Below are positions 1-64,000 of a DNA stretch of 64,000 nt, one piece after another. Made by a program: the position numbers and the translations under genes. Position 1 is the first letter of the stretch. Every line of letters begins with the position of its first letter. This DNA comes from a virus: positions 14,782 to 78,781 of the IMG/VR virus record IMGVR_UViG_3300009509_000010, one strand, 5' to 3'. The notes under the pieces are model-generated. The model searched no databases. It had not been told where the DNA came from and saw only the letters and a list, made by a program, of their open reading frames with translations.

Positions 1-18
1 GGACGTGAGGGGTGCGGC

Positions 19-453
19 ATGATCGTTGCCATTGACCCCGGAAAGCATGCGAGCGGGTGGGCGGTGTTTATTGAGGGCAAGCTAATCTCGTGTGGTTTCA
101 CGAACGATTGGCGCCAAGTGTGGTGTAGCTATATGCGGTGCCCACCGTTGAAATTAGCCATTGTTGAGGCCCCTCGAGTTTATGACCGGCGGCGGTGGAA
201 AGGCGACCCCAACGACTTGATCGATATTTCGATCGCGGGTGGGATTTTGGGCGGGGCGTTGCGGCCAGAGGCAATCAAGGTGATCCGGCCCCAAGATTGG
301 AAAGGGCAAACGCCCAAGCGGGTGCAAGCGGATCGGACCTTGGCCAAGCTCACCGAGGCGGAGCTCGAGCAGGTCAAGGGGACCACCACGGCGAGCAAAA
401 TGCACAATGTGATTGACGCGGTTGGGATCGGTTTGTGGGAGCTCAAAAGATGA
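19..453 (+). CDS. RuvC-like Holliday junction resolvase
   Basis: N-terminal IVAIDPGKHASGWA RNase-H-fold motif, IVEAP Glu, PQDWKG and C-terminal NVIDAVGIG acidic motif. Confidence 0.75.
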   Translation: MIVAIDPGKHASGWAVFIEGKLISCGFTNDWRQVWCSYMRCPPLKLAIVEAPRVYDRRRWKGDPNDLIDISIAGGILGGALRPEAIKVIRPQDWKGQTPKRVQADRTLAKLTEAELEQVKGTTTASKMHNVIDAVGIGLWELKR

Positions 454-740
454 CGCTAAAGGCTGAGTTTGACCAAGAATCTTACGAGGACATGTTGGCC
501 ACGTTGCAAGTCACCCAAATGTCAGTCAAGGACTTGGCCGAGCGTTACGAGGTGACCGAGCGCACCATTTACCGATGGCTCACCTACGCAAAAAAAGACG
601 GTTGGGACATTATCAAACGAGGAACGAACCCGACCTTTTACCAAGTGGCGGTGCCAAATGTCGAATCTCACGATAGCAGAGCAGGCGGAGGTGATCCAAG
701 CGGCTGGCCCTCAGACACGGGACGCCCAAGCGAGCCTTGA
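450..740 (+). CDS. Winged HTH DNA-binding protein (HTH_11-like)
   Basis: SVKDLAERYEVTERTIYRWL HTH; ATG at 450 overlaps upstream TGA (ATGA). Confidence 0.7.
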   Translation: MTLKAEFDQESYEDMLATLQVTQMSVKDLAERYEVTERTIYRWLTYAKKDGWDIIKRGTNPTFYQVAVPNVESHDSRAGGGDPSGWPSDTGRPSEP

Positions 741-1281
741 TTTTATCCGCGACTACAAGATCCAAACCGGGTCCGACTTTGTTGGGGCGGTTCGGATGGT
801 GGCCGAGATAAAAGGCAAGTGGTCGGAAGTGGACGCAAAACGCAAACAATACACCTCAAAACTCGCCGAGCTCGTGGATCAATTCAACGGTGAGTTTAAA
901 CCGGGTCTCGAGGCGCTCAAGGAGGCCGAAAAAACGCTCAAGGACAAGCTCGGTGGTTTTGCCAAGGACCAAGCCGATCGGCGAGCTGCGACGCTTCGAA
1001 AAGCCTCCGCCGCGGCCGAGGCTGGAAACATTGCCGCGGCCGACGCATTGATCGCCGAGGCCGAAACTTGTGAGGTTCCCGAGGTCAAGGGATGCTCGAT
1101 CCGTGAGGTGTGGACGGGCGAGGTCGAGGACCCCGAGGCGATACCTCGTGAGTTTTTGATCCCGGACGAAAAACAACTCAAGGCAATCACCAAGGCGAAA
1201 AAATGCGATCCAAAAATTCCCGGGTGGCGGGCCTACCCCGAACCGTCGGTGACGATCACGGTTTCCAGGGTGCAAAGGTGA
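658..1281 (+). CDS. Coiled-coil phage protein, Gp157/Gam-like
   Basis: Long helical body and C-terminal VEDPEAIPREFLIPDEKQLK...IPGWRAY motif typical of Gp157-like proteins. Confidence 0.5.
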   Translation: MSNLTIAEQAEVIQAAGPQTRDAQASLDFIRDYKIQTGSDFVGAVRMVAEIKGKWSEVDAKRKQYTSKLAELVDQFNGEFKPGLEALKEAEKTLKDKLGGFAKDQADRRAATLRKASAAAEAGNIAAADALIAEAETCEVPEVKGCSIREVWTGEVEDPEAIPREFLIPDEKQLKAITKAKKCDPKIPGWRAYPEPSVTITVSRVQR

Positions 1282-1283
1282 CC

Positions 1284-1475
1284 ATGGTGGACTTGTCAGA
1301 TTTTGAGTTATCGAACCAAGACGCCCAACGGGCATTGGCCTCCTTGCAATCGAGTGGTCATAACGTGAGCTGCTCTTGTGGCCTTTGTCGAGCGGCTAGG
1401 CGTTTGATTGCGGCCTATCATCGATTGGCCAACCAAGAGGCCGCCGAAAAGGCAAAGGGAAATGGCCGAGGATAA
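1284..1475 (+). CDS. Small hypothetical protein (CxCxxC)
   Basis: ATG at 1284 just after upstream stop; HNVSCSCGLC. Confidence 0.45.
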   Translation: MVDLSDFELSNQDAQRALASLQSSGHNVSCSCGLCRAARRLIAAYHRLANQEAAEKAKGNGRG

Positions 1476-2208
1476 CAAGCTAAGCCGTAGGCAACAACTC
1501 GAGAAGTATATCGAGGGACTCCAACAAGGTCGAGCGGCCTCGGAGCTTCAAGCCGAGCTCGGGTTGACTACGGCGGCGTTCAATCAACTCAAGGAGGCCG
1601 CTCTTGGGACTGAGATTGATCGGCTCAAAAGTAACACCACCGAGCAGACCTATATTGAATATTGTTTGGCTCAACAAGGTTGCATCCGAGACCTAAACGA
1701 TCTTCTCGACCAATACCGCGAAGCCAAAAACGCATCGGCGATCGTGGGCGCCGTCAAGGCGCGGTCCGACATTATCGACAAAATGATCAAGCTCGGCCAA
1801 GATTTTGGCATTATCGAGCGCAAACCTCAGGAAAACCGGATCATTGCTGGCGTGGTGGTGACGCAACTAAGCAACGAGGAATTGCGGGCGGCGATCACCG
1901 ACCAAATCTCGAGCCTCAACAACTTGGTGACTGAATACGGGGACAAAAAGATCCAGGATATGAACCCGGGCGAGCTCTACCGCGAGATCGATAGGTCAAA
2001 CGTGATCGAGGCGAAGCTCGAGCCGACAAAGTCCGAACCCGAACCGCTCCAAGAGGTCGAAAGTGGCCGTCAACCGGCGGAGCCACCGGCCCCTCACCGG
2101 GCGTTACCACCACCACCGAGGCAACGAGACCAAACGGATAAAACCAACAGATCAAAGGCTAACAAGGTGCACAAAGGCCGCCGAGTTGTGAAGCCCCCAG
2201 GGCGGTGA
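1462..2208 (+). CDS. Probable terminase small subunit
   Basis: N-terminal HTH-like segment, helical NASAIVGAVKARSDIIDK..LG oligomerisation-like segment, basic tail; upstream of TerL. Confidence 0.5.
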   Translation: MAEDNKLSRRQQLEKYIEGLQQGRAASELQAELGLTTAAFNQLKEAALGTEIDRLKSNTTEQTYIEYCLAQQGCIRDLNDLLDQYREAKNASAIVGAVKARSDIIDKMIKLGQDFGIIERKPQENRIIAGVVVTQLSNEELRAAITDQISSLNNLVTEYGDKKIQDMNPGELYREIDRSNVIEAKLEPTKSEPEPLQEVESGRQPAEPPAPHRALPPPPRQRDQTDKTNRSKANKVHKGRRVVKPPGR

Positions 2209-2302
2209 TATTTCATGATCAAACCGGCCCCCAGCGTTTGCAGGTCCACCGGTCGAGCCGGATCAGTGACTGTCAAGGGGCCTATCACCGAGGAGTGAGA
2301 TC

Positions 2303-2602
2303 ATGGCAAGTAGTAACTCGCGAATTATGAGAGGTAGCGTCGTTGGGACGGGTGCTGATCTCGACGTTAAAACCGTAGGTTTTCGGCCCAAGTCGGTCAA
2401 AGTAGTAAACAAGGCAAGTGCCGACGAGGGTTATTGGCATGAACACATGGCCGACGATTCGGCTTTGAAGCGCCTTGCAGCCGGGACCGGTTCGATCATT
2501 ACGACCAACGGAATCACGCCGTTGGCCGCCGGTTTCCGTCTTGGAGCCGATACCGATCTCAATGTGGCCGGTGAGGTGGTCCTTTGGGAAGCCGCCGATT
2601 GA
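2303..2602 (+). CDS. Hypothetical beta-rich, likely virion protein
   Basis: Strong RBS GAGGAG; Gly/Thr/Val-rich 99 aa. Confidence 0.55.
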   Translation: MASSNSRIMRGSVVGTGADLDVKTVGFRPKSVKVVNKASADEGYWHEHMADDSALKRLAAGTGSIITTNGITPLAAGFRLGADTDLNVAGEVVLWEAAD

Positions 2603-2656
2603 TTGATCCGTGAACTCGACCGGGTGGGCGACCCCCACCCGGTCACGAGGTAAAGC

Positions 2657-3031
2657 ATGGCCAACGAAACTCAAGGGGCCCCGTATGCTGCCCCCAAGTA
2701 TTCCCGTCACCGAACCGCGGTGACCGCGGCCGACGCCGCCATAATGACCGATCGAAAGGTCGGTTGTAACTGCGAGGGTTACACCCACGCCCATATCCAG
2801 GTGATCCCAACTGGCGGAGCGAATCCGACGGTTGAGGTTTTGTGGTGGAGCGAGGCGGCGAGCAAATTTGTGGAGGACCACGTTTTGATTTCCAAGGCGG
2901 GCAAGGGTGCAAACGTCCCGTTTGAATTCACGGTTGATTGTAGGGGCCGGATCATGTTTGTCCGATTCGACCTATTAACGGCCGGGACTTGCGAGGTTAT
3001 GGTTTCAGGATTCCACACAAGTCAACTCTAG
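2657..3031 (+). CDS. Hypothetical beta-sandwich-like protein
   Basis: RBS GAGGT; 124 aa ORF abutting TerL. Confidence 0.55.
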   Translation: MANETQGAPYAAPKYSRHRTAVTAADAAIMTDRKVGCNCEGYTHAHIQVIPTGGANPTVEVLWWSEAASKFVEDHVLISKAGKGANVPFEFTVDCRGRIMFVRFDLLTAGTCEVMVSGFHTSQL

Positions 3032-3032
3032 T

Positions 3033-4499
3033 ATGGGCGAGCCGATCCCATTGTTACCTACCGGTGACAAGCTGGCCACGGCGGGCCGGGATGCATTGAT
3101 CGACTATTTCGATCATTGCAAATCAATGGCCAACGAGTGGATTTATCGCCAGGTGGTGGAAAACCAACGCGTTGATATTTTGGCCGCGATCCTTGGTTAT
3201 TCTGTTCAACCGTTTCACCTGGCCCTAATGAAGTTTCAGATCGAGCACCCGGACAATTTGCAGCTTTGTTTTCGAGGTGCGGGCAAAACCACCACGTGTA
3301 CCGTGACCCGGGCGATCTTTATGATGATCCGAAACCGGGACATCAGGATTTTGATCGCGAGCAAAACCAAGGGCAACGCCGAGGCTTTTTTGAAGGAGAT
3401 CAAGGGCCACCTCGAGGAAAATTCTCGGTTGATCGAGATCTTCGGGGCCTTTTACGATCCCAACTTGGTGGGTAAGTGGGACAATACCGAGATCGAGATC
3501 CTTGGCCGCAAACGCAAATCAAAAGAGAGCACGATCACGGTGGTTGGTGTTTCGGGCGCGGTCGTTTCAAAGCACTATGATGCGATCTTGGCCGACGATT
3601 TGGTGGATGAGGAAAACGCCCGAACCAAGTATATGCGGGACCGGACAAAGCAATGGTATTACCAGACCCTTTACCCTACGCTCGAGCCACCCGAGCTGGG
3701 CCACCTACACCGGGGCGAGTTTCACCGACTTGGAACACGATACCATTTTGACGATTTATGGGGCCACCTATTGGCCAACGAACTCAAGGACGATCACCAA
3801 ATCATCCCAGCGCTCGACGAAAAAGAGCGCTCGCCTTGGCCTGAAAAGTACCGTCCCGATTGGTTCAAAAAGAAACGCGAGATATCAGGGACGATTATTT
3901 TCAACGCACAATACCAGTGTGACACCGAGGCGATGAAAGGGGCGATCTTTCAATATGATGATTGCCAGCTCGTTGACGCCGATAACGTGCCTTTGAATCT
4001 CAAAAAGTTTATGGGGGTGGACCTCGCGATCACGGAATCGGAGCAAAACGACTTGTTTGTGATCGTGGTGGGTGGGTTTGATTCGGTCGAAAATTGTTAC
4101 GTGTTAGACTATTTCCAAGGTCACCTTCGTTTTGCGGCTCAGACATTGGCGATCAAACGGTACTACAAAAAACATGATCCGATCCGAGCGGCGATTGAGA
4201 CGAATAGTTACCAGGCGGCCCAATATCAACACCTGAAAGACGAAGATCAAAGCTTGCGTTTGATGCCTTGCCATACCGAAAAAGACAAAATTTCACGAGC
4301 TTGGAAATTGTCGTCGAGGTTCGAACGTAAGCAAATGTTTTTCGTCAAGGGTGGCAATATGCATCATTTGATCGAGGCGTTGGTTTTGTTTCCAAGCCAC
4401 CGCTACAAAGATCCGTTTGACGGGCTCGACCTCATGATCCGGGCGAGCAAGTTACGACGTCGCCGCAAACGGCGGGGTCGAGAGCCGGGGTTGATGTAA
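3033..4499 (+). CDS. terL: Terminase large subunit
   Basis: Walker A FRGAGKTT, Walker B ILADDLVDE, GTRYHFDD coupling motif, C-terminal RNase H nuclease MGVDLAI...DPFDGL. Confidence 0.93.
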   Translation: MGEPIPLLPTGDKLATAGRDALIDYFDHCKSMANEWIYRQVVENQRVDILAAILGYSVQPFHLALMKFQIEHPDNLQLCFRGAGKTTTCTVTRAIFMMIRNRDIRILIASKTKGNAEAFLKEIKGHLEENSRLIEIFGAFYDPNLVGKWDNTEIEILGRKRKSKESTITVVGVSGAVVSKHYDAILADDLVDEENARTKYMRDRTKQWYYQTLYPTLEPPELGHLHRGEFHRLGTRYHFDDLWGHLLANELKDDHQIIPALDEKERSPWPEKYRPDWFKKKREISGTIIFNAQYQCDTEAMKGAIFQYDDCQLVDADNVPLNLKKFMGVDLAITESEQNDLFVIVVGGFDSVENCYVLDYFQGHLRFAAQTLAIKRYYKKHDPIRAAIETNSYQAAQYQHLKDEDQSLRLMPCHTEKDKISRAWKLSSRFERKQMFFVKGGNMHHLIEALVLFPSHRYKDPFDGLDLMIRASKLRRRRKRRGREPGLM

Positions 4500-6250
4500 T
4501 GTCCGACGCACAAAACCAAACGAGCAACAAAGCCAACAAACGGGCTTTGAAGGCCACCATTATCGGCGTGCAAAAACAAGCGAAAACCTCGGTGGAGCCG
4601 GGACAGTCCAAGGCCCTCGCCGAGGACCCGTTCGAGGCGTTGACCTCCGAGGGGCGGCTGATCGAGCCCCCGTTCGATATGCTCACCTTGGCCATGTTGC
4701 CCGAACATTCGAGCGAGCTCGGCCAGTGTATTGAAGCAATGGAGGTGAATATCGAGGGGTTTGGTTATCGGTTTGTGCCCCGGATCCGCTCCGATGTCGA
4801 TATGGCCGACGTAAACCCCGATTTGATCGAGGCAATGCGCCGGGAACGGATCGATTTGGTCAACTTTTTTCAATACGTTTCGGGTCGAAACAGTTGGACC
4901 GAAACAAGGCGGCGGTTGCGGCGAGACCTCGAAACGACGGGAAACGGTTATCTCGAAGTGGTTCGCAATGCAGCTGGTAAAATCCAAAGCCTAAATCACT
5001 TGCCATCCTATCAAATGCGGCTTGGTGGCCTCGACCAGGAGCCCATAAAGGTGTCATTGCCGATCCACGAGCTCCAAGGGGATGGCTCGGTGCGGATCGT
5101 TCGGGTGCCCTCGTGGGAGCGGTTTCGACGATACGCCCAAAGCAGGTCGTTGATCCTTCGCCATGCCACACATGTGGGCAAGTATGCGATCCGGTGGTTC
5201 AAAGATTTTGGTGACCCCCGTGTTTATGATTACGAGACGGGCGAGGAGGTTAGGGGCGAGGAGATCGCCAAACTCCCACCGGAGCGGCGGGCCAACGAGC
5301 TGATCCACTGTAAGCTTTACAGCTCGAGGAGTCCCTATGGTTTACCCCGAACGATTGGCAACCTACTTTCGATCTTTGGAGCTCGAGCGGCTGAGGAGAT
5401 TAACTATAATACATTTAAATGCAATAATATCCCCAACATGTTGCTTTTGGTGTCAAACGGGCAGCTTACCGAGGGGTCGATCGAGCGAATTGAGGACTTT
5501 GTTGAATCCCAAATCCAAGGCTCAGACAACTACAGCAAATTTCTATTGATTGAGGCCGAGGCTCTTGGCGAGGAGGGCGAGGATACCGGACACGTCAAGA
5601 TCGCGATCGAAAAGCTGATCGACAGTCAACACAAGGACGCCTTGTTCCAAAATTACTCGGGCAACGCCGATGATCGGATCCGGCGGGCGTTTAGGTTGCC
5701 ACCGATTCACGTGGGCAAGGCGGACGAATACACCCGAGCCACCGCCGAGACCTCGCGAAGGTTGGCCGACGAGCAAATTTTTGCACCCGAGCGGGATGCC
5801 CATGACGATGTGATCAACCGGTTGGTGTTTCCCGACATGGGGGTGATTTACCACAAGTATAGGTCAAACACTCCAAACACCACCGACAACGCCGAGCTTG
5901 TGAAGATCCTTGCGGGTGCCGAAAAAACCGGCGGAATGACGCCGAGAATTGCCCGGATTATGCTCGAGGACATTTTGGGTCAGGATTTGCCCGGTTTCCC
6001 AAAGGAGTTTGTGGACAAAGCCGATATGCCATTTTCGCTTTTGATGGCCGAGGCGGTCAAAAACAAGGCCGACCCCACCGAGCCGGGCCAACAGGTGACG
6101 GCGATCAAGGCCCTCGACCTAATCGAAAAACTCACCGGCGGCGAGCTTGCCGAGGCCGAGGAGGCCGAGCTTGCAAAAACCGCGGTGGCGATCAATCGAC
6201 ATTTTGAAAAGCGGTGGCGAGCTGAGGTCAAAACGCAGCTTGCGGGATAA
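4499..6250 (+). CDS. Portal protein (PBSX/XkdE-like)
   Basis: Follows TerL with TAATG overlap; DLETTGNGYLEVVRN, PYGLP, AFRLPP motifs. Confidence 0.9.
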   Translation: MSDAQNQTSNKANKRALKATIIGVQKQAKTSVEPGQSKALAEDPFEALTSEGRLIEPPFDMLTLAMLPEHSSELGQCIEAMEVNIEGFGYRFVPRIRSDVDMADVNPDLIEAMRRERIDLVNFFQYVSGRNSWTETRRRLRRDLETTGNGYLEVVRNAAGKIQSLNHLPSYQMRLGGLDQEPIKVSLPIHELQGDGSVRIVRVPSWERFRRYAQSRSLILRHATHVGKYAIRWFKDFGDPRVYDYETGEEVRGEEIAKLPPERRANELIHCKLYSSRSPYGLPRTIGNLLSIFGARAAEEINYNTFKCNNIPNMLLLVSNGQLTEGSIERIEDFVESQIQGSDNYSKFLLIEAEALGEEGEDTGHVKIAIEKLIDSQHKDALFQNYSGNADDRIRRAFRLPPIHVGKADEYTRATAETSRRLADEQIFAPERDAHDDVINRLVFPDMGVIYHKYRSNTPNTTDNAELVKILAGAEKTGGMTPRIARIMLEDILGQDLPGFPKEFVDKADMPFSLLMAEAVKNKADPTEPGQQVTAIKALDLIEKLTGGELAEAEEAELAKTAVAINRHFEKRWRAEVKTQLAG

Positions 6251-7269
6251 TGCCAGTTGGAAACCTGTTCGATCAGGTCCGGGCCACCGACGAAACCGTG
6301 GCCAAGGCCCTCGGGATCTCCGAGGTGGCCCAGATTGCTCGAACAGAAACCAGGCTGAGGGAATACCTACTAGCCGAATGGAATAGCCGAGCTCGTGAGG
6401 CCGTAACCCAGGCGGCGGCGGGTGCTCGAGGAGGCGCAATCCCAAGCAAGATTTATCGGGAAGTGTCTGGAATTTTAAAGCCGTGGGGACCCGAGGTTGC
6501 CCCAAGGGTCGGGCGAGAGCTCGGAAAAATTTACCGGTTGGCCAAGGTGGCCGGATGGCGCAAGGCCACCGGGCAAACCAAGGCCCCATTGACGTATGAC
6601 ACACCCAATTTTGAACAAATGGCCAAGGCCGCACCTCGTGATGGTTTCGCGGTTTTGCCCACGTTTGACAAGCTCGACACCGACACAATTGACGCCCTAG
6701 CCAATCAACAAGTTTTTTGGCTCGCGGCCCACTACGAGGAAAACGTGGGCGCAATGATCGCCTCGACTGTCTCGGAGGTGATGGCCCAAGAGGGGAGAAA
6801 CCGTCAAGTTGCGGCGGCGGTTTTGCGGGAACGGCTAGCCGAAACCCTTGGGCAAGTGGTGACCCCGGCCGGGTGGCATGGGTCAACGCGGCAATATATG
6901 GAAGGGGTGGCCGCTAATGCTGCCACCGTTGGGCGTGCCTATGGCCAAGTGGCCGCGTTCAACGAGGCCGAGGTTATTCGCTACGAGATCGTCAACCCAA
7001 CCGACGAGCGAACATGCCCGGTTTGTTCGCACATGGATGGCAAGGTATTTTCGACCGAGCATGCAAACCGCCAAGTGGCGGCCGAGCTCGAGGCCGAAAA
7101 CCGGGAAGATATAAAGTCAATTCATCCGTGGTATACCTACGCTAAGCTAACCGATATCAGCCCCAAGGCGGGTAACGTGAGCCCCCAAGACTCCGCCGCG
7201 CTAGCCAAGGCCGGTTACCCGTTGCCACCGTTCCATTTTCGGTGCCGTTGCGCGATCGATGTGAGTTAG
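6250..7269 (+). CDS. Head morphogenesis protein (SPP1 gp7 / Mu F-like)
   Basis: DERTCPVCSHMDGK and C-terminal PPFHFRCRC motifs; follows portal. Confidence 0.88.
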   Translation: MPVGNLFDQVRATDETVAKALGISEVAQIARTETRLREYLLAEWNSRAREAVTQAAAGARGGAIPSKIYREVSGILKPWGPEVAPRVGRELGKIYRLAKVAGWRKATGQTKAPLTYDTPNFEQMAKAAPRDGFAVLPTFDKLDTDTIDALANQQVFWLAAHYEENVGAMIASTVSEVMAQEGRNRQVAAAVLRERLAETLGQVVTPAGWHGSTRQYMEGVAANAATVGRAYGQVAAFNEAEVIRYEIVNPTDERTCPVCSHMDGKVFSTEHANRQVAAELEAENREDIKSIHPWYTYAKLTDISPKAGNVSPQDSAALAKAGYPLPPFHFRCRCAIDVS

Positions 7270-7278
7270 GAGGCCACC

Positions 7279-9867
7279 ATGCAAACCTCGATTACCTCGA
7301 CTCGAAGGCGAGCCCGCCGGGCCCGCGTTGCCAAAACCATAACTACCGACGCGGTCGCCACAAGCGGCAAACTTGACGCCGCGAGTTTGCCCGGTGGTAG
7401 CGGGATCACCGAGTTGTTTGGTCTAGCCGTGACCAAAACCGCAGCGGACAAAATTTTTGCAGGTAAGGTCAAGGCGATTGCTAAAACCACCGATCACAAT
7501 TTTGCAGGCCAGTTAGTGTTGATGTTGGTCAAAGGGCAAGCGGTGGGCGAGGTGGAGTTTGGCGAGCGGCTCGACTCCAAAACGTGGGCCGTTAAAACCA
7601 CCAAGATTTTTGACCGGCCCAAGGCCACCAACGTGCCCGAGGCCGCCGAGGGTGTGGTGGGCGGGGTGCGGGTGCTCGAACGCCGCAAGGCGACATCAAT
7701 TGATGAGCCGGTAACAAAACAACGGGCTAGGGCCTACAACCCGAGCCGCGTGGTTGACCGGGTCCTTTTGTCTGACGTGCGAACCCTTGCCCAATGGGGC
7801 GAGGAGGTGGCGTTGAAAAAGGCCCTCGCCGAGGTAAAGCGCCGTGGTTTGGAGGTCGAGCGGCCCGATAAACTCGAGCTTGCCCCGGACAGTGAGATCG
7901 AAACCTTCGCCACCGTCGAGCTCGTGGCAGCTCACCAAGCGATCCATGTCAACAAGGGGTGGAGCTCCGAGGATATGGTGGGGACGCATGCCCGTATCGT
8001 GGCGGAGCTCGCCGATCGAGGCGTGCCACACCCCGAACCACCGCCGGGGTTGGATGCTCAATCGGTTGTTTTCGAGCCGGCCCGAGTGGCGGTTCTAAAA
8101 TCAGCGGCCGAGGAGGCCCTTGGGGAGATCGTGGCAGCGGTCGAGCGATACCCCGTGTTGGTCCACAAGCGGGTCGAGGGGCGGCCGGTTACGGTCAGCA
8201 AAGCCAAGGATCAGGTCAAGGTGGTGGCCGAGGACGGGGCCGATTTAACCGCCGAGGTTCCCGCGGTCGTTGAAACGATCCGAGCTCTCAAATCCGAGGC
8301 GGTGGAGCTCGAGGGGGTTCTCGAGCCATGGCATGGGGGCGAGGTTTTCCAGGTTCAAGATCTCAGCTATGACGGCCGAGACCTCCGGGATTGGCCCGTT
8401 AGCAAGCGGCTCGAGCGGCTCGCCGAGCTTGGGATCCCGCAAGCTACAAGCGCAATTCCGAGCTTGACGGCCCCCGTCAACGAGTTACCCCCGTTGGAGG
8501 CGACCACCGCCGAAACGCTCGAGCGGGCGATCCGTGTGGTCAAACGGTTGCCCGGTAGTGTTGGGGCCGTGGTCAAGCCCGCCGAGTCGGTGGACCCGGG
8601 CGAATGGTTGGAGCTCGAGGCCGAGCCCGTAACCAAGCTCGAATCAAAAGGCCCTCAAAAATTTGTATTGTGGGCAAATCAACTTTTGGTGGGCGACCGA
8701 GCGGGAAAATTGGCCGAGCGGTGGATCTTGGATTCCACCGACGTCGAGACCACCGAGCAAATCGCCAAACGGGCGGCCCCCGTTCCCAAGGATGCTTTGT
8801 CCGCCGGTGTCGGTGGGGTGACTGATCACGGTGAGGTCGAAACGGGGGCGGTCAAACCGTGGTTGCGGGAATATTTTTTGCGAGGCCAAACAACGGGCAA
8901 CCGGTTGTTGATCCGCAAGCTTACGTTTGGTGAGCTGCAAAAGGCCCAACATTCATACACCCAATGTATGGCATGCAAGGCGGCCCCCGAAATTGATGTT
9001 TTGTGGGCCGACGGGCGTGGGCGGGCGTGGTTTTGTAAGGGTTGTTATCCAAAGTGGCTCCACAAAGGGGGCGGCTCCAAAGACCTCGAGGTAATCGGTA
9101 CCAAAGCGATTATCGGCGGTCGAGCCCCAGCGAAGTATTCGGACCGTCATAATCGGGTGACAACTACCAAGGCCGCCGAGCCACACCCTCTCGGTGGTTG
9201 GCTTGTGGTGCGGGCAAAAGACCCGACGCCTTCGGTCCTTACCGGTGAGGCCGTAACCAAACGGTGGATCCCGCCGCTTGGTGTGTCAGCTTTGCCCGAG
9301 GTGGTGGCCGAGCAGGTGCCTACCGAGCTCGCCTATTGGCGGGCCCAGACATTGGCTGAGGCTCGAGAGCTCCGAGATCAGCTTGTGTCAAAGATCGACA
9401 CAAAGGAGATCGAGCTCGATTTGACCACAGTTTACACTGCCAAACCATCAAATCCGATCACCGAGGTGTCAACCAATGACACCGAGGGGACGGCGGATCT
9501 CTTTGTTCCTATTGCCAAAATTGACACCGACCGGCAAATTGTGACAGGGATTGTATTAGAGCCGGGCGAGGTTGATGCTCAAAACGACACCGTTAGCGAT
9601 GAAGTTATCGAGCGGGCCTCGATCAATTTTCTTTCCCGGTATAATTCCGAAACCCAGCTAGGTTTGATGCACAAGGCCTTTGGAGACATAGGCCTGCAAC
9701 TTGCCGCTAGTTGGGTAGCACTGACAAATCAAACGCTTGGCAAAAAGAAAGTTAAGCGGGGCTCGTGGCTGATGTCAATGAAGGTTATCGATTCGAAACT
9801 TTGGGAACGCGTCAAAAAGGGCGAGTTTACCGGATTTTCGATCGGTGGCGTGGCCAAGGTGCGTTAA
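7279..9867 (+). CDS. Multidomain head polyprotein: degenerate ATP-dependent ligase-like and LigD phosphoesterase-like regions, Zn finger, C-terminal XkdF-like prohead protease domain
   Basis: C-term IVTGIVLEPGEVDAQND...LMH...GSWLM...LWERVKKGEFTGFSIGG (XkdF type); mid HKRVEGRP..LEGVL..FQVQDLSYDGRDL..GAVVK resembles ligase motifs I/III/IIIa/IV. Confidence 0.75.
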   Translation: MQTSITSTRRRARRARVAKTITTDAVATSGKLDAASLPGGSGITELFGLAVTKTAADKIFAGKVKAIAKTTDHNFAGQLVLMLVKGQAVGEVEFGERLDSKTWAVKTTKIFDRPKATNVPEAAEGVVGGVRVLERRKATSIDEPVTKQRARAYNPSRVVDRVLLSDVRTLAQWGEEVALKKALAEVKRRGLEVERPDKLELAPDSEIETFATVELVAAHQAIHVNKGWSSEDMVGTHARIVAELADRGVPHPEPPPGLDAQSVVFEPARVAVLKSAAEEALGEIVAAVERYPVLVHKRVEGRPVTVSKAKDQVKVVAEDGADLTAEVPAVVETIRALKSEAVELEGVLEPWHGGEVFQVQDLSYDGRDLRDWPVSKRLERLAELGIPQATSAIPSLTAPVNELPPLEATTAETLERAIRVVKRLPGSVGAVVKPAESVDPGEWLELEAEPVTKLESKGPQKFVLWANQLLVGDRAGKLAERWILDSTDVETTEQIAKRAAPVPKDALSAGVGGVTDHGEVETGAVKPWLREYFLRGQTTGNRLLIRKLTFGELQKAQHSYTQCMACKAAPEIDVLWADGRGRAWFCKGCYPKWLHKGGGSKDLEVIGTKAIIGGRAPAKYSDRHNRVTTTKAAEPHPLGGWLVVRAKDPTPSVLTGEAVTKRWIPPLGVSALPEVVAEQVPTELAYWRAQTLAEARELRDQLVSKIDTKEIELDLTTVYTAKPSNPITEVSTNDTEGTADLFVPIAKIDTDRQIVTGIVLEPGEVDAQNDTVSDEVIERASINFLSRYNSETQLGLMHKAFGDIGLQLAASWVALTNQTLGKKKVKRGSWLMSMKVIDSKLWERVKKGEFTGFSIGGVAKVR

Positions 9868-10721
9868 TGGCGACAAAAGATCAACTCGCAAAGGCTCGGG
9901 AACTCTTGGATCTAGACGTCCGGGAGGTCTCGTTGGTTGACCGGCCCGCAAACTTGCGGCCGTTTTTGATTGTGAAACGTCAAACCGAGGACCACCTCGG
10001 TGAGTTTGAGATCGAGCCCTCGGTTGTCGAGTGGCTGGAAAAAGTGGCGGTGTCCCCTGGGGCCCCCACCGAGTCAATTCGGGCCTTGACGGCCGTTTTA
10101 GCAGGAGGTGAACCCGTGGACCCCAAACAAGAGACCAAAGATCAGGCTGAGGACCAAGCCGTGGATCAGAATGCCACCGCGGCCGAACCCACCGCCGAAC
10201 CCGTAACGAAAACCGAGCCGGCGGCCGAACCCGAGACCGTAACCGAGGCCGAGCCGGCGGCCGAACCCGTGGCCAAGAATGAGCCTATGGCGGAGCCAGA
10301 TCCGGACGATCAACCCATGGTGGTGATCAAGCGGGATGGTTCGATCCATGTGTCCGGACAACAGGTTCAAAAAGCCAAGACCTTTGGCAAGGCGAAAACC
10401 GCCACCTTGCAAAACGCGGTTAGTGCGTTGGCCAAGTTGCTTGGTGACGTATCCGAGGACGCACTAAAGGCGGCCATGTTGCCCTATTCGGATCCAACGA
10501 AAAAAGTGGACACCACCAAGGCCGTGGATCCGGAACAGACAAACACCGCGGATCCGATTGAGTTGATCACCAAGGCGGTGGCCTCGGCCCTCGAGCCAAT
10601 CACCAAGCGGCTCGACGAGATCGAGAAAACTCGCAATCCGTCTCAGTCCGTCGAGGGTGACGGCGGGACCGAAAGCCGACAAACCAAGGTCAACAAATCA
10701 ATTTGGGCCGGGGTGCTCTAG
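9867..10721 (+). CDS. Scaffold protein carrying the EVSLVDRPAN protease segment
   Basis: ATG 9867 overlaps upstream TAA; N-term ELLDLDVREVSLVDRPAN, acidic low-complexity middle, C-term KRLDEIEK..KSIWAGVL; precedes MCP. Confidence 0.8.
   Translation: MATKDQLAKARELLDLDVREVSLVDRPANLRPFLIVKRQTEDHLGEFEIEPSVVEWLEKVAVSPGAPTESIRALTAVLAGGEPVDPKQETKDQAEDQAVDQNATAAEPTAEPVTKTEPAAEPETVTEAEPAAEPVAKNEPMAEPDPDDQPMVVIKRDGSIHVSGQQVQKAKTFGKAKTATLQNAVSALAKLLGDVSEDALKAAMLPYSDPTKKVDTTKAVDPEQTNTADPIELITKAVASALEPITKRLDEIEKTRNPSQSVEGDGGTESRQTKVNKSIWAGVL
10180..10300 (+). repeat. Imperfect AAEP/EP(V/E)T(K/E) tandem repeats in scaffold
   Basis: gccgaaccc and gagccggcggccgaacccg units repeated; protein AAEPTAEPVTKTEPAAEPETVTEAEPAAEPVAKNEP. 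Confidence 0.75.
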
Positions 10722-10764
10722 CCGTTTTGGCAAGGCCGACCGAAACCTTTGAGGAGGAAAGATT

Positions 10765-11964
10765 ATGTCAGGTATCCCAAACGAAGAGCTGATCGCCAAA
10801 GCGGTAATCACAACCGACGCGTTGGCCGCAAATGGCAAACTCAATGATAAGCAGTCCGACATGTTCATCGATTACGTGATCGACGAGTCGGTTTTGAAAA
10901 ACAACGCCAGGGTGGTCAAGTTTCGCAACGAAAACTTGAACATTGACAAGATCGGCGTAGGTGGCCGGGTGGCCTACCCCAAAGCTGAGGCCGCGGATCC
11001 GGGCCACCGCCGAGGCGTGTCAACGAGTCAAATTCAGTTGACACCACGAGAAATCATCGTCCCGTTCGAGATCGGTGACCTGTTCAAGGAGGTATCCCTT
11101 GAGGCACCCGAGCGAATCGAGGACCACATTATCAAAATGATGGCCGCGCAACTGGCCAACGATATGGAAGAGCTCTATATCCTTGGCGATACGGTGGGGC
11201 CAGCGATCCTTGAGTCGGAATATCACGACAACGGAAGCTCGACCCAATACGTCAAGGACAGCTATTTGGCCTTGGCCGACGGGTGGAGCCGGTTGGCCGA
11301 CGGGGCCAATGTGGTGGACGCGCAAGGAGCCAACATTGGGCTGAGCATTTTCGGCCAAATGTTGCGAGCCATGCCCACCAAATTCCGACGCAACAAGCGG
11401 GCCCTCCGGTGGTTCCTGAGTCCCGACCTTTGGCAGCTCTACAGTGAAAAACTGAGCACCCGCGCCACCGCGCTCGGTGACTCCGCCGCGGGCGGGGGCG
11501 ATCATGGCCCCTATGGTGTCAGTGCGGTTGAGGTGCCTTTGTGGCCGTTGCAACCCAAGGTGGTGCAACATGTGCAATTGAACGGGACCACCGCGGTCGC
11601 GTTGCGGTTTGGGCCGATCTCTAGCGTGGTCGTTTCAACCGAGACGCTTGGAGCGACACCCGAGACCCCGTTCGTTGAAACGACCGATTATGTTCTCGAC
11701 ACAACGGCGGGCACGATTGCCAGAACCGGTGGTGGGTCGATCGGTGATGGTGATACGGTCAAAGTGACCTATGATGCCAATCCGCAAGTTTTGCTAACCC
11801 ATATGAACAATTTCATCGTGGGTATCGGTCGGGATATCAAGATCGAAAAAGACCGCAATATTTACAAGGGCGTGAACGAATACGCGATCCACGCCCGCGT
11901 TGCGGTTCAATTCGAGGAACTGACGGCGATCGTCAAAGCCAAAAACATCGGAACAGGCGTATAA
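10765..11964 (+). CDS. Major capsid protein (HK97 fold, XkdG-like) with inserted beta domain
   Basis: RBS GAGGAGG; GKLNDKQSDMFID, QLANDMEELYILGD, LLTHMNNFIVGIGRDIKIE; position after scaffold. Confidence 0.9.
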   Translation: MSGIPNEELIAKAVITTDALAANGKLNDKQSDMFIDYVIDESVLKNNARVVKFRNENLNIDKIGVGGRVAYPKAEAADPGHRRGVSTSQIQLTPREIIVPFEIGDLFKEVSLEAPERIEDHIIKMMAAQLANDMEELYILGDTVGPAILESEYHDNGSSTQYVKDSYLALADGWSRLADGANVVDAQGANIGLSIFGQMLRAMPTKFRRNKRALRWFLSPDLWQLYSEKLSTRATALGDSAAGGGDHGPYGVSAVEVPLWPLQPKVVQHVQLNGTTAVALRFGPISSVVVSTETLGATPETPFVETTDYVLDTTAGTIARTGGGSIGDGDTVKVTYDANPQVLLTHMNNFIVGIGRDIKIEKDRNIYKGVNEYAIHARVAVQFEELTAIVKAKNIGTGV

Positions 11965-12017
11965 ACGGCGGCGAATCGCGGCGGTTTTAGTCATTGCCAT
12001 TGATTGGAGGTCTCAAG

Positions 12018-12359
12018 GTGGCACGGGTTAAAGTTCAATTGCGCAACGCATCAAGTTACACCAGCATTTTTGCCAAGGACCGACCTTGGCGGCGTAACGA
12101 GGTGCGGTTTTACACCGATCCAGCTCGGATCGCGTATTACAAACAACAAGGTGAGTTTGTTTGTACCGACGTGGGTGGCGAGGCCGCGCCGGGTGGTCAA
12201 CCGGTGGCAGAGGAGCCATATCGGCACACCTACGCCAGCCTAAACCGGTTGACCAAGCCAGAGCTCGTTACCTATGCATCTATGACGCATGGTATCGAGC
12301 TTGACGATGAAGCCCGAAAAGATGACTTGATCACCGCAATTCTCGAGGCCCAAGGTTAG
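12018..12359 (+). CDS. Small protein with C-terminal HeH/Rho-N-like domain
   Basis: GGAGG then GTG at 12018; LNRLTKPELVTYA..GIELDDEARKDDLITAIL. Confidence 0.6.
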   Translation: MARVKVQLRNASSYTSIFAKDRPWRRNEVRFYTDPARIAYYKQQGEFVCTDVGGEAAPGGQPVAEEPYRHTYASLNRLTKPELVTYASMTHGIELDDEARKDDLITAILEAQG

Positions 12360-12369
12360 GAGGTAGGTC

Positions 12370-12729
12370 ATGCCATTGGTGTCAATCCCTGTTGGGATAG
12401 CGCCTTGCCAGATCGACGATTTCCCGGCGGAGATCGGGGACGGCGAGGACAAGCGGCCGTTTGAACGCTCTTGCAAGGGGGCCTTGTTTTTGCGGCCCGC
12501 GTCAACCAAGGTGCTCTCAAACGACGAGCTCGAATTTCTGCGATCCGCAAAGCAATACCGCAAGCTAGGGGCTCGGCTCTTGGTGGTTCGGGTTGACGTT
12601 GTGCCCGATACGACCAAACGGCCCACCGGTATGCGGAAAAAAATGGAGAAGGCAACGCCCCCAACGGCGGCGGTAGTAGCTCCGCCGGTGGCGTCAGATC
12701 CGGACGATTACACGGTGGATCACGGTTAA
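12370..12729 (+). CDS. Hypothetical protein
   Basis: RBS GGAGGT; 119 aa ORF in head operon. Confidence 0.55.
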   Translation: MPLVSIPVGIAPCQIDDFPAEIGDGEDKRPFERSCKGALFLRPASTKVLSNDELEFLRSAKQYRKLGARLLVVRVDVVPDTTKRPTGMRKKMEKATPPTAAVVAPPVASDPDDYTVDHG

Positions 12730-12782
12730 ACCAAGCCTATCACCGTTTTTCGTGCACCCCGTTTGGCCCCAGGTCCAAGGGA

Positions 12783-13160
12783 TTGCCCGTGCTCGAGATC
12801 CATACACGTGACGGACGAACCGAAAAAATAGACCTCGCGGATCGAGCCCAAGCCGCTGCTATTACAAGACGCTTTGCCGATCCAAGGTATCAAGCAACTA
12901 TCACAGGTTTGACGATAACCCATTTGGGGGTGCGCTATTCGATGCCCCGTCCTACGGGTTTCGAGCCGGTGGCCTACATGGCCGAGGAGGTGGAGCCAGA
13001 CCCAAGCCGCAAACTTAAAGGAGGCCGGCGGGTCGTTTGTCATGCTGGGGAGGTGCGTGCTATCGCAATGATCCACGAGGCCCAACGGGCAGTGCGGATC
13101 ACTTTGATGCGGTTTGGCAAGCAGCGTTTTGCCCCCGGTTATGACCCGTTAAGGCAGTGA
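12783..13160 (+). CDS. Hypothetical protein
   Basis: ORF fills gap in operon; start uncertain. Confidence 0.5.
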   Translation: MPVLEIHTRDGRTEKIDLADRAQAAAITRRFADPRYQATITGLTITHLGVRYSMPRPTGFEPVAYMAEEVEPDPSRKLKGGRRVVCHAGEVRAIAMIHEAQRAVRITLMRFGKQRFAPGYDPLRQ

Positions 13161-13173
13161 GTAGAGGGGGCCA

Positions 13174-13785
13174 ATGGGAACGTCTCTACAACGTCTAGAT
13201 CAGATTCACAATCCGGACGTTTACGACGATACTTTACCGAGTCCAACGATAGAGGCCTCGGAAACCGCGGCGGTTACGCTTGCGGATCATAGTAACGCGC
13301 TAATCTCCCAGCTCAAAAGGATATTGCGGGGCGACGAGCCGGGAAACTGGTTTGACGACCCAACCGAGATCGGTCCGGATTTCACCGACGCGTCGTTGGT
13401 GGCTTTGGCGGCTCGAGCTCGATCAACTTTTTTGGGGGTTTGCCCGTCAACGCTCGTGGTGAGTGATTGGGTCTATATCAGCGGCCCAAGTGTAGGTGGA
13501 AATTATCAGGTCGATAAGGTGGACATAGCAAACTTTGACAAGCTACCGGCGGTCGGTGTGATTATCGAGAAACCGACCACCACAACTTGCACAGTCCAAT
13601 GGCGTGGCGAGGTAACGGGGCTTGGGTCCTTGGTGCCTCGGCGGGTCTATTTTTTGCAGGATACGGCCAAAATTGGCTTGGCGGTGCCCGCCGAGTCGGG
13701 CCAATACGTGCAACGGATCGGGATGGCTTTAAGCTCCGAGGTGTTGCTCGTGTCAATTAACTCGCATCTAATCAAACGAGCCTAA
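13174..13785 (+). CDS. Putative head decoration/cement-like protein
   Basis: C-term GSLVPRRVYFLQ..G..P..GQYVQRIGMA domain, also seen at the end of 14240..16027. Confidence 0.55.
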   Translation: MGTSLQRLDQIHNPDVYDDTLPSPTIEASETAAVTLADHSNALISQLKRILRGDEPGNWFDDPTEIGPDFTDASLVALAARARSTFLGVCPSTLVVSDWVYISGPSVGGNYQVDKVDIANFDKLPAVGVIIEKPTTTTCTVQWRGEVTGLGSLVPRRVYFLQDTAKIGLAVPAESGQYVQRIGMALSSEVLLVSINSHLIKRA

Positions 13786-13797
13786 AGGGATCAGAAA

Positions 13798-14217
13798 ATG
13801 ACATCTTGGAACGACGAAACCGACTTTGAAAACGAAACCGCGAGTGCCGAGGAAACCAACCAAAAAACCGACGAGATCACCACCTCGGTTGAAAAAACCA
13901 CGGATCCGTTGAACGCGGTTCAAAAATTGGACCCATTCGAGCTCGAGAGGTTTTGCCGATTGGAGGCCGAGATCAAACTTTGTAACCAAGGAATGCGAAT
14001 TGTTGATTTGGAATTATTAGAAATAAAACGAGCTTTGCAAAACAAGTCAAACGAGGCCAGTCAACGACGCCGATACCTAGAAATGGAGCTAAAGGGCAAG
14101 TGGAAATTGCAATATGATGATCTACTGATGACCATCGCCGCGAAGTACGGCATTTCTGACCCTGCCCACATGTTGATCGATATCGACGTGGGCACAATCC
14201 GGGATGCCAGCGTTTAA
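13798..14217 (+). CDS. Coiled-coil hypothetical protein (possible fibre chaperone)
   Basis: Acidic N-term plus long helix; lies between two fibre-like genes. Confidence 0.5.
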   Translation: MTSWNDETDFENETASAEETNQKTDEITTSVEKTTDPLNAVQKLDPFELERFCRLEAEIKLCNQGMRIVDLELLEIKRALQNKSNEASQRRRYLEMELKGKWKLQYDDLLMTIAAKYGISDPAHMLIDIDVGTIRDASV

Positions 14218-14239
14218 GGTTGGCCCCAAGGAGTAGATC

Positions 14240-16027
14240 ATGGCTGAGCGCAAACCTTTGTTTATGCAAACCTCCGGTTTTAGCGAGGAAATGGCCACCT
14301 CCGACAGTATGCAGCTCGGGGGCCTCACAATGGGCGGTGCCATCGCAATGGGTGGCAATCAACTGTCAAACCTCGGTGCGGCCGATGCATCGGGCGAGGC
14401 GTTGGTTTACGGTCAGTCTAGCGCAAACCTTGCTGATTTGACGCTTGCGAGTAACGGCGATTTGAATCTTTCGGGTGGGGGCGAGGTGTTGGGTTTGCCC
14501 AACACCCCAAGCGGCGCCACCGCCGCAACGTCAAAGGCTTATGTTGATGGCCTTGTTTCTGGAATCGGTTGGAAAGAATCTGTTGTTACTATGGCCCTAA
14601 AGGGCAATGACACAGTTGCTAATATAAACGGGCTAAGCCCAGCCGCTGGGGATGCCTATGTTGTAACTGATTCTGGCACATTGACCGCGGGGTCACTCGC
14701 GGTTGTGGCCGGTGACATGGCGGAATATAACGGTACGGCATGGGTCAAAATCGTTTCGGCCAGTGGTGGGTTCGTGCCCGCCGGGACCCGGGCGGTTTTG
14801 GCTGAGGGGACGATACAGAGTCCCTACACCGACGCAACCGACAACGACAAAATTGTGGAGTTTTCGGGGTCGAGCAACACGGGAACGGATACCGGGGATA
14901 CTGTCAACAAAGCTTCGGTTTTGGTACAAGACGACGCCCACGTGGGTTATTGGGATAACTTGGCGTTTGTTTATGAGGGGACCGTCCCAAGCGGCACGTG
15001 GATCCAGTTTACGGGCGCCGGGGCGATCAATGCCGGTGACGGATTGGTGTATAGCGGAAATACACTTAACGTAAACCCGGGCGACGGTATCGAAATTTTG
15101 GCAGACCGTGTTGCGGTAGACATAGCGGCGGCCGGGTCCGGAACCGGTGGTTTGCAGCTCACCGGAACCACGCCCACCAAGGAGCTCGAGGTCAAAGCGG
15201 GTGACGGTATTCTGCTCGACGCAAATGGCGTTGGTGTCGACATTGCAGACACCACCCCCGGTTTACAGCTCACCGGGTCGAGTCCAAACAAGGAACTCGC
15301 GGTCCTCGCAAACACGGCGGCTGGTCTTACGGTTTCCGCTTCCGGTGTCGAGGCAAAACTCGCCACTGCGGGCGTTGGAACCGGCGGTCTCGAGTTTGAC
15401 GGTTCGGGTGATTTCCAGGTCAAGGTTAACGGTAGCCAAGGCGTGATATTAACGGCCACCGGTTTGGCGATCGAGATCGACGATACGCCAGACACCCTTG
15501 ACGTTGACGCCGATGGCCTAAAGGTTGTTGGTTTACCGTCGCTTTTCAAGGTCAACGACGTTGCCGTGGGTGCGACTGTAACGGCCGCAAACCTTGACAC
15601 CCTCACCGACGGGTCAAACGCCGATGCGCTCCACCTTCATACGGCGGCGGCGGCCACCGAGGCCCCCAAGGTCGAAAACAGTTTGACCACCGCCACCGAC
15701 ACAACGGCGAACGCTGATCCTGTGTATATCAATGGGTCGGCCACCGTAGGAAAAGCTTTGGCGAACGATGACGCCAAATCAAAAGTGATTGGTGTTATCC
15801 GAACGGGCGGCGGAGCGGCCCCCGCTTCGGTGGAGGTTGTTTCCTTGGGGATCTGTGCGGGCGTTTTGTCTGGCGCAACCCCAGGGGCCGCCTATTACTT
15901 GCAAGCTGCGGGCGGTATCGGGACAGCTCTACCGGGTGCGGGCAATCGCGTGATCCAAGTTGGTTGGGCTTACACCGCAACCGATCTTTGGATTGAGCTC
16001 AAGGACTACGGCAAAAAGGCCGCATAA
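14240..16027 (+). CDS. Putative head fibre with beta-spiral-like shaft repeats
   Basis: Gly/Ala/Thr-rich; AATSKAYVD fibre motif; repeated (A/P)GDG(L/I)xxxxxxLxV units; C-term cement-like domain. Confidence 0.65.
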   Translation: MAERKPLFMQTSGFSEEMATSDSMQLGGLTMGGAIAMGGNQLSNLGAADASGEALVYGQSSANLADLTLASNGDLNLSGGGEVLGLPNTPSGATAATSKAYVDGLVSGIGWKESVVTMALKGNDTVANINGLSPAAGDAYVVTDSGTLTAGSLAVVAGDMAEYNGTAWVKIVSASGGFVPAGTRAVLAEGTIQSPYTDATDNDKIVEFSGSSNTGTDTGDTVNKASVLVQDDAHVGYWDNLAFVYEGTVPSGTWIQFTGAGAINAGDGLVYSGNTLNVNPGDGIEILADRVAVDIAAAGSGTGGLQLTGTTPTKELEVKAGDGILLDANGVGVDIADTTPGLQLTGSSPNKELAVLANTAAGLTVSASGVEAKLATAGVGTGGLEFDGSGDFQVKVNGSQGVILTATGLAIEIDDTPDTLDVDADGLKVVGLPSLFKVNDVAVGATVTAANLDTLTDGSNADALHLHTAAAATEAPKVENSLTTATDTTANADPVYINGSATVGKALANDDAKSKVIGVIRTGGGAAPASVEVVSLGICAGVLSGATPGAAYYLQAAGGIGTALPGAGNRVIQVGWAYTATDLWIELKDYGKKAA

Positions 16028-16055
16028 AGCGGTTTGAGCCTCTTGGGGTGATACT

Positions 16056-16643
16056 GTGGATCGGGTCCAGGTTATCAAGCAAGAATCCGCCGCCCTAGGT
16101 GGTGACGGGGCCGACGAGAGGCCTTGGCCGGAACCCATAGCACCCCAAGAGGACGCGCCCGAGGTTGCTGGCGTCTATTTCCAAGACGTCAGCAACCGAG
16201 ACGAAACCACCCTAATCAGCCGCAACGGGGATGATATGACGTTTAAAGACGTCAACAACCCCACCCCAAAAACTTTGACTGAAGTGATCGCTGGTAGCGG
16301 TGCTTTAACGGAAAGTGCCCACCGTACCTTGCGCCAGCTTATTCATTTCATTGACTCGGGCCCGGCGGAGGGTTTTGCGAGCGGGGCCTACAAAGAAACG
16401 TTACCAGCGGCCGATCCGTTTCCAACAACCGTTACGTGGTGGGAGAGCTCCGGCAAAACCAAGCGAATAGTCGAAAAAACAATCACCCGCAGCGGCGGCG
16501 GAGCAACGGCGGTTACACCGACCCCGGTGGTTTGGGATATTTACGACACCGACGGAACCACCAAACTTGCCACCGTGAGCGACGCAATCACTTACAGCGG
16601 CGTTTTTGAGACGTCGAGGACTCGAACCATCACAATCTATTAG
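16056..16643 (+). CDS. Hypothetical virion protein
   Basis: Thr/Ser/Gly-rich beta protein in structural cluster. Confidence 0.55.
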   Translation: MDRVQVIKQESAALGGDGADERPWPEPIAPQEDAPEVAGVYFQDVSNRDETTLISRNGDDMTFKDVNNPTPKTLTEVIAGSGALTESAHRTLRQLIHFIDSGPAEGFASGAYKETLPAADPFPTTVTWWESSGKTKRIVEKTITRSGGGATAVTPTPVVWDIYDTDGTTKLATVSDAITYSGVFETSRTRTITIY

Positions 16644-16652
16644 GCCAAGCCA

Positions 16653-17822
16653 ATGAATGAATCCCCCGCGGTTGTGCTTTACGATCCAAGTGGTAACGCC
16701 ATGGCGGTTCAAAATGGCGTTGCGATCCCAGCCAACACCAAAGGCCTATTGTTGCACGGGCGGGACGGCTCGGGTGATGCTCGAGCGGCTGAGGTTCTAG
16801 TTGACGGCTCGATCAACCGATTGCGAACCGAGATCCCGCCAAACGTTGTTGATTCCACCAATAGCTCGACCTCGCAACTAGGGGCGAGCGGGTCGTTTGC
16901 CCCCGGGGCTGGTACCGACGTTTCCGGTTATTCATCGGTAGCGGTAACGGTCCATTCCGACGTTGATAGCGCGGCCGATGGTATGCGGTTTGAATTTTCA
17001 ATGGACAACACCAATTGGGATGACGTTTATAAATTCAACCTAGATGCGTCGAGCTCGCAAACGCGGCGGTTTCAGTTTCCCGTGTGTGCTCAATACTTTC
17101 GGGTCAACTATATCAACGGGGCCAGCGCAACGAGTCAATTTCGGGTTCAGACCATACTACACAAGGAAAATATTCTCACATCGATCCATAGGGTCGACAG
17201 TGTAGTTAAAACAGATCGATCAGCGCAAATCGTCAAAAGCGCGATCATCGCCCAACGGGAGGGGGCGGCGGTCCAAGACTTTTACCCGGTCCAAAGTGAC
17301 GTATCGGGTAACCTCAAAGTGACCACAATCGGCTCAGACATCCCGTCAAACCCGGACGCATTCGTTTTAGTGTATTGCGAAAACGGGGGTAGCTCAAACA
17401 TGTTAGTAAACGGTTCGGTTACGCCGGTAAACTTCGAAAAAGGCCCGACGGTTACAGATGAAATATGGTCGATTCGTGAGCTTTTGTTGACCTTTACGGC
17501 CGACGATTTTTCTTTTGACGGCCTAAGTTTTGGGCCCAACCCTAAAATGACCAACGGATTTGCCATTAAGGTGGTAAAAAACTCAGTGACAACTGAGGTT
17601 TTTCGAGTCAAACAAAACGAGGACTTTTTGAGGGTGCCGGGTCGGACCCCCTTGGTCAACAACACGGGCCCAAAAGATGTGTTAGGGGCCGCACTCTCGT
17701 TTCAGGGGTTGGTTCTAAATCAAGCCGATGGTGACAAGGTACAAGTTACCGTCAACGATGACCTAACCTCGGTCAAGCTTAAATATCTGACCGCCACCCT
17801 ATTTGCGGTCAAGGTGGTGTAA
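16653..17822 (+). CDS. Hypothetical virion protein (multi beta-sandwich)
   Basis: 389 aa; FEFSMDNTNWD..QYFRVNYING jelly-roll-like module; C-term domain related to next gene. Confidence 0.55.
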   Translation: MNESPAVVLYDPSGNAMAVQNGVAIPANTKGLLLHGRDGSGDARAAEVLVDGSINRLRTEIPPNVVDSTNSSTSQLGASGSFAPGAGTDVSGYSSVAVTVHSDVDSAADGMRFEFSMDNTNWDDVYKFNLDASSSQTRRFQFPVCAQYFRVNYINGASATSQFRVQTILHKENILTSIHRVDSVVKTDRSAQIVKSAIIAQREGAAVQDFYPVQSDVSGNLKVTTIGSDIPSNPDAFVLVYCENGGSSNMLVNGSVTPVNFEKGPTVTDEIWSIRELLLTFTADDFSFDGLSFGPNPKMTNGFAIKVVKNSVTTEVFRVKQNEDFLRVPGRTPLVNNTGPKDVLGAALSFQGLVLNQADGDKVQVTVNDDLTSVKLKYLTATLFAVKVV

Positions 17823-17825
17823 CCC

Positions 17826-18812
17826 ATGGGATACAAAACGACAGAGGACGGAACCCGGATCGTTGCCAGTCCCGAGTGGGTGTTTGGGCAATTGGCCCTT
17901 TCAAGAATCGACGACGGGACGGTTGCAATCAATCGGGACGGCTCACCGAGCACGCCCACGATCCTTTGGAACGGCACGGGCGGCGGTGATACCGGTGGGG
18001 ATTGGACTCGATTGGGCGTGGGGTCTGAGTCAACGGCGGCGGCGTATTCGGGGACCAACGGGCTCAACACCACGATCACGAGCCAAGACGATGAATCGAT
18101 CTTTGACAATGGGTCAATGGTCGACATTGCAGGAACCTACACCCTGTTACAGTTTTGGATCCGGGCGAAAAAATTCCCCACCGGTTCTGAGCCCTTGGTT
18201 TTTTGGCGCAACTCCTCTGATGTTCAGGTGGGTTTGCAGCTTAAATTGACCAACTACGTTCAAGAGTTTGAAGACGATTGGCAAAGGATGGCCATCCCGA
18301 TCAGTGATTTTGGGTTGGGGGCAAACGCTCAAAAACTTGTGTTCAAGTATACCGAAACCGCGGGCCAGCGGTATTTTATTGATGATATTGAGCTGTACTC
18401 GGCGGGTGGTCCTTACATTTTCCAGGCCAAAGCACCGGCCGGGGCGGTGTACCACCTCAAAGACGTGATCTTGACCTTCGCCGAGGAAAACGGGACTTGG
18501 AGCTCCTCGGGATTTTCGTCTATCAGCGGGGGCCTAAACCGTGGTTTGCTGATGCGTCAACGGGTGTTGAGCACGGGCGAGATCTCTTGGCAAATCAACC
18601 TAAAAACCAACTTGGTCATGTTTGGACGATTGAACGTGATCAATGATGTGTCCTACACCGATTCTCATCAGTTTACCTTGGCCATTGAGCCAAGCCCAGC
18701 GGTGATTAACGTGACCGATGACCAAGTGGTGGAGGCTGTTTTGCGGGACGATTTAACCGCTATAAACGCGATGCGTTCCTATATCCGTTTTGGTCGGGAG
18801 GTTGCGGCGTGA
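17826..18812 (+). CDS. Hypothetical virion protein with carbohydrate-binding-like insert
   Basis: LQFWIR...WQRMAIPISDFG...YFIDDIEL resembles CBM/galactose-binding-like modules. Confidence 0.55.
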   Translation: MGYKTTEDGTRIVASPEWVFGQLALSRIDDGTVAINRDGSPSTPTILWNGTGGGDTGGDWTRLGVGSESTAAAYSGTNGLNTTITSQDDESIFDNGSMVDIAGTYTLLQFWIRAKKFPTGSEPLVFWRNSSDVQVGLQLKLTNYVQEFEDDWQRMAIPISDFGLGANAQKLVFKYTETAGQRYFIDDIELYSAGGPYIFQAKAPAGAVYHLKDVILTFAEENGTWSSSGFSSISGGLNRGLLMRQRVLSTGEISWQINLKTNLVMFGRLNVINDVSYTDSHQFTLAIEPSPAVINVTDDQVVEAVLRDDLTAINAMRSYIRFGREVAA

Positions 18813-19549
18813 CGATTGACCTAAACAAGGTGCCACGAAACTCGGACAACAAGCCGTTTATGGTTCCCGTGATTCACCACGATCACGATAAATTCATACA
18901 TGCGGGAAGCTCCGACGATATCGCCAATGGGGTGCGGTGGGATGGTGACCTATTCGAGCTAATCCGCACCGATTCGGGTGACACGGTTGGGACGTTTCAG
19001 TTTTTGGAGTGGGTCCGAATCGCGGGCGCACACGTGACTTGCACCGGTAACGCGGTTGGTGACCATGTGCATGGCAAGGTTTATGCGCCCTCGAGTGCAT
19101 CGGCGGCGAGCTCCAACCCCGGGGCGGGTGCTTATGACAAGTACAACCTTGGGACGGGTATGAATATGTTCATACCTAACGCCACGCAAACGGGTGATTG
19201 GGATCTTGACCTTTCGAGCAGGCTAAACGCCAATTGCAATATCACCAAGGTTTGCCCGGTGACCGCAGAGGACGGGGCGGGGTTTTTTGACTATGACTCG
19301 GACACCGGAAACGTGACCCTAAACGCGTCGCAAACCGGTGGATACAACCTTTTTGATTTCGATGTGCCTCTGCTTCGAATTATCCCAAAGGCCCCCCTAC
19401 CGTTTTCGGGGTGGTGGAATTTGGCCCCTGCAAACGTGCGGCCCATGTTGCTTTTGCCCCATTGGAAACTCGAGGTGACTTTATCGCGAGCTACGAGCGG
19501 TACCGTTTCAGTCAATTGGATCTTGATCGTTGAGAGGGCCGAGACGTGA
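18809..19549 (+). CDS. Hypothetical virion protein
   Basis: GTGA overlap with upstream gene; 246 aa beta-rich. Confidence 0.55.
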   Translation: MTIDLNKVPRNSDNKPFMVPVIHHDHDKFIHAGSSDDIANGVRWDGDLFELIRTDSGDTVGTFQFLEWVRIAGAHVTCTGNAVGDHVHGKVYAPSSASAASSNPGAGAYDKYNLGTGMNMFIPNATQTGDWDLDLSSRLNANCNITKVCPVTAEDGAGFFDYDSDTGNVTLNASQTGGYNLFDFDVPLLRIIPKAPLPFSGWWNLAPANVRPMLLLPHWKLEVTLSRATSGTVSVNWILIVERAET

Positions 19550-20409
19550 CAACCGAAAAAACAGCTCTGGTCCTCTCAGGGGGTTCGCGGTTCGGGGCGT
19601 GGCAAGTTGGGGTTGCGAAGCGCCTTTACGAAAAAGGCCTCAAACCCAAGGTGTTTTGTGGGGTGTCCGTTGGTGGTCTCAATGGGGCCCACCTTGCGCA
19701 ATATGATAGCTCGGTATCAGGATTGCAGGCGGTTGATGATCTTGTTGACCGGTGGGTGAGCCTTAACACTCGGGACGTTTGGCGTCACCGTTTACCCTTT
19801 GGCCTGTTATCGGCCTTGTGGAAAAAAAGCCCCTATGATTCGAGGCCGTTGGGCCGGTTGATTCGACAATGGTTTGATCCGTTTCGGGTCCGGGCGGCCG
19901 AAAACGAGCTTTTCATCGGCACGGTGTCGTTGCGGTCCGGGCGTTACCATGTTTTTGATCTCGATCATTCTGACCTCCACGCGGTCCTCGAAGCCAGCGC
20001 AGCCAACGCCATGTTTGAACCGGTGGAGCTCGCGAGCGGCCTTTATGCCGATGGTGGTTTGGTTTGTGCCACACCCCTACGAGCTGCGTTCAATGCGGGC
20101 GCAACTCGGATCTTTGTGGTGTTGACCGAGGCAAATCAAATGCAACAAGCCGATCAGCTCGAGACCTTTTTTGACATTGGGCCGCGACATTTGGCTATTC
20201 TATCCCGTAGTGTTTTCGAACTCGATCTCGGGTGGGCGCTCGCCGAAAACCGGTTGGCCGAGCGGGGGGACGGTGACAAACGCCACGTTGAGATCAAGGT
20301 GATTCGACCTTCGGATCCGTTAGTCGGTGACCATTTAGATTTTGATCCTGTCAGGTCAAAGGAGCTGATCGGGTGTGGTTACGAGGACGCCAAAAGGGTG
20401 GTGGTGTAG
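19546..20409 (+). CDS. Patatin-like phospholipase
   Basis: ALVLSGGSRFGAWQVG oxyanion loop, GVSVG nucleophile elbow, YADGG catalytic Asp. Confidence 0.9.
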   Translation: MTTEKTALVLSGGSRFGAWQVGVAKRLYEKGLKPKVFCGVSVGGLNGAHLAQYDSSVSGLQAVDDLVDRWVSLNTRDVWRHRLPFGLLSALWKKSPYDSRPLGRLIRQWFDPFRVRAAENELFIGTVSLRSGRYHVFDLDHSDLHAVLEASAANAMFEPVELASGLYADGGLVCATPLRAAFNAGATRIFVVLTEANQMQQADQLETFFDIGPRHLAILSRSVFELDLGWALAENRLAERGDGDKRHVEIKVIRPSDPLVGDHLDFDPVRSKELIGCGYEDAKRVVV

Positions 20410-20413
20410 CTTT

Positions 20414-20770
20414 ATGGTCGATTGGGTGATCGGTGTGGTGCTCGTGGTTATTGGATTGGCCGATTGGTTTTTTGCGACCTCTCGCATACCACCCACCGCT
20501 CGACGTGTGCAGTCTTATAGCTGGCGGTTGTCGGCCATGCCGTTCGTGTTGGGGGTTACTATAGGCCGGGCTTTTGCTCCACCGTTTGGGCCATCCGAAA
20601 ACCAGCTCCTTTGGGTCGTTGGTGCGTTTGTAGGGTTAGGGGTGATGGTGATGGCTTTGCATTGGGTTTTGGTGCGGTTCGCTGACGTGCCCAATTGGTT
20701 TAGCTTAATTTACGTGCCTTGTGGGGTGTTGCCCGGAATGTTGCTTTGGCCGGTTGCGGTGGGGGTGTGA
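20414..20770 (+). CDS. Integral membrane protein (about 4 TM)
   Basis: ATG at 20414; several hydrophobic segments. Confidence 0.65.
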   Translation: MVDWVIGVVLVVIGLADWFFATSRIPPTARRVQSYSWRLSAMPFVLGVTIGRAFAPPFGPSENQLLWVVGAFVGLGVMVMALHWVLVRFADVPNWFSLIYVPCGVLPGMLLWPVAVGV

Positions 20771-20771
20771 G

Positions 20772-21086
20772 GTGGCCGAGGTTCGCGAATCGACGATCCG
20801 AGCTCTGGCGGGTACCACCGACGGGCTCAACAAGGTGTTTACCACCCCCACCGAGTTTCAAGCCGGGTCCTTTCGATTGGTTTTGAATGGCCAGCTATAC
20901 GAGCCGGCGGATCCGATTTTTGGGTGGACCGAAACTGGTACAAACCAAGTAGTGTTGACCACCGCCCCCCGGGCGGGTGACGTTTTGCAGGCGTTTTACC
21001 GCGATTATTTGGGGATTGAGGTAAGCGGGACGGGTGATGTTATCGTGGGATCGCCATTTTTCCCGGGCGAGATCCCGGGGCCGTAG
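20772..21086 (+). CDS. Small virion beta-domain protein
   Basis: GTTDGLNKVFT..LVLNGQL..VVLTTAPRAGDVLQAFY pattern common in phage structural proteins. Confidence 0.55.
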   Translation: MAEVRESTIRALAGTTDGLNKVFTTPTEFQAGSFRLVLNGQLYEPADPIFGWTETGTNQVVLTTAPRAGDVLQAFYRDYLGIEVSGTGDVIVGSPFFPGEIPGP

Positions 21087-21094
21087 GAGCCGAA

Positions 21095-21808
21095 ATGCAA
21101 GATCTGGAAATTGTCGAGGTAGTTAAAGCCGTTTGGACCGCCGCTTTTATTAACGATTTGCCTGATAAGGCCTTTGCGGTGGTGTTACCCGGTGGAAAAA
21201 AAGATGATCAGGGTAAAACGGTGCCTCGGTCGTTGCGAATGCTCCCCCACCACGGGCCAAGCGTAAAGACTCCCGTAGAAAACACCTCAGTGGACTTGCC
21301 ACACCTTCGCAACGGTTTGGCCCGTGTGAGCCAAGCTAACATGCCCGAGGACGCCAAACGCCGAGCTCTGGCACACCTTGAGGCCCACGCAAAGGAGCTT
21401 TTGACTACAAAAAAACCAGCAAAAAAAGACGTTCAAAAGGTGCGGATCCAAGTAGAAAAAACCGCGTTGCCCCTCGGTCCAAATCAAGCTTTGCGGGATT
21501 TTGCTGCGGAGTTGCGAGAGGCGGTCGAAGCGCACCTTGAAAGTGCAATCAAAATCAAGTTTGGGTCAACCGACACCAAAAGCGCATCATTTTATCCACA
21601 TGATATTTTTGGGGATCACATGATCGCCGAGGTCAACCAATGGCAGAAAGGCAAAGGGTCCACCGAAACCTATTGGCTTGTGCCATACGCTCGAGGCGTG
21701 GGTGGGTTCGTGTTTGGCCCACCGGTCGAGGTTGAAAAGCAGATCCAATGGGTCCCAAAAATGCCGATTGAAAAGCGGGCCGGCGGATTATGGTCCAACG
21801 TGCTTTGA
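21095..21808 (+). CDS. Putative internal head protein (DUF6582-like N-terminal domain) with scaffold-like C-terminus
   Basis: INDLPDKAFA..RMLPHH..DLPHLRNGLARVSQ..A.AHLEAHAKEL; ends GGLWSNVL. Confidence 0.55.
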   Translation: MQDLEIVEVVKAVWTAAFINDLPDKAFAVVLPGGKKDDQGKTVPRSLRMLPHHGPSVKTPVENTSVDLPHLRNGLARVSQANMPEDAKRRALAHLEAHAKELLTTKKPAKKDVQKVRIQVEKTALPLGPNQALRDFAAELREAVEAHLESAIKIKFGSTDTKSASFYPHDIFGDHMIAEVNQWQKGKGSTETYWLVPYARGVGGFVFGPPVEVEKQIQWVPKMPIEKRAGGLWSNVL

Positions 21809-21821
21809 GTAGGGGGCGGCT

Positions 21822-22928
21822 ATGCCATCGATTGCCAGGGGACAGGAAAACACCACCGATCGGATCAATTGGTTTATCACGGTTAATGGTGCGTTGACTG
21901 ACGTTTACGAGATCGGGTTTCGGATCCTTGATATCACAGGGGGCTTGCCAGGCACCCAAATTTTCCCCTTGGCCGGTTGGGAGGACGTGACCGCGGCTCC
22001 TGGCAATTTCAACGTGGGGTCTTATTACGCCTACGATAACACGGCGGGCAACGGGTGGACGCCAGAGCTCACAACGAACCTAGGCGATCACCGAATCGAA
22101 TGGCGTTGGAAAACGTTTGCCAGCTCGGCCTATCAATTGGGGGCCGAGGACTTCATTGTGTTGACGGAATCGGCCGGGAGCTCGACCGATACCTACATTT
22201 CAGTACAAGACATTCGAGACTTAGGGATCACGGCGGGGATGGCCGATGATACTGAGGTCCTAAACATGATCGCGGTGTGGCAAGAATTTTTGGATCGAGC
22301 ATGCCGTCAATGGTTCAACCCTCGAGCGTTAACACTCCGATTTGATGGGACCGATTCTGATACCCTTCATTTTGGCGTGCCAATTATTTCGATCGATTAT
22401 ATTCGTCTCAACAACGACGATAACAACTTGAATGCAAACTATTACAAAGTGTACAGCGGGCGCACATACCCTGATGATCGGCGCAATCCGCGGATCAAGT
22501 TGGTTCGGTCCGATGATTTTCGAGACATATACACCGCGCCTTTGTCGTGGGGTGATCTCAGGTTTCGCAAGGGTAGGCAAAACCAGATGGTCAAGGGGAC
22601 GTTTGGTTTTGTCGAGGAGGATGGCACCACGCCCAAATTGATCCAACGGGCCTTGTCAAAGCTTGTAGTTGAAAAGCTGCAAAACCCGATCTTTCATGAT
22701 TATTCAAGCGGGCCAGCTCCGGTCCCGACCCCACCGCCGATTGTAGGGCCATTGACCTCGGAAAAAACCGACGATCACGAGCGCAAATTTGGTCAAAGCG
22801 GCGGGTCGGTGGCACCCCGGCGGGCGGGGCTTGCGGGGATCACGGATGACCAAGAGGTCCTCGGAATCATCAAGCTTTACCGAGCCCCCATTGGTTTGGC
22901 AACGCCAGCGCATTGGAGCTATAAATAA
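21822..22928 (+). CDS. Head-tail connector (gp6/gp15-like) with extra N-terminal domain
   Basis: YISVQDIR..EFLDRACRQWF..GTFGF..PKLIQRA pattern; position before head closure. Confidence 0.6.
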   Translation: MPSIARGQENTTDRINWFITVNGALTDVYEIGFRILDITGGLPGTQIFPLAGWEDVTAAPGNFNVGSYYAYDNTAGNGWTPELTTNLGDHRIEWRWKTFASSAYQLGAEDFIVLTESAGSSTDTYISVQDIRDLGITAGMADDTEVLNMIAVWQEFLDRACRQWFNPRALTLRFDGTDSDTLHFGVPIISIDYIRLNNDDNNLNANYYKVYSGRTYPDDRRNPRIKLVRSDDFRDIYTAPLSWGDLRFRKGRQNQMVKGTFGFVEEDGTTPKLIQRALSKLVVEKLQNPIFHDYSSGPAPVPTPPPIVGPLTSEKTDDHERKFGQSGGSVAPRRAGLAGITDDQEVLGIIKLYRAPIGLATPAHWSYK

Positions 22929-23330
22929 ATGCCGATTCCCAACTTGATCCATCCTGTCCCGATCACGGTTGAAAAGATCAGCCGCTCCACCACGTATTAC
23001 GACGAGGACGCCCGGGAGCCTATCCAATTCGCCGATCGTCCGGAGTCGGTGACCATTGATGGTCAAGTTAAGTGGTTCGACGAAAACGAGCTCGCCGCAA
23101 CCAAAAGTGGTCCGGCCGAGGGGTCAACGGGGTATGTGCTATTTCGCCAGGTAGACTTAACGGCCAAAGGGTTAGAGCTCGAGCAAAACGACCGGTTTAC
23201 AAAAATAGGCCTACGTACCACCGACGTTTACATCAAAGCTTTGCGGCCGGTTGGCCATTATCCCGACATTGGGGGGCATACCATGATCAAGGCCTATTTC
23301 ACGGATAGGCAACCGTCGAGGGTGGGGTAA
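22929..23330 (+). CDS. Head closure / head-tail joining protein
   Basis: 133 aa beta protein in canonical neck position. Confidence 0.55.
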   Translation: MPIPNLIHPVPITVEKISRSTTYYDEDAREPIQFADRPESVTIDGQVKWFDENELAATKSGPAEGSTGYVLFRQVDLTAKGLELEQNDRFTKIGLRTTDVYIKALRPVGHYPDIGGHTMIKAYFTDRQPSRVG

Positions 23331-23341
23331 CGCCGCGGCGG

Positions 23342-23983
23342 TTGATATCGTTCAAGGTTGATTCCGGGTGGGGTCGGTTCAAACGTGCGATCGACCCAAC
23401 CGGTTTTTCGAGAGCTTCCAGAGCTGAGATCCGCAAGGCCACCCGAAAAAATGGGTTGATGGCCGTGAAACGGATCCGGGGTTTAATCAAAGGCGGTCAA
23501 GGGGGGTTTGAGGCCAACGCCGAGTTGACAAAGGAGATCAAGGAGGCCTCGGTCCCCTTGGTCGGGGGCAAGGTTGCAACCGGTGGAATCAACGTGTTTC
23601 AGGCAATTTCAAGCACAATGCTCGACGATTATTCGGTTTTCGCGGGTGTCAAGTTTGTTTCCGAGGCCTACGATATCGCCGAAACGATACACGGTGGGGC
23701 CGTGATCCCGGTCACCGAGAAAATGAGGACCATGTTTAGGGTCCTTTGGTGGGCCTCCGAGGGAAGTATTGACCCCGCAGATCTCACCGGGCGGGCGGCG
23801 GAGTTGTGGCGTTTGAAGCCGGGTGGGTGGTACCCTCTCGAGGACTCCACCAAAGCAATCGTGATCCCGCCGCGTCCGTTTATCGAGCGGGCGTTTGCGG
23901 ATCCAGAGCTCCGACGTGAGGCCCGACGAAATTGGGAACTCGCGGTTTCCGCAGCGTTGCGGGTAATGGCTAGGGGGCGTTAA
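23342..23983 (+). CDS. Neck/tail completion protein (HK97 gp10-like)
   Basis: IPPRPFIERAF motif; basic; neck position; start uncertain. Confidence 0.6.
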   Translation: MISFKVDSGWGRFKRAIDPTGFSRASRAEIRKATRKNGLMAVKRIRGLIKGGQGGFEANAELTKEIKEASVPLVGGKVATGGINVFQAISSTMLDDYSVFAGVKFVSEAYDIAETIHGGAVIPVTEKMRTMFRVLWWASEGSIDPADLTGRAAELWRLKPGGWYPLEDSTKAIVIPPRPFIERAFADPELRREARRNWELAVSAALRVMARGR

Positions 23984-23985
23984 CC

Positions 23986-25245
23986 ATGGCAAGGCGTATC
24001 AAGCGGCTAGTAAAACGATTTAAGTTTGAGGAAGACAACCGAGCCCGAATCGAGCTCGTTTCGAACGTGCGACTCGACCCATTGGCCAACCGTCTCAAAT
24101 TGTCGGAACCCTATCAAAGCTCTGGTGTGGCGAAAACTTGGGTTACCAACCCGAGCTCGGTCAAGCAATGGTTGGGCTTTGAGGTTGTGATCCACCACGC
24201 AATGACCGGCGGGGCCGCGGCGGGGGTGCCCGTCATGACGCCGATCACGGGTGCGGGTTACCGCCTCACCGACGGGACCGACGAATTTTGGCACAATGGG
24301 GCGGCGTGGGAGGTCAACACCACCGATTGGAATACCGAGGAACAAGTTGCGGCGAATATTTCAAGTTTCCCGGTGACCCCGCAAAAATTGGGGGTGGTGA
24401 TACAGCTCACAACTACCGATTTGGGCTATACCCCGGAGGTCGAGGAGATCCGGGTCCTTTGGGCCTCCGATGTCGAGTTTTACGAGGACCTGGTTTACCG
24501 TTCTTTAGTCCGGGCCTTGCGGGAAAACATCCGACCGATCACCGACTACTTGATAAAACCCGGGACGGCCACCGCCACGATTGACCTCGACCAATTTCCT
24601 CTCAAAACGCCCTACAACGTGGTGGGAGTGGATTCGGTTTATGATCGAACCGATGATCCCGACCGGTTGGTTGACCTGTTGCAATCGTACAACACTGGGA
24701 CCAAGTTGATCACGTTGAACGCTACACTTCCAACCGACCACGTGGCAACGCTCCGATTGATTTACGAGCCCGAGGTTTCAGTGACCACAAGCCAAGATTT
24801 TTACGAGGTGGCTAAGGTTCCCGCGTTGGTGCTCGACGATATCGATTTTGTGGACGCCGCGCCACTTGCGGCAAACGATTGGGTGACAAACAAGGGCGAC
24901 GGATCAGCGGTCAAGGTGTTTGCCCCTATCCAAGGGGACCTTGAGGTATCCCTATTGGCTTACACCGACAAAGGGGTGGACCAGCAAAGGCTCAAGGAAG
25001 CGATCCACCGGTATTTTGAAAACAACCCGACGTTGCGCAGCACGGGACTTGACGAGCAATTTAGCTTGTGGCTAATTGATGAGTACGACATGCGGAACGT
25101 TCCGAGTCCGGCCGACATACACACCGGCCGGGTGAGGTTTCGGATCCGTGACGTCGTTGTCTACGCTAGAGATTCCGTCGACAGTTTTGGAGTGCAGCGG
25201 TTCAACCTGACCGGGACCGAGGACTACACCCTCGCGGGTGAGTAA
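23986..25245 (+). CDS. Tail terminator-like protein with extra domains
   Basis: Directly upstream of sheath; C-term VPALVLDD..LEVSLLAY..RVRFRIRD. Confidence 0.5.
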   Translation: MARRIKRLVKRFKFEEDNRARIELVSNVRLDPLANRLKLSEPYQSSGVAKTWVTNPSSVKQWLGFEVVIHHAMTGGAAAGVPVMTPITGAGYRLTDGTDEFWHNGAAWEVNTTDWNTEEQVAANISSFPVTPQKLGVVIQLTTTDLGYTPEVEEIRVLWASDVEFYEDLVYRSLVRALRENIRPITDYLIKPGTATATIDLDQFPLKTPYNVVGVDSVYDRTDDPDRLVDLLQSYNTGTKLITLNATLPTDHVATLRLIYEPEVSVTTSQDFYEVAKVPALVLDDIDFVDAAPLAANDWVTNKGDGSAVKVFAPIQGDLEVSLLAYTDKGVDQQRLKEAIHRYFENNPTLRSTGLDEQFSLWLIDEYDMRNVPSPADIHTGRVRFRIRDVVVYARDSVDSFGVQRFNLTGTEDYTLAGE

Positions 25246-25260
25246 CACGAGGAGATCGAC

Positions 25261-27549
25261 ATGGCCGTTAAGCGTTTTGGACCAACCCGCGGTGCGGGCG
25301 TTGTGGTTATCGAAAAAGAGGGCGAAAAAACGATCGAAGCCGGGGCCCTCGGGATGGTGGCTTATGCCGGTGTGCTCGAAAAAGGCACCCCGGGTGAGCT
25401 GATCCAAACCTTTTCCAAAACCGAGTTTTTGAAAAAGTGCGGCGGGCGGCTAAGCGATTGGATGACCCCCGACGCGGTGATCGACTTTTTCGACAACGCC
25501 GCTGGGGCGGGGGCGGTGCACCTTGTTCGGGTAACCGATGGCAACGAACTCCAGGCCGAGGCTACTTTATACGCTCGGTATGAATCCCTTTTGACCCCAA
25601 TGGGGACAATCAAAGCCAAAAACGGCGGCCGGTGGGGCGGCAAAAAGCTCTATTACACCGGGGACGTCGCGATCGCGGACGATATCGAAAATATTACACT
25701 CGACACCGGTGTTTCAACGTTTACGACGGATCAATGGGCCGGCGGTTACCTCGAGCTCGAAGACGTGCCAAACGTCCAATTCCCTATCGTCGGAAACGAT
25801 AACACCGGGGTGATAACGTTGGCCTCGGATCAAACGATGAAAGACCAATACGACGCCCTCAGTGGCAGCTCGTTGCGGTATTATTTGGTTCTCGAAAACG
25901 ATGGCAAGGAGGTCACCTACAAAATCGGTGATGGTGAGGACGACCCCACGGGCGAGTTTTCCCTCGAAGTTTTCGTTGACGGGTTGACCGTAAAAAAGTG
26001 GGCAAACCTCAACACAAATCCGACCTCGGGCAAGTATTGGGTCGACGTGATCAACGAGGATACGGGCAACGACGAGGTCGAGGTCGAGGACCTTTGGACG
26101 GGTGCTCACACCGCCGCGGTACGTCCCGCCAATCACTACGGGGTGATCGACACTGGATTGACCGATACGGTTTTGACGGCGGTGATCCATGACTTTCGGG
26201 TGACGCTGAGCCCAACCGGGGCGGATCCAACGTTTGCGCTCGGGACCACCACCGACGAAATGGAGCCGCAAAAAATTACGTTGACCATGACGGGTGCGGC
26301 GGCGTTTGACGCGGTGTCTGACAAGTTTGGGGCCCTTGGGTCTGGGGCGACTGACGCCCTATTTACTCCGAACAACAAATGGACGCCGCCTTTTACGGTG
26401 ACCGAGGGTGGCACAGCATTGGCGGCGGCCGATGTCATGGTGATCAACTACAAGCCGTTTCAACCTGACGCGTTGATCGGCGGGCTGGTATACCCGGACA
26501 AAGACAACGCCAAGAACGTCAATTATCGGATTGTTGACAACGATCACAAAACGATCACGGCGTCCGATGGTTCCGATATGCTCACCGACGGGGCCGACGG
26601 GGACACGTTTATGGTTTCGGCTCCAATGCCGTTGGCCGGTGGCCGAGACGGTAACGCCGATTTGATTGATGCTGATTACACGCAACAGGCGTATGACGTT
26701 GACGCAAGCCCGTTCAATCAACTTTTCGGCAAAAATTACGGCTTGATCAAAATGGCAACGCCAGGGATCACGTCAACGGCCGTTCAAAAAGCGGGCGTTG
26801 CCTACGCCGCGGCTCGAAACTACCAATACCGCTACGAGATCCCGTCAAACTACACCACCGAGGTTTCGGCGATCGACTATATCAACGACACAATCGGGCG
26901 GTCCGATTATTCGGTGGGTGCGTTTCCGAGCTACGGTTACGAGTCCGATCCAAACTCGACCGAAAACAAACTCATGTTGGTGACCATGACCGGGGCGATC
27001 CATGGCCGTGAAGCAAGGATCGCGGTGGATTATGACGGTTACCACAAGGCCGCGGCCGGAGTAGACGCGAAGCTGCCACAAATTCTCAAAATCACCACGG
27101 GCGAAAAGGCTTTGAATGAGGAGATCCTAAACCCGGCCGGATTGCAGGTGATCAAAAAGGTCAAGGGCAACTTTGTGATCTGGGGCGATCGTACCCTCTA
27201 CACGGATCCGACGTGGAAGTGGAAGCACCAACGTGAGTTGATGTCGTACTATGAAAACGTTCTCAGGGAATCGTTTGATTGGATTATATTTATGATCAAC
27301 GATCCGATCACAGAAAACCTGGCCAAGGTAGCGTTGCGGTCGTTTTTCCAACCGGAATACGCAAAGCGGGCGTTGCGAGGACCGACCTTTGAGGACGCTT
27401 GCGTGATCAAAATCGATGGGGAGAATAACACCAACGCCACCCGGGCGGCTGGGGATATGTTCGCCGATTTGACTTTGCGCTTGGCCGACACGGTGGAGCG
27501 TTTCATCTTGCGAATGGGCAAGGCCGGTATTTTTGACGGTGCGGCCTAG
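25261..27549 (+). CDS. Contractile tail sheath protein
   Basis: GVVVIE N-term, AKNGGRWG, GYHKAAAG, FVIWGDRTL and sheath C-terminal domain. Confidence 0.92.
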   Translation: MAVKRFGPTRGAGVVVIEKEGEKTIEAGALGMVAYAGVLEKGTPGELIQTFSKTEFLKKCGGRLSDWMTPDAVIDFFDNAAGAGAVHLVRVTDGNELQAEATLYARYESLLTPMGTIKAKNGGRWGGKKLYYTGDVAIADDIENITLDTGVSTFTTDQWAGGYLELEDVPNVQFPIVGNDNTGVITLASDQTMKDQYDALSGSSLRYYLVLENDGKEVTYKIGDGEDDPTGEFSLEVFVDGLTVKKWANLNTNPTSGKYWVDVINEDTGNDEVEVEDLWTGAHTAAVRPANHYGVIDTGLTDTVLTAVIHDFRVTLSPTGADPTFALGTTTDEMEPQKITLTMTGAAAFDAVSDKFGALGSGATDALFTPNNKWTPPFTVTEGGTALAAADVMVINYKPFQPDALIGGLVYPDKDNAKNVNYRIVDNDHKTITASDGSDMLTDGADGDTFMVSAPMPLAGGRDGNADLIDADYTQQAYDVDASPFNQLFGKNYGLIKMATPGITSTAVQKAGVAYAAARNYQYRYEIPSNYTTEVSAIDYINDTIGRSDYSVGAFPSYGYESDPNSTENKLMLVTMTGAIHGREARIAVDYDGYHKAAAGVDAKLPQILKITTGEKALNEEILNPAGLQVIKKVKGNFVIWGDRTLYTDPTWKWKHQRELMSYYENVLRESFDWIIFMINDPITENLAKVALRSFFQPEYAKRALRGPTFEDACVIKIDGENNTNATRAAGDMFADLTLRLADTVERFILRMGKAGIFDGAA

Positions 27550-27591
27550 TGCCGGTGGTTTTGCGTAACCTGACAACTCGAGGAGTTTGAC

Positions 27592-27813
27592 ATGTCGGTA
27601 ACACTCAAAAAATTGATTGGTGAGGCCGGGGCCGGGATCGACGATAGTATGGGTTTCCACAACTTATACGACGTTTTGAAGGCCCTAGTGCAAACCCAAA
27701 ACGACCTCGTAACGCAGTTCAACCAATTGCGTATTGATTATAACGCGGAAACGGCGGCGGATCATACTGACACCACCGCAACCGCGGTTACGGCCGGGGT
27801 AACAGTGGAGTAA
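27592..27813 (+). CDS. Small coiled-coil protein between sheath and tube
   Basis: RBS GAGGAG; 73 aa. Confidence 0.6.
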   Translation: MSVTLKKLIGEAGAGIDDSMGFHNLYDVLKALVQTQNDLVTQFNQLRIDYNAETAADHTDTTATAVTAGVTVE

Positions 27814-27861
27814 ATCGGGCCAAGGCCCTAGATAAGGGAACCTTTCCGAGGAGGCGAAAGT

Positions 27862-28305
27862 ATGAAAGGCGCAATTCAACCGGGACACGTTGGCCAAAAC
27901 CGATACCTTTTGCAGGTCGTAGGGGGACCGGATCCATTGACGTTTACCGAGGTCTCTGGCCTCGAGTCTGAAACCACGGTGGTGGAGCTCCCAGATCGGA
28001 CCCAAGCCAGTGGCGGCGAAGAAATGGTAGGCGAGATCACGGCAATGCACCCGTTGCACCACAAAACCGAGCGAGCCTATCTCGAGGCGTGGCTCGTGGC
28101 GGGCCGTGACCCAGTGCAACCGGGGTACAAGCGGGCGGCCACCATGACGTGGATCAATATTCACGGCGAGGTGGCCGGGGTGTGGGATATTCGCGGCATT
28201 TTTTGCAGCAAGCGCACCCTTCCCGACGCCGAAATGGGCAACGATGGCGAAATGGCTCAAATCGAGTGGACGTTCAAACACGATAGTTGCGTTCCGATTC
28301 CGTAG
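27862..28305 (+). CDS. Tail tube protein (T4 gp19-like)
   Basis: FTEVSGLESET..W..YKRAATM..WDIRGIF..E.TFKHD; follows sheath. Confidence 0.85.
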   Translation: MKGAIQPGHVGQNRYLLQVVGGPDPLTFTEVSGLESETTVVELPDRTQASGGEEMVGEITAMHPLHHKTERAYLEAWLVAGRDPVQPGYKRAATMTWINIHGEVAGVWDIRGIFCSKRTLPDAEMGNDGEMAQIEWTFKHDSCVPIP

Positions 28306-28362
28306 CGAACAAAACCCAGCGGGTGGGCATCACAAGGCCGATCGGCCGATTGGAGGTGACCC

Positions 28363-29172
28363 GTGCCAACGACTAAAATCGAGCTCAAAGAACTAGGGCC
28401 AAAACTGCCCCTAGGTATTCCTGGCCCAGATGGCCAACTCCAACGTGATATCGTGTGCAAGCCGTGGCGCGGTTTGGAGGAGCGGGCGGTCGGTCAATTG
28501 CGTGGTGAAGCCCGCGAGGATGGCAACTTCACAACGAGGCTTTTGGCCTACATGTATGACCGCATGGGCCACCACGATTTCACACAAATGAGCATGCCCG
28601 AAAAAGAGGTGGTGATCTCCCAAATGTTTTTTGGGGATGCGCTTTACGCTTATTTTTGGCTCCGCACCCAATGCGTTGGTTACGACCTCAACATGGACGT
28701 GACTTGTCCACATTGTTCGTTTGAATATAAATACAAAGCTGACCTCGAAACGTTGGAGGTCCGATCGGCGGAGGACCTCGAGGCTGTGGTTTGGCAATAC
28801 GACCTCAAACACCCGTTTGAAATACGGGGCAAAACGGCCGAGTCTTTCGAGATATCACCAAGCCGTTGGTCAACAATTCACCGAGCCACAAAACAGGCGA
28901 TCGACACTGGCATTGTAAACCCTAACGCGACCAAAATGGATGTTATGCGATCGTGTGTGACCGGTGTGGTTGGTGTCGGTCCGTTGGTTTTGACCGAAAT
29001 GGAACTCGACTATATGACCAAGATCGATATTGAAACCCTATCATCTAGGATCGACGAGCTCGAGATCGGTCCGAATATGTTGGTGCACCAAAAATGCACA
29101 AGGTGCCGGCGGGGGTTCAAGGTTTCGCTAGACTGGGATTATTCAAGTTTTTTCGAAGTTTCTTCCCGGTAG
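28363..29172 (+). CDS. Tail assembly chaperone (T4 gp26/gp51-like, two CxxC)
   Basis: GDALYAYFWLR..VTCPHC..KCTRC; between tube and tape measure. Confidence 0.75.
   Translation: MPTTKIELKELGPKLPLGIPGPDGQLQRDIVCKPWRGLEERAVGQLRGEAREDGNFTTRLLAYMYDRMGHHDFTQMSMPEKEVVISQMFFGDALYAYFWLRTQCVGYDLNMDVTCPHCSFEYKYKADLETLEVRSAEDLEAVVWQYDLKHPFEIRGKTAESFEISPSRWSTIHRATKQAIDTGIVNPNATKMDVMRSCVTGVVGVGPLVLTEMELDYMTKIDIETLSSRIDELEIGPNMLVHQKCTRCRRGFKVSLDWDYSSFFEVSSR
29148..29154 (+). other. Programmed -1 frameshift slippery heptamer T TTT TTC
   Basis: In-frame AGT TTT TTC shortly before the chaperone stop; -1 frame open to 29351. Confidence 0.8.
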
Positions 29173-29351
29173 CCAAACCAAAGGAGTTTCTCGAGGAGGT
29201 GTTTGCGCTAACCTACTGCATACCGGGGATCACATGGGGGGCTTGTCTCGACATGACGCGGGCCGAGCGGGGTATTTTGTTGGAACGGCTGGTCGAGCAG
29301 AAACGACGCGAGGCCGACAGCATAAAGCGGGCCTCGGGAGGTAAACGGTAG
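29149..29351 (+). CDS. Frameshift extension of tail chaperone (GT-like)
   Basis: -1 frame FFRSFFPVAKPKEFLEEVFALTY..MTRAERGILLERL; stop overlaps tape measure start. Confidence 0.7.
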
Positions 29352-32300
29352 TGGCGTTTGAGCGTATCGGCCTTGGTGGGATCCTTCGGTTTGATGACAA
29401 ACAGGCCTTGGCTGGTATGCAGCGGGCCACGGCCGGTTTTGCCAAGCTTCAGTCTGGCGTGGGCAAGCTCGGGGCCGGTTTTTCGATGATCGGGGATAGC
29501 ATGCGTAACGCTGGGCTTGCCATGCTGCCGATCACGGCGGGGCTCGGTTTTGGTGCCAAAAAGGCGGCCGACTTTGAAAAGCAAATGTCAGCCGTTGGAG
29601 CGATCACTCGCAGCTCGGCCGACGAGCTCGCGGCCCTTTCGAATGAAGCAAAACGCCAAGGTGTGGTTTCAGTTTTTTCGGCCCAACAATCGGCGGAGGC
29701 AATGGAATTTATGGGCCGAGCCGGGTTCAACACCAAGGAGATCATTGATGGCCTTGGCGGTGTCATGGCCGCGGCGGCGGCCGATGGGATCTCTTTGGCC
29801 ACGTCGAGCGATATTGTTGCCCGGGTGGTCAAAGGGATGGGCCTCGAAGTCAAGGAGGCCTCTCATGTGGCCGACGTGTTGGCTTTGACCAGCGCCAAAA
29901 CCAACACCAATATTACGGCGCTCGGTGAGGCGTTTACTTACGGGGCACCACAAGCCAAAGCCCTTGGCATATCACTCGAGGAAACCACCGCGGCATTTGG
30001 TTTGATGGCCGACGCCGGTTTGAGGGGTTCACTTGGTGGCACAAGCTTTATGAATATGCTTGTGAAGCTTAGCAAGCCGAGCACCAAGGCCACCGCAATG
30101 ATCAACAACATGGGAATTAAACTAGAGGACGCCCATGGACGGTTGAAACCACTTCCCGAGATAATCGGGATGTTTAAAAAGGAGCTCGATAAGGTCCAAA
30201 GCACTACCAAAAAAGCGGCTATGATGGCCGAGATTTTCGGCTTGCGTGGTGCTAAAGCCTATTCGGCCCTTTCGCTTGCGGGCCGCGAGAAAATGGCACA
30301 GCTCACCGAGGACTTGGAGGCCTCGAGCTTTGGTTTGGGTGCGGCTCAGGAAATGGCCAACCAACGGCTAGATAACTTCCTTGGGGCGTTGACTTTGTTT
30401 GGGAGCTCGTTGGAGGCCGTGGCAATCGAATTTTTTGGCCCGTTTTTGAACGTGTTCAAAGAAACTACCCAAGACATGACCGCGGCCCTAAACTCCGTCC
30501 TGTTTGCGGTCCAAGGCCTAAAGCAAATCCGGGAGCAGGCGGCCCTTTCGGCGGTCAAGGCAGCCAAGCGGGAATCCACCGCAATCGTTGAGCAACAAAA
30601 AGTCCTTGCGGGTCTACAGCGGCGGGAACAGGCCACCGCCAAAGCTGGGATTGCGGCGATACAAACGCGGATCATTGGCGAGGAAAAGTTGACCCGTGAG
30701 CAACAACGAGCTCGGTCCCGTAGCTTTGCCGAATTCGTCAAAGGCAACTTGGCCCGTGAAAAGTTGACCAAAGCCCAGCGCAAATCGGAATTGAAGGCAA
30801 TTGACGCGTTTATCCAAGCAAACGAGCAGGGCAACTTGACGGCGGCCCAACGGGTCCAGATGGAAAAACGTTACCTGCAAACGCTGGTCACGCTTGGAGC
30901 TAAGGGCAAAAAACTTGGGCAAGCCGAGGCGGCCCGCCGAGCTGCAAACCTGGAAAACTTGATCAACCAACGCGCCGAGGCGGCCAAATTTGAGGCCGCG
31001 GCCGAGGCCGTGATTGTTCGCCAGGAAAAATTGACCGAGATCGAGGAAAAGCATGGGCGCACAGCTCGGTTAATCGCCGAGGGTGTGCTCGAGGCGATCG
31101 ACCAAATCAAGTCCGGATTTCAAACCGCGGTCCAAATGGTTCGGGATTTTGGAACCCGTTTCGGCGAGGCCGTCGGTAGTGACCGAATGAAGGAGTTTGC
31201 CCGAATCGCAACGATTGGCGTTGTGGTAGCGGGAGCTCTGGCCCCAGTGTTTTTGGGATTGAGCGCAATCGGGTTTGTGATCAAGTCCGTTTTTCTACCT
31301 CAGATCATGGGGGTCTATAAGATCTTGGCGGCGTTCAAGCCGGTTGTTTCGGGGCTGCTCGGGGTTGTTCGGGGTTTGATGGCCGCCGCGTTTTGGCCTT
31401 TGGCCGTGGCGATTGGAGTTGTGGGCGGTGCGTTTTTGCTTCTGAGAAAACAGGGCGAAAGTGTATCGGACACGTTTTGGCGGTTAGTGGGCGTGGTCGA
31501 GGACTTCATTGACCCGTTTATTTCGTGGCGCCGAGAGGGCGAAACAACCTTTGAAGCAATCAAACGGGGTATTTTGGAGCTTCCCAAGGCCTTGATGTTT
31601 TGGCGCCAAGAGGGCGAAACCACTTTTGGAGCCATTGGCCGCGGCGTGCAATCCGTGATCGATACACTGATTTTTTGGCGACAGGAGGGCGAGAGCACCC
31701 TTGACGCTTTGAGCCGAGGCCTTTGGGGTGTGGTTGACACTCTGATTTTTTGGCGCCAAGAGGGCGAGAGCACGATCGGAGCCTTGACGCGTGGTTTTGG
31801 TTTGCTGGTTGAGGGTGCCAGGCAACTTTGGGCCGGTGGTATCAAACCGTTCTTGATCGACGCGTGGGCCGGTGTGGTGTCGGTGGTCCAAACGGTGGGC
31901 AACGTTCTTATGGGGGTTTGGGATCAAGTTCAAATTGCTTGGTCTGAGTTTGGGGTGACCGAAAAGATCAAAGCCAATTTCATGTTGTTGGTAGACATTG
32001 CCAAAACCGTGGCCAACGCGGTTGGAGGTGTGGTCACTACAGTTTTGGAAACTGTCAAAACCGTGGTGTGGCCGTTCGTTTCTGGGTTCGTTTCTGGGTT
32101 CGTTTCGGCGTTATCCCCAATAGTAACAACTTGGTTTTCGATTTGGGATTCGGTCGTGCAAGTTTTTGCGGCGGTGTGGGGGACAATCAAAAGCATTTTG
32201 CAGGTTTTTTCTGACACTTGGACCGAGCTCGTTGACCTGTTTATTGACGATTCGGATCGGAGCTCCACCAAATGGTCCGAGCTTGGTCAAACGATTGGAC

Positions 32301-33358
32301 AGGTGGCGGCGTGGCTTGTGGACACGTTTGGCGGGTTGTTGAATACCGTGGTGGGTGTGGTCAAAGAGGTGTTGATCGGGGTGACCGTTTTGATTCGGGG
32401 TTTGGTTGGCTTGTTTGGTTTCTTTGCCAAAGTGGCCGGGCCGACGTTGTTGTTGCCATTCAAGGCCCTTTGGGACGGTGCCAAAGGGGTCGCAAGCGGG
32501 ATTGTTGACCTATTCAAAGGCGATTTTTCGCAAGGCATTAAAAAGATCTTCGTGGCGTTGGTTGACGTGATCTTGCTTCCGTTCCGAATGATAATGAAAG
32601 CGATCGTTCAGTTGACCAAGGCCGCGCCGGGGCTGATGTCAAAATTCGTTTCACCAGAAACGGCGGCCAAGCTCGATCGGTTTGCCAAATTTGGGTTTGC
32701 AGGCCCACCGAAAAAGACGAAGCAAACAGTGGATACGGTGGTACAAGGGGCCGAGGACGCTTCGAAGGTTATCAGTCTGGAGGACGAACGGCGGCGGCGA
32801 GATCGGGATAAAGACGTTGCGAAAACTTTGGCCATGCCAGAGCTCAAAATCCCTGGAATGCCGGCGGTGCCCAAGCCCGAGGGGCGAGTTATCAAAATGC
32901 CGGGTGTGACTGTGGCACCACAACAACCGGTTGAGGCGGTCGAAAAGACCAACCGTGAGCAACAGATTTTTAAAATGTTGAACAGAGCCGGTGTTATTAG
33001 CTCAAGGCAAACCGCTTCGCGGGTATCCGATCTGCTTTCTGAAACCAACAAGGAATTGACCAAGGAAAATGTTTTAGCGGCTAGAAAAGCCCTAGACACG
33101 GTGGCCGAGCGACGCCGCAAGGAGGCCAAGGATCGAGAAAAGGCGGCTGAAAAAGAGCTCCAAGCAAACGTCAAGGTCGAGGATAAACGCAAGCTCGATA
33201 TCACCAACAAAATGTGCGTTGACGGCGAGGCGGCGAGCGTTGCCACCGCGAGGCACAAGCGAAACGTTTTCGAGCGCAACGGGGCGACCCACGAGCCATA
33301 CCTGCAAAAAATGTCAACCGAGACCGGTGTTAGGATGGCGGGTAACTCGAGGAGCTGA
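29351..33358 (+). CDS. Tape measure protein (TP901 family)
   Basis: 1335 aa; FEKQMSAVGAIT, FSAQQSAEAMEFMGRAGF, GLRGSLGGT motifs; hydrophobic helical repeats. Confidence 0.93.
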   Translation: MAFERIGLGGILRFDDKQALAGMQRATAGFAKLQSGVGKLGAGFSMIGDSMRNAGLAMLPITAGLGFGAKKAADFEKQMSAVGAITRSSADELAALSNEAKRQGVVSVFSAQQSAEAMEFMGRAGFNTKEIIDGLGGVMAAAAADGISLATSSDIVARVVKGMGLEVKEASHVADVLALTSAKTNTNITALGEAFTYGAPQAKALGISLEETTAAFGLMADAGLRGSLGGTSFMNMLVKLSKPSTKATAMINNMGIKLEDAHGRLKPLPEIIGMFKKELDKVQSTTKKAAMMAEIFGLRGAKAYSALSLAGREKMAQLTEDLEASSFGLGAAQEMANQRLDNFLGALTLFGSSLEAVAIEFFGPFLNVFKETTQDMTAALNSVLFAVQGLKQIREQAALSAVKAAKRESTAIVEQQKVLAGLQRREQATAKAGIAAIQTRIIGEEKLTREQQRARSRSFAEFVKGNLAREKLTKAQRKSELKAIDAFIQANEQGNLTAAQRVQMEKRYLQTLVTLGAKGKKLGQAEAARRAANLENLINQRAEAAKFEAAAEAVIVRQEKLTEIEEKHGRTARLIAEGVLEAIDQIKSGFQTAVQMVRDFGTRFGEAVGSDRMKEFARIATIGVVVAGALAPVFLGLSAIGFVIKSVFLPQIMGVYKILAAFKPVVSGLLGVVRGLMAAAFWPLAVAIGVVGGAFLLLRKQGESVSDTFWRLVGVVEDFIDPFISWRREGETTFEAIKRGILELPKALMFWRQEGETTFGAIGRGVQSVIDTLIFWRQEGESTLDALSRGLWGVVDTLIFWRQEGESTIGALTRGFGLLVEGARQLWAGGIKPFLIDAWAGVVSVVQTVGNVLMGVWDQVQIAWSEFGVTEKIKANFMLLVDIAKTVANAVGGVVTTVLETVKTVVWPFVSGFVSGFVSALSPIVTTWFSIWDSVVQVFAAVWGTIKSILQVFSDTWTELVDLFIDDSDRSSTKWSELGQTIGQVAAWLVDTFGGLLNTVVGVVKEVLIGVTVLIRGLVGLFGFFAKVAGPTLLLPFKALWDGAKGVASGIVDLFKGDFSQGIKKIFVALVDVILLPFRMIMKAIVQLTKAAPGLMSKFVSPETAAKLDRFAKFGFAGPPKKTKQTVDTVVQGAEDASKVISLEDERRRRDRDKDVAKTLAMPELKIPGMPAVPKPEGRVIKMPGVTVAPQQPVEAVEKTNREQQIFKMLNRAGVISSRQTASRVSDLLSETNKELTKENVLAARKALDTVAERRRKEAKDREKAAEKELQANVKVEDKRKLDITNKMCVDGEAASVATARHKRNVFERNGATHEPYLQKMSTETGVRMAGNSRS
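31526..31825 (+). repeat. 75-bp (25-aa) WRQEGE(T/S)T tandem repeat in tape measure gene
   Basis: tggcg-n5-agggcga units start at 31526, 31601, 31676, 31751. Confidence 0.9.
32074..32108 (+). repeat. 12-bp tandem repeat gttcgtttctgg x about 3 (FVSG)
   Basis: Seen directly in sequence. Confidence 0.85.
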
Positions 33359-33360
33359 CC

Positions 33361-34137
33361 ATGGGTTTTTTCAAACCATCGATCTACGATTACCTACGCG
33401 TTTGGAACCTAATCAATTACGACACCAACGAGACGATCACCGGTCAATTTCACGCTGAGGAGCTGACCCAAAACGTTGGCTCGGCCTACTCGGAAAAATT
33501 CGCGCTAAACCGCGAACACCCGGTTGTACAATTTTTGCATGGTGAGGTTGAAACGGTTTCGTTTCGGGGGCGGTTTCACGCAACCACTTTCGTCGAGGAC
33601 GTGGTCGAGATACTTGAAAAGCTCAAATCGTGGGCCCGCCGGGATGACACCTTGGAGCGGCCCCCGGTTCTAGGTTTTTGGGCGGGGGATAGCCTATCGG
33701 CCTATTTGGTTGAGTGCACCATGGGCCTTTCGAATATTGCCTATGATCGGCCGACGTTCCAAGGTGGTTTGCGTCACGTGACGTTTACCGTTGGCCTGCG
33801 TGAATATAAAAGTTTCCGGATCGACGAAACCGCGATTGGAAACACTCGATACCACCGAGCTCGCGAGTTTGACTATTACGAGAGTTTGGCTCGCCTCGAA
33901 TACGGTGATCCGATGGTGGGGGACGTGATCCGCAAGCTCCACCCCACCAAGCCAAATATCCAGGTGGGGGACGTGATCGAGCTTCCCACCGCTAGCAAGT
34001 TGCGCAAAACCAAAACCGAACCGACCTCGATCCCGTTTGAAACGGGGTTTGGTCGAAAAGACACCCCACAACGGGCCTTGCGTTTGCACATGTTTGAGCA
34101 ACGCAACCGGACCAAGGTGTCCTTTGTGGTAAAGTGA
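33361..34137 (+). CDS. Tail tube initiator with LysM-like domain
   Basis: VQFLHGEVETVSFRG..PPVLGFWAG N-term; ESLARLEYGDP..IQVGDVIELP LysM-like. Confidence 0.7.
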   Translation: MGFFKPSIYDYLRVWNLINYDTNETITGQFHAEELTQNVGSAYSEKFALNREHPVVQFLHGEVETVSFRGRFHATTFVEDVVEILEKLKSWARRDDTLERPPVLGFWAGDSLSAYLVECTMGLSNIAYDRPTFQGGLRHVTFTVGLREYKSFRIDETAIGNTRYHRAREFDYYESLARLEYGDPMVGDVIRKLHPTKPNIQVGDVIELPTASKLRKTKTEPTSIPFETGFGRKDTPQRALRLHMFEQRNRTKVSFVVK

Positions 34138-35276
34138 TGGCCTACGAGGACCTTGCACCGCGTTACGTGGTCGAGATTGGAGGTACCGAGCTATCGGATA
34201 CCATCCAACCGTTTATCTCGCGGGTTGAGTACGATTCGGCTGACGGTATGGCCGACATGGCCCAAGTGGTCATAAACAACCCTAATTATAAGCTCCAAGA
34301 TCTCAAGGTTTGGCAACCGGGCAACGAAATGAGCATTTGGTTTGGGTACGGTGCCCAATTGACCCACGTGGGGCGGGTGATTTTGCGCCGCACGCGGTGG
34401 AATTTCCCCGAAAGTGACATGCCATCGATCACGATCAGCGGGTACACATACGACGCCAAAATGATGGATACCGAGCCCGAAAAAGCCAAGGATCGACGAT
34501 TTAAGGACATGCGCTTTTCCGACGTGGTGGAAGCCGTGGCGTCACGAGAGTATTACCGCAAGCTCAAGCTTGACATTGACACCACAGAAGACGAGCCAAA
34601 AAACCGCCACCAAAAGGCCGGGATCTCAGACTATCAGGTGATCAAGGGGGCGGCCAACTTGACGGGGTATTTCTTTTGGGTGGACGGGGACGAAAACGGG
34701 ACTTGGACTTTGCATTTTAAAAAACCCGAGGCGGTCCTCGACGCGGTGGATCAACCTGATTTGACGTTTCGGCATAACAACGGGGATTTGACTAGCCTGT
34801 TTTCGTTCACTCCAGAGCTTCTGATCCAAGGGGCGAAAACCAAAATCAAGGTTCAATTCAAACACCCTAGAAGTGGCAAGGTAGTCACCCAAGAGGTCGA
34901 GGAGGATCTCGACAGTCCCGACGTCGAGGCCACCGACGATACGAGCGAGGTGGACAACGAACACAAGGCGGCAAATCAAATCAAAATATTTTTCGAGGAT
35001 TTCAGCTTTACCACCGAAACCAAAAAGCAATTCAAAACCGCTGCCGAGGCCAAGGCGTGGGCGGTGGCGTGGTTCAAGTCGCAACGTGAGGCGTTTATCA
35101 CGGGAGAAGGGGTTACAATCGGCCATGATCGGCTGATGTCGCGACAGATCCACACCCTCGAAGGGATTGGCAACATTTTATCGGGACGGTGGTATTTTTC
35201 ACGTGTCAAACACCAACTTTCGGAGTCGGACGGGTACATGTGCACCTTTAATGCTCGGAAACAGGAGGCCGCCTAG
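34134..35276 (+). CDS. Baseplate hub (late control gene D / gp27-like)
   Basis: IWFGYG, QKAGISDYQ, GIGNILSGRWYFSRVKH..GYMCTF. Confidence 0.8.
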   Translation: MMAYEDLAPRYVVEIGGTELSDTIQPFISRVEYDSADGMADMAQVVINNPNYKLQDLKVWQPGNEMSIWFGYGAQLTHVGRVILRRTRWNFPESDMPSITISGYTYDAKMMDTEPEKAKDRRFKDMRFSDVVEAVASREYYRKLKLDIDTTEDEPKNRHQKAGISDYQVIKGAANLTGYFFWVDGDENGTWTLHFKKPEAVLDAVDQPDLTFRHNNGDLTSLFSFTPELLIQGAKTKIKVQFKHPRSGKVVTQEVEEDLDSPDVEATDDTSEVDNEHKAANQIKIFFEDFSFTTETKKQFKTAAEAKAWAVAWFKSQREAFITGEGVTIGHDRLMSRQIHTLEGIGNILSGRWYFSRVKHQLSESDGYMCTFNARKQEAA

Positions 35277-36313
35277 TGCCAGTGCAAACCGAACGTTTCG
35301 AGGCGGTGGTAACGTCAATCGAGGATGACGAAAACCGGGGCCGGATCGAGGTGGCATGCGTGGGCATTGGAGCGGATCCAACGACGCCGATCGCGGTGCT
35401 CGCCGAGCCGGCCCATGATTGGGGGTGGTTCTATATCCCGGACGTGGGCGAGACGGTCGAGATCGAGGTGGTGGTTGCGTCGGATCGAGATCAGGTTTGG
35501 GGCGAGGCGGCCCTCGAGGAAATGCGGCCGGTGTGGCGGTCAAAGCGATATTTGACCGACGCCGAGCTCGAGGACGACGAGGACGGCTCGGTCCCGCGGC
35601 CGATCCATGACGATTTTTTGTCCACCAACTTCGGCAAGCGGCGGGGCTTTTGCACCCCTTGGGGTCATGTGCTTTTGTTTGATGACACCGAGGACGACGC
35701 TCGGATTTATATCACCCACATGGGCGAGCAGCTCGAGCCGGGAAAGGCACCCGAGCCCGAAAAATTCACCCGGGTGGAGCTCGAGCCCGATGGTAGTTTG
35801 AAGATCGGGTTTTTGAACAAACACCAGCTTCATTTGACCACCGAGAAAGGCAACCTGTTAATCGCGTTTGACGGCGAGCCCGGGAGCGAAAAGCACACCC
35901 TCGAGTTTGACGCCGAGACCCCCAAGTTTGAGATCAGCATGGCCGAGGGCGACCACGTGTTAACCTTTGATGGCTCGGGGCCAACCCTCACCACGATCCA
36001 CGGTGGTGGGGCCGGGATGAAAGTGGACCAAAAAGACGGTGATACGGTGACCACCCTCGGGGATGGGGCGGTTAGCGCCACGATCGCCGAGCACCTCGAG
36101 GCGTGGCTAAACGATACCTACACCCCAGCGATCGCAGATATGCATGATCAGCATATGCACCCGGGTGGCCAATACATTGCGCCACTGATCCCATTGTCAA
36201 CGGTCCCGATCATTCCCGGCGGCCCTCCTGGATTGGCACCTGTGGCCCCAGCAAATCTACCTGATTACGACACCAACATAACGAGCGCCAAGCTCGTTTT
36301 CCCGGATAATTGA
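35276..36313 (+). CDS. Baseplate spike (gp5/gpV OB fold)
   Basis: AVVTSIEDDENRGRIEV, GWFYIPDVGETV, TPWGHVLLFDD, C-term HMH. Confidence 0.82.
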   Translation: MPVQTERFEAVVTSIEDDENRGRIEVACVGIGADPTTPIAVLAEPAHDWGWFYIPDVGETVEIEVVVASDRDQVWGEAALEEMRPVWRSKRYLTDAELEDDEDGSVPRPIHDDFLSTNFGKRRGFCTPWGHVLLFDDTEDDARIYITHMGEQLEPGKAPEPEKFTRVELEPDGSLKIGFLNKHQLHLTTEKGNLLIAFDGEPGSEKHTLEFDAETPKFEISMAEGDHVLTFDGSGPTLTTIHGGGAGMKVDQKDGDTVTTLGDGAVSATIAEHLEAWLNDTYTPAIADMHDQHMHPGGQYIAPLIPLSTVPIIPGGPPGLAPVAPANLPDYDTNITSAKLVFPDN

Positions 36314-36314
36314 C

Positions 36315-36638
36315 ATGGGTATTGACTACGAAAAAGCCCGCGAGCGTATTATTTCAGCGTTTTGCGAGGGATTGCTCGGTCAGTACGGATCATCAAGGGT
36401 GGAGGTCGAGGAGCGCGAAGTAGAGCAACCTGGTCCTGCTTATTGGGACAAGGACGAACGTTGGACCGATCCAAACGGCAAACCGAGGGTGGGTCGTTTC
36501 AAGCGCAAACCATCCAAAATGGTTCGCCAAAAGGTCGAGATACAAAAGGGGATACCCGAGGGCCCGCTCCGTGAATACGCCGAGGGGATGGCCAAGGCGT
36601 TTTTGGAAGTGCTCCGGATTGTCGAGGAGGGTGATTAG
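36315..36638 (+). CDS. Hypothetical protein
   Basis: 107 aa ORF between spike and gp25-like gene. Confidence 0.55.
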   Translation: MGIDYEKARERIISAFCEGLLGQYGSSRVEVEEREVEQPGPAYWDKDERWTDPNGKPRVGRFKRKPSKMVRQKVEIQKGIPEGPLREYAEGMAKAFLEVLRIVEEGD

Positions 36639-37028
36639 ATGCCAACGGGCCTACGCATGCCAGTGGGAGTTGACGCCGGTGGAGGTGCGGCCCTCAGCTC
36701 GGCCGACGAGCAAAACCACAAGATTATAAAGATCGCACTTTCGGATTGCGAATCAGAAAACGCTTTCCAGGATATAGGCCTTGGCAATTGGATGATTTAC
36801 GAGATCGATTCACCGGTGGTGCAAGCTCGAGCTCTCAACTTTATCAGGCGACTGTTTCGGCAGTTTCGCGCTGAACAGCGTTACAAACTGCTCGAGCGAA
36901 CGATCGCGTTTTCCAAGACCACCGAGGGCGAACTCGACCTCGAGTTTAAATACCTCGATATTGAAAGCGACCAAGAGGAAACCTTTAAAGCCAGCTTGAC
37001 GGCGGGCGGATTTATCGGGGCGGGGTAA
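36639..37028 (+). CDS. Baseplate wedge gp25/W-like
   Basis: Size, position before baseplate J, GLRMP N-term. Confidence 0.6.
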   Translation: MPTGLRMPVGVDAGGGAALSSADEQNHKIIKIALSDCESENAFQDIGLGNWMIYEIDSPVVQARALNFIRRLFRQFRAEQRYKLLERTIAFSKTTEGELDLEFKYLDIESDQEETFKASLTAGGFIGAG

Positions 37029-37032
37029 GACC

Positions 37033-39198
37033 ATGGCAACCGAGATCACGATCCCAGATTTCGACTTTTCAGGGTTCTATTACCCCGAGATCCTAGAGGC
37101 GTTGATCCAATACAAGCGCCAAAACGTGCCCGAGCTCACCGACGAGTCAGAGTTTGAGCCATTCATTCAGTTTTTGCGGGCGGTGGCGTGTGTGGGCCAC
37201 CTCAACAACACTCTGCTCGACCTTGTAGCCAACGAATCCACCTTACCTACTGCAAAGCTCGCCGAGACCGTGCGCAACATGTTGCGGTTGATTGACTACG
37301 AGCTGAGCCCAGCAACCCCGGCCCAAGTGGATCTCGTTTTTGAGCTCGCCAAGGTGTTTTTAGCGTCAACGCAGGTGATCCCGAACCGGGCCCAAGCGGC
37401 GACCAAAAAGGTCGGTGATGATCCGGTGGTCTACTTCGAGGCCCTCACCGGTTTGGTGGTCGAGCGGACCGACCGATTTTCTTACGTGTACGGGGTTGAG
37501 GCGGGCGCGTTTACCGATCACACCACCAAAGCCAATAGCGCCACAACTCCCGGGGACGATTGGACCCCTTGGGCAACCCCTGCGGTTGGGGACTTGATCT
37601 ATCTCGGCCACAAACAAGCCATGTGGAACGAGATCTCGATCGGGCCTTTGACGGCATTGGCCAGCGGGATCACGGGCGTGTGGGAATACTACGATGGCGA
37701 ATGGGCCAAATCTGTTCCTTCTCTTGTGCTCCTAGATGGTTCTGATCTTGTTTTCGATTTAACAGCCTATTTGGGGGCCCAAAACAGACAGGGGACCGAG
37801 ATCCGGGTGGTACTCAATGAAACGGGCGCCTATGAAACCGTGATCTCGACTTGGAACGGCTCCGCCAATATCGCCACAACGGGCCTGCTCGGGCAATCAA
37901 GCCCTTCGACCGAGGCCACCGACTACACGGTGGGATCGGATTGGGAGCCGTTACCCGATATCGACGATGCAACGACCAACCTTTCGGTGACCGACGAGGT
38001 GGTGGGCTTTACACTCCCGCAAAGTATCGATCACAACTGGATCGTGGGCGAGGTCAACAACGCTGAGGCCTATTGGATCCGATATCGGATCGTCGAGGTC
38101 TCGGTTGCGAGCGGGCCGACGCTCCAACGGGTGAGGCTCGACACTGGCAAACAGTACGTCTATAGGCTGGCAACGCAGGGGCGGACCGTGGCCGACCGTC
38201 CGTTGGGCAGCTCGACAGGGCTAGCCAATCAAGAATTTGAATTGACCCGAGACTACTTTATCAATGAATCCGAATCGGTTTATGTCGACGGCGAGCTTTG
38301 GACCAGGGTTGACAATTTCTTGTCCTCGGGCCCAACCGAGCGTCACTATACGGTTGAGCTCGGAGCCAACGACAGGGCCACAATCAAGTTTGGGGATGGT
38401 GTGACGGGCAAGATCCCGGCCCTTGGGGTCAACAATATCGTGGTTGACCCGTATCGCTACAACGCCGAGGTTGATGGCAACGTAGGCGCCAATACCGTGA
38501 CCATTGACAAAACGGGTTTGTCGTTTGTTTCCAAGCTTTGGAACCCTCGGGGGGCCGCCGGTTGGAAGGAGGCCGACGGGGCAAACGAAACCACCCTCGA
38601 GCGAGCCAAAATCGAGGGGCCCGCAAGCTTGCGCACCCGAGCGGTGGCGATTGGGCCTAATGACGTCGAGGCTTTGGCCGTGGGTTTCACCGACACCGCC
38701 GGGGCGAACCCGTTTTCCCGAGCTCGGGTTTTCGAGGAGGCCTTTGGGCCGAAAACGCTCGAGGTGACCGTTGTGGCGGCCGGTGGTGGTCAGGCGAGCG
38801 CTGACCAGTTAGAGGCTCTTGAGGTCTACTTTAACGGGGACCAATACGCTTACCCACCGATCGAAAAACACCTTGTGGCGAACCAAGAGGTGACCGCGGT
38901 TAATCACACCTCAAAGGTGATCGATATCGTGGCCACGGTTTACGGTGACGTGACCGCCGAGGAGGTGACCAACGCCTTGGCCGCGGTGCTCCACCAAGAG
39001 GCTATCAAGGCCGACGGGGTGACCTACGAATGGGAATGGGGCGAGGACGTACCCCGCAACCGACTGATCCACGAAATTTTCGAAACGGATGAATCAATCA
39101 CCAACGTCACGTTGACCACACCCGCGGCCGACGTTCCGTTGACGGCTAGGCAACTCCCTGTTTTGGGGACCGTGACCCTAACCATAATTGAGCCCTAG
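37033..39198 (+). CDS. Baseplate J-like wedge protein
   Basis: ANESTLPTA..LIDYELSPATPA, IKFGDGVTGKIP, GWKEADGANETTLE..RAVAIGPND. Confidence 0.88.
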   Translation: MATEITIPDFDFSGFYYPEILEALIQYKRQNVPELTDESEFEPFIQFLRAVACVGHLNNTLLDLVANESTLPTAKLAETVRNMLRLIDYELSPATPAQVDLVFELAKVFLASTQVIPNRAQAATKKVGDDPVVYFEALTGLVVERTDRFSYVYGVEAGAFTDHTTKANSATTPGDDWTPWATPAVGDLIYLGHKQAMWNEISIGPLTALASGITGVWEYYDGEWAKSVPSLVLLDGSDLVFDLTAYLGAQNRQGTEIRVVLNETGAYETVISTWNGSANIATTGLLGQSSPSTEATDYTVGSDWEPLPDIDDATTNLSVTDEVVGFTLPQSIDHNWIVGEVNNAEAYWIRYRIVEVSVASGPTLQRVRLDTGKQYVYRLATQGRTVADRPLGSSTGLANQEFELTRDYFINESESVYVDGELWTRVDNFLSSGPTERHYTVELGANDRATIKFGDGVTGKIPALGVNNIVVDPYRYNAEVDGNVGANTVTIDKTGLSFVSKLWNPRGAAGWKEADGANETTLERAKIEGPASLRTRAVAIGPNDVEALAVGFTDTAGANPFSRARVFEEAFGPKTLEVTVVAAGGGQASADQLEALEVYFNGDQYAYPPIEKHLVANQEVTAVNHTSKVIDIVATVYGDVTAEEVTNALAAVLHQEAIKADGVTYEWEWGEDVPRNRLIHEIFETDESITNVTLTTPAADVPLTARQLPVLGTVTLTIIEP

Positions 39199-39210
39199 GA
39201 GGCCGCCGAT

Positions 39211-39630
39211 ATGTCAAAAGGATTCACCAACACGATCAAGGAACAGTTTCTCGACAAAGCGTTGGGCAGTGCGGCCACAACCCCGCTCAATCAAGCGACG
39301 GTGTATCTTGGCCTATCCACCACCGACCCAGGGGGCGACGGAACAGGATTTACCGAGCCGACCGGTGGGTCCTACGCTCGCCAAAGCTCGACCAACGACG
39401 TCACCAATTGGCCGGCGGCGAGCTCGGGCCAAAAAACCAACGGGGCCGTGATCTCATATCCGGCGGCCACCGCAGCTTGGGGGACGATCACCCACTGGGG
39501 GATTTTTTTGGCCAGCACGGGCGGAACGCCGGTGATTTGGGGCGAGCTCGACACCCCGCGGGCGGTGGCCAGCGGTGATCAATTCCAGCATGGGATCGGC
39601 AAGCTGATCGTGACTATGACAAACCAGTGA
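39211..39630 (+). CDS. Small phage tail/fibre-associated protein
   Basis: YLGLSTTDP..EPTGGSYARQ..WGTITHWGIF..TGG motif of a widespread ~140-aa tail protein family. Confidence 0.75.
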   Translation: MSKGFTNTIKEQFLDKALGSAATTPLNQATVYLGLSTTDPGGDGTGFTEPTGGSYARQSSTNDVTNWPAASSGQKTNGAVISYPAATAAWGTITHWGIFLASTGGTPVIWGELDTPRAVASGDQFQHGIGKLIVTMTNQ

Positions 39631-39640
39631 GGAGCCCACC

Positions 39641-40681
39641 GTGGCGTTGATTGACCCCGTTTGCACCTGCGATCCCTTGGTGGGCGTGACCGCCGAGGCG
39701 GCCCTCGTGTTTGGCCCGATTGGTACCACCGACCCCTTGGTGGACTCCGCCGGGTCGAAGGGGATGATCGCGTTTGACGCCGGTGGCGAGGCCGCGCCTT
39801 TGGTGGACGTTACCGGGCGGCTTGGCAGTCCACCACCCACGATCTCGGTTTCGGTGACGGGCGCCACAACATTGCGGGTCAATTTTTCGGAGCCAATGGA
39901 CGATACCACCGAGCTCGACGATCCCGCCTCCTACTCGGTGGCGGTACAAACCGAGGGGGCGGTGGGGGTGGCCGTGAGCTCGGTTACCCGCGAGGCGGTG
40001 ACAAATCCGACCTACGTTGATTTGGTGACCACCGAGCACACCGACGGAGCCGATTACGAGCTTTATGTGGCGGCGGCGGTTGTGGACCTCCAAGGGGACT
40101 ATGTCGAGGACCCCGACGCCTACGTGGGCCAAGGGGTGCAACCCCAAATTGCCAGCGCGGTGGCGGTGACCGCTCGCAAGATCCGGGTGATTTTCGACGA
40201 GCCTATGGATCGAAACGACGGCGAGCTTTTGAAGGTGGCAAATTATGCGATCACGCCACAATCCGCCGGGGCCATTGCGGTCAATATCAACTCGGTGTCC
40301 ACCGTAGGGTCGACCCCTAGTTACGTCGAGGTTGAAACCACCGAGCACACCGAGGGGGCCTCCTATCAGGTTTCGGTGGTGACCTCGGGCGAGATCCGCG
40401 ACGCCGCCTATAATTCGATTGACCCCGCGGGGGCTTCGACAACCTACACGGGCGAGGGGGATGCGCCTACTTTGCTTCAAGTCAAACCCGTGAGCTCGAC
40501 ACGGGTTGATCTCGTGTTTTCCGAAACCATGCGGGACACTCCCGAGATCCGGGATCCGGCCCAATACGTTTGGGATAATGGGTTGACCACTTTGGCCGTG
40601 CTCGAGCTCGACGGGGACACAGTCAAATTGGTTACCACCGAGCAAACCGAGGGGCTCTTGTACGCCCTAACGATCTCGTGA
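39641..40681 (+). CDS. Ig-like (Big_5-type) repeat virion protein
   Basis: Three repeats LRVNFSEPM / IRVIFDEPM / VDLVFSETM. Confidence 0.72.
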   Translation: MALIDPVCTCDPLVGVTAEAALVFGPIGTTDPLVDSAGSKGMIAFDAGGEAAPLVDVTGRLGSPPPTISVSVTGATTLRVNFSEPMDDTTELDDPASYSVAVQTEGAVGVAVSSVTREAVTNPTYVDLVTTEHTDGADYELYVAAAVVDLQGDYVEDPDAYVGQGVQPQIASAVAVTARKIRVIFDEPMDRNDGELLKVANYAITPQSAGAIAVNINSVSTVGSTPSYVEVETTEHTEGASYQVSVVTSGEIRDAAYNSIDPAGASTTYTGEGDAPTLLQVKPVSSTRVDLVFSETMRDTPEIRDPAQYVWDNGLTTLAVLELDGDTVKLVTTEQTEGLLYALTIS

Positions 40682-40690
40682 GGCGAAACC

Positions 40691-41941
40691 ATGGCGATCA
40701 CCGATTTAGCGGGCAACAGTCTAGCGCCAGGCACCACCGGGCAAATGCTCGGATACACCGAGATCAACGCCGAGGAGATCCTGACACTTGACGCCTATCG
40801 ATTCTTGATCAAACCGATTCGGGATCAAGACCTCCAACACGGTGATCTGTTCGTTCAACGGTTTTTCTCGGGGGTGCAATCGGTTTGGGAAACCATCCAA
40901 ACCAAAATTTTCCAGGTCAAGGACCTGTGGTCAATAACCAAGATTCCCGACGCTTTTTTGGTCTACCTAAAATACATTGTTGGGTGGACTGATGATCCGT
41001 ATCTGAAACGGATCACCGACGCCTTGGACTCCGACACCTTGCGGCGGCTGATCGCAGCTTCAATCCCGTTTTGGAAGTTGCGCGGGCCCGAGGACACGAT
41101 TGTTGACCTATTGCAGCTTGTGACCGGTCAAAGGGTGCGGATCTGGAATTGGTTTGATTTTCGTTGGGTGTCGGACGAAACCCAACTTGGTGAGGACCAC
41201 CAAGGGCGAGACGCGTGGATCATTGCGTTGCCCTCCGAGGGGGATGCCGAACAGTGGTTCAACGTGCGGATCGTTGATCCGGGCGACCTCGATCGCGAGC
41301 TCGTGATCAACCTGGTTAAACTTTGTCGGCCCCTAGGTGAAAAGGTCGAGGTTTCCTATATCGGTTTTCTCGACCGCTTTTTGGTCGAAAATGATTGGAA
41401 CCAATGGCGGCTCGAAACCGGGACCGCGATCACGGTGACCGGTGGGGCAATGCAGCTCGGGGATAGTAGTTTGGCCGAGCTCGCGTTGATAGATGGGACC
41501 ACACCGGCGGCGTGGGCGAATTATGTGGTGTACGCTCGGATCCGGGGTGGGGATGCCACAACGGCCGGGCGCGGGGTGGGTTTGGCGTTTTACGCTACCG
41601 ACGCGAGCAACGCCTATCGAGCCTATTTCGACATTGCGGCGGCCACTTTGACGCTCGATAAACTCGTGGGCGGAGCTCCAACAACGATTGCGACCTACAC
41701 GTTTGGGGCGATTTTGACCGTGAATCAGTGGTTCGGTTTGCGGATCCACGTTGAGGCCGAGAGCTCCACAAATCGCATCAAGGTGTACGTTGACGGTGAG
41801 GAACGGATCAACGTAACCGACGCAGCCCACACCTCGGGGACGGTGGGCCTTTTTCATTTGGCAAACACAACGATCGAAGTCGACGAGGTGGAGGTTTTCG
41901 AGACACCCCTCGAGACCGAAACCGTTGATATCAACTCGTGA
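40691..41941 (+). CDS. Baseplate wedge (P2 gpI-like) fused to ConA/LamG-like domain
   Basis: PDAFLVYLKYIVGW..RRLI..WKLRG; C-term WFGLRIHVE..IKVYVDG..GTVGL. Confidence 0.7.
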   Translation: MAITDLAGNSLAPGTTGQMLGYTEINAEEILTLDAYRFLIKPIRDQDLQHGDLFVQRFFSGVQSVWETIQTKIFQVKDLWSITKIPDAFLVYLKYIVGWTDDPYLKRITDALDSDTLRRLIAASIPFWKLRGPEDTIVDLLQLVTGQRVRIWNWFDFRWVSDETQLGEDHQGRDAWIIALPSEGDAEQWFNVRIVDPGDLDRELVINLVKLCRPLGEKVEVSYIGFLDRFLVENDWNQWRLETGTAITVTGGAMQLGDSSLAELALIDGTTPAAWANYVVYARIRGGDATTAGRGVGLAFYATDASNAYRAYFDIAAATLTLDKLVGGAPTTIATYTFGAILTVNQWFGLRIHVEAESSTNRIKVYVDGEERINVTDAAHTSGTVGLFHLANTTIEVDEVEVFETPLETETVDINS

Positions 41942-41949
41942 GGTGAGAC

Positions 41950-44900
41950 ATGGCAACCGGGACAACTTTTGCAGCGGTAACCGAAAAACGACTTTTTGGA
42001 ACGGCCGACTTTCGGGATCGGTTGCTTGGGCACCTCCGCACGCTAGTCCAAGAGAGCTACGAGAAATCCTACCGGGGTGGGTGTGTTTACGACGCGGCCC
42101 TAAATTTGATTTCGGGCGGAAACGACAAAATAACGATCTCGGGCACTAGCCTTGCAACCGATGGCCAAGGCCACCTCCTCGACGTAGCGCCGAGCGGATT
42201 TGCAACAGGTTTGCAATTTCAAAACACCGCAGCGGTTGAATACGAGATCGGCCTACACTACGCCGAGGTTCCAAGCGGAATCCAAATCAACCCGAGGACG
42301 GGCCTACCTGAGTTTGTCGGGTGGGATGAAACGATCGGCGAAAGTGGCACCCCGGATCTGGTCACCGATAACGGAAACGGAACGATCACTTTTCGGGTTA
42401 ACACAATCACCGAGTCGGGCGTTTCCAACGCTGGGCGCAAGGTGCGGGTTTACAAAAACATACCCGGTCCCAACGCCACCACCGAGGTGGTGGCGATTGA
42501 GGAGCTCACCGTAGCTTGGACCGGGAGCAACAACGAGATCACCACCGCGGCGGTTTTCGGCCAAGAAACGGTTAGCACCACCGCGGCCGATTACACGGTG
42601 GTTTTGATGGGCGCAACCATCAAACGCAATACCACGCTTTACGACGTTGACGGTTACGCGTTTCTAGGCAAGGTGACCGGTGGGGGGTCGGGAGCTCCGC
42701 CGAGCGGGTTTGATGTCACCGACCAAGACGTGATCGACATGTCGTTGTCAGACATGGCCGACATTACGAGCCGCAACGCCACCACCGATCGGCTCAAAAT
42801 CGACGTGAAAAGCTACACCGGGGACGTGGGTGATCCACAAATTCAGGTTCGGGACCCCAGTGGGACTCCGGTTTTTACCGTTGACGGTAACGGTAACGTG
42901 GTGATTGAGGGGACCACCACACAACAAGATTTTGTCCAAGTAAACTCGAGCGAGACGATCACCGACAATTTGACCGCGGGCGACGATGGCGCCACCGACT
43001 CCCACAAAATCAAAGGCACGTGGTGGCACACCAACAACGCCGAGACCGCGAATTATTTTCACATTGACGGGGCGACGGGCCACATTGGTTTAAACAAACC
43101 CGCAGATTCGGGCTTTTGGCTAGATGTCGCAAATTCGGCTCGGTTTCAAGGACTTGTGCAATTCGCAAGTGCGGTTCCAAATATCCAATTTTTGGAAACC
43201 GACGTTGCGATTGATGATGGTGGTTTGTGGCGTTTGATACTCACAAACGGCGACATATACTTCCAAATGAATACCGCCGCGGGGGGTGATTTTACCTCCG
43301 CAACAAGTTGGTTGCGCTTTAATCGCGCACTATCAACGATATACTCGTATTTCAATTTTTCCCCAATTTCGGACGATACAAGGGACATAGGTTCGGCCGG
43401 TTTGGAATGGAAAGATCTTTATATCGACGGGACAGCCTACGTTGACACGTTAAGCCTATCAACGGTGGCGGGCGAGGGCGTTGCAACAAGTATTATCCCA
43501 ACGACCAACGGGACCCTTAACCTTGGCAGTGTGGCCTATAGGTGGAATCAAATCATAACCGAGCAACTCGATAGTTACTTGGATACTGACACCGCCACCA
43601 CACCGGCAATTTGGGCAAAGCATGATGCCACCTCGGTGACCAATACCCGGTTATCGTTGGCTAGATTACAAGCCGATACCGACGCAGCGGTGGCAAATGA
43701 TTTTGGTGGAAGTGTGGAGCTCGACATCAAAGACACCACCGTTGCCAAAGTGCAGTGGTGGCGACGCGGGGCGGATGATCAGTGTGATCTTTACTTTTTC
43801 CTCCGGGATGCTGTTGACGCAAACACCGCCCAACTAAAACTCAAATACGACGGCGGGATGGATGCCCGCACGATTTTGCCGTTTGCGACCGATACCTACG
43901 ATCTCGGCTCGCCGAGCTACAGGTGGGCGAATATCTACACCGCAAACTTAAACGTCGGTGAGGATATCAACCCGGCGGCGGATCTTACCTATGACCTCGG
44001 GCAACCTTCGGTGCGTTGGCTCAATGTATACACCCAAAACGTGGCCGGCGGGCCAGGGACAGGGACTGATTTTGTCAATATCAGTGGCCCTGATTACGTC
44101 AATATAAACGGCCCATTGTATCTTGGCGGTTTCGACTACGCCGAGCCCAGCGGGACCATGGCGGGAGGTGGACATACCTTTCTTGCGCAAGAAGCAACCG
44201 GGGCGTTGGTGCTTGCGACCGAAAACGGTGATGGTCGAGTCAATTTGACTTGGAACGCCTATTTTGATGGCACGACGTGGCGCGGTTGGAAAGGCAGCGG
44301 CGAAGGCGCCACCCGTTTGCAAATCACAGAAAACGTGGGTCTTTTAGAATGGACTTGGTGGGTTGACGATTCGGTGTCCACCCCTGGCGAGATTGCAAAT
44401 GTTAGGTCAATCGACCAAAAACGCTTTGTTATCGGGTCCGCCGGTGTTTGGGCTTATGACAAAGTGATCATTGAAAGCACAGAGCCTCGGAGTCATTATG
44501 TTGATTCTGACCTTGCCGTTGACGCCGGTGGCCTTTGGCGAATTCGGATCGTTGGCGGTGATTATTCGTTGGAGGAAAATACCGCGGCGGCTGGTAACTT
44601 CACTACGATATCGGGCTGGTTCCGGACTGACCGAGCAAACGCCGCTATTGAGTTTTATAAAAACGTTTGGCCGAGCGCCGATGATTCTTTCGACCTTGGG
44701 ACCGCGGCCCAACAGTGGCGCCACCTTTACATTGACGGGACGGCCAATATTGACACCCTATCTTTAGACACCACCGACGGGCTCGGGGTGGCTTCGCACC
44801 TAAAACCAACTACCACCGCAACCTACGATTTGGGAGGAGCAAACCGGTATTGGCGTGATCTTTATCTATCGGGTGGTATTACGAGTCAGGGGATTTTATA

Positions 44901-47900
44901 TCTCTTGTCAGATATTGCCCTAGAGGAAACCATCGTTATCCAAAATACCGGGGTATCTCAAGGAGGTTCATTCATCAAGTTTTGGTCCAACGAGGTTGAC
45001 CTAAATAACGCAACTGACCCAGAAGACGTCCTCGGCGGATTGCGGTTCTATGGTGACGCTGGGGACGGCGTGAATAGTTACCTTGGCGCATCGATGAGAG
45101 CGGCCGCTAAAACCGGGTGGAATGTCAGCAATGCGGAATCAAAACTCGTTTGGGCGTTGGCCGGTTCTGGTGAAACAACCGCAACTGACCGTTTGGCGCT
45201 TAACTCGGTTCAGTTATATCCAATTACGGACGATGCACTAAACCTCGGGTCAGCGACCAACGAGTGGGGCGACCTTCACATTGACGGAACGGCTTACATT
45301 GACACATTATCTTTGGACACCACCGACGGGCTTGGGGTAGCAACGACAATTAAGCCAACGACCGACGGGTCATTCGACCTCGGGAGCTCAACACGGGAAT
45401 GGCGCAACCTATACGTTGACGGGATTGCGTATGTTGACGCTCTTGTTTTATCGTCGGCTGCGGCGGAAGGTGTGGCGAGTCACATTGTCCCAACGGCCGA
45501 CGATTCTTACGATTTAGGTAGTTCATCGTACAAATGGCGATCCCTTTATCTCGACGGGACGGCCTACGTTGACACCCTAAGTCTATCCACAACGGCGGGC
45601 GAGGGTGTAGCTACTGATTTGATCCCTACATCAAACGGTGTGGCGGCCCTTGGGAGCAGCTCTTACCGGTGGTCAAATATTCATGCGATTGAGGGGACGT
45701 TTTACAGGTCAACCGATACGCTCTCAACGGGCCTGTTGTCGGTAACCCATTATGTACCATCCGGCGGTGCATCCCGAGCTAAACTAGCCGAATTCGTGGC
45801 TACCGCGGGGGCCAGTAATATCAACGGTTTCGGTGGGTTTGTCTCGTTTTACAACGGGGCAAATGAGGTGGGGCGGATTGAGTGGTCTCGCAACGGAGCC
45901 AACGACCAAGCTGATATGGTTTGGCGGCTCAACTCGGTGGGCGACAACATGGTCAACCAACTGACGTTGCACTATAACAACGGGATCGAAACATACCACC
46001 ATTACCCGTACGCCGCCGATACCTGGGACCTTGGCACGACTGGTCAAGAATGGCGGGACGTTTACGCCATGCAGTTAAAATTGATTCAAATAAGCCCGAG
46101 AATTGAATGGCGGGACGAAAGCCTTGCAATTGACGCTGGCGGACTCTGGCGTAACATATTGGCGGGTGGTGTTTATCGTATTGAGGAAAATACCGCTGTG
46201 GCGGGTGATTTTTCAACTAACAAGTATTGGTTTGTTATCAACAAAACAAACGCGTGGGTTGAGACAGGTGCTGATTTTATTCCGAGAGCCAACTCGGCTT
46301 ACAATCTCGGAAACGCAACGCATTGGTGGTTGGACGCCTACATTGACCGAAATTTGTATATTGATGACGGGGAATTTTATTTACAGCTCAATGGTGGTAA
46401 CCCATACATCAATTTCGCAACGACCGGTGGTGTGGACGCGTTTTGGTACAGCCGTGGAAATAATCGTTTTTATTGGCGTATCGCAGGGGATGACAGTATT
46501 TTTGCCCTTGACGCGACTAACGCAAAATTCAAAGTTGATGTGGTGCCCAGTAGTCAACGCGGGGCCGACCTCGGCACCACTGGATCGAATTGGGATTGGA
46601 CTTACACTCGAAACGTAACGTCCGATGATTACTTGTTTTTGAGTAGTACAGATGATCACGTGTACCTAGTCAACTGGGAAGCGGTCCCGGTTGGGTCACT
46701 TGCCGGGAGCAATGTAACCATGGTTACTGGCAACGGCAATTGGACAACCCAACTACAGGCCGGGGCGGGCCGGGTTAATTTGTCTTGGAATTCATACTAC
46801 GATGGCACCACTTGGAGGTATTGGGACGCGGGCGGGGACGGTGCAACGCGTATGAATATTTCAACAAGTGGCGCCACCACGTATTGGGAATGGTGGTTTA
46901 ACGATACGGCGCCAGCGGCGGCCGGTGATACGCTCACTTGGATTTCCGGGGCATCTTTGCGTATAGACTCCGGTGGTATCACGACGAAAAACATTGAGGC
47001 CGTTGCAGGTAACACGTACGACATAGGCGCATCAGGTGCGTATTTTGAAAACTTGTACGCAAATACCCACTACATTGACGCAACTTTTTTGGCGTTTATC
47101 AACGGCTCAACTCCGCGGTTAACCTGGGATTCAACCGATTGGATACAATACAATCGGACAGACAACAAATGGCAATTTGGCGTGGGGGATTCGACAAAAT
47201 TTGAAATTGCGTCGAGTTACATCAATGTAGGTTTTTCAAACACCACGCCACCGGCTTTATTTAATGTAGGATATTATGGTACACCGGGCACGACCGATTT
47301 GCGAGGAAGCCACATTCATTCATATCTAAACTCGAACCTCAGTTCGGTGGCCGGTACCCGGAGGCGGTTGGTTTCGATAGGTGGCGCTGTATCAAACGAG
47401 GAATACCTGACCATATCGCAATACCGTGTGTCAACTGGGTCACAGTGGGATACGTCGGCAATTATTCTATCCCGCGAAGTTGACAACTCGGCGGACATCG
47501 GCGGGTATATTCAATTTGGGTCCGCGGATTTCGACGTCAAAGGGCATTGGCGCCCCTCTGCTGATTCGACCTATGAGCTAGGCGGATCAAATTATCGTTG
47601 GTCGACGATATATTCTGGAAATATCACCAGCCAACGAGACGCGACCGGGGCGGCGAACGCAGCAGCTTTTTTCACGCATAATGGTTTGACTACTGTTGAT
47701 GTGGAATTGTTGATTGCGAGGTTTAACGCAGAAACCGACGGTACGCAGGCTGACGGGTTTGGTGGTTATGTCAGGTATGAATCAGAAGGTCTTTCAAAGG
47801 GTGAACTGAGGTGGGTCCGTGACGGTGGAAATAATCAATACGACTTTTATTGGCTTACCCACAACAATACGTCTTTAACTGAGCGGTTGCGATTTCATTG

Positions 47901-48774
47901 GGATGGCGCGATCAGTTTACTTGCGGACGCTAATTTCAATTTTAAATTTTCGACCGACGATCCAACGATAACTTTCGATTCCGGTACCGACGAATTGAGA
48001 TACGACCGATCCGCAAATAGTTGGTATTTCACGGTTGGAGGCTCCAACACGTTGATAGTGTCCGGGTCTGCTTTGACGACTCTTGGTCCTATTTATACCT
48101 CAGGCGCTGGTCATGATATCGGCTCTAGTGGTCAATATTTTAGTACACTTTATGTTAATACCATAAATCTCGGGGCAGGCGATGATGGTAATGGGTTCCG
48201 AACACATTGCAAGCCTTACTTGGACGAGCAGTTTGACCTCGGTAGCACGTTGTACCAATGGAGGAATCTCTACGTCAACCAAACTGCTTACATCGACGTT
48301 TTGAGCCTTTCGACGGTAGCTGGCCAAGGCGTCGATTCGTACCTAAACCCAACCAACACCTTGAAAGATCAAGGTAACTCGACCTATTTTTGGGATTATA
48401 CTTATACCGATCGGCTATACACCCGTGAGGGCAACAACTACACGTTCGATAATTATGACGACTTGGCGTTGATTGATGAATACAACCCGAGCGGCGTGGT
48501 GGTCGAGGTGGATAAAGCGGGCGAGGTCCGGATCCTACAAAGGGCCTCAAGGGGCACCTTACCTTGGCCCATGCTTGGACCTCGGGACCCCATGGCGCAA
48601 TCGTGGTTTATCGATATCAACGATTCGTTGTATTTTCTTTTGGGCGCAATCAAGCAGCTCCACAACAAACACAAGGCCGAGGTGGCCGAGCTCCGAGCCA
48701 AGATCGAGGACCTCGTAAGCCTAAAAAGCCGGGTCGAGTTACTTGCTCGCAAGATGGAGGCGTTGACAGCATGA
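41950..48774 (+). CDS. Giant modular tail fibre / receptor-binding protein (2274 aa)
   Basis: Many PxxDxxYDLGSxxxRWxxLY fibre repeats, duplicated modules, C-term LLGAIKQL coiled coil (chaperone-like). Confidence 0.88.
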   Translation: MATGTTFAAVTEKRLFGTADFRDRLLGHLRTLVQESYEKSYRGGCVYDAALNLISGGNDKITISGTSLATDGQGHLLDVAPSGFATGLQFQNTAAVEYEIGLHYAEVPSGIQINPRTGLPEFVGWDETIGESGTPDLVTDNGNGTITFRVNTITESGVSNAGRKVRVYKNIPGPNATTEVVAIEELTVAWTGSNNEITTAAVFGQETVSTTAADYTVVLMGATIKRNTTLYDVDGYAFLGKVTGGGSGAPPSGFDVTDQDVIDMSLSDMADITSRNATTDRLKIDVKSYTGDVGDPQIQVRDPSGTPVFTVDGNGNVVIEGTTTQQDFVQVNSSETITDNLTAGDDGATDSHKIKGTWWHTNNAETANYFHIDGATGHIGLNKPADSGFWLDVANSARFQGLVQFASAVPNIQFLETDVAIDDGGLWRLILTNGDIYFQMNTAAGGDFTSATSWLRFNRALSTIYSYFNFSPISDDTRDIGSAGLEWKDLYIDGTAYVDTLSLSTVAGEGVATSIIPTTNGTLNLGSVAYRWNQIITEQLDSYLDTDTATTPAIWAKHDATSVTNTRLSLARLQADTDAAVANDFGGSVELDIKDTTVAKVQWWRRGADDQCDLYFFLRDAVDANTAQLKLKYDGGMDARTILPFATDTYDLGSPSYRWANIYTANLNVGEDINPAADLTYDLGQPSVRWLNVYTQNVAGGPGTGTDFVNISGPDYVNINGPLYLGGFDYAEPSGTMAGGGHTFLAQEATGALVLATENGDGRVNLTWNAYFDGTTWRGWKGSGEGATRLQITENVGLLEWTWWVDDSVSTPGEIANVRSIDQKRFVIGSAGVWAYDKVIIESTEPRSHYVDSDLAVDAGGLWRIRIVGGDYSLEENTAAAGNFTTISGWFRTDRANAAIEFYKNVWPSADDSFDLGTAAQQWRHLYIDGTANIDTLSLDTTDGLGVASHLKPTTTATYDLGGANRYWRDLYLSGGITSQGILYLLSDIALEETIVIQNTGVSQGGSFIKFWSNEVDLNNATDPEDVLGGLRFYGDAGDGVNSYLGASMRAAAKTGWNVSNAESKLVWALAGSGETTATDRLALNSVQLYPITDDALNLGSATNEWGDLHIDGTAYIDTLSLDTTDGLGVATTIKPTTDGSFDLGSSTREWRNLYVDGIAYVDALVLSSAAAEGVASHIVPTADDSYDLGSSSYKWRSLYLDGTAYVDTLSLSTTAGEGVATDLIPTSNGVAALGSSSYRWSNIHAIEGTFYRSTDTLSTGLLSVTHYVPSGGASRAKLAEFVATAGASNINGFGGFVSFYNGANEVGRIEWSRNGANDQADMVWRLNSVGDNMVNQLTLHYNNGIETYHHYPYAADTWDLGTTGQEWRDVYAMQLKLIQISPRIEWRDESLAIDAGGLWRNILAGGVYRIEENTAVAGDFSTNKYWFVINKTNAWVETGADFIPRANSAYNLGNATHWWLDAYIDRNLYIDDGEFYLQLNGGNPYINFATTGGVDAFWYSRGNNRFYWRIAGDDSIFALDATNAKFKVDVVPSSQRGADLGTTGSNWDWTYTRNVTSDDYLFLSSTDDHVYLVNWEAVPVGSLAGSNVTMVTGNGNWTTQLQAGAGRVNLSWNSYYDGTTWRYWDAGGDGATRMNISTSGATTYWEWWFNDTAPAAAGDTLTWISGASLRIDSGGITTKNIEAVAGNTYDIGASGAYFENLYANTHYIDATFLAFINGSTPRLTWDSTDWIQYNRTDNKWQFGVGDSTKFEIASSYINVGFSNTTPPALFNVGYYGTPGTTDLRGSHIHSYLNSNLSSVAGTRRRLVSIGGAVSNEEYLTISQYRVSTGSQWDTSAIILSREVDNSADIGGYIQFGSADFDVKGHWRPSADSTYELGGSNYRWSTIYSGNITSQRDATGAANAAAFFTHNGLTTVDVELLIARFNAETDGTQADGFGGYVRYESEGLSKGELRWVRDGGNNQYDFYWLTHNNTSLTERLRFHWDGAISLLADANFNFKFSTDDPTITFDSGTDELRYDRSANSWYFTVGGSNTLIVSGSALTTLGPIYTSGAGHDIGSSGQYFSTLYVNTINLGAGDDGNGFRTHCKPYLDEQFDLGSTLYQWRNLYVNQTAYIDVLSLSTVAGQGVDSYLNPTNTLKDQGNSTYFWDYTYTDRLYTREGNNYTFDNYDDLALIDEYNPSGVVVEVDKAGEVRILQRASRGTLPWPMLGPRDPMAQSWFIDINDSLYFLLGAIKQLHNKHKAEVAELRAKIEDLVSLKSRVELLARKMEALTA

Positions 48775-49367
48775 CAAAGCCAAAGGTTTTGATTTCAACG
48801 GCGTGGTGGCCCTCAAAAACTCGGTGGTTTAGTCAATACTCGGCCGGGGTGACGGCCCAACTTGACCAGCCAGGATATGAGTCAGAGCTGTTTATTACCA
48901 CGAGCTACGCTGGCCACAAGTTTGAATCGATTACGAGGTCAATGTTTCAAGCCCAGCAATGGGCCGATGCCCACGGATTCACCCATATTTTAAACGTCGA
49001 GGCCGACAAGGTGTTACCACCGGGCACGTTGGATCGCCTATTATCCCACCAAAAATTGGTGGTTTACGCCGGGGATGCAATTGACGGCGGCGGGCAAGGC
49101 CTAACCAAGATCGGTGTGTATCAAGGTGGTGGGGTCAAGGGGTGGGGGGTGGTGCTCGTTTCGGTCGAGATTTTGCGCCACGTTCCGTTTGACGTATACG
49201 CGGGGCAATGGCTTTGGCCTGATAGGATGTGGTTGAAACGAATGGAAAACTTAGGGGTCGACGTTTGGATGGATCGGGATTGGAAGGTCAAAACATTGGA
49301 AGCGCCATCGCGTTACGCCGGCCCAACTTTCAAACCTGAGGAGGTGCAGTGTGGCAAAACAGCTTGA
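48771..49367 (+). CDS. Glycosyltransferase family 2-like protein
   Basis: KVLIST N-term, HILNVEADKVLP (ExD for DxD), GWGVVLVSVEIL..PF..PD..GVDVWMD; ATGA overlap with fibre. Confidence 0.65.
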   Translation: MTKPKVLISTAWWPSKTRWFSQYSAGVTAQLDQPGYESELFITTSYAGHKFESITRSMFQAQQWADAHGFTHILNVEADKVLPPGTLDRLLSHQKLVVYAGDAIDGGGQGLTKIGVYQGGGVKGWGVVLVSVEILRHVPFDVYAGQWLWPDRMWLKRMENLGVDVWMDRDWKVKTLEAPSRYAGPTFKPEEVQCGKTA

Positions 49368-49566
49368 AAACATTACGATGTTTTACAGAGGCGACCCAGG
49401 CCAGGGAAGTCCAGAAACCGCGTTTTTTTCATATGACGTAGGCGACGGTGATTTGAAAAAACGCCATCAAGTTTATGAGGTTGTTTCCCCGACTTGGAGC
49501 AATTCGCCCAACACGATTTGGGCCGCCGGTGTGGCGCAAATCAAAACCAACGAAGGGATAGCGTAG
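49351..49566 (+). CDS. Small protein, paralog A (possible fibre chaperone)
   Basis: MAKQL..Y.V.DGDL..SP..IWA..V..EGI shared with next gene; RBS GAGGAGG. Confidence 0.6.
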   Translation: MAKQLENITMFYRGDPGQGSPETAFFSYDVGDGDLKKRHQVYEVVSPTWSNSPNTIWAAGVAQIKTNEGIA

Positions 49567-49568
49567 CC

Positions 49569-49784
49569 ATGGCAAAGCAACTTGACGCAGACCGGACGCG
49601 GCTCGTTTTTACTGGTTCCGAGTTGGGGCCTGATACGTTGGCCATTGAATACTCTGTTATGGATGGGGATTTGGCGGACAGCGGCAAACGCACGATTATG
49701 GATTCACCGGATTTTGACGCCACAAGCTCTGCAATTTGGGCCTCGGCGGTATCAACAGTTGAGACGGCCGAGGGGATATCCTAG
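49569..49784 (+). CDS. Small protein, paralog B
   Basis: ATG 49569; same length and motif pattern as 49351..49566. Confidence 0.6.
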   Translation: MAKQLDADRTRLVFTGSELGPDTLAIEYSVMDGDLADSGKRTIMDSPDFDATSSAIWASAVSTVETAEGIS

Positions 49785-49832
49785 ACTCAATCCAAACCGA
49801 TTGGCCGCACCGAGGCGGCACAAGGGGACATT

Positions 49833-50240
49833 ATGACAGACCAACAAACCACCGACGCAAAGCCCGCTTGTGGGACGATCAAAGAGCTTGAGGTTAAATC
49901 CGAGGCACAAGGAATTATGCCAGGGGCCTCCGAGCAGCAACGGCCGGGTGGACTCCAGGCCATGACCGAACGGGACATAAACGACTACATGGCTACCCTT
50001 CTTGAGTCCAAACAACCACCGCCGGGAATGGCTACGCTCGAGCTCGGAGCTTTGGCCCAATACCGCGCGATCGCGCAACAGCAAGGCAATACAGAGCGGC
50101 GTTTGACCCGGGCCCAAACCGAACTCGAGGCTTTGAAGGCTCAGATCTCACGGTTGCAAGGGCAATCGGAGGCTTACGTTAACCTTTTGGTTATCGCTGA
50201 GGACACACGTCGGGCCGAGGCGAAAACCAAGGTCAATTAA
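49833..50240 (+). CDS. Coiled-coil hypothetical protein
   Basis: Heptad-rich C-terminal half. Confidence 0.55.
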   Translation: MTDQQTTDAKPACGTIKELEVKSEAQGIMPGASEQQRPGGLQAMTERDINDYMATLLESKQPPPGMATLELGALAQYRAIAQQQGNTERRLTRAQTELEALKAQISRLQGQSEAYVNLLVIAEDTRRAEAKTKVN

Positions 50241-50242
50241 CC

Positions 50243-50926
50243 ATGGTGTTTGGCTTGGGTGAACGGGGCAACTCGGTTTCAAAACTTCAAGGGGACCTCG
50301 GGGTTTTAGGGATTGATCCAGGACCGATTGACGGGATCTTTGGAGCGCAAACCAAGGCGGCGGTGATTGAGTTTCAATCCCGTTACCTTGTGACCGGGAC
50401 CGTTGACCCGCACACCCTTGCCAAACTCGAAAAGGCGGCCGACGCCGAGAGGGAGCGACAAAAAATGGCCGTGCCCGTGCCAAGTGGTCTAGCGGAAATT
50501 GAGCAAACTTTCGGCGTGATTGAATGGGACCGGGCCGAGGGTGGCTATATCGTGATCACCAACGGGTGGGCCAAGGTAAACATTACCACCGAGGTGTTGC
50601 CCGTGGTGGGCAAGGCTCAGATCCACACCAAGCTCGTTTCTACATTTTGGGACGTATTCACCGAGATCGAGGGCGAGGGGTTGGCCGACGAGGTAGAGCA
50701 GTTCGGCACGTGGTGCCCGCGCCACAAAATGCACAACCCAAACCGGGGCCTAAGCTCTCACAGTTGGGCCATAGCCTGCGATCTCAATTGGGCGACCAAC
50801 CCGGTTGGGCGAGCGGGCGACCTCGACCCCAAGATCGTGCAAATCTTTGAAGCCCACGGTTTTGTTTGGGGAGGTAGGTGGAAACATAGGGATGATATGC
50901 ATTTTCAGTATTGCCGAAACTACTAG
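50243..50926 (+). CDS. Endolysin: peptidoglycan-binding domain + M15 Zn peptidase
   Basis: DGIFGAQTKAAVIEFQ PG-binding; SSHSWAIACD and WGGRW..DDMHFQ M15 motifs. Confidence 0.9.
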   Translation: MVFGLGERGNSVSKLQGDLGVLGIDPGPIDGIFGAQTKAAVIEFQSRYLVTGTVDPHTLAKLEKAADAERERQKMAVPVPSGLAEIEQTFGVIEWDRAEGGYIVITNGWAKVNITTEVLPVVGKAQIHTKLVSTFWDVFTEIEGEGLADEVEQFGTWCPRHKMHNPNRGLSSHSWAIACDLNWATNPVGRAGDLDPKIVQIFEAHGFVWGGRWKHRDDMHFQYCRNY

Positions 50927-50940
50927 CCAAGGGGCCGAGT

Positions 50941-51441
50941 ATGAGGACGCTTTTGTTTGCGATTATCTTGTTGCTACCTATGACCGCAATGGGCCAACCA
51001 ATACCGACCGAGCCAAATCCCGCGGCCGCACCATTAGCGGCAACTTATGTCGGCGCCTCCGAGGTGGAGAAAACCGATCCCAAACCGGTTGACGCGGTGG
51101 CCCTCGTGACCTCGGTGGGACAAGTGGTCAACGATTGGAAAAACGTTGGGTGGCTAGCTGGCGTGATTGCCTTGATCAACTTTTTGTTGTCGTTGTTGCG
51201 CTTCAGGCCGATCGACATGGCTATGGATCGAGTTGATATCAAGTGGTTGAAACCTTTGATCGCCACGCTGCTCGGTGCGGCCCTTGGTGGGTTTTCGACC
51301 TTCGAAACGGGAGCGGGGGTTCTTAACTCCATTGTGGCGGGGATGCTCGCGGGGCTCGGTTCGGTTGGTTTTCACGAGCTCGTTGACAATTTGCGCAAGC
51401 AAACCCGCAAAGCAACCAAGCCAGATGAACTCGTGAGTTGA
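50941..51441 (+). CDS. Holin-like membrane protein
   Basis: Signal-like N-term plus 3 TM segments, GLGSVGFHE; follows endolysin. Confidence 0.6.
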   Translation: MRTLLFAIILLLPMTAMGQPIPTEPNPAAAPLAATYVGASEVEKTDPKPVDAVALVTSVGQVVNDWKNVGWLAGVIALINFLLSLLRFRPIDMAMDRVDIKWLKPLIATLLGAALGGFSTFETGAGVLNSIVAGMLAGLGSVGFHELVDNLRKQTRKATKPDELVS

Positions 51442-51445
51442 CGCA

Positions 51446-51724
51446 GTGGACGGGGTTTGGATCGTTGTTGGCTTGGTGGTTGGGGCCGCCGCTCTGTTTG
51501 CTGTGGCCAAAATATTCGGAAACGATGGCCGCAAACAAGACCTCGTTGGGGACGCCGCAAAGCGGGCCGAGGACGTGCGGGCCGCGGCCGAGGCCGCTCT
51601 AACCGTTGAGCTTAGAGTGATAGAAGACACCAAGGCGGAACTCGAGGCAATCAAGGCGATTTCAAATGACGCCGAGCGGCTCCAAGCCCTCGCCGATTTT
51701 GCCAATCGGAGGCGGTCAAAATGA
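51446..51724 (+). CDS. Putative i-spanin-like protein
   Basis: N-term TM then coiled coil; lysis cassette. Confidence 0.45.
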   Translation: MDGVWIVVGLVVGAAALFAVAKIFGNDGRKQDLVGDAAKRAEDVRAAAEAALTVELRVIEDTKAELEAIKAISNDAERLQALADFANRRRSK

Positions 51725-52077
51725 TTTGGTGCGTGATGACATTGGCTTTCGTGGCGGCGGAGCCTCCGGATCCGGTGGTGGTACCGTTGCAACGAAACTA
51801 TCGAGCCCCTTTTGATGGCCTGCTTGTGCCCGAGGCTAGGTTTATCGAGCTTTTGGAGGCCGAGCGGTGGTCAAAGGAACTCGAGGTAAGGCTCGAGGCC
51901 GCCGAGCAAACCAGTGCGGCGATTGAGCAGGTTTACCGGGGCAAGCTGCGGGACGCGGTCGCAACGCCATGGTATGACTCGCCGAGCTTCAACCGGTGGC
52001 TTGGGATTGTAGTGGGTGGGGCGGTGGCGGGCCTCGCTGTTTGGGCGGTGGTAGAGCTTCAAGCGGCTAACCGCTGA
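51721..52077 (+). CDS. Putative spanin-like membrane protein
   Basis: Signal-like N-term, APFDGLL, coiled coil, PWY..W then C-term TM. Confidence 0.4.
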   Translation: MIWCVMTLAFVAAEPPDPVVVPLQRNYRAPFDGLLVPEARFIELLEAERWSKELEVRLEAAEQTSAAIEQVYRGKLRDAVATPWYDSPSFNRWLGIVVGGAVAGLAVWAVVELQAANR

Positions 52078-52081
52078 TCTG

Positions 52082-52090
52082 TGTTACGCT
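52082..52090 (+). promoter_or_regulatory. Possible extended -10 promoter (TGtTACGCT) for a leaderless transcript starting at 52097
   Basis: TGn+TACGCT, ATG 7 nt downstream, no Shine-Dalgarno. Confidence 0.4.
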
Positions 52091-52096
52091 CAACCC

Positions 52097-52381
52097 ATGG
52101 ATGACCTGATCAAGCTCGCGGTAGAGATTGCCAAGGGGAGTTCTACCCCGGGCCTCGTTTTGGTCCTGACGATCTTGCTAGGTCTGGCTCTGTGGGCATA
52201 TTGGCAAGAGAGGAGGGCAAACCAAAAGGTGGCCGATCAACGGCTTACCGAGGCCCGTCAAGACACCGAGGCAATGACAAGCGCCCTACACGAGGCAACC
52301 CACGCGGTCGAAAGCTTTAAAAACTCGAATGAGGCCTTGAAGCACGCGATCGAGTTGATGCTCCAAAGTAGGCATGGGTGA
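52097..52381 (+). CDS. Single-TM coiled-coil membrane protein (holin-like or partner of MshEN protein)
   Basis: PGLVLVLTILLGLALWAYW TM followed by coiled coil; overlaps next gene. Confidence 0.55.
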   Translation: MDDLIKLAVEIAKGSSTPGLVLVLTILLGLALWAYWQERRANQKVADQRLTEARQDTEAMTSALHEATHAVESFKNSNEALKHAIELMLQSRHG

Positions 52382-52778
52382 GGAAATGAAAGCCTACAAG
52401 ATCGGGGGCAACGACCCCTTTATTAAGGCGGCCAAGGATTCGACCTCTATCGGCAATCTCGCGGTTGCAAAGGGGTGGATCTCCAAGGAGGACCTTGAAA
52501 AGGCCCTTTTGGTGCAACGGGAAAAACTCCGACTCGGTGAGATATTTGTGGATTTAAAGCTTTTAACCGAGGAACAACGCGACGAGCTTTTATTCGAGCA
52601 AAGGCGGCGGCGGGGTTACAAAATCCCAATTGAGGAACTACGGGCGTTTGAGCGGGAAAAACTCCAACGTCGGCTCGAGGGGCTCAAAGCTGGTTTTCGG
52701 GAGGCAAGCAAGCACGCCAAAAATTTTGCTTGCGAGATCCATAGCCTAACAGGGGATACCATTGGCGATCCCGAGTAG
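52374..52778 (+). CDS. Standalone MshEN-motif (c-di-GMP receptor-like) protein
   Basis: Two tandem 24-aa motifs SIGNLAVAKGWISKEDLEKALLVQ and RLGEIFVDLKLLTEEQRDELLFEQ. Confidence 0.72.
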   Translation: MGEEMKAYKIGGNDPFIKAAKDSTSIGNLAVAKGWISKEDLEKALLVQREKLRLGEIFVDLKLLTEEQRDELLFEQRRRRGYKIPIEELRAFEREKLQRRLEGLKAGFREASKHAKNFACEIHSLTGDTIGDPE

Positions 52779-53360
52779 GTCCTCGTGGGTGGGTTGCGTG
52801 TAGATCGAGGTGGTTACGATATTGGTGTGGCGCGCGAATATCTGAACCGCTCGGATGTCTTTTTTCAAGCGGTAGGCGTTGGTGCAAGCCGTATGCCGCA
52901 AGCAGTGGAAATGGTAGAGCCGTTCAAAGCCCGCCTTGAGTTGCCAGTCCTGAAACATGGCGCGCATACGGCGGGTGGATATCCTGTTGCCTTTGCGGCT
53001 CACAAACAACGGGGCGGAGGGGTCGAGCGACTCGCCGCGGTCCCGTTTCCAAGCTAGATAACGGTTGAGCTTGTGGCGCAAATCATCGCCCAAGAGGACC
53101 TCTTGGGGTGTACGGTGATCGGTGCACCGCTTGAAAACCCGCAGCTCGACACGGCGGCGGGCGTTACCGTTTCGGTTGACCACGTCCCCCACGTCGAGGG
53201 CGGCGATCTCCGACTCCCGCAACCCCGTGCCAAGCGCCACCGCGAAAACCATGTGATCGCGGTATCCCGCCACGTGTTGGCCGGTAACGGCGAGGAGTGC
53301 GGTTTGCTCTGCTTCGGTAAGGGTTTTGGGCGCTAGGCCTCGGCGTGCGTAGTTGGCCAT
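52746..53360 (-). CDS. Tyrosine recombinase, catalytic domain only (204 aa)
   Basis: RD..GTGLRESE (R), HCLRH (HxxR), ARH..TTSIY (H,Y); RBS AAGGAG. Confidence 0.9.
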   Translation of the reverse strand: MANYARRGLAPKTLTEAEQTALLAVTGQHVAGYRDHMVFAVALGTGLRESEIAALDVGDVVNRNGNARRRVELRVFKRCTDHRTPQEVLLGDDLRHKLNRYLAWKRDRGESLDPSAPLFVSRKGNRISTRRMRAMFQDWQLKAGFERLYHFHCLRHTACTNAYRLKKDIRAVQIFARHTNIVTTSIYTQPTHEDLLGIANGIPC

Positions 53361-53373
53361 GTGCTTGACTCCT

Positions 53374-53418
53374 TTGTGGACATGTCTACAAGGTAATCAA
53401 CGATCCGCAATCCGTCAA
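53374..53418 (-). promoter_or_regulatory. Sigma70-type promoter of recombinase with overlapping dyad
   Basis: Minus strand TTGACG (53418-53413), 17 nt, TACCTT (53395-53390); 18-bp dyad ttgtggacatgtctacaa at 53374-53391. Confidence 0.65.
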
Positions 53419-53509
53419 CGGAAAAGAAACGACATACAAGCCCATACTAGGCTAAAAACTTTTAGGTTTTACCATTGACCGCCGATCCGCCCTTGATTAA
53501 AAAATCCCG

Positions 53510-53731
53510 ATGGCCTCGGGGGCGAAGGTTCATATTCTTTGGCAAGGCTCCACCGCTTGCGGGGTGTGGTGGGGTAACGCGCCGAAAAGGGACGTGTGGG
53601 TTGCCCCTTGGGAATGGAAGAGACTCGAGGAGGTCAGCTCCGAACCCCACCACCGTTGCCCGGATTGTGTAGCGGCGTTTGAGCGTATGCCAGACTATTG
53701 GCGTAAACGTTGGGGGGACGTCCTTGGTTGA
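53510..53731 (+). CDS. Small Cys/His hypothetical protein
   Basis: VHI..TACG..CPDC Zn-binding pattern. Confidence 0.5.
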   Translation: MASGAKVHILWQGSTACGVWWGNAPKRDVWVAPWEWKRLEEVSSEPHHRCPDCVAAFERMPDYWRKRWGDVLG

Positions 53732-54380
53732 TTCACCCCCTTGTTTAGGCACCTACGAGCCCGCCGAGGTCGAATGTAACGGCTCAAAGGCGGACCCCGA
53801 CCCTTGCACATGGCGGGACCGCTGCGGGGCTCTCAAAACGTACCTACGGCGATCCAAGCAAGGGATCGCCAAATGGCTCGAGCTCGAGGGATGGGAGATC
53901 CGGCGGTGGTGCGATCAGTGGATTGAGGCCTACGAGATCGAAGGTGGGATCCCAAGGGTTGAGCGAGAGGTCGTAAAGGTGGATTTGCGGGCGGCGTTTT
54001 CTGAGCTTGTGGCCGAGCTTCCAACGAAGATCAATTGGGAATACGCCCAAGGCCGGTTGGCCTTGCCTGGCGAGCTTTACCTCGTGGATCGGCTCGTCCA
54101 AGACCGATATGTAGCGTTTTATGTGCGGGCACGCCAAGGCCACGATCGGCCGGTGGTGCGGCTCCAAATCAAACCGCTTGTGGGTGTGGTCGAGCTTCGA
54201 TTGCCCCTTGGAGCCCCCGAGACGGCCAAAGCCCTCGGGGTGGAGGCGGTGGCCATCCGGTCGGGGAAATTTAAGGCCCGCGCAAACCTACAGGCCGACG
54301 AGCTCGAGGGCGTGGCGGTCAAAATCGGAGCTCTGGCAAACTCGGGAGCTCTCAACCTTCCCGCGAGGGTGATCAAATGA
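53679..54380 (+). CDS. Hypothetical protein with N-terminal Cys cluster
   Basis: CLGTY..ECNG..CTWRDRC; true start probably near 53724. Confidence 0.5.
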   Translation: MSVCQTIGVNVGGTSLVDSPPCLGTYEPAEVECNGSKADPDPCTWRDRCGALKTYLRRSKQGIAKWLELEGWEIRRWCDQWIEAYEIEGGIPRVEREVVKVDLRAAFSELVAELPTKINWEYAQGRLALPGELYLVDRLVQDRYVAFYVRARQGHDRPVVRLQIKPLVGVVELRLPLGAPETAKALGVEAVAIRSGKFKARANLQADELEGVAVKIGALANSGALNLPARVIK

Positions 54381-54604
54381 GCCGTTTCCATCATGGGCCC
54401 GAGGCTATGACCCGAGCGAACCTCGACCTTCTGGGTGATGATGTGATTTCGATTTTTCCCGTGTGTCACATGGGGGCGCCGGTGTTTGTGGCTTATCTTA
54501 CTGAGGAGGGCACCTTGGCCTTGACTTGCGCGGTGTGTCGAAAACTTGTGGCCAAAGTGATGGTCGCAAACGCCGGGTCCCAATTTTCGCGAGGGGTGCA
54601 TTGA
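54377..54604 (+). CDS. Small Zn-ribbon-like protein
   Basis: PVCH..LTCAVC; ATGA overlap. Confidence 0.5.
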   Translation: MSRFHHGPEAMTRANLDLLGDDVISIFPVCHMGAPVFVAYLTEEGTLALTCAVCRKLVAKVMVANAGSQFSRGVH

Positions 54605-54882
54605 TGGCAGCTCTACCCGAGGTCGCCCGGGAGGCAGGCCTTGACCCCATGCTTTGCCCCTTTTGCTTGCGGCGTGTCCAGACCACCGACGCGGTGGACC
54701 TTTTATTTCAATCCATTTTGCAACGGATCCGGCGGGGCGAAACCGTGCATATTAGGGGGTTTGGTTCGTTTCGGACCATGCGACGGGCGGGGCGGGGTCT
54801 CGCCAAGGAGGCCGGTGACTATACGGTGATCCGGTTTATAGCGGCTCCAAAAGCCAAAAGGATTGTCCGGGATGGCAAATGA
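54604..54882 (+). CDS. HU/IHF-like DNA-binding protein
   Basis: ILQRIRRGETVHIRGFGSF..R.GR..VIRFIAAPKAK. Confidence 0.78.
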   Translation: MAALPEVAREAGLDPMLCPFCLRRVQTTDAVDLLFQSILQRIRRGETVHIRGFGSFRTMRRAGRGLAKEAGDYTVIRFIAAPKAKRIVRDGK

Positions 54883-55375
54883 TATCGGCATAATGCGCCG
54901 GCGGCGGTCACCCAAAACAAAGGAGCCGGGGGTGCCGGTGGTCGGTGAGGAACCCAGAGCCTATCGGGACCTTGGCCGACCTCCGACTATGGCCGAGGTT
55001 TCCGCAAATGCGCCAAACCCTGAGGACATCTTGATTGACCACAACCCAGACCTCGAGGGGCAACTCGCAAGCGCAACGGTGTTGGTCAACGGGTCTCGGG
55101 TGCGGCTCGCCCAACTTCGGACCCAAGAGCACGTGGGCCTTTTGCTCGCCGAGGCCACCCGAGAGCAAGGCGAAACCGAGGCCCATTATCGGGCGTGGCG
55201 AGCTCGCCTTGGAGTTGAGATCGTAACCAAAGCACAAAAAGACGTGCCCGAGTGGCGCGTTAGGCAATTGATAGAGTCTGAACCGAATTATTTGACGTAT
55301 CAAACGGCGATTGCCAGGGCGGCGGCCAACGTTTTGGCGTTGCGGGCGGTGTGGGAAACGTGGGGCGACGAGTAG
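54872..55375 (+). CDS. Hypothetical coiled-coil protein (UvsY-like?)
   Basis: Helical VPEWRVRQLIESEPNY segment. Confidence 0.4.
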   Translation: MANDIGIMRRRRSPKTKEPGVPVVGEEPRAYRDLGRPPTMAEVSANAPNPEDILIDHNPDLEGQLASATVLVNGSRVRLAQLRTQEHVGLLLAEATREQGETEAHYRAWRARLGVEIVTKAQKDVPEWRVRQLIESEPNYLTYQTAIARAAANVLALRAVWETWGDE

Positions 55376-55378
55376 GGA

Positions 55379-55585
55379 ATGGACGGTTATATCAAGTGGC
55401 GTACCCCTCGGGGACGTATTCACGTGACCCGGGAGGGTTTAACCGCCCTTTGCGGTGTCGAGATAGATCCACAATTCGATAGGCGCACCAATATCAAGCT
55501 AGGAGGCTGTAGGCGATGCTTTGCTATTGTGGAGGACAAAACCGGTGGAATACGTCGCGATCGATATCGAAACGACTGGCCTTGA
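55379..55585 (+). CDS. Small Cys/His hypothetical protein
   Basis: IHV..TALCG..CRRC, same pattern as 53510..53731. Confidence 0.5.
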   Translation: MDGYIKWRTPRGRIHVTREGLTALCGVEIDPQFDRRTNIKLGGCRRCFAIVEDKTGGIRRDRYRNDWP

Positions 55586-56129
55586 TCTGGAAAAAGACCA
55601 AGTTTTACAAGTGGCCTTAGTATACGAGGACACCAACAAGGCCGAGGCGTGGGAGGTCCAAGATCTTCCGTTTTTTGAAGCGTTGATTTACCACGAGCGG
55701 GTCGAGGGCCATCCGTTTGCCCTCAACATGAACCACGAAATTATCGAGGCTTTTGCGGATTTCGACGCAAGCGAGGCAACCGCCGAGTTGCGGGGCCGAA
55801 CGGTTCAAGTTTACGAGGACCTCGACAGTGTGTTGGACGATGCCATGATATGGCTTGCGAATTTACACGATTGTCATGGCCCCTACAACGCGGCGGGAAA
55901 AAACGCGGCGGGTTTCGACTTGCCTTTTCTTGGCCACCGGTGGCGCAAACTTTTTCACTACCGGGTGATCGATCCGGGATCGGTGGCCCTCGGGGGTCAA
56001 CCGTTTCGTTGGCAGCATAACCGCGTTGGAAGCCTAAAGGAGCTATACGATAACCATTGCCCCCATGATGCTTTGGCCGACGCTCGAGGCGTGGTCGAGA
56101 CCTTGCGCAAGGTTGGGGGTTACCTATGA
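55545..56129 (+). CDS. DEDDh 3'-5' exonuclease
   Basis: AIDIETTGLD, GKNAAGFDLPFL, HDALADA; GGAGG before GTG 55545. Confidence 0.85.
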   Translation: MEYVAIDIETTGLDLEKDQVLQVALVYEDTNKAEAWEVQDLPFFEALIYHERVEGHPFALNMNHEIIEAFADFDASEATAELRGRTVQVYEDLDSVLDDAMIWLANLHDCHGPYNAAGKNAAGFDLPFLGHRWRKLFHYRVIDPGSVALGGQPFRWQHNRVGSLKELYDNHCPHDALADARGVVETLRKVGGYL

Positions 56130-56767
56130 CCGCCAAGGGACGGGGCAAACGGCCCAAGATTCCAGGTGATCGGTATTATACGCCTGAGTGGGTCGTTGAT
56201 ATGTGTCTCGAAATGGTTTTGCCTGTAATTTGCTTGCGCAAACCAAAAACCATTTTGGAACCCTCGGCGGGGACGGGCCGGTTTGTTTCGGCTTTGCGCA
56301 ACCGGTACCCCGAGGCCCAGATCTTGGCCATTGACAACGACACGGGGGTGGGGCCGTGGTCTGAGGCCGACCATAGCTTGCATGCCGATTATCTGAAGTG
56401 GCCAAAACCTGATATTCGTTTCGATTTGACAATCGGCAATCCGCCTTTCACCTACACGGGCGAGTTTTGCGAGCACGCGTTGACCATGTCGAAAGCCGTG
56501 GTGTTTGTGGCCCGCTACGGGTTTTTGAGCTCCGCCAAGCGGGTTCCGTTTTGGCGCAAGTTGCGGCCGAGCCATATTTTTAACATGGCAAATCGCCCTA
56601 ACTATGACGTACCACCGGAATTCCAAGAGGTCTACGAGGACGCGGGTGGTGATTTTTGTGAGTATTGCTTTGTATGTTGGGCCAAACAAAACAACGAAGT
56701 GACACTATTTGAATGGTTGCCATCGATCCCGGTCGAGGTCCGCAAAGGTAAGCAGGCGGCCCAATGA
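56126..56767 (+). CDS. Orphan N6-adenine DNA methyltransferase-like
   Basis: DRYYTP, LEPSAGTG SAM motif, IGNPPF catalytic motif. Confidence 0.8.
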   Translation: MTAKGRGKRPKIPGDRYYTPEWVVDMCLEMVLPVICLRKPKTILEPSAGTGRFVSALRNRYPEAQILAIDNDTGVGPWSEADHSLHADYLKWPKPDIRFDLTIGNPPFTYTGEFCEHALTMSKAVVFVARYGFLSSAKRVPFWRKLRPSHIFNMANRPNYDVPPEFQEVYEDAGGDFCEYCFVCWAKQNNEVTLFEWLPSIPVEVRKGKQAAQ

Positions 56768-56943
56768 TTTGCAAACGGTGCGATCGGTATATGCGGTTGA
56801 TATCGGCGGTTGAGGTCGAGGGCGAGTTTGTTGACGTGTTCAACGAGGAGGGCGAGCTAACCGGTGAGGACTTCGCAGTTTCGACCACCAAAAACCGTGA
56901 TTTTTGGATCTGCGACGAATGCGGCGCGGAGTGGCCCGCATGA
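56764..56943 (+). CDS. Small Zn-ribbon protein (59 aa, below ORF-track cutoff)
   Basis: MICKRC...WICDECGAEW; ATGA overlaps at both ends. Confidence 0.6.
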   Translation: MICKRCDRYMRLISAVEVEGEFVDVFNEEGELTGEDFAVSTTKNRDFWICDECGAEWPA

Positions 56944-57317
56944 AACGAACGCCGAAAACCAAGCGCAAGGTCAAAGTTGACCGGGCGTGCCAATGCCACC
57001 CAACGCAAAAACCGACGTTCCCGATCATATCTCATTCGATCGCTTGCCCCGTGCGGCGGCGGTACACCGACAATGGCCGGATGATCGCCGAGCTAATGCA
57101 CTCGAAAAAGATCAAAGGCAGCCCAAAGGATTTTGTGATCATGATTGGCCGGCGGTTGATTGACTTTCATGGGACCTACGAGATCCGTGGGGTCGAGGGT
57201 GGCCAAGGGGTGCCTGGTGTTAGCCTGGTCCACAAACGAGAGCTCGATCGCATTGTGGGGGCAAAGGAGGCCGGGCGGTTTTGGCGCCGGGGGTGGGGGC
57301 GGATCCGTGCTGTTTAA
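56940..57317 (+). CDS. Basic hypothetical protein
   Basis: ATGA overlap; CQC..HSIACP. Confidence 0.5.
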   Translation: MKRTPKTKRKVKVDRACQCHPTQKPTFPIISHSIACPVRRRYTDNGRMIAELMHSKKIKGSPKDFVIMIGRRLIDFHGTYEIRGVEGGQGVPGVSLVHKRELDRIVGAKEAGRFWRRGWGRIRAV

Positions 57318-57699
57318 CCAAGACCTAAGATATATGACCGAGGCCGAGGCTCGGTTTTTTCAAGCCGGGCGCAAAACCGGCCGAATCTCGTTTTTCCGTT
57401 CGGGGCTTTGCGTCAAGTGCGGGGGCGAGGTGATCAAACAAAAACTTTATTGTTCCAAGAGGTGCTATATGGAAACGTGGGAAGCCAAAGCCGTGGCTGA
57501 AAAATTGGTTGGTTCCGAGGTGCAGCTCGAAACCAAGGCCGGGTCGATCCGTCAAGGTAGGCTCACCGGTATAACTTGGCATGAATTGAAAGTGAGCGGC
57601 CACGAGGTCAAATGGCCCAAAGGGGTGATCTTGAACGGTGATCGCAACGACGAGATCGATTGGGATCAACTCAATTGGATCAATTCCGACGTGATCTAG
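57307..57699 (+). CDS. Hypothetical protein (CxxC..YCSxxC Zn finger plus beta domain)
   Basis: CVKCG..YCSKRCY; start uncertain. Confidence 0.5.
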   Translation: MLFNQDLRYMTEAEARFFQAGRKTGRISFFRSGLCVKCGGEVIKQKLYCSKRCYMETWEAKAVAEKLVGSEVQLETKAGSIRQGRLTGITWHELKVSGHEVKWPKGVILNGDRNDEIDWDQLNWINSDVI

Positions 57700-57707
57700 G
57701 GGAAGCC

Positions 57708-57941
57708 ATGGGGGCGCCGCTTGTTTGGCAAACGGTCGAGACCGTTCAAGTTAACTCGATTTTGGTCGAGGTCAACAAGGCAATGGGCCGACGGGGCCCC
57801 CTCTATAGCTTCAGATTATATCGCCAAGACAAAGGCAAAAACTCAAACTATTGCCGTGCGCCTTATGACGCGGGCGACGCGGTGCAAGCGATTTTGACGG
57901 CCAACCAATGGGCCGACGATGATCGGAGGGCGCAAACATGA
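57708..57941 (+). CDS. Hypothetical protein
   Basis: ATG at 57708 after GGGGA. Confidence 0.5.
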   Translation: MGAPLVWQTVETVQVNSILVEVNKAMGRRGPLYSFRLYRQDKGKNSNYCRAPYDAGDAVQAILTANQWADDDRRAQT

Positions 57942-58201
57942 CAAGGATCGAGTTACTTGCGGCCGAGGTGGCAGCTCTGGCCAAGACGATTCAAAAATTC
58001 GAGGCTGCTTTGTTTGATGTCAAACAAACCTATTGGGCCAAGATACGTGATTTTTACCTAGAACAGAGCAAAGGGGTGGATATGGGGCCATTTGATGACG
58101 CTGTCTCGGAGGAGCTTTTAGAAAGGCTACGCAACGGGACCGCGACGGCTGAGGACGTGTTTCGGGTGGCCGAGGGGGCGGTGGTGCGGGATGACACCTA
58201 A
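57938..58201 (+). CDS. Hypothetical protein
   Basis: ATGA overlap, RBS GGAGG. Confidence 0.5.
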   Translation: MTRIELLAAEVAALAKTIQKFEAALFDVKQTYWAKIRDFYLEQSKGVDMGPFDDAVSEELLERLRNGTATAEDVFRVAEGAVVRDDT

Positions 58202-58655
58202 ACGCTTCGCCGAGCTCCAACGGCTCAATCGAGCGGTCCAAGAGGGGGACGAACGGGCCGACCTCGACGAGGCGATCGAGGTTTTGCTCGACGCGGTGCC
58301 CGAGCTCGTGGCCGAACTCGAGCGGTTTTTTGACCCGATGGCCCGGCCGGTGGTCGCAATCGAGAGTCCTTTCGGGGGGGCGGTCGAGGAAAACACCCGG
58401 TTTGCTCGATTGTGTCTGCTCGATTCGATTCACCGAGGGGAGGCCCCCTTTGCGGGCCACCTGCTCTATACTCAGGTTTTGGCTGACGCAAACCCCACCG
58501 AACGGGAGCTAGGGATCCGGTCCCATCTGGCCCATGTGCAACGCTCGCAAAGGGTGGCGGTTTATGAGGACCTCGGGGTCTCGATCGGTATGGATCGGGC
58601 GGTCGAGCTCGCCACCGAGCTCGGGATCCCGGTGGAGCATAGGCGGATCGCGTGA
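58191..58655 (+). CDS. Nucleoside 2-deoxyribosyltransferase-like (DUF4406-type) protein
   Basis: VAIESPFGG..N..FAR..GEAPFAGHLLYTQ..ERELG..VAVY.DLGVSIGM..A..LGIPV. Confidence 0.65.
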   Translation: MTPKRFAELQRLNRAVQEGDERADLDEAIEVLLDAVPELVAELERFFDPMARPVVAIESPFGGAVEENTRFARLCLLDSIHRGEAPFAGHLLYTQVLADANPTERELGIRSHLAHVQRSQRVAVYEDLGVSIGMDRAVELATELGIPVEHRRIA

Positions 58656-58987
58656 TCACGTTGCCCCTATTGCAAGCGGGTGTTGTTGACGCCAATGGCC
58701 ACGAGTTTACGGCCGAGGCGTTGCAACGGGTGGTTGACGATTGGCACAAAACCAAATCGGTGGCCACGGTGGCGCGGGACTTCACACCCAACCCGCGGTC
58801 GGTGGGGCGCGTGGTTGGGATGCATTTTGACGGGGCAACTTTGTGGGTGGAACTCGACCAGGATTGCCAAGCCCTAGTTGAGGCCGAGGGGTTGGAGGCC
58901 GCGGCGGGTGGATACTTTAAACCGGGCAATCCGATCGAGTTGTTTACGCTCGACCGGGTGGCTTTGGTAGACAACAAGGTGACTTGA
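58652..58987 (+). CDS. Hypothetical protein, faint prohead-protease-like pattern
   Basis: GVVDANGHEFTAEAL..VGRV..LDRVALVDN. Confidence 0.4.
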   Translation: MITLPLLQAGVVDANGHEFTAEALQRVVDDWHKTKSVATVARDFTPNPRSVGRVVGMHFDGATLWVELDQDCQALVEAEGLEAAAGGYFKPGNPIELFTLDRVALVDNKVT

Positions 58988-58988
58988 A

Positions 58989-59249
58989 ATGTGCCAAGAC
59001 GAAACGAGCAGGATTCGAGATCTGTTAAACGAGGTGACCGAGGCCCTTGAGGGCATGGTTTGGCAGCATTGCCAGATCGAACGCACCGAGGACGGGGCCG
59101 AGATCGATTCAATGGCCCTTTCTGCCAACGCTGAGGCAATCGAGCTTTTGATCCGACTTGGGCGGCTCCGCCGGGTAGGTGACCTAGCGGGACGCCGCGT
59201 TTTTGCTCGGAATCGTCAAACCGCACCGACCAAGACCGAGGAGGCCTAG
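58989..59249 (+). CDS. Hypothetical protein
   Basis: 86 aa ORF in coupled string. Confidence 0.5.
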   Translation: MCQDETSRIRDLLNEVTEALEGMVWQHCQIERTEDGAEIDSMALSANAEAIELLIRLGRLRRVGDLAGRRVFARNRQTAPTKTEEA

Positions 59250-59251
59250 CC

Positions 59252-59491
59252 ATGGGCAAACCGTTACCTAGCAACCGACGCCATTACTACGAGGTGACTT
59301 TGACCAATCCCACCACCCAAAAGGCCTATTTGGGTGTGGGGCCATCCGAGGGGGCGGCCCGAGCCCAAGCCCAAGTTTTGGCTATTCAGGAGGGTGGCGA
59401 GCACCCACCGGATTTGGTCGAGCTCGCGGTAAAATCGTTGGTGGGCCCACCGCCACAAACGTTTGTAGGGAATCCAAATTTACCAGATTGA
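59252..59491 (+). CDS. Hypothetical protein (possibly frameshifted with 59469..59819)
   Basis: RBS GAGGAGG; see findings. Confidence 0.45.
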   Translation: MGKPLPSNRRHYYEVTLTNPTTQKAYLGVGPSEGAARAQAQVLAIQEGGEHPPDLVELAVKSLVGPPPQTFVGNPNLPD

Positions 59492-59815
59492 CGAATACCG
59501 CGAGGTTTTTGTCACCGTTGACGGGGTGTTAATTGTGCGGTTTGTAGCCGAAAACGCCACCGTTTCAACTACGGGGACCACTTTTGTCAACGTCACCTTT
59601 CCGGACACCGCTTGGAGCTCCACCGAGATCACGATTTCCGAGCCATGCGAAACCGAGGAACGGCCCTCGATCCCACCTTGGCCGTTTCCTCCCTGGCCAC
59701 CGGCGGATCCGGTGTGTATTGAGGCCCACCGGTGCCCACCGTGGCGGGTGGGGTGTCGATTGGCCCCGGGGCGGCGGCGGAGCTCCACCGGGGTGCGCAA
59801 TTGGAGGCCGCGGCG

Positions 59816-60163
59816 GTGAGCTCGTGTTGTTGTGGCAATTGGTCCTTGGCCGTGCGGGCGGTCAAGGCGAGCCGGCGGGATATCAAACGAGCCCGCAAAG
59901 CCCACCGGTGTGTTGAGTGTGATCGGGTGATCCCCCGTGGGGCGCCCTACCGATACGAAACGGCTTTGATGGCTGGGAAGTGGTATCAATATCATACTTG
60001 TACGCTATGCGCTGCAATCCGGGATGACCGGTTTAGCTGCGGGTGGACGTGGGGCGAGCTCTGGGCCGACCTTTGCGCTTGCTACGAGGTGAGCCTCGAG
60101 GACGATTGGAGCGATTCGGGATGGCTCGAACCTCCAACCCACACAATTAAAGGGACATCATGA
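59816..60163 (+). CDS. Zn-finger phage protein
   Basis: RARKAHRCVECDRVIPRG..Y..HTCTLC; GGAGG before GTG 59816. Confidence 0.6.
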   Translation: MSSCCCGNWSLAVRAVKASRRDIKRARKAHRCVECDRVIPRGAPYRYETALMAGKWYQYHTCTLCAAIRDDRFSCGWTWGELWADLCACYEVSLEDDWSDSGWLEPPTHTIKGTS

Positions 60164-60402
60164 CAAAAGAAAAGCTGCGTGGGCCTAGGCTAATGAGTTT
60201 CGGCGAGGTGTTGACGATCCTACGCAATCGCCAAAGCCTGACAGTCAACGAGCTCGCCGAGCTCGTGGGATGGCCGGCGGTTCAGATCCGGGCGATTGAG
60301 GACGGAGCCATACTCGATTTGCCCACCAAGGCCGACGCACTAAAGCTTGCCAAGGCCCTCGACGTGGATCCAAAACTTCTAACCGTGGCGGTGCAAAAAT
60401 GA
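60160..60402 (+). CDS. XRE-family HTH regulator
   Basis: FGEVL..LRNRQSLTVNELAELVG..IRAIEDG..KLAKALDV. Confidence 0.8.
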   Translation: MTKEKLRGPRLMSFGEVLTILRNRQSLTVNELAELVGWPAVQIRAIEDGAILDLPTKADALKLAKALDVDPKLLTVAVQK

Positions 60403-60758
60403 CCACACCAGACGATGATATTTTACAATATTTCAAAAACGACCATTTGCCCGAGGACCTTCGCCGAATGTCGGAGGCGATCCGCGGGGTGGCGTTTTTT
60501 ATGGCGGCGAGTTTGCCTCCTAATCCAGAGCTACGCGAGGGACTCCGCCGGTTGCTCGAAGCTAAGGACTGTTTTGTTCGAGCACAGCTCACCGGGGCCG
60601 ATACCACGGTGGTGATCTCCAAGACCACTTTTGACCGATTGGAGGCGGCGGCCCAATGGCTTCATTGTCTCGAGGCGGCGGGGGTGGACAATTGGGAAGG
60701 GTGCGGGCATGCGGCGGAGATCCGCCAAGAACTCGAGGAGGCCAAACGCCGTGAATAA
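60399..60758 (+). CDS. Helical-hairpin protein, possible Acb2/Tad1-like, fused to LEAAGVDNWEG module
   Basis: ILQYFKNDHLP..LPPNPELREGLRRLLEAKDCFVRA. Confidence 0.45.
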   Translation: MTTPDDDILQYFKNDHLPEDLRRMSEAIRGVAFFMAASLPPNPELREGLRRLLEAKDCFVRAQLTGADTTVVISKTTFDRLEAAAQWLHCLEAAGVDNWEGCGHAAEIRQELEEAKRRE

Positions 60759-61449
60759 ATGCACTTGCAAAGTTTGTAAACACCAATGGGGGAGTGATTC
60801 ACCGGCGGCGTATTGGCGCCCGAACTGCGGGGTCCCGAGAGTGTTTCAACGACGGGTTTTTGTGGCCCTCGAAGGTATCGACGGGTGTGGTAAAGGGGTG
60901 CAATCGGAGCGGCTCGCCGAGGAGATCGGGGCGGTCCGGTTCAAGTTTCCCGACTATTCCACACCGATAGGGACAGCAATCGAACAACACCTCGATCGCA
61001 AATGGATGGCCATGGCCCAAGACCTCCAACCGTACGTCTTGGACAAAACCGACGCTCTTGTTTTTCAAGCCCTCCAAGCGGCCAACCGTCTCGAACGGGC
61101 CCAAGAGATAGCCAACACCTTGGCCGATGGCAAATCGGTGGTGGCCGACCGTTACACCGCAAGCGGTTTTGCCTACGGCGCGGCCGACGGTTTGGACCTC
61201 GACTATCTCAAGGGCATGCATTCGTTTTTACCTCAACCAACACATTGGATTTTGATCGATATTGATCCCGAGATCTCGGTGGAGCGGCGGCCCGAGCGGC
61301 GGGACCGCTACGAGAAAAACGCCAAGCTGATCGCCAAGGTGTGCCTGCTTTATCGCCAAATTTGGGTGGGCAACAAATGGCCGATTGTGGACGGCCGGGG
61401 CACGGTCGAGGACGTGGCCGACCAAATTCGTGATATCATATCGGAATGA
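60751..61449 (+). CDS. tmk: Thymidylate (dTMP) kinase
   Basis: FVALEGIDGCGKG P-loop, VVADRYTASG, PQP..LIDIDPE; GAGGAGG before GTG 60751. Confidence 0.85.
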   Translation: MNKCTCKVCKHQWGSDSPAAYWRPNCGVPRVFQRRVFVALEGIDGCGKGVQSERLAEEIGAVRFKFPDYSTPIGTAIEQHLDRKWMAMAQDLQPYVLDKTDALVFQALQAANRLERAQEIANTLADGKSVVADRYTASGFAYGAADGLDLDYLKGMHSFLPQPTHWILIDIDPEISVERRPERRDRYEKNAKLIAKVCLLYRQIWVGNKWPIVDGRGTVEDVADQIRDIISE

Positions 61450-62036
61450 CCGCAAAGCAATGGTGGATCGTCTTTTGGCTGCGGGCGGCCTACATGTTTC
61501 GGCTTCGGTGGCCCTTCATTTGGTTGCAACGGTGGGCAAAGGGTGAGCTCAAGGCCAAACGCAAGCCGGTTATGACCTTCGAGACTCCAAACCAACTTGC
61601 GACTTATGCCATGGCCCGTTTCAAATACCGCAAGGACCAGGGGCGGATCGGTGGGTGGGTGTTTGCCCTCGATTGGGTCACCGACCCCCAAGTTTTCCAA
61701 GCAAGGCTCGAGGACACCAATTCCACCGAGCGGGACGGTGATTGCGACGATTACCATTTTTGGGCGGCCACCGCGTTGAAAAAAATCGACGGGGTGCGGC
61801 GGATTTATCTTTTGTCAACTGGGTACAAAGGCGGCGGCCATGCCACCGTGGTGTATGAATACCGCGGGGCGTGGTATCACCTGGATTATCGGATTTACTC
61901 GATCTCAAACCCGAACCGAGCCCCCAAGCAAGTGGCAGGGAAATATTCGAACGGTGAGGTCCTTTTTTGGGTTTTTGAGAGCGTCGATCCACCGTGGCGG
62001 CCGGTGGCAATTTTTCCCGATAGACTTGAGGTGTGA
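61446..62036 (+). CDS. Transglutaminase-like cysteine protease
   Basis: GDCDDY, GHATVV, WYHLD Cys-His-Asp triad pattern. Confidence 0.72.
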   Translation: MTAKQWWIVFWLRAAYMFRLRWPFIWLQRWAKGELKAKRKPVMTFETPNQLATYAMARFKYRKDQGRIGGWVFALDWVTDPQVFQARLEDTNSTERDGDCDDYHFWAATALKKIDGVRRIYLLSTGYKGGGHATVVYEYRGAWYHLDYRIYSISNPNRAPKQVAGKYSNGEVLFWVFESVDPPWRPVAIFPDRLEV

Positions 62037-62096
62037 TCTTCGTATAAATTTTTAAGGTGGCCGCTTTTAATTTCGTTTCCCCCCCGATCAGGCCAC

Positions 62097-62116
62097 CGGC
62101 CCCCGCAAGGGGGCCG
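62097..62116. terminator. GC-rich GCAA-tetraloop hairpin between convergent genes
   Basis: cggccccc-gcaa-gggggccg perfect 8-bp stem; no adjacent U tract. Confidence 0.55.
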
Positions 62117-62123
62117 ACTCGAT

Positions 62124-62369
62124 TTAGGCGGCCCGATAATCGTCGAGTTGGATCCCTAGGCGGTTCATTCGTTTGTAAAGCCCACCGCGGTTGACACCGA
62201 GATCCATGGCGGCGGCCCTCAGGTTGCCATCGTGGTTTTTGATGGCAGCTTGGATCATGCGCCGCTCGAGAGCTTCGAGGGATTCGATCAAGCGGCCCTT
62301 TTCGGCGGGGCGGGCGCCTTGGTGGTTCGGCGAATTGTGCCAGTTGCTCTTTTTCCGGTTGGTAGCCAT
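62124..62369 (-). CDS. Standalone Fis-type HTH (HTH_8) protein
   Basis: LEALERRMIQAAIKNHDGNLRAAAMDLGVNRGGLYKRMNRLGI, like the C-terminal DNA-binding domain of sigma54 activators. Confidence 0.82.
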   Translation of the reverse strand: MATNRKKSNWHNSPNHQGARPAEKGRLIESLEALERRMIQAAIKNHDGNLRAAAMDLGVNRGGLYKRMNRLGIQLDDYRAA

Positions 62370-62456
62370 GTGGATCTCCTTGTGTCCTCAATAGGATCAT
62401 GCCCGTTTTGTGGGCAATAGGTTTCGCGTTTGATTTTCAAGGTTTATAATAGATGT

Positions 62457-62660
62457 ATGGTTGTATGTATCAATCACACCCTCGATCAGAGCTCCAAGGT
62501 TCCACCGGCGGCCTTGGTGCTTTGGGACTTCGATCGGTATCTCGCCGAGCGGCTCGAGCGGGGCGGCCTCACCGAGGCCGAGGCCCAAGAGCTCGAGCGG
62601 GCTCGCGAGCGACTCCACCGGTTGGTCAACGACCTTCACAGGGAGGAGATCGCGGCGTGA
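62457..62660 (+). CDS. Small hypothetical protein, probably leaderless
   Basis: TATAAT at 62445-62450 with ATG 7 nt downstream. Confidence 0.5.
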   Translation: MVVCINHTLDQSSKVPPAALVLWDFDRYLAERLERGGLTEAEAQELERARERLHRLVNDLHREEIAA

Positions 62661-62829
62661 CCGATCGCCGAGGGGGGACTTGGCACGGGTGGGGCCGTGG
62701 GTGGTGGGGTGCGTTTTGTTTTCAATGATTGACATGGTGCAACCCGTGCGGTTTGTGTTCCTGTTCATATTGTAACCATGTGCACAAAATAGACAACCAC
62801 AAACTTTAGTTTTTGATAACACCCCAAAT

Positions 62830-62858
62830 TTGCGGCGGTTTCCTCGGTCTGCTAGGCT
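62830..62858 (+). promoter_or_regulatory. Possible sigma70 promoter for MTase (leaderless)
   Basis: TTGCGG (62830-35), 17 nt, TAGGCT (62853-58), GTG at 62866. Confidence 0.45.
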
Positions 62859-62865
62859 CCGAGCC

Positions 62866-63705
62866 GTGCCCGATCGTGTTGGGGATTGCCTACTTTACCA
62901 CGCCAATTGTTTCGACGTGTTGCCACTGATCCCGGCGGGGTCGGTGGACCTGGTTTTGGCCGATCCACCCTACGGGGTGACCCAATGCCGTTGGGATTCG
63001 GTTTTGGACCTCGAGCGGCTTTGGCCCGAGCTCTGGCGGATCACCAAACCACGGGCGGCGGTGGTTATGACCGCATGCCAACCGTTTAGCGGCCAATTGG
63101 TGCAATCACAACCTAAGCAATACCGCCACGAATGGATCTGGGCCAAAAACCGCGGCTCGAATATCGGGGGGCTCAGGTTCGGGCCCATGAGGGAACACGA
63201 GGAGGTGATCGTGTTTGGCCGCAAGGCGGTGACCTACAAGCCGATCAAGGAGCCACGTCGAGGCGGGGGTGATACTTGCATTGGCCGGGCCCAAAACCAC
63301 AAGCGGGTGACCTCCGAGGTAATGAAGCTGCGACGGCGACACAAGGATCCCCCGCTCGAGCGGCTCCGCCACCCGAGCACGGTCCAAAGGTTCGTTTGCG
63401 AGGTAGGGTTACACCCTACGCAAAAACCCGTAGGCCTCATGGAATACATGATCCGGACCTACACCGAGGGGCCGGGGGCCGTGGTGTTGGATTTTTGCAT
63501 GGGCTCGGGGACCACGGGGATCGCCGCAATCAATACCGAGCGGGTGTTTATCGGGGTGGAGCTCGATTCCACCCACTTCGAAACGGCCCGCCGGCGGATC
63601 TCCGATCATTTGGCTAAGCCACTATCACAACGCGTAAAACCCGCGCCAAAGCGGCGGAAGCGCAAGCGCAAAGGCCCTCCGACCGATCAGCTCGGTTTGT
63701 TTTAG
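62866..63705 (+). CDS. Orphan DNA methyltransferase, beta class (N4-C/N6-A)
   Basis: DLVLADPPY, LHPTQKP, VLDFCMGSGTTG. Confidence 0.92.
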   Translation: MPDRVGDCLLYHANCFDVLPLIPAGSVDLVLADPPYGVTQCRWDSVLDLERLWPELWRITKPRAAVVMTACQPFSGQLVQSQPKQYRHEWIWAKNRGSNIGGLRFGPMREHEEVIVFGRKAVTYKPIKEPRRGGGDTCIGRAQNHKRVTSEVMKLRRRHKDPPLERLRHPSTVQRFVCEVGLHPTQKPVGLMEYMIRTYTEGPGAVVLDFCMGSGTTGIAAINTERVFIGVELDSTHFETARRRISDHLAKPLSQRVKPAPKRRKRKRKGPPTDQLGLF

Positions 63706-63758
63706 TTGTCACAGATCGACAAGGGTGTTATTGGCGGGCCGTGGTTTAGGCTACCGCT

Positions 63759-63957
63759 ACGGGTCGGGACCGCGGCGTGCGCTACCGAGCCGGGTGGTGG
63801 CAACGTTCCCCCCTATGGCCTCCGGGGATTTTGAGTCGTTGCACTCTACCCCGAGTCCTTGGGGGTCATAGGGACACAATAGGAGGTGGCGTGACCCAAT
63901 AGCATAAAGTCCCCCGAGAAAACGGGCCGGCCCAAAACTAGATTTGGGCCGGTCCCT
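63759..63957 (+). ncRNA. Candidate structured non-coding RNA or cis element
   Basis: 21-bp stem 63811-63831/63853-63873 with six G.U and no mismatch; 13-bp stem at 63924-63955. Confidence 0.4.
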
Positions 63958-64000
63958 GTAATAAGCTCCTTGTCAAGCCATTTCAAGCGGCGGGGGGCTC

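Follow-up and report, generated by a model that had tools for sequence, protein, structure and literature searches.

Do accessory head proteins of this phage carry copies of the major capsid protein (MCP) N-arm and of the scaffold C-terminus as tags for entry into the prohead? The first-pass annotation had proposed such a loading system with two mimic tags, and this interpretation is, overall, partly supported. The window, i.e. the whole stretch of 64,000 nucleotides that was analysed, stems from a source contig of 78.8 kb (relatives, 90–116 kb) and contains the head-assembly genes of an uncultured tailed phage; these encode a portal, a MuF-like protein, an XkdF-type protease, a separate scaffold, and an XkdG-type MCP of the HK97 fold (Table 1). 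The order MuF, protease, scaffold, MCP is kept in 38 loci.

The ORF of the 862-aa protein starts 5 nt downstream of a GGAGG motif, and orthologues of 851 aa are found in two related loci (L002 and L003). Residues 745–860 match the PF14550 profile (E 1.2e-25, 90.4 bits, cut-off 24), by which the protein is assigned to the XkdF-type prohead proteases, and phrog_3017 (‘head maturation protease’) was matched with E 8.7e-29. The true start of the scaffold is ATG 9867, which forms a TAATG overlap with the stop codon of the protease gene. The MCP matches phrog_1623 with E 4.4e-68 and shows about 30% identity to MCPs annotated as XkdG in tblastn. Moreover, the AlphaFold2 (AF2) model of its orthologue in locus L007 resembles the capsid proteins of T5/DT57C, SPO1, P22 and P4 (E 3e-9 to 1e-7). 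Family profile and predicted fold together indicate an HK97-fold protein of the XkdG type. A PDB sequence search with the scaffold and with the MCP returned no match.

Table 1. Features of the head-assembly module, with window coordinates
Feature	Position	Strand	Basis
862-aa protease-bearing protein	7279..9867	+	Arg-rich leader, MCP N-arm copy, ~700 aa without family match, C-terminal XkdF-type protease
Basic N-terminal leader M1-K19, ending V-A-K	7279..7335	+	Protease-ORF N-termini in 38 loci
N-tag VAKTITTDAVATSGKLD, MCP N-arm copy, V17-D33 of the 862-aa protein	7327..7377	+	Tag conservation and tag-only HMM
P-G-G-S-G-I motif after the N-tag	7390..7407	+	Tag alignment: kept in protease proteins, missing in MCP
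XkdF-type (Peptidase_S78_2) prohead protease domain	9511..9858	+	Pfam PF14550
Scaffolding protein, 284 aa	9867..10721	+	phrog_3017 on its C-terminal part; conserved gene order
Scaffold C-terminal tail VNKSIWAGVL	10689..10718	+	Conserved in all family scaffolds
MCP, XkdG-type, HK97 fold	10765..11964	+	phrog_1623
MCP N-arm segment IAKAVITTDALAANGKLND, I10-D28, copied by the N-tag	10792..10848	+	Sequence and AF2
p237, 237 aa: INDLPD domain, p237C domain, flexible scaffold-like C-tail	21095..21808	+	Homologue architectures and AF2
p237 C-terminal tail IEKRAGGLWSNVL	21767..21805	+	Match to the scaffold's last 7 residues

The 862-aa protein had been described as starting like the MCP. Sequences and coordinates of this likeness are exact, but the tag follows a 16-residue Arg-rich leader and does not form the very start. 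The copied MCP segment is predicted to comprise the C-terminal half of the first N-arm helix together with the G-K-L-N-P turn, with a helix over the equivalent residues of the L007 orthologue (pLDDT 72–84). Of all local alignments between the two window proteins, that of the N-tag scores highest (47, with 11 identities); as 367 of 2000 shuffled MCPs scored as high, the window pair alone is not significant, and the reality of the match rests on the related sequences. The consensus K-x-(V/I)-T-S-x-x-L-A-x-S-G-K-x-x-P is present in about 15 of the 26 related XkdF-type proteases, where it comes after a basic leader, invariably close to the N-terminus, and leads into a Gly/acidic linker. The counterpart of the leader itself is a conserved R-R-A-(I/F/M)-P-x-S-E-(R/K) at the protease N-termini of the 38 loci. 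A profile HMM built from 14 protease N-tags, with no MCP sequences, was searched against 11,311 six-frame ORFs and found every MCP N-arm (E 7e-8 to 4e-3); nothing else lay below E 0.5, and the first unrelated match appeared at E 0.57. In the reverse direction, the first non-MCP match of an MCP-only profile was the 862-aa protein of the window (E 0.0075).

Over the 11,311 ORFs, the N-tag profile matched protease proteins and MCPs alone and no other protein. Because it is found only on the protease protein, the N-tag is, judged by these searches, no general cargo tag, and the term “addressing system” is too strong for this half of the proposal. Nor can the N-tag be the sole route of the protease, since about 40% of the related proteases lack it; these keep the R-R-A-I-P-x-S-E-R leader. 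As a separate observation, synonymous codons agree as well in the window clade (8/11 and 8/9 identical codons), which hints at a copy made at the DNA level.

All scaffolds of about 35 related loci end in the consensus [VT]-x-K-S-[FLIM]-W-x-G-V-L-COOH. Position statistics, compiled over 64 distinct tails, show an invariant Trp and Gly 3–5 residues past the Lys. The tail is also present in the PBSX-like XkdF of Bacillus phage PBP180, and from the phages studied here to this Bacillus XkdF, with very different hosts, no other part of the scaffold is as well conserved. The strict pattern [LIFM]W..[VI][LIV]-stop was observed 15 times against 0.58 expected among 4778 ORFs of seven genomes, an enrichment of about 25-fold.

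The second proposed match, between the end of p237 and the scaffold end VNKSIWAGVL, held exactly in coordinates and sequences: among 554 ORF ends in the genome, none resembles the scaffold's last seven residues more than that of p237 (22, runner-up 14). AF2 predicts two domains with pLDDT above 90, followed by a final stretch of about 25 aa with 51–64. That two well-folded domains are followed by the tail on a flexible segment of low confidence supports the interpretation of the tail as a portable tag. Besides the scaffold, the tail ends at least three mutually unrelated domains (p237C, BRX-like and a Zn-ribbon protein), and it terminates 24 of about 30 database proteins bearing the p237C domain. 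Its extreme C-terminal place is kept in INDLPD-p237C, p237C-INDLPD, p237C-BRX and BRX-p237C arrangements. Other phages have the INDLPD domain as a fusion with an S78 or XkdF prohead protease, and p237 is therefore placed in head maturation. Hooks of the 80alpha SP/CpmB type combine a conserved motif at the very C-terminus of the scaffold with its reuse on non-scaffold proteins, and the tail displays both in its sequence pattern.

Mimic tags on accessory head proteins are thus borne out for the scaffold tail, which is found on several unrelated proteins, but not for the N-arm copy, which is confined to the protease and missing from part of its relatives. Conservation in relatives was confirmed, as the tags are position-specific modules across a family of uncultured phages, kept at the protein level while the MCPs diverged down to 48% identity. 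The co-variation of each tag with its cognate partner, suggested along with the two-tag idea, was negative: neither the N-tag against the MCP (p=0.14) nor the cargo tail against the scaffold tail (p=0.25) reached significance.

N-tag, MCP arm and tail modules all open with [VIT]-x-K-small-hydrophobic, and the Lys at −8 is present in 53 of 64 tails, 13 of 14 tags, and 28 of 28 MCPs. This junction is a candidate for a common protease cut site, and a shared site could account for part of the similarity equally well. Taken to its limit, the XkdF-type protease would cleave its own leader and the MCP N-terminus behind [VIT]-x-K, and likewise the scaffold and small proteins just ahead of their last seven residues, so that the similarity reflects substrate specificity with an extended P′ side rather than docking. 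The junction common to all three modules speaks for this explanation, as does the precedent of 80alpha, where one N-terminal motif is common to capsid protein, scaffold and ribosomal protein L27 because all three are cut by Prp (Kizziah et al. 2017, PMC5744158). However, the likeness of tag and arm extends about 17 residues beyond the junction, through G-K-L-N-P, far above the usual subsite footprint of a protease. The strictly C-terminal tail with its invariant Trp and Gly is better explained by a docking hook, and the putative cut of the MCP falls within an AF2-predicted helix, which is unusual for a cleavage site. Cleavage as the only cause is a serious possibility, albeit a rather unlikely one.

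We consider that N-tag and C-tail are probably procapsid-incorporation tags coupled to cleavage. In 80alpha, the C-terminal “helix-and-hook” of the scaffold (RIIK motif) contacts the N-arm helix and a hydrophobic cleft of the coat protein (Dearborn et al. 2017, PMC5644958), and the foreign protein CpmB of SaPI1 copies this hook motif (PMC5644958; Dokland 2019, PMC6893505). As scaffold C-terminus and coat N-arm helix bind each other there, and CpmB copies the former, it is a reasonable reading by analogy that N-tag and tail each reproduce one side of a single interface.

With motifs, conservation, positions, modularity and folds as the observations, we infer binding partners, loading and cleavage as follows. 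In the procapsid, the hydrophobic scaffold tail would hook onto the inner face of the MCP, similar to the 80alpha “helix-and-hook”, and p237 in this phage, as well as the BRX-like and Zn-ribbon proteins in relatives, would be carried into the procapsid by a hook on a flexible linker. The N-arm copy, i.e. first helix and turn behind a basic leader, may be recognised as the arm of a capsid subunit would be; its most plausible binder during assembly is the scaffold C-terminal region. The protease, with about 700 fused residues in this phage, would enter together with the scaffold. Proteolysis at the [VIT]-x-K junction would then clip the hook off scaffold and cargo and release them, as at the herpesvirus M-site, and the same cut would trim the leader of the protease. 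This full account, with the scaffold hook on cargo, the N-arm copy on the protease and a shared cut site, is held tentatively and with slightly less than even confidence. A stronger version is conceivable, in which hook proteins bind the coat like scaffold, the arm-bearing protease binds hooks like coat, and one [VIT]-x-K cut by that protease frees all of them, with domains shuffled or inserted behind the tags (700-aa insert, INDLPD, p237C, BRX-like). We regard such a reciprocal two-tag system as unlikely; if true, it would be a natural plug-in route for loading proteins into a phage head.

The two tags may also have functions apart from each other. The C-tail could serve as a different signal, be it co-assembly of the scaffold core (tail–tail or tail–scaffold), portal binding, or turnover control through a PDZ protein or C-terminal-specific protease of the host. 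PDZ domains and tail-specific proteases classically bind a hydrophobic C-terminus with a free carboxylate. Moreover, AF2 did not dock the tail on an MCP monomer: in the natural read-through single chain of L007 (scaffold (140 aa)–linker–MCP), tail and linker remained unplaced with pLDDT below 50. Against this stands the conservation of the tail across very different hosts, which argues for a phage-internal partner, and the coat is bound by scaffold C-termini in every system studied (PMC5644958). We judge a signal of this kind improbable. Likewise, the N-arm copy could be an autoinhibitory pseudo-substrate propeptide that fills the active site of the protease until it is inside the prohead, with no targeting role and the C-tail a separate matter. 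Its restriction to the N-terminus of the protease protein is in line with this, and in short forms an acidic/Gly-rich linker of 20–30 residues between tag and protease domain would allow fold-back. Conversely, about 700 residues separate the two in the window protein, and the tag-less proteases that retain the leader also speak against it; we judge this explanation quite improbable. A chance match or the functionless remnant of an ancient duplication, for which the non-significant window-only score and the identical codons of the window clade might be quoted, is very improbable and already disfavoured by motif conservation at the protein level among loci that are not near-identical copies of a single genome, by the clean cross-detection of the profiles and the tail enrichment, and by the lack of a codon-identity excess in most lineages (67 vs 58.3 expected, z=1.7).

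How, then, does the preferred account of hook, arm copy and shared cut site compare with known systems? The protease and scaffold genes of herpesviruses (UL26/UL26.5, M-site) and lambda (C/Nu3) are nested and have a common C-terminus; the coat-binding C-terminus of the scaffold brings the protease into the procapsid, and the scaffold is set free by a cut immediately before the tail. The proposed use of a scaffold C-terminus as a means of bringing another protein into the procapsid is similar, whereas protease and scaffold are encoded here by separate genes that meet in the TAATG overlap in different frames, with the tail on unlinked genes. A nested pair with a common C-terminus is thereby rejected; the sole A-rich slip site would remove the G-F-S-I-G-G motif, and the frame relation varies among loci. 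Encapsulin cargo-loading peptides are short C-terminal peptides that, via a flexible linker, dock cargo inside an HK97-fold shell. Peptide position, linker and shell fold are alike, but encapsulin shells have no portal, terminase or scaffold, and their cargo gene neighbours the shell gene. Portal, MuF, protease, scaffold and head–tail adaptor are present in this true tailed phage with its terminase, and the peptide is the scaffold's own tail.

In T4, the capsid targeting sequence (CTS) is carried by IPI–III and Alt and is removed by the gp21 protease (PMC9958956, PMC9026906), and DarB of P1 is targeted by its N-terminus (PMC9024508). Like the CTS, the N-tag is a short N-terminal peptide that precedes a likely protease site, and its carrier has to get into the prohead. 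A T4-type CTS is cut at a consensus site and suffices to load a foreign protein; its counterpart here is only the candidate [VIT]-x-K junction. However, many cargo proteins of T4 bear the CTS, and no resemblance of it to the capsid protein is known, whereas the N-tag matches, over the 11,311 ORFs, only proteases and MCPs; the copied part follows the putative cut, and the tag shared by several proteins is C-terminal. The Prp motif of 80alpha likewise gives the MCP and another head protein a common N-terminal sequence, which there stems from recognition by one protease. In 80alpha, what is shared lies ahead of the cut, in the leader that is taken off by a host protease; in the present phage, the common stretch of about 17 residues follows the putative cut.

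By analogy, the closest known cases are the T4 CTS and the hook of the 80alpha scaffold and SaPI1 CpmB. As in the latter pair, a short motif at the extreme C-terminus of the scaffold occurs also on an unrelated protein. The motif itself is different, W-x-G-V-L here and RIIK in 80alpha, and neither RIIK nor homology to the 80alpha scaffold was found in this scaffold. CpmB is the size-determination protein of a pirate element, whereas here several families of accessory proteins encoded by the phage itself carry the copies. The 80alpha contacts are known from structure, as compared with sequence in the present case, and 80alpha has no counterpart to a protease-borne copy of the coat side of the interface. 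A scaffold motif copied by another protein thus has a precedent; what sets this phage apart from 80alpha is its use on accessory proteins of the phage, together with the copy of the coat arm on the protease.

The source contig, a 78.8 kb viral sequence from IMG/VR, carries a head-gene block whose features are collected in the table below. The HK97 fold was obtained in the AF2 model of the major capsid protein (MCP) orthologue of the related locus L007. By MCP, no cultured phage is close: those of Streptomyces, Vibrio, the Bacillus PBSX-like group and others reach ~35% identity at most where the match is partial and stay under 30% over the full length. PDB sequence searches with the MCP and the scaffold returned no relatives, and a literature search on the XkdF/XkdG mechanism gave nothing relevant. 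Scanning viral contigs with the MCP provided 38 loci at 48–93% identity, in all 38 of which MuF, protease, scaffold and MCP follow one another in this order, and 14 larger related contigs were taken whole.

Features of the head-gene block and shuffled-module proteins of related genomes (positions in the window unless a genome is named)
Feature	Position	Remarks
Large terminase candidate	3033–4499	assigned by position
Portal	4499–6250	
MuF-like minor head protein	6250–7269	
862-aa protein	7279–9867	XkdF-type prohead protease in last ~120 residues
N-tag	7327–7377	copy of MCP N-arm
Stretch without family match	7408–9510	aa 44–744 of 862-aa protein
Stop–start overlap TAATG	9865–9869	protease and scaffold are separate genes
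Scaffold	9867–10721	
E-V-S-L-V-D-R-P-A-N	9924–9953	scaffold aa 20–29
C-tail of scaffold	10689–10718	
MCP, XkdG-type	10765–11964	
MCP arm	10792–10848	
Genes mostly without assignment	~9 kb	between MCP and head–tail adaptor
Small protein directly after MCP	11994–12359	C-terminal Rho_N/SAP-like helix-hairpin (Pfam PF07498, E 2.9e-4, under cut-off)
389-aa protein, capsid–adaptor block	16653–17822	weak discoidin/F5–F8 type C matches (E 4e-4, under cut-off)
Patatin-like phospholipase, capsid–adaptor block	19546–20409	Pfam PF01734, E 8.7e-24; carries neither N-tag nor C-tail
p237 (shuffled-module protein)	21095–21808	INDLPD domain, p237C domain, C-tail
Head–tail adaptor	21822–22928	
Shuffled-module protein, G005 (L061)	92370–93056	
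Shuffled-module protein, G008 (L088)	35261–36007	
Shuffled-module protein, G004 (L073)	85051–85653	tail shortened to …K-K-T-L-W-G-stop

The first-pass annotation had reported two peptide pairs, a copy of the MCP N-arm on the 862-aa protein (N-tag) and a copy of the scaffold C-terminus on the 237-aa protein p237 (C-tail). Both sit exactly at the positions it gave, and the observation is confirmed. The N-terminal match is present as described, except that it does not open the protein: it begins at residue 17, behind an Arg-rich leader. Within the window, no local alignment of the two proteins outscores this match, but it is not significant versus shuffles (367/2000), so that the case for the peptides rests on the relatives. 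Three N-terminal motifs recur in ~15 of ~26 distinct protease proteins, namely a basic leader (R-R-A-I/F/M-P-x-S-E-R/K), the segment K-x-(V/I)-(T/S)-(S/T)-x-x-L-(A/G)-x-(S/A/G)-G-K-x-x-P-x-(S/Q), and P-G-(G)-S-G-I followed by an acidic linker. The second motif aligns to K-A-V-I-T-T-D-A-L-A-x-x-G-K-L-N-P-x-Q of the MCP, with ~9.5 of 21 positions identical between N-tag and arm in every lineage; in the AF2 model, the copied segment covers the later half of the first N-arm helix and a turn. A profile built from protease N-tags only finds every MCP N-arm among 11,311 six-frame ORFs (E 7e-8 to 4e-3), including those of genomes whose protease has no tag, and nothing besides at E <0.57, which indicates that the N-tag is, at the level of sequence, a real and conserved likeness of the MCP arm. 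By the same search the tag is confined to the protease protein, at variance with the earlier view of arm copies on other head proteins.

Between tag and protease, most tagged relatives have a short linker, a few ~250–400 residues and the window protein ~700; in this last stretch the sole match is a weak one to Arr-ms (E 0.0055, aa 142–201). Several relatives without a detectable N-tag have protease ORFs of 786 to >1300 aa. In the window clade (the window and locus L002), N-tag and MCP arm use identical codons at 8/11 and 8/9 identical residues, with ~4 expected, a hint of copying at the DNA level or of gene conversion. As a general source of the N-tag, gene conversion was rejected because the codon excess is found in this clade only (overall z = 1.7).

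At the other end, all scaffolds of the family terminate in [VT]-x-K-S-[FLIM]-W-x-G-V-L-COOH. The p237 tail matches the scaffold tail best among the 554 ORF ends of the genome, and 4778 ORFs contain 15 instances of the strict pattern where 0.58 would be expected. The proposed reuse of the scaffold tail on unrelated proteins is borne out in related genomes: it ends p237C-domain proteins in nearly every one, as well as a BRX-like family (87–110 aa, Pfam BRX 28.5 bits) and a Zn-ribbon protein, three families with no homology to one another. It is also terminal in 24 of ~30 p237C-domain proteins of a large protein database. The INDLPD, p237C and BRX-like modules occur singly or fused in orders that vary by genome, always with the scaffold-like tail last. 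The fused forms ending in the tail are INDLPD-p237C (window), p237C-INDLPD, p237C-BRX and BRX-p237C.

Seven cultured relatives were compared (Streptomyces BoomerJR, Vibrio SIO-2, Stenotrophomonas DLP5, Rhizobium RHph_I4, Clostridium C2, Pseudomonas FBPa45 and the PBSX-like Bacillus phage PBP180), and none was found to have a tail-bearing accessory protein or a protease with a copy of the N-arm. Among them, the scaffold tail lies at the very end in PBP180 only, whose XkdF protease-scaffold ends T-K-P-I-W-D-G-L-L, arguing that the tail is old; a degenerate form lies near the end in C2 and FBPa45.

The p237 model shows two confident domains and a floppy stretch of the last ~25 residues. The C-domain, a helix with a curved sheet, has no clear fold relative, and Foldseek of the model gave weak NTF2/cystatin/VirB8-like matches only (E ≥ 0.03). 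A locus search with p237 alone as query gave no matches; homologues were obtained by searching the related contigs and the protein database. The INDLPD domain, without a Pfam family of its own, is, in other phages and prophages, widely fused to prohead proteases of the S78/HK97 family (PF04586) or of the XkdF type (PF14550) (proteins P0031–P0089), which ties p237 to head maturation.

N-tag, C-tail and MCP arm all open with [VIT]-x-K-small-hydrophobic, with Lys at the corresponding site in 53 of 64 tails, 13 of 14 tags and all 28 MCPs. This junction fits a putative common protease cut site, and a cut there would remove the last seven residues of scaffold and cargo. The main rival explanation, that the shared peptides are purely cleavage sites, draws on exactly this commonality of all three modules; however, the MCP junction lies inside a helix predicted by AF2, and the likeness of tag and arm runs ~17 residues past the junction. 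The most likely reading, which we hold tentatively and at slightly less than an even chance, is that the peptides tag proteins for incorporation into the procapsid and that this tagging is coupled to cleavage at the common junction.

Several tests addressed such a loading mechanism. The suggested co-variation of each peptide with its cognate partner was not significant, neither for N-tag and MCP (p = 0.14) nor for cargo tail and scaffold tail (p = 0.25), and Phe-before-Trp and the terminal Ile showed no significant co-variation; the MCP arm is too conserved for an informative test. Modelling of the L007 scaffold C-terminus joined to the MCP in a single chain by read-through (TAA read as Gly, 22-residue linker, an alignment with six natural read-through rows) left the tail without confident placement in AF2. 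Fusion of protease and scaffold by frameshift or read-through was rejected, as the genes overlap in different frames with no useful slip site. Not being fused to the scaffold, the protease needs its own route into the prohead, and as ~40% of relatives have no N-tag, the tag is not the sole one. The motif E-V-S-L-V-D-R-P-A-N is kept at the N-terminus of all family scaffolds, and in PBSX-like XkdF (PBP180, Clostridium C2) it precedes the protease domain within a single polypeptide; it might tether scaffold to protease in trans.

In summary, the earlier interpretation of two mimic tags that load accessory proteins into the prohead is partly supported. Only for a few model phages is it known by what route the procapsid takes up its minor proteins and maturation protease. 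If incorporation tags are indeed at work, phages would recycle both sides of the scaffold–coat contact as address labels, and the seven-residue C-terminal tag would serve as a minimal peptide to bring foreign proteins into shells of the HK97 fold. Among unannotated phage genes, it would also help to recognise those whose products are packaged and possibly injected. The presence of the C-tail in PBSX-type XkdF of Bacillus makes its basic role accessible in a tractable system.

N-terminal loading signals are known from the T4 capsid targeting sequence and from P1 DarB targeting. In phage 80alpha, a C-terminal helix-and-hook of the scaffold binds the N-arm helix and a hydrophobic cleft of the coat, and SaPI1 CpmB copies this scaffold motif and binds the same site (PMC5644958, PMC6893505). 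The protease Prp cuts the 80alpha capsid protein and scaffold as well as ribosomal protein L27, which accounts for the N-terminal motif that the three have in common (PMC5744158). The phage family described here combines features of these systems. Three traits set it apart from them: both tags derive from the phage's own head proteins, one from the scaffold tail and one from the coat arm; several unlinked families carry the tail; and the copy of the arm resides on the protease.

Follow-up and report, generated by a model that had tools for sequence, protein, structure and literature searches.

The MshEN_N module of Vibrio cholerae MshE (5HTL; PMC5013675) is a 53-residue tandem of two 24-residue motifs that folds into a four-helix bundle. 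The only polar contacts to c-di-GMP are made by Gly3 (with the backbone amide of the following residue) and Gln24 of each motif, guanine is selected by backbone amides, those of positions 3-4 in either motif, cGAMP is bound weakly, and the MshEN_N subdomain in isolation binds c-di-GMP at ~0.35 uM (PMC5013675). In the extended consensus, position 1 is R/K/L, which stacks on the guanine; the GSPII-B domain of Thermus thermophilus PilF carries Lys and Leu at this position and binds more tightly, so Arg1 is not required (PMC11731258). Non-binding domains have lost contact residues: H33 and R62 in PilF GSPII-A, and G11V, G40L and Q61V in XpsE. The deviations of GSPII-A include Ser at position 1 of motif II.

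MshEN_N also serves as a detachable input domain in cellular fusion proteins, namely NfrB glycosyltransferase, histidine kinases and multi-repeat PatA_N/DUF4388 proteins. The time of lysis is a central life-history trait of phages, with holin concentration, membrane energisation and, in the case of T4, superinfection as the known inputs; T4 lysis inhibition senses superinfection and not a nucleotide. In the T4 RI/RIII antiholin system, a small membrane protein and a small helical protein of the cytoplasm together modulate the triggering of the holin; this system and the single-TM holin-like proteins of BhlA type resemble the locus described below in their possible mode of working, not by family.

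We describe a phage-encoded module of MshEN_N type that genuinely stands alone, its gene lying directly downstream of that for a small membrane protein. The window (the whole stretch of 64,000 nucleotides that was analysed) is phage DNA present in two marine-sediment metagenome runs of one study, and no RNA run is found among the sequencing runs that carry it. The relatives of its portal protein are scattered over Streptomyces, Bacillus, Rhizobium and Vibrio phages (~31-33% identity). The gene pair stands in the following neighborhood:

50243..50926, plus strand: endolysin with PG_binding_1 and Peptidase_M15_4 (Pfam/PHROGs profiles), which opens the lysis cassette
50911..51441, plus strand: Hol118-like holin (Pfam PF06946, E 3e-6; phrog_1299, E 1e-8)
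51446..51724, plus strand: ORF for a 92-aa protein that has a charged helix and, at its N-terminus, a TM
51721..52077, plus strand: ORF for a 118-aa protein with hydrophobic N- and C-terminal segments and no lipobox
52082..52090, plus strand: extended -10-like element, TGTTACGCT, located by sequence 6 nt 5' of the ATG at 52097
52097..52381, plus strand: ORF for the membrane partner, 94 aa, with one TM and a coiled coil
52374..52778 (134 aa) or 52386..52778 (130 aa), plus strand: ORF for the MshEN_N-like protein
52746..53360, minus strand: short tyrosine recombinase, 204 aa (Pfam PF00589, E 9e-26; phrog_216, E 3e-34)

The endolysin and holin genes overlap by 16 nt. The 92-aa TM protein was considered as a paralogue of the 94-aa partner and ruled out (hhalign probability 0.5%), and the homologue of the 118-aa protein in a second, related phage, L001, lacks the Cys. 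A hairpin resembling a terminator at 52062-52075 has no conserved counterpart in L001. The recombinase gene is convergent with the MshEN-like gene, their 3' ends overlapping by 33 nt, and the arrangement is repeated in L001; as the phage carries an integrase, it is probably temperate.

No Shine-Dalgarno sequence lies between TGTTACGCT and the ATG at 52097. L001 has a matching TGnTACnCT-N6-ATG geometry at 6915-6923 (TGCTACACT-N6-ATG), with a diverged 6-nt spacer. An extended -10 without a ribosome binding site had been proposed from the window alone: its sequence and spacing are present and its geometry recurs in L001, but a generic sigma-70 scan made no call because the element has no -35, and it is therefore a possible promoter, conceivably for a leaderless transcript of the pair. 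The proposed overlap of the MshEN-like gene with the upstream single-TM coiled-coil gene depends on the start codon: with the ATG at 52374 the genes overlap by 8 nt, with the ATG at 52386 they are separated by a 4-nt gap. The latter start has GAGGA just before it and is also used by a database copy, P0001.

Within the MshEN-like protein we distinguish four elements, all on the plus strand:

52446..52517, plus strand: motif 1, S25-Q48, SIGNLAVAKGWISKEDLEKALLVQ (from sequence)
52518..52529, plus strand: linker of 4 residues, REKL (from sequence)
52530..52601, plus strand: motif 2, R53-Q76, RLGEIFVDLKLLTEEQRDELLFEQ (from sequence)
52629..52754, plus strand: C-terminal 42-residue helix, residues 86-127 (AF2 model, pLDDT ~96)

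The original prediction of two tandem 24-aa motifs joined by a 4-aa linker at 52446-52601 is borne out in coordinates and reading frame, as are the deviations it listed: Ser25 for Arg, Lys62 for the second Gly and Arg69 for Leu (position 17). Motif 1 retains Gly3, Gly10, Leu17, Leu21 and Gln24, with all its hydrophobic and turn positions filled (I26, G34, L41, L45) and Arg1 replaced by Ser. Motif 2 retains Arg1, Leu2, Gly3, Leu21 and Gln24 (with L54 and L73 as the leucines), while Gly10 is Lys62 and Leu17 is Arg69. The linker is one of 4 residues as against 5 in canonical MshEN, and reads RQxVP in close homologues.

The protein is a match for the NCBIfam model NF053729 (45.9 bits against a curated cut-off of 38, E 3.7e-12), residues 26-76 aligning with positions 2-53 of 53, and distant family members pass the same cut-off. 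A phmmer comparison with PilF gives E 8.9e-9; with the family profile, E is 9.6e-10 for MshE (5HTL, residues 9-61) and 2.8e-22 for PilF. Together with the fold comparison below, these scores put the resemblance well outside what chance would produce. The Pfam MshEN model, PF05157, matched 0 of 47 family members at E <= 1; this model covers both MshEN subdomains, and the second one is missing in the phage protein. An NfrB model was matched at E 5e-5 to 7e-7, and the family profile matches thousands of cellular repeat proteins. The recurrent Pfam matches to FumaraseC_C and DUF4388/PatA_N were set aside as reflecting a shared small helical fold and not function.

The AF2 model (pLDDT 89.8) is a four-helix bundle with helices at 26-32, 38-48, 54-60 and 66-79, and the expected MshEN fold is present: the best structural matches are without exception MshE (5HTL) or PilF GSPII-B (8PDK) in their c-di-GMP-bound forms, with Z 9.1-9.4 and rmsd 1.6-1.9 A over 56-58 residues. 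Xanthomonas PilB N-domain-PilZ complexes follow at Z 8.0-8.1, and lower scores are given by unrelated fumarase domains (Z ~6) and the non-binding GSPII-A (Z 5.0).

The phage protein thus resembles MshE residue for residue in the profile over 9-61 and in fold (Z 9.1, rmsd 1.9 A, 58 residues), with Gly3 and Gln24 in both halves. It differs from MshE in that it is phage-encoded, has a long basic helix and a gene-coupled membrane protein, is devoid of MshEN_C and of the ATPase, and has Ser for Arg9. The best match in both sequence and fold is PilF GSPII-B (39-41% identity over 56 residues, Z 9.2-9.4). The 'P-LGEILV' start of motif 2, frequent in the phage family, is present in PilF too, but GSPII-B has Lys/Leu at position 1 where the phage family has Ser. 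The Ser feature is common to the phage family and to PilF GSPII-A, a non-binder that also has an N-cap, but only GSPII-A has lost the Gln residues (PilF GSPII domains: 8PDK, 9G1W; PMC11731258, PMC12002112).

In place of the alpha/beta MshEN_C subdomain the model has a single long helix, 86-127. Amphipathic in character, this helix shows a 3-4 heptad between L101 and L125, and its conserved residues are E88, L89, E93, R94, K96, R100, L101 and F108; the tail beyond the bundle has a net charge of +4 and is net positive in 7/7 loci. The absence of a T2SSE-type ATPase, noted previously, holds: the protein stops at residue 134 and the convergent integrase gene is next. We looked for longer relatives with a fusion and found none, a weak piece of evidence. 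The protein has neither a signal peptide nor a lipobox Cys, and its maximum 17-residue hydropathy is 0.56.

The module recurs in several uncultured phage lineages. Searches of deposited data returned no match: tblastn against 50,697 deposited phage genomes, PHROGs for the window protein and all 47 family members, a family profile scan of genome contigs, viral scans with P0014 and P0043 singly, and PADLOC on the pair plus its two upstream neighbours. A degenerate DNA pattern for DPxSxGNLA(I/V)xxG matched 10 times across 185,579 species genomes, and translation showed every one of these to be a chance match. The earlier statement that no phage module of this kind was known therefore agrees with the deposited phage genomes, PHROGs and the literature searched.

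Could the phage bundle bind a nucleotide? The conservation counts that bear on this cover 47 family members at 26-64% identity, some motif-1 counts being out of 45. Gly3 is found in 44/45 copies of motif 1 and 47/47 of motif 2, Gln24 in 46/47 and 47/47, and the window copy has all four contact residues (G27, Q48, G55, Q76). At position 1 of motif 1, Ser stands in 43/45 and at position 4 Asn in 40/45; position 1 of motif 2 is variable or absent in the family and is Arg53 in the window copy. R/K/L is accordingly not found at position 1 of both motifs, motif 1 having Ser25. Position 10 of motif 2 is Gly in 33/47 and Lys in 9, and position 17 is divided between Leu (23) and Arg (21). In MshE numbering, the window clade has Arg at the Leu54 equivalent, and the window copy departs further from MshE with Lys for Gly47 and its 4-residue spacer. 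Given the near-invariant Gly/Gln contacts on one side and, on the other, Ser25, Lys62 and Arg69, all three outside the published consensus, binding of c-di-GMP by the window protein is plausible. By analogy with the N-cap structure (PMC12002112), the S-x-G-N segment might cap its helix and so fill the guanine-binding backbone amides, which would speak against binding.

The same residues feed two other readings. The bundle may have been co-opted for protein binding as a ligand-independent adaptor, which would make the pair a component of the lysis machinery, structural or regulatory (holin cofactor, antiholin, scaffold), with no sensing of nucleotides. We regard this as an unlikely but serious alternative. 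MshEN-type N-domains can be protein-binding surfaces, as in the Xanthomonas PilB N-domain-PilZ complexes among our fold matches, and PilF GSPII-A is a well-conserved motif that does not bind; the near-invariant Ser/Asn at positions 1 and 4 of motif 1, the variable or missing position 1 of motif 2 and the extra deviations K62 and R69 of the window copy are all in line with it. However, an adaptor gives no obvious reason for the invariance, at 26-64% identity, of two surface-exposed Gln24 and two Gly3 residues, which the known non-binders have lost. Alternatively, the Ser/Asn half-site 1 may have been retuned to another ligand, such as 3'3'-cGAMP, making the protein a binder of a defence signal (of anti-CBASS type) or a sensor of it. 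The weak cGAMP binding of MshEN and its reading of guanine by backbone amides at positions 3-4 (PMC5013675), together with the confinement of the invariant polar substitutions to half-site 1, lend this some sense. It is nevertheless purely inferential, with no PADLOC match or defence-related neighbours, and a lysis-cassette place with a membrane partner is atypical of known sponges; we consider it very improbable.

The reading we prefer, tentatively and with slightly less than even confidence, is that the pair is a membrane-tethered second-messenger receptor that modulates lysis. It draws first on the pairing. A one-TM coiled-coil gene lies directly upstream of the MshEN-like gene in 7/7 of the phage loci examined, with ATGA or TGATG overlaps or gaps of <=14 nt at the junction, and the pairing with a membrane protein described for the window is thus conserved. 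Both proteins have an amphipathic helix of 4-5 heptads (sequence, AF2). On shared contigs the partner homologues are 82-92% identical and the MshEN-like homologues 57-64%; the much faster evolution of the soluble protein would fit diversifying or relaxed selection as well as it fits a conserved sensor. Complex prediction for the MshEN-like protein and residues 37-94 of the partner gave a score of 0.02, which is evidence neither way.

The partner consists of an acidic amphipathic N-helix (2-14), a TM at about 19-35 and a long coiled coil whose heptads run regularly between L50 and M88, modeled by AF2 as helices 2-14 and 18-93 (pLDDT 77). Its charge distribution is N-out/C-in in 7/7 loci, so that by the positive-inside rule, the only basis for this, the coiled coil is predicted to be cytoplasmic; were it periplasmic and i-spanin-like, the two proteins would be kept from touching. 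Such a spanin-like envelope disruptor, with the 94-aa protein as i-spanin and the downstream gene merely occupying the o-spanin place, would account for the architecture (an N-terminal TM followed by a coiled coil), for a gene order and overlap like those of i-/o-spanin pairs, and for weak matches of the partner to PHROGs of Rz-like spanins (E between 5e-4 and 2e-2) and, far under the cut-off, to TIGR03495 LysB (E 0.003). Yet the downstream protein has a cytoplasmic-type helical domain and no export signal or lipobox Cys, no embedded lipoprotein or lipobox ORF was seen in the other frames, and the charges place the coiled coil in the cytoplasm, not the periplasm, in 7/7 loci; there is little to recommend this explanation. 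As for holin-related families, BhlA (PF10960) matches the L007 partner only, weakly and at full length (E 0.007, 16.8 bits where the cut-off is 22.6), and the window partner has no match to it. Pfam Phage_holin_10 (Pam3 gp28) is a weak match (E 0.036).

The second line of evidence for a lysis-modulating receptor is location. The pair comes after an M15 endolysin and a holin in the window and in L001; its neighbors in L004, L007 and L008 are a Peptidase_C92-like hydrolase and small multi-TM proteins; in L006 it is flanked by a multi-TM protein and an Amidase_2. The lysis-cassette position inferred for the window therefore extends to phages with other endolysin types, and the presence of the pair in 7/7 loci, next to endolysins of three different types, marks it as a part of lysis cassettes. 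Five of the seven loci have a late lysis/structural gene context, not one of lysogeny, and most have no integrase nearby.

This context weighs on two further explanations, both suggested with the original prediction. One is a sponge: bulk late or lysogen expression would sequester c-di-GMP and thereby alter biofilm, motility or surface glycans of the host. The affinity of isolated MshEN_N (~0.35 uM; PMC5013675) would suit a sponge, as would a possible own promoter 5' of the pair and, in this phage, a position next to the integrase that is typical of morons. But a sponge needs no membrane partner, which is there in 7/7 loci, most loci consist of late lysis/structural genes without a nearby integrase, and sequestration late in infection would leave little time to act. 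Because of the membrane partner and the late context a sponge is less likely than a sensor, and we consider it improbable. The other is a PilB decoy for superinfection exclusion, a mimic of the PilB N-domain that would titrate a PilB partner and shut off type IV pili. There is homology to PilB/PilF N-domains, the phage is probably temperate, and the small phage proteins Tip, Aqs1 and Zip do block PilB (PMC11656802). These known inhibitors are, however, of unrelated sequence and fold, with N2D or PilZ-PilB as their binding targets, and the phage protein is missing MshEN_C and all other parts of PilB. We see no link to pili, and the decoy idea, which leaves the membrane partner unexplained and is at odds with the late context of 5/7 loci, finds next to no favor with us.

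We propose that the two genes would act as one module of the phage lysis cassette, working as a membrane-tethered receptor. The 94-aa protein would be anchored in the inner membrane by its single TM, with the coiled coil predicted to be in the cytoplasm, where the 130/134-aa protein would contribute its MshEN_N bundle; in the N-terminal domain of MshE/PilB this is the half, 53 residues long, that binds the nucleotide. The basic amphipathic helix may dock on the partner helix or on the membrane, and the bundle may bind c-di-GMP or a close relative. Occupancy would then alter the effect of the pair on holin triggering, an effect like that of an antiholin or holin cofactor, and lysis timing would follow the second-messenger state of the host. 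The narrower claim, that several tailed-phage lineages carry in their lysis cassettes a dedicated, membrane-tethered receptor of c-di-GMP or, by way of the Ser/Asn half-site peculiar to the family, of a mixed dinucleotide such as 3'3'-cGAMP, which sets or vetoes holin triggering through its membrane partner, is possible but doubtful.

Among the known systems, the order of MshEN_N, coiled coil and HisKA in a cellular histidine kinase (L005) offers, as an analogy, the same sensor-helix wiring; unlike in the cellular fusions, the output in the phage would be no fused enzyme but a membrane protein of its own, encoded in the lysis cassette and coupled by translation. The T4 pair likewise combines a small membrane protein with a small cytoplasmic helical one, but neither RI nor RIII shows detectable sequence similarity to the proteins described here.

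Even if no nucleotide is bound, the pair is a conserved lysis-cassette component that PHROGs/Pfam annotation has left blank. If the receptor reading is true, a module as small as two genes and ~230 codons would allow a phage to read the biofilm versus planktonic state of its host ahead of bursting. Lysis time would be coupled to the sessile/motile or alarm state of the host by a new class of lysis regulator, and the MshEN receptor family would be extended to viruses, with the first viral MshEN-type receptor.

The virus record in IMG/VR is 78.8 kb long, of which the window forms a part, and the window DNA is present in marine-sediment metagenome runs. Nearly all window genes are carried by the + strand; they include, among others, terminase, portal and structural genes and a lysis cassette. 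The MshEN-like gene and the gene of its one-TM partner had been placed at the end of this cassette, and the pair indeed follows endolysin, holin and membrane genes:

50243-50926, + strand: endolysin (PG_binding_1 and Peptidase_M15_4)
50911-51441, + strand: Hol118-like holin of the lysis cassette
51446-51724, + strand: small membrane protein, 92 aa; N-terminal TM segment, then a charged helix; no lipobox
51721-52077, + strand: small membrane protein, 118 aa; hydrophobic segments at the N- and C-terminus; no lipobox
52097-52381, + strand: partner gene, 94 aa, after the lysis cassette
52374/52386-52778, + strand: MshEN-like gene, after the partner gene
52746-53360, - strand: tyrosine recombinase, 204 aa, with a 33-nt overlap with the 3' end of the MshEN-like gene

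The 92-aa and 118-aa membrane proteins sit between the holin and the pair. The recombinase consists of the catalytic domain, no core-binding domain being recognisable at its N-terminus, and a recombinase is placed in the same arrangement in the related locus L001 (7583-8197). Downstream of the integrase, in the early or replication region, lie genes for an HU/IHF-like DNA-binding protein (54526-54882; PF00216, E 7e-7) and for a DUF7768 protein (58191-58655; E 7e-26).

The tandem motifs have exactly the coordinates and deviations of the original prediction: motif 1 spans S25-Q48 (SIGNLAVAKGWISKEDLEKALLVQ), the linker is REKL, and motif 2 spans R53-Q76 (RLGEIFVDLKLLTEEQRDELLFEQ). Residues 26-76 match the curated, 53-residue NCBIfam model NF053729 end to end (45.9 bits against a cut-off of 38 bits; E 3.7e-12). 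Using phmmer, the protein matches T. thermophilus PilF (E 8.9e-9), and alignment with the profile of the 47-member family gives E 9.6e-10 for residues 9-61 of V. cholerae MshE and E 2.8e-22 for PilF. The best PDB matches of its AF2 model (pLDDT 89.8) are only c-di-GMP-bound PilF GSPII-B and MshE, by Foldseek (probability 0.99-1.0, rmsd 1.0-1.3 A) as well as by VIA-align (Z 9.1-9.4, rmsd 1.6-1.9 A over 56-58 residues, with Z about 6 for an unrelated fumarase C-terminal domain). Neither the Pfam MshEN model PF05157 nor PHROGs matches the protein. Profile searching had been proposed as a check of MshEN-type identity; the curated model, the sequence and profile searches and the AF2 fold are three independent tests, and they establish homology to MshEN_N, the four-helix bundle of MshE/PilF. 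Where the MshEN_C subdomain would be, residues 86-127 make up one long helix. As already noted, an ATPase is absent, and no relatives of greater length with a fused domain were found. Residues 24-42 (52443-52499) give a weak match to Pfam Phage_holin_10 (E 0.036), the 'holin' family of cyanophage Pam3 gp28, which 3 of the 47 family members match (best E 0.007); this family may have an MshEN-like half-motif instead of a TM segment.

At its N-terminus the partner has an acidic amphipathic helix, which is followed by a single TM helix and by a long helix with a regular heptad pattern; its AF2 model contains helices 2-14 and 18-93. Viral and metagenome collections contributed six further loci (L001, L003, L004, L006, L007 and L008; identity down to about 30%), and in 7/7 loci, window included, the MshEN-like gene is immediately preceded by the gene of a one-TM coiled-coil protein, which bears out, at the level of the genes, the proposed pairing with a membrane protein. 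The two genes overlap in ATGA or TGATG or are separated by no more than 14 nt, in which case a Shine-Dalgarno sequence lies inside the end of the upstream gene. The coiled coil is, on balance, predicted to be cytoplasmic because the partner's N-tail is acidic or neutral in all seven loci (net charge 0 to -2) and the 15 residues after the TM segment are net basic in six (+1 to +2; 0 in L007). The tail of the MshEN-like protein is net basic in 7/7. On three contigs that carry homologues of both proteins (P0002/P0169, P0003/P0167 and P0005/P0168, each compared with the window copy), identity is 57-64% for the MshEN-like protein and 82-92% for the partner; judged by sequence identity, the former evolves much faster.

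The neighbours of the pair vary by lineage, yet are lysis genes each time: an M15 endolysin and a holin in the window and L001, a Peptidase_C92-like hydrolase and small multi-TM proteins in L004, L007 and L008, and a multi-TM protein and Amidase_2 in L006. An integrase adjoins the pair in the window and L001 only. The Peptidase_C92-like neighbour (L004 694-1203; L007 4997-5545; L008 about 1340-1850) is a Cys-containing protein of ~170-180 aa that matches this permuted papain-like amidase family with E 8.5e-5 and is probably an endolysin; its PHROGs label, 'enoyl-CoA hydratase/carnithine racemase-like' (phrog_1128, E 1e-18), looks misleading. Five alternative readings of the pair were weighed. 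The least likely, a spanin-like pair, fails on the lipoprotein signal that defines an o-spanin, and no recognisable o-spanin was found in the window lysis cassette. The PilB decoy suggested originally ranks just above it and is unsupported: the PilB inhibitors known from phages are unrelated (PMC11656802), PilB-specific parts are absent from the protein, and most loci show a late-lysis context, not lysogeny.

A full-library profile search returned about 40 clusters matching over the whole length (proteins of about 103-140 aa), and thousands of cellular proteins, multi-repeat or fused, matching in the bundle only. Across the 47 aligned members (26-64% identity), Gly3 and Gln24 of both motifs are essentially invariant. 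In MshE, the sole polar contacts with c-di-GMP come from Gly3, together with the amide of the following residue, and from Gln24; hydrophobic contacts account for the rest of the binding, and the bundle on its own binds c-di-GMP at about 0.35 uM (PMC5013675). In motif 1, 43/45 members have Ser at position 1 and 40/45 have Asn at position 4. The first position of motif 2 varies or is missing, and a Pro often stands immediately ahead of Leu-Gly; position 17 of this motif is Leu in 23 members and Arg in 21. PilF GSPII-B, with Lys and Leu replacing the two Arg, is still a binder (PMC11731258), and the non-binder GSPII-A has neither Gln, carries a Ser at the first position of motif II and is blocked at the site by an N-cap (PMC12002112). 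Compared with these domains, the phage family retains the residues lost by non-binders but, given its Ser and Asn, has a family-specific polar half-site 1. From these residues, the odds that family members bind c-di-GMP appear roughly even, and somewhat lower for the window copy because of its extra Lys62 and Arg69 and its 4-residue linker. A nucleotide-independent adaptor is the likeliest of the five alternatives, followed by a c-di-GMP sponge and, third, by a receptor with changed ligand specificity.

An extended -10 without a ribosome-binding site had also been proposed ahead of the partner gene. The element TGTTACGCT is present at 52082-52090, 6 nt ahead of ATG 52097 and without a Shine-Dalgarno sequence, and L001 keeps the geometry, with TGCTACACT at equal distance from the start and a different intervening 6 nt. 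Such an element would fit an extended -10 that could possibly drive a leaderless message; however, it is short and lacks a -35, and elsewhere among the loci the partner gene is coupled to the preceding gene.

The module had been thought undescribed in phages, and we found no phage-encoded example in 50,697 deposited phage genomes, in PHROGs or in the literature searched; a strict pattern search of 185,579 species genomes likewise gave none. The nearest ESM Atlas cluster is mostly viral. As a detachable c-di-GMP input, MshEN_N is already known in bacteria. The cellular histidine kinase of locus L005 (897-1916), whose gene adjoins that of a second, GAF-type kinase, has a canonical N-terminal MshEN_N bundle, then a coiled coil and HisKA/HATPase, the same sensor-helix logic as in the phage pair. 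The analysis shows what the domain is, its fold, and that its coupling to the partner gene and its lysis context are conserved. The weak point of the case is ligand binding and the effect on lysis, which we infer, together with the direction of that effect and the physical pairing of the two proteins. On the best-supported reading, the two proteins would form a membrane-anchored unit of the lysis cassette, in which the MshEN_N bundle would be the input and the paired helices the output acting on holin function.
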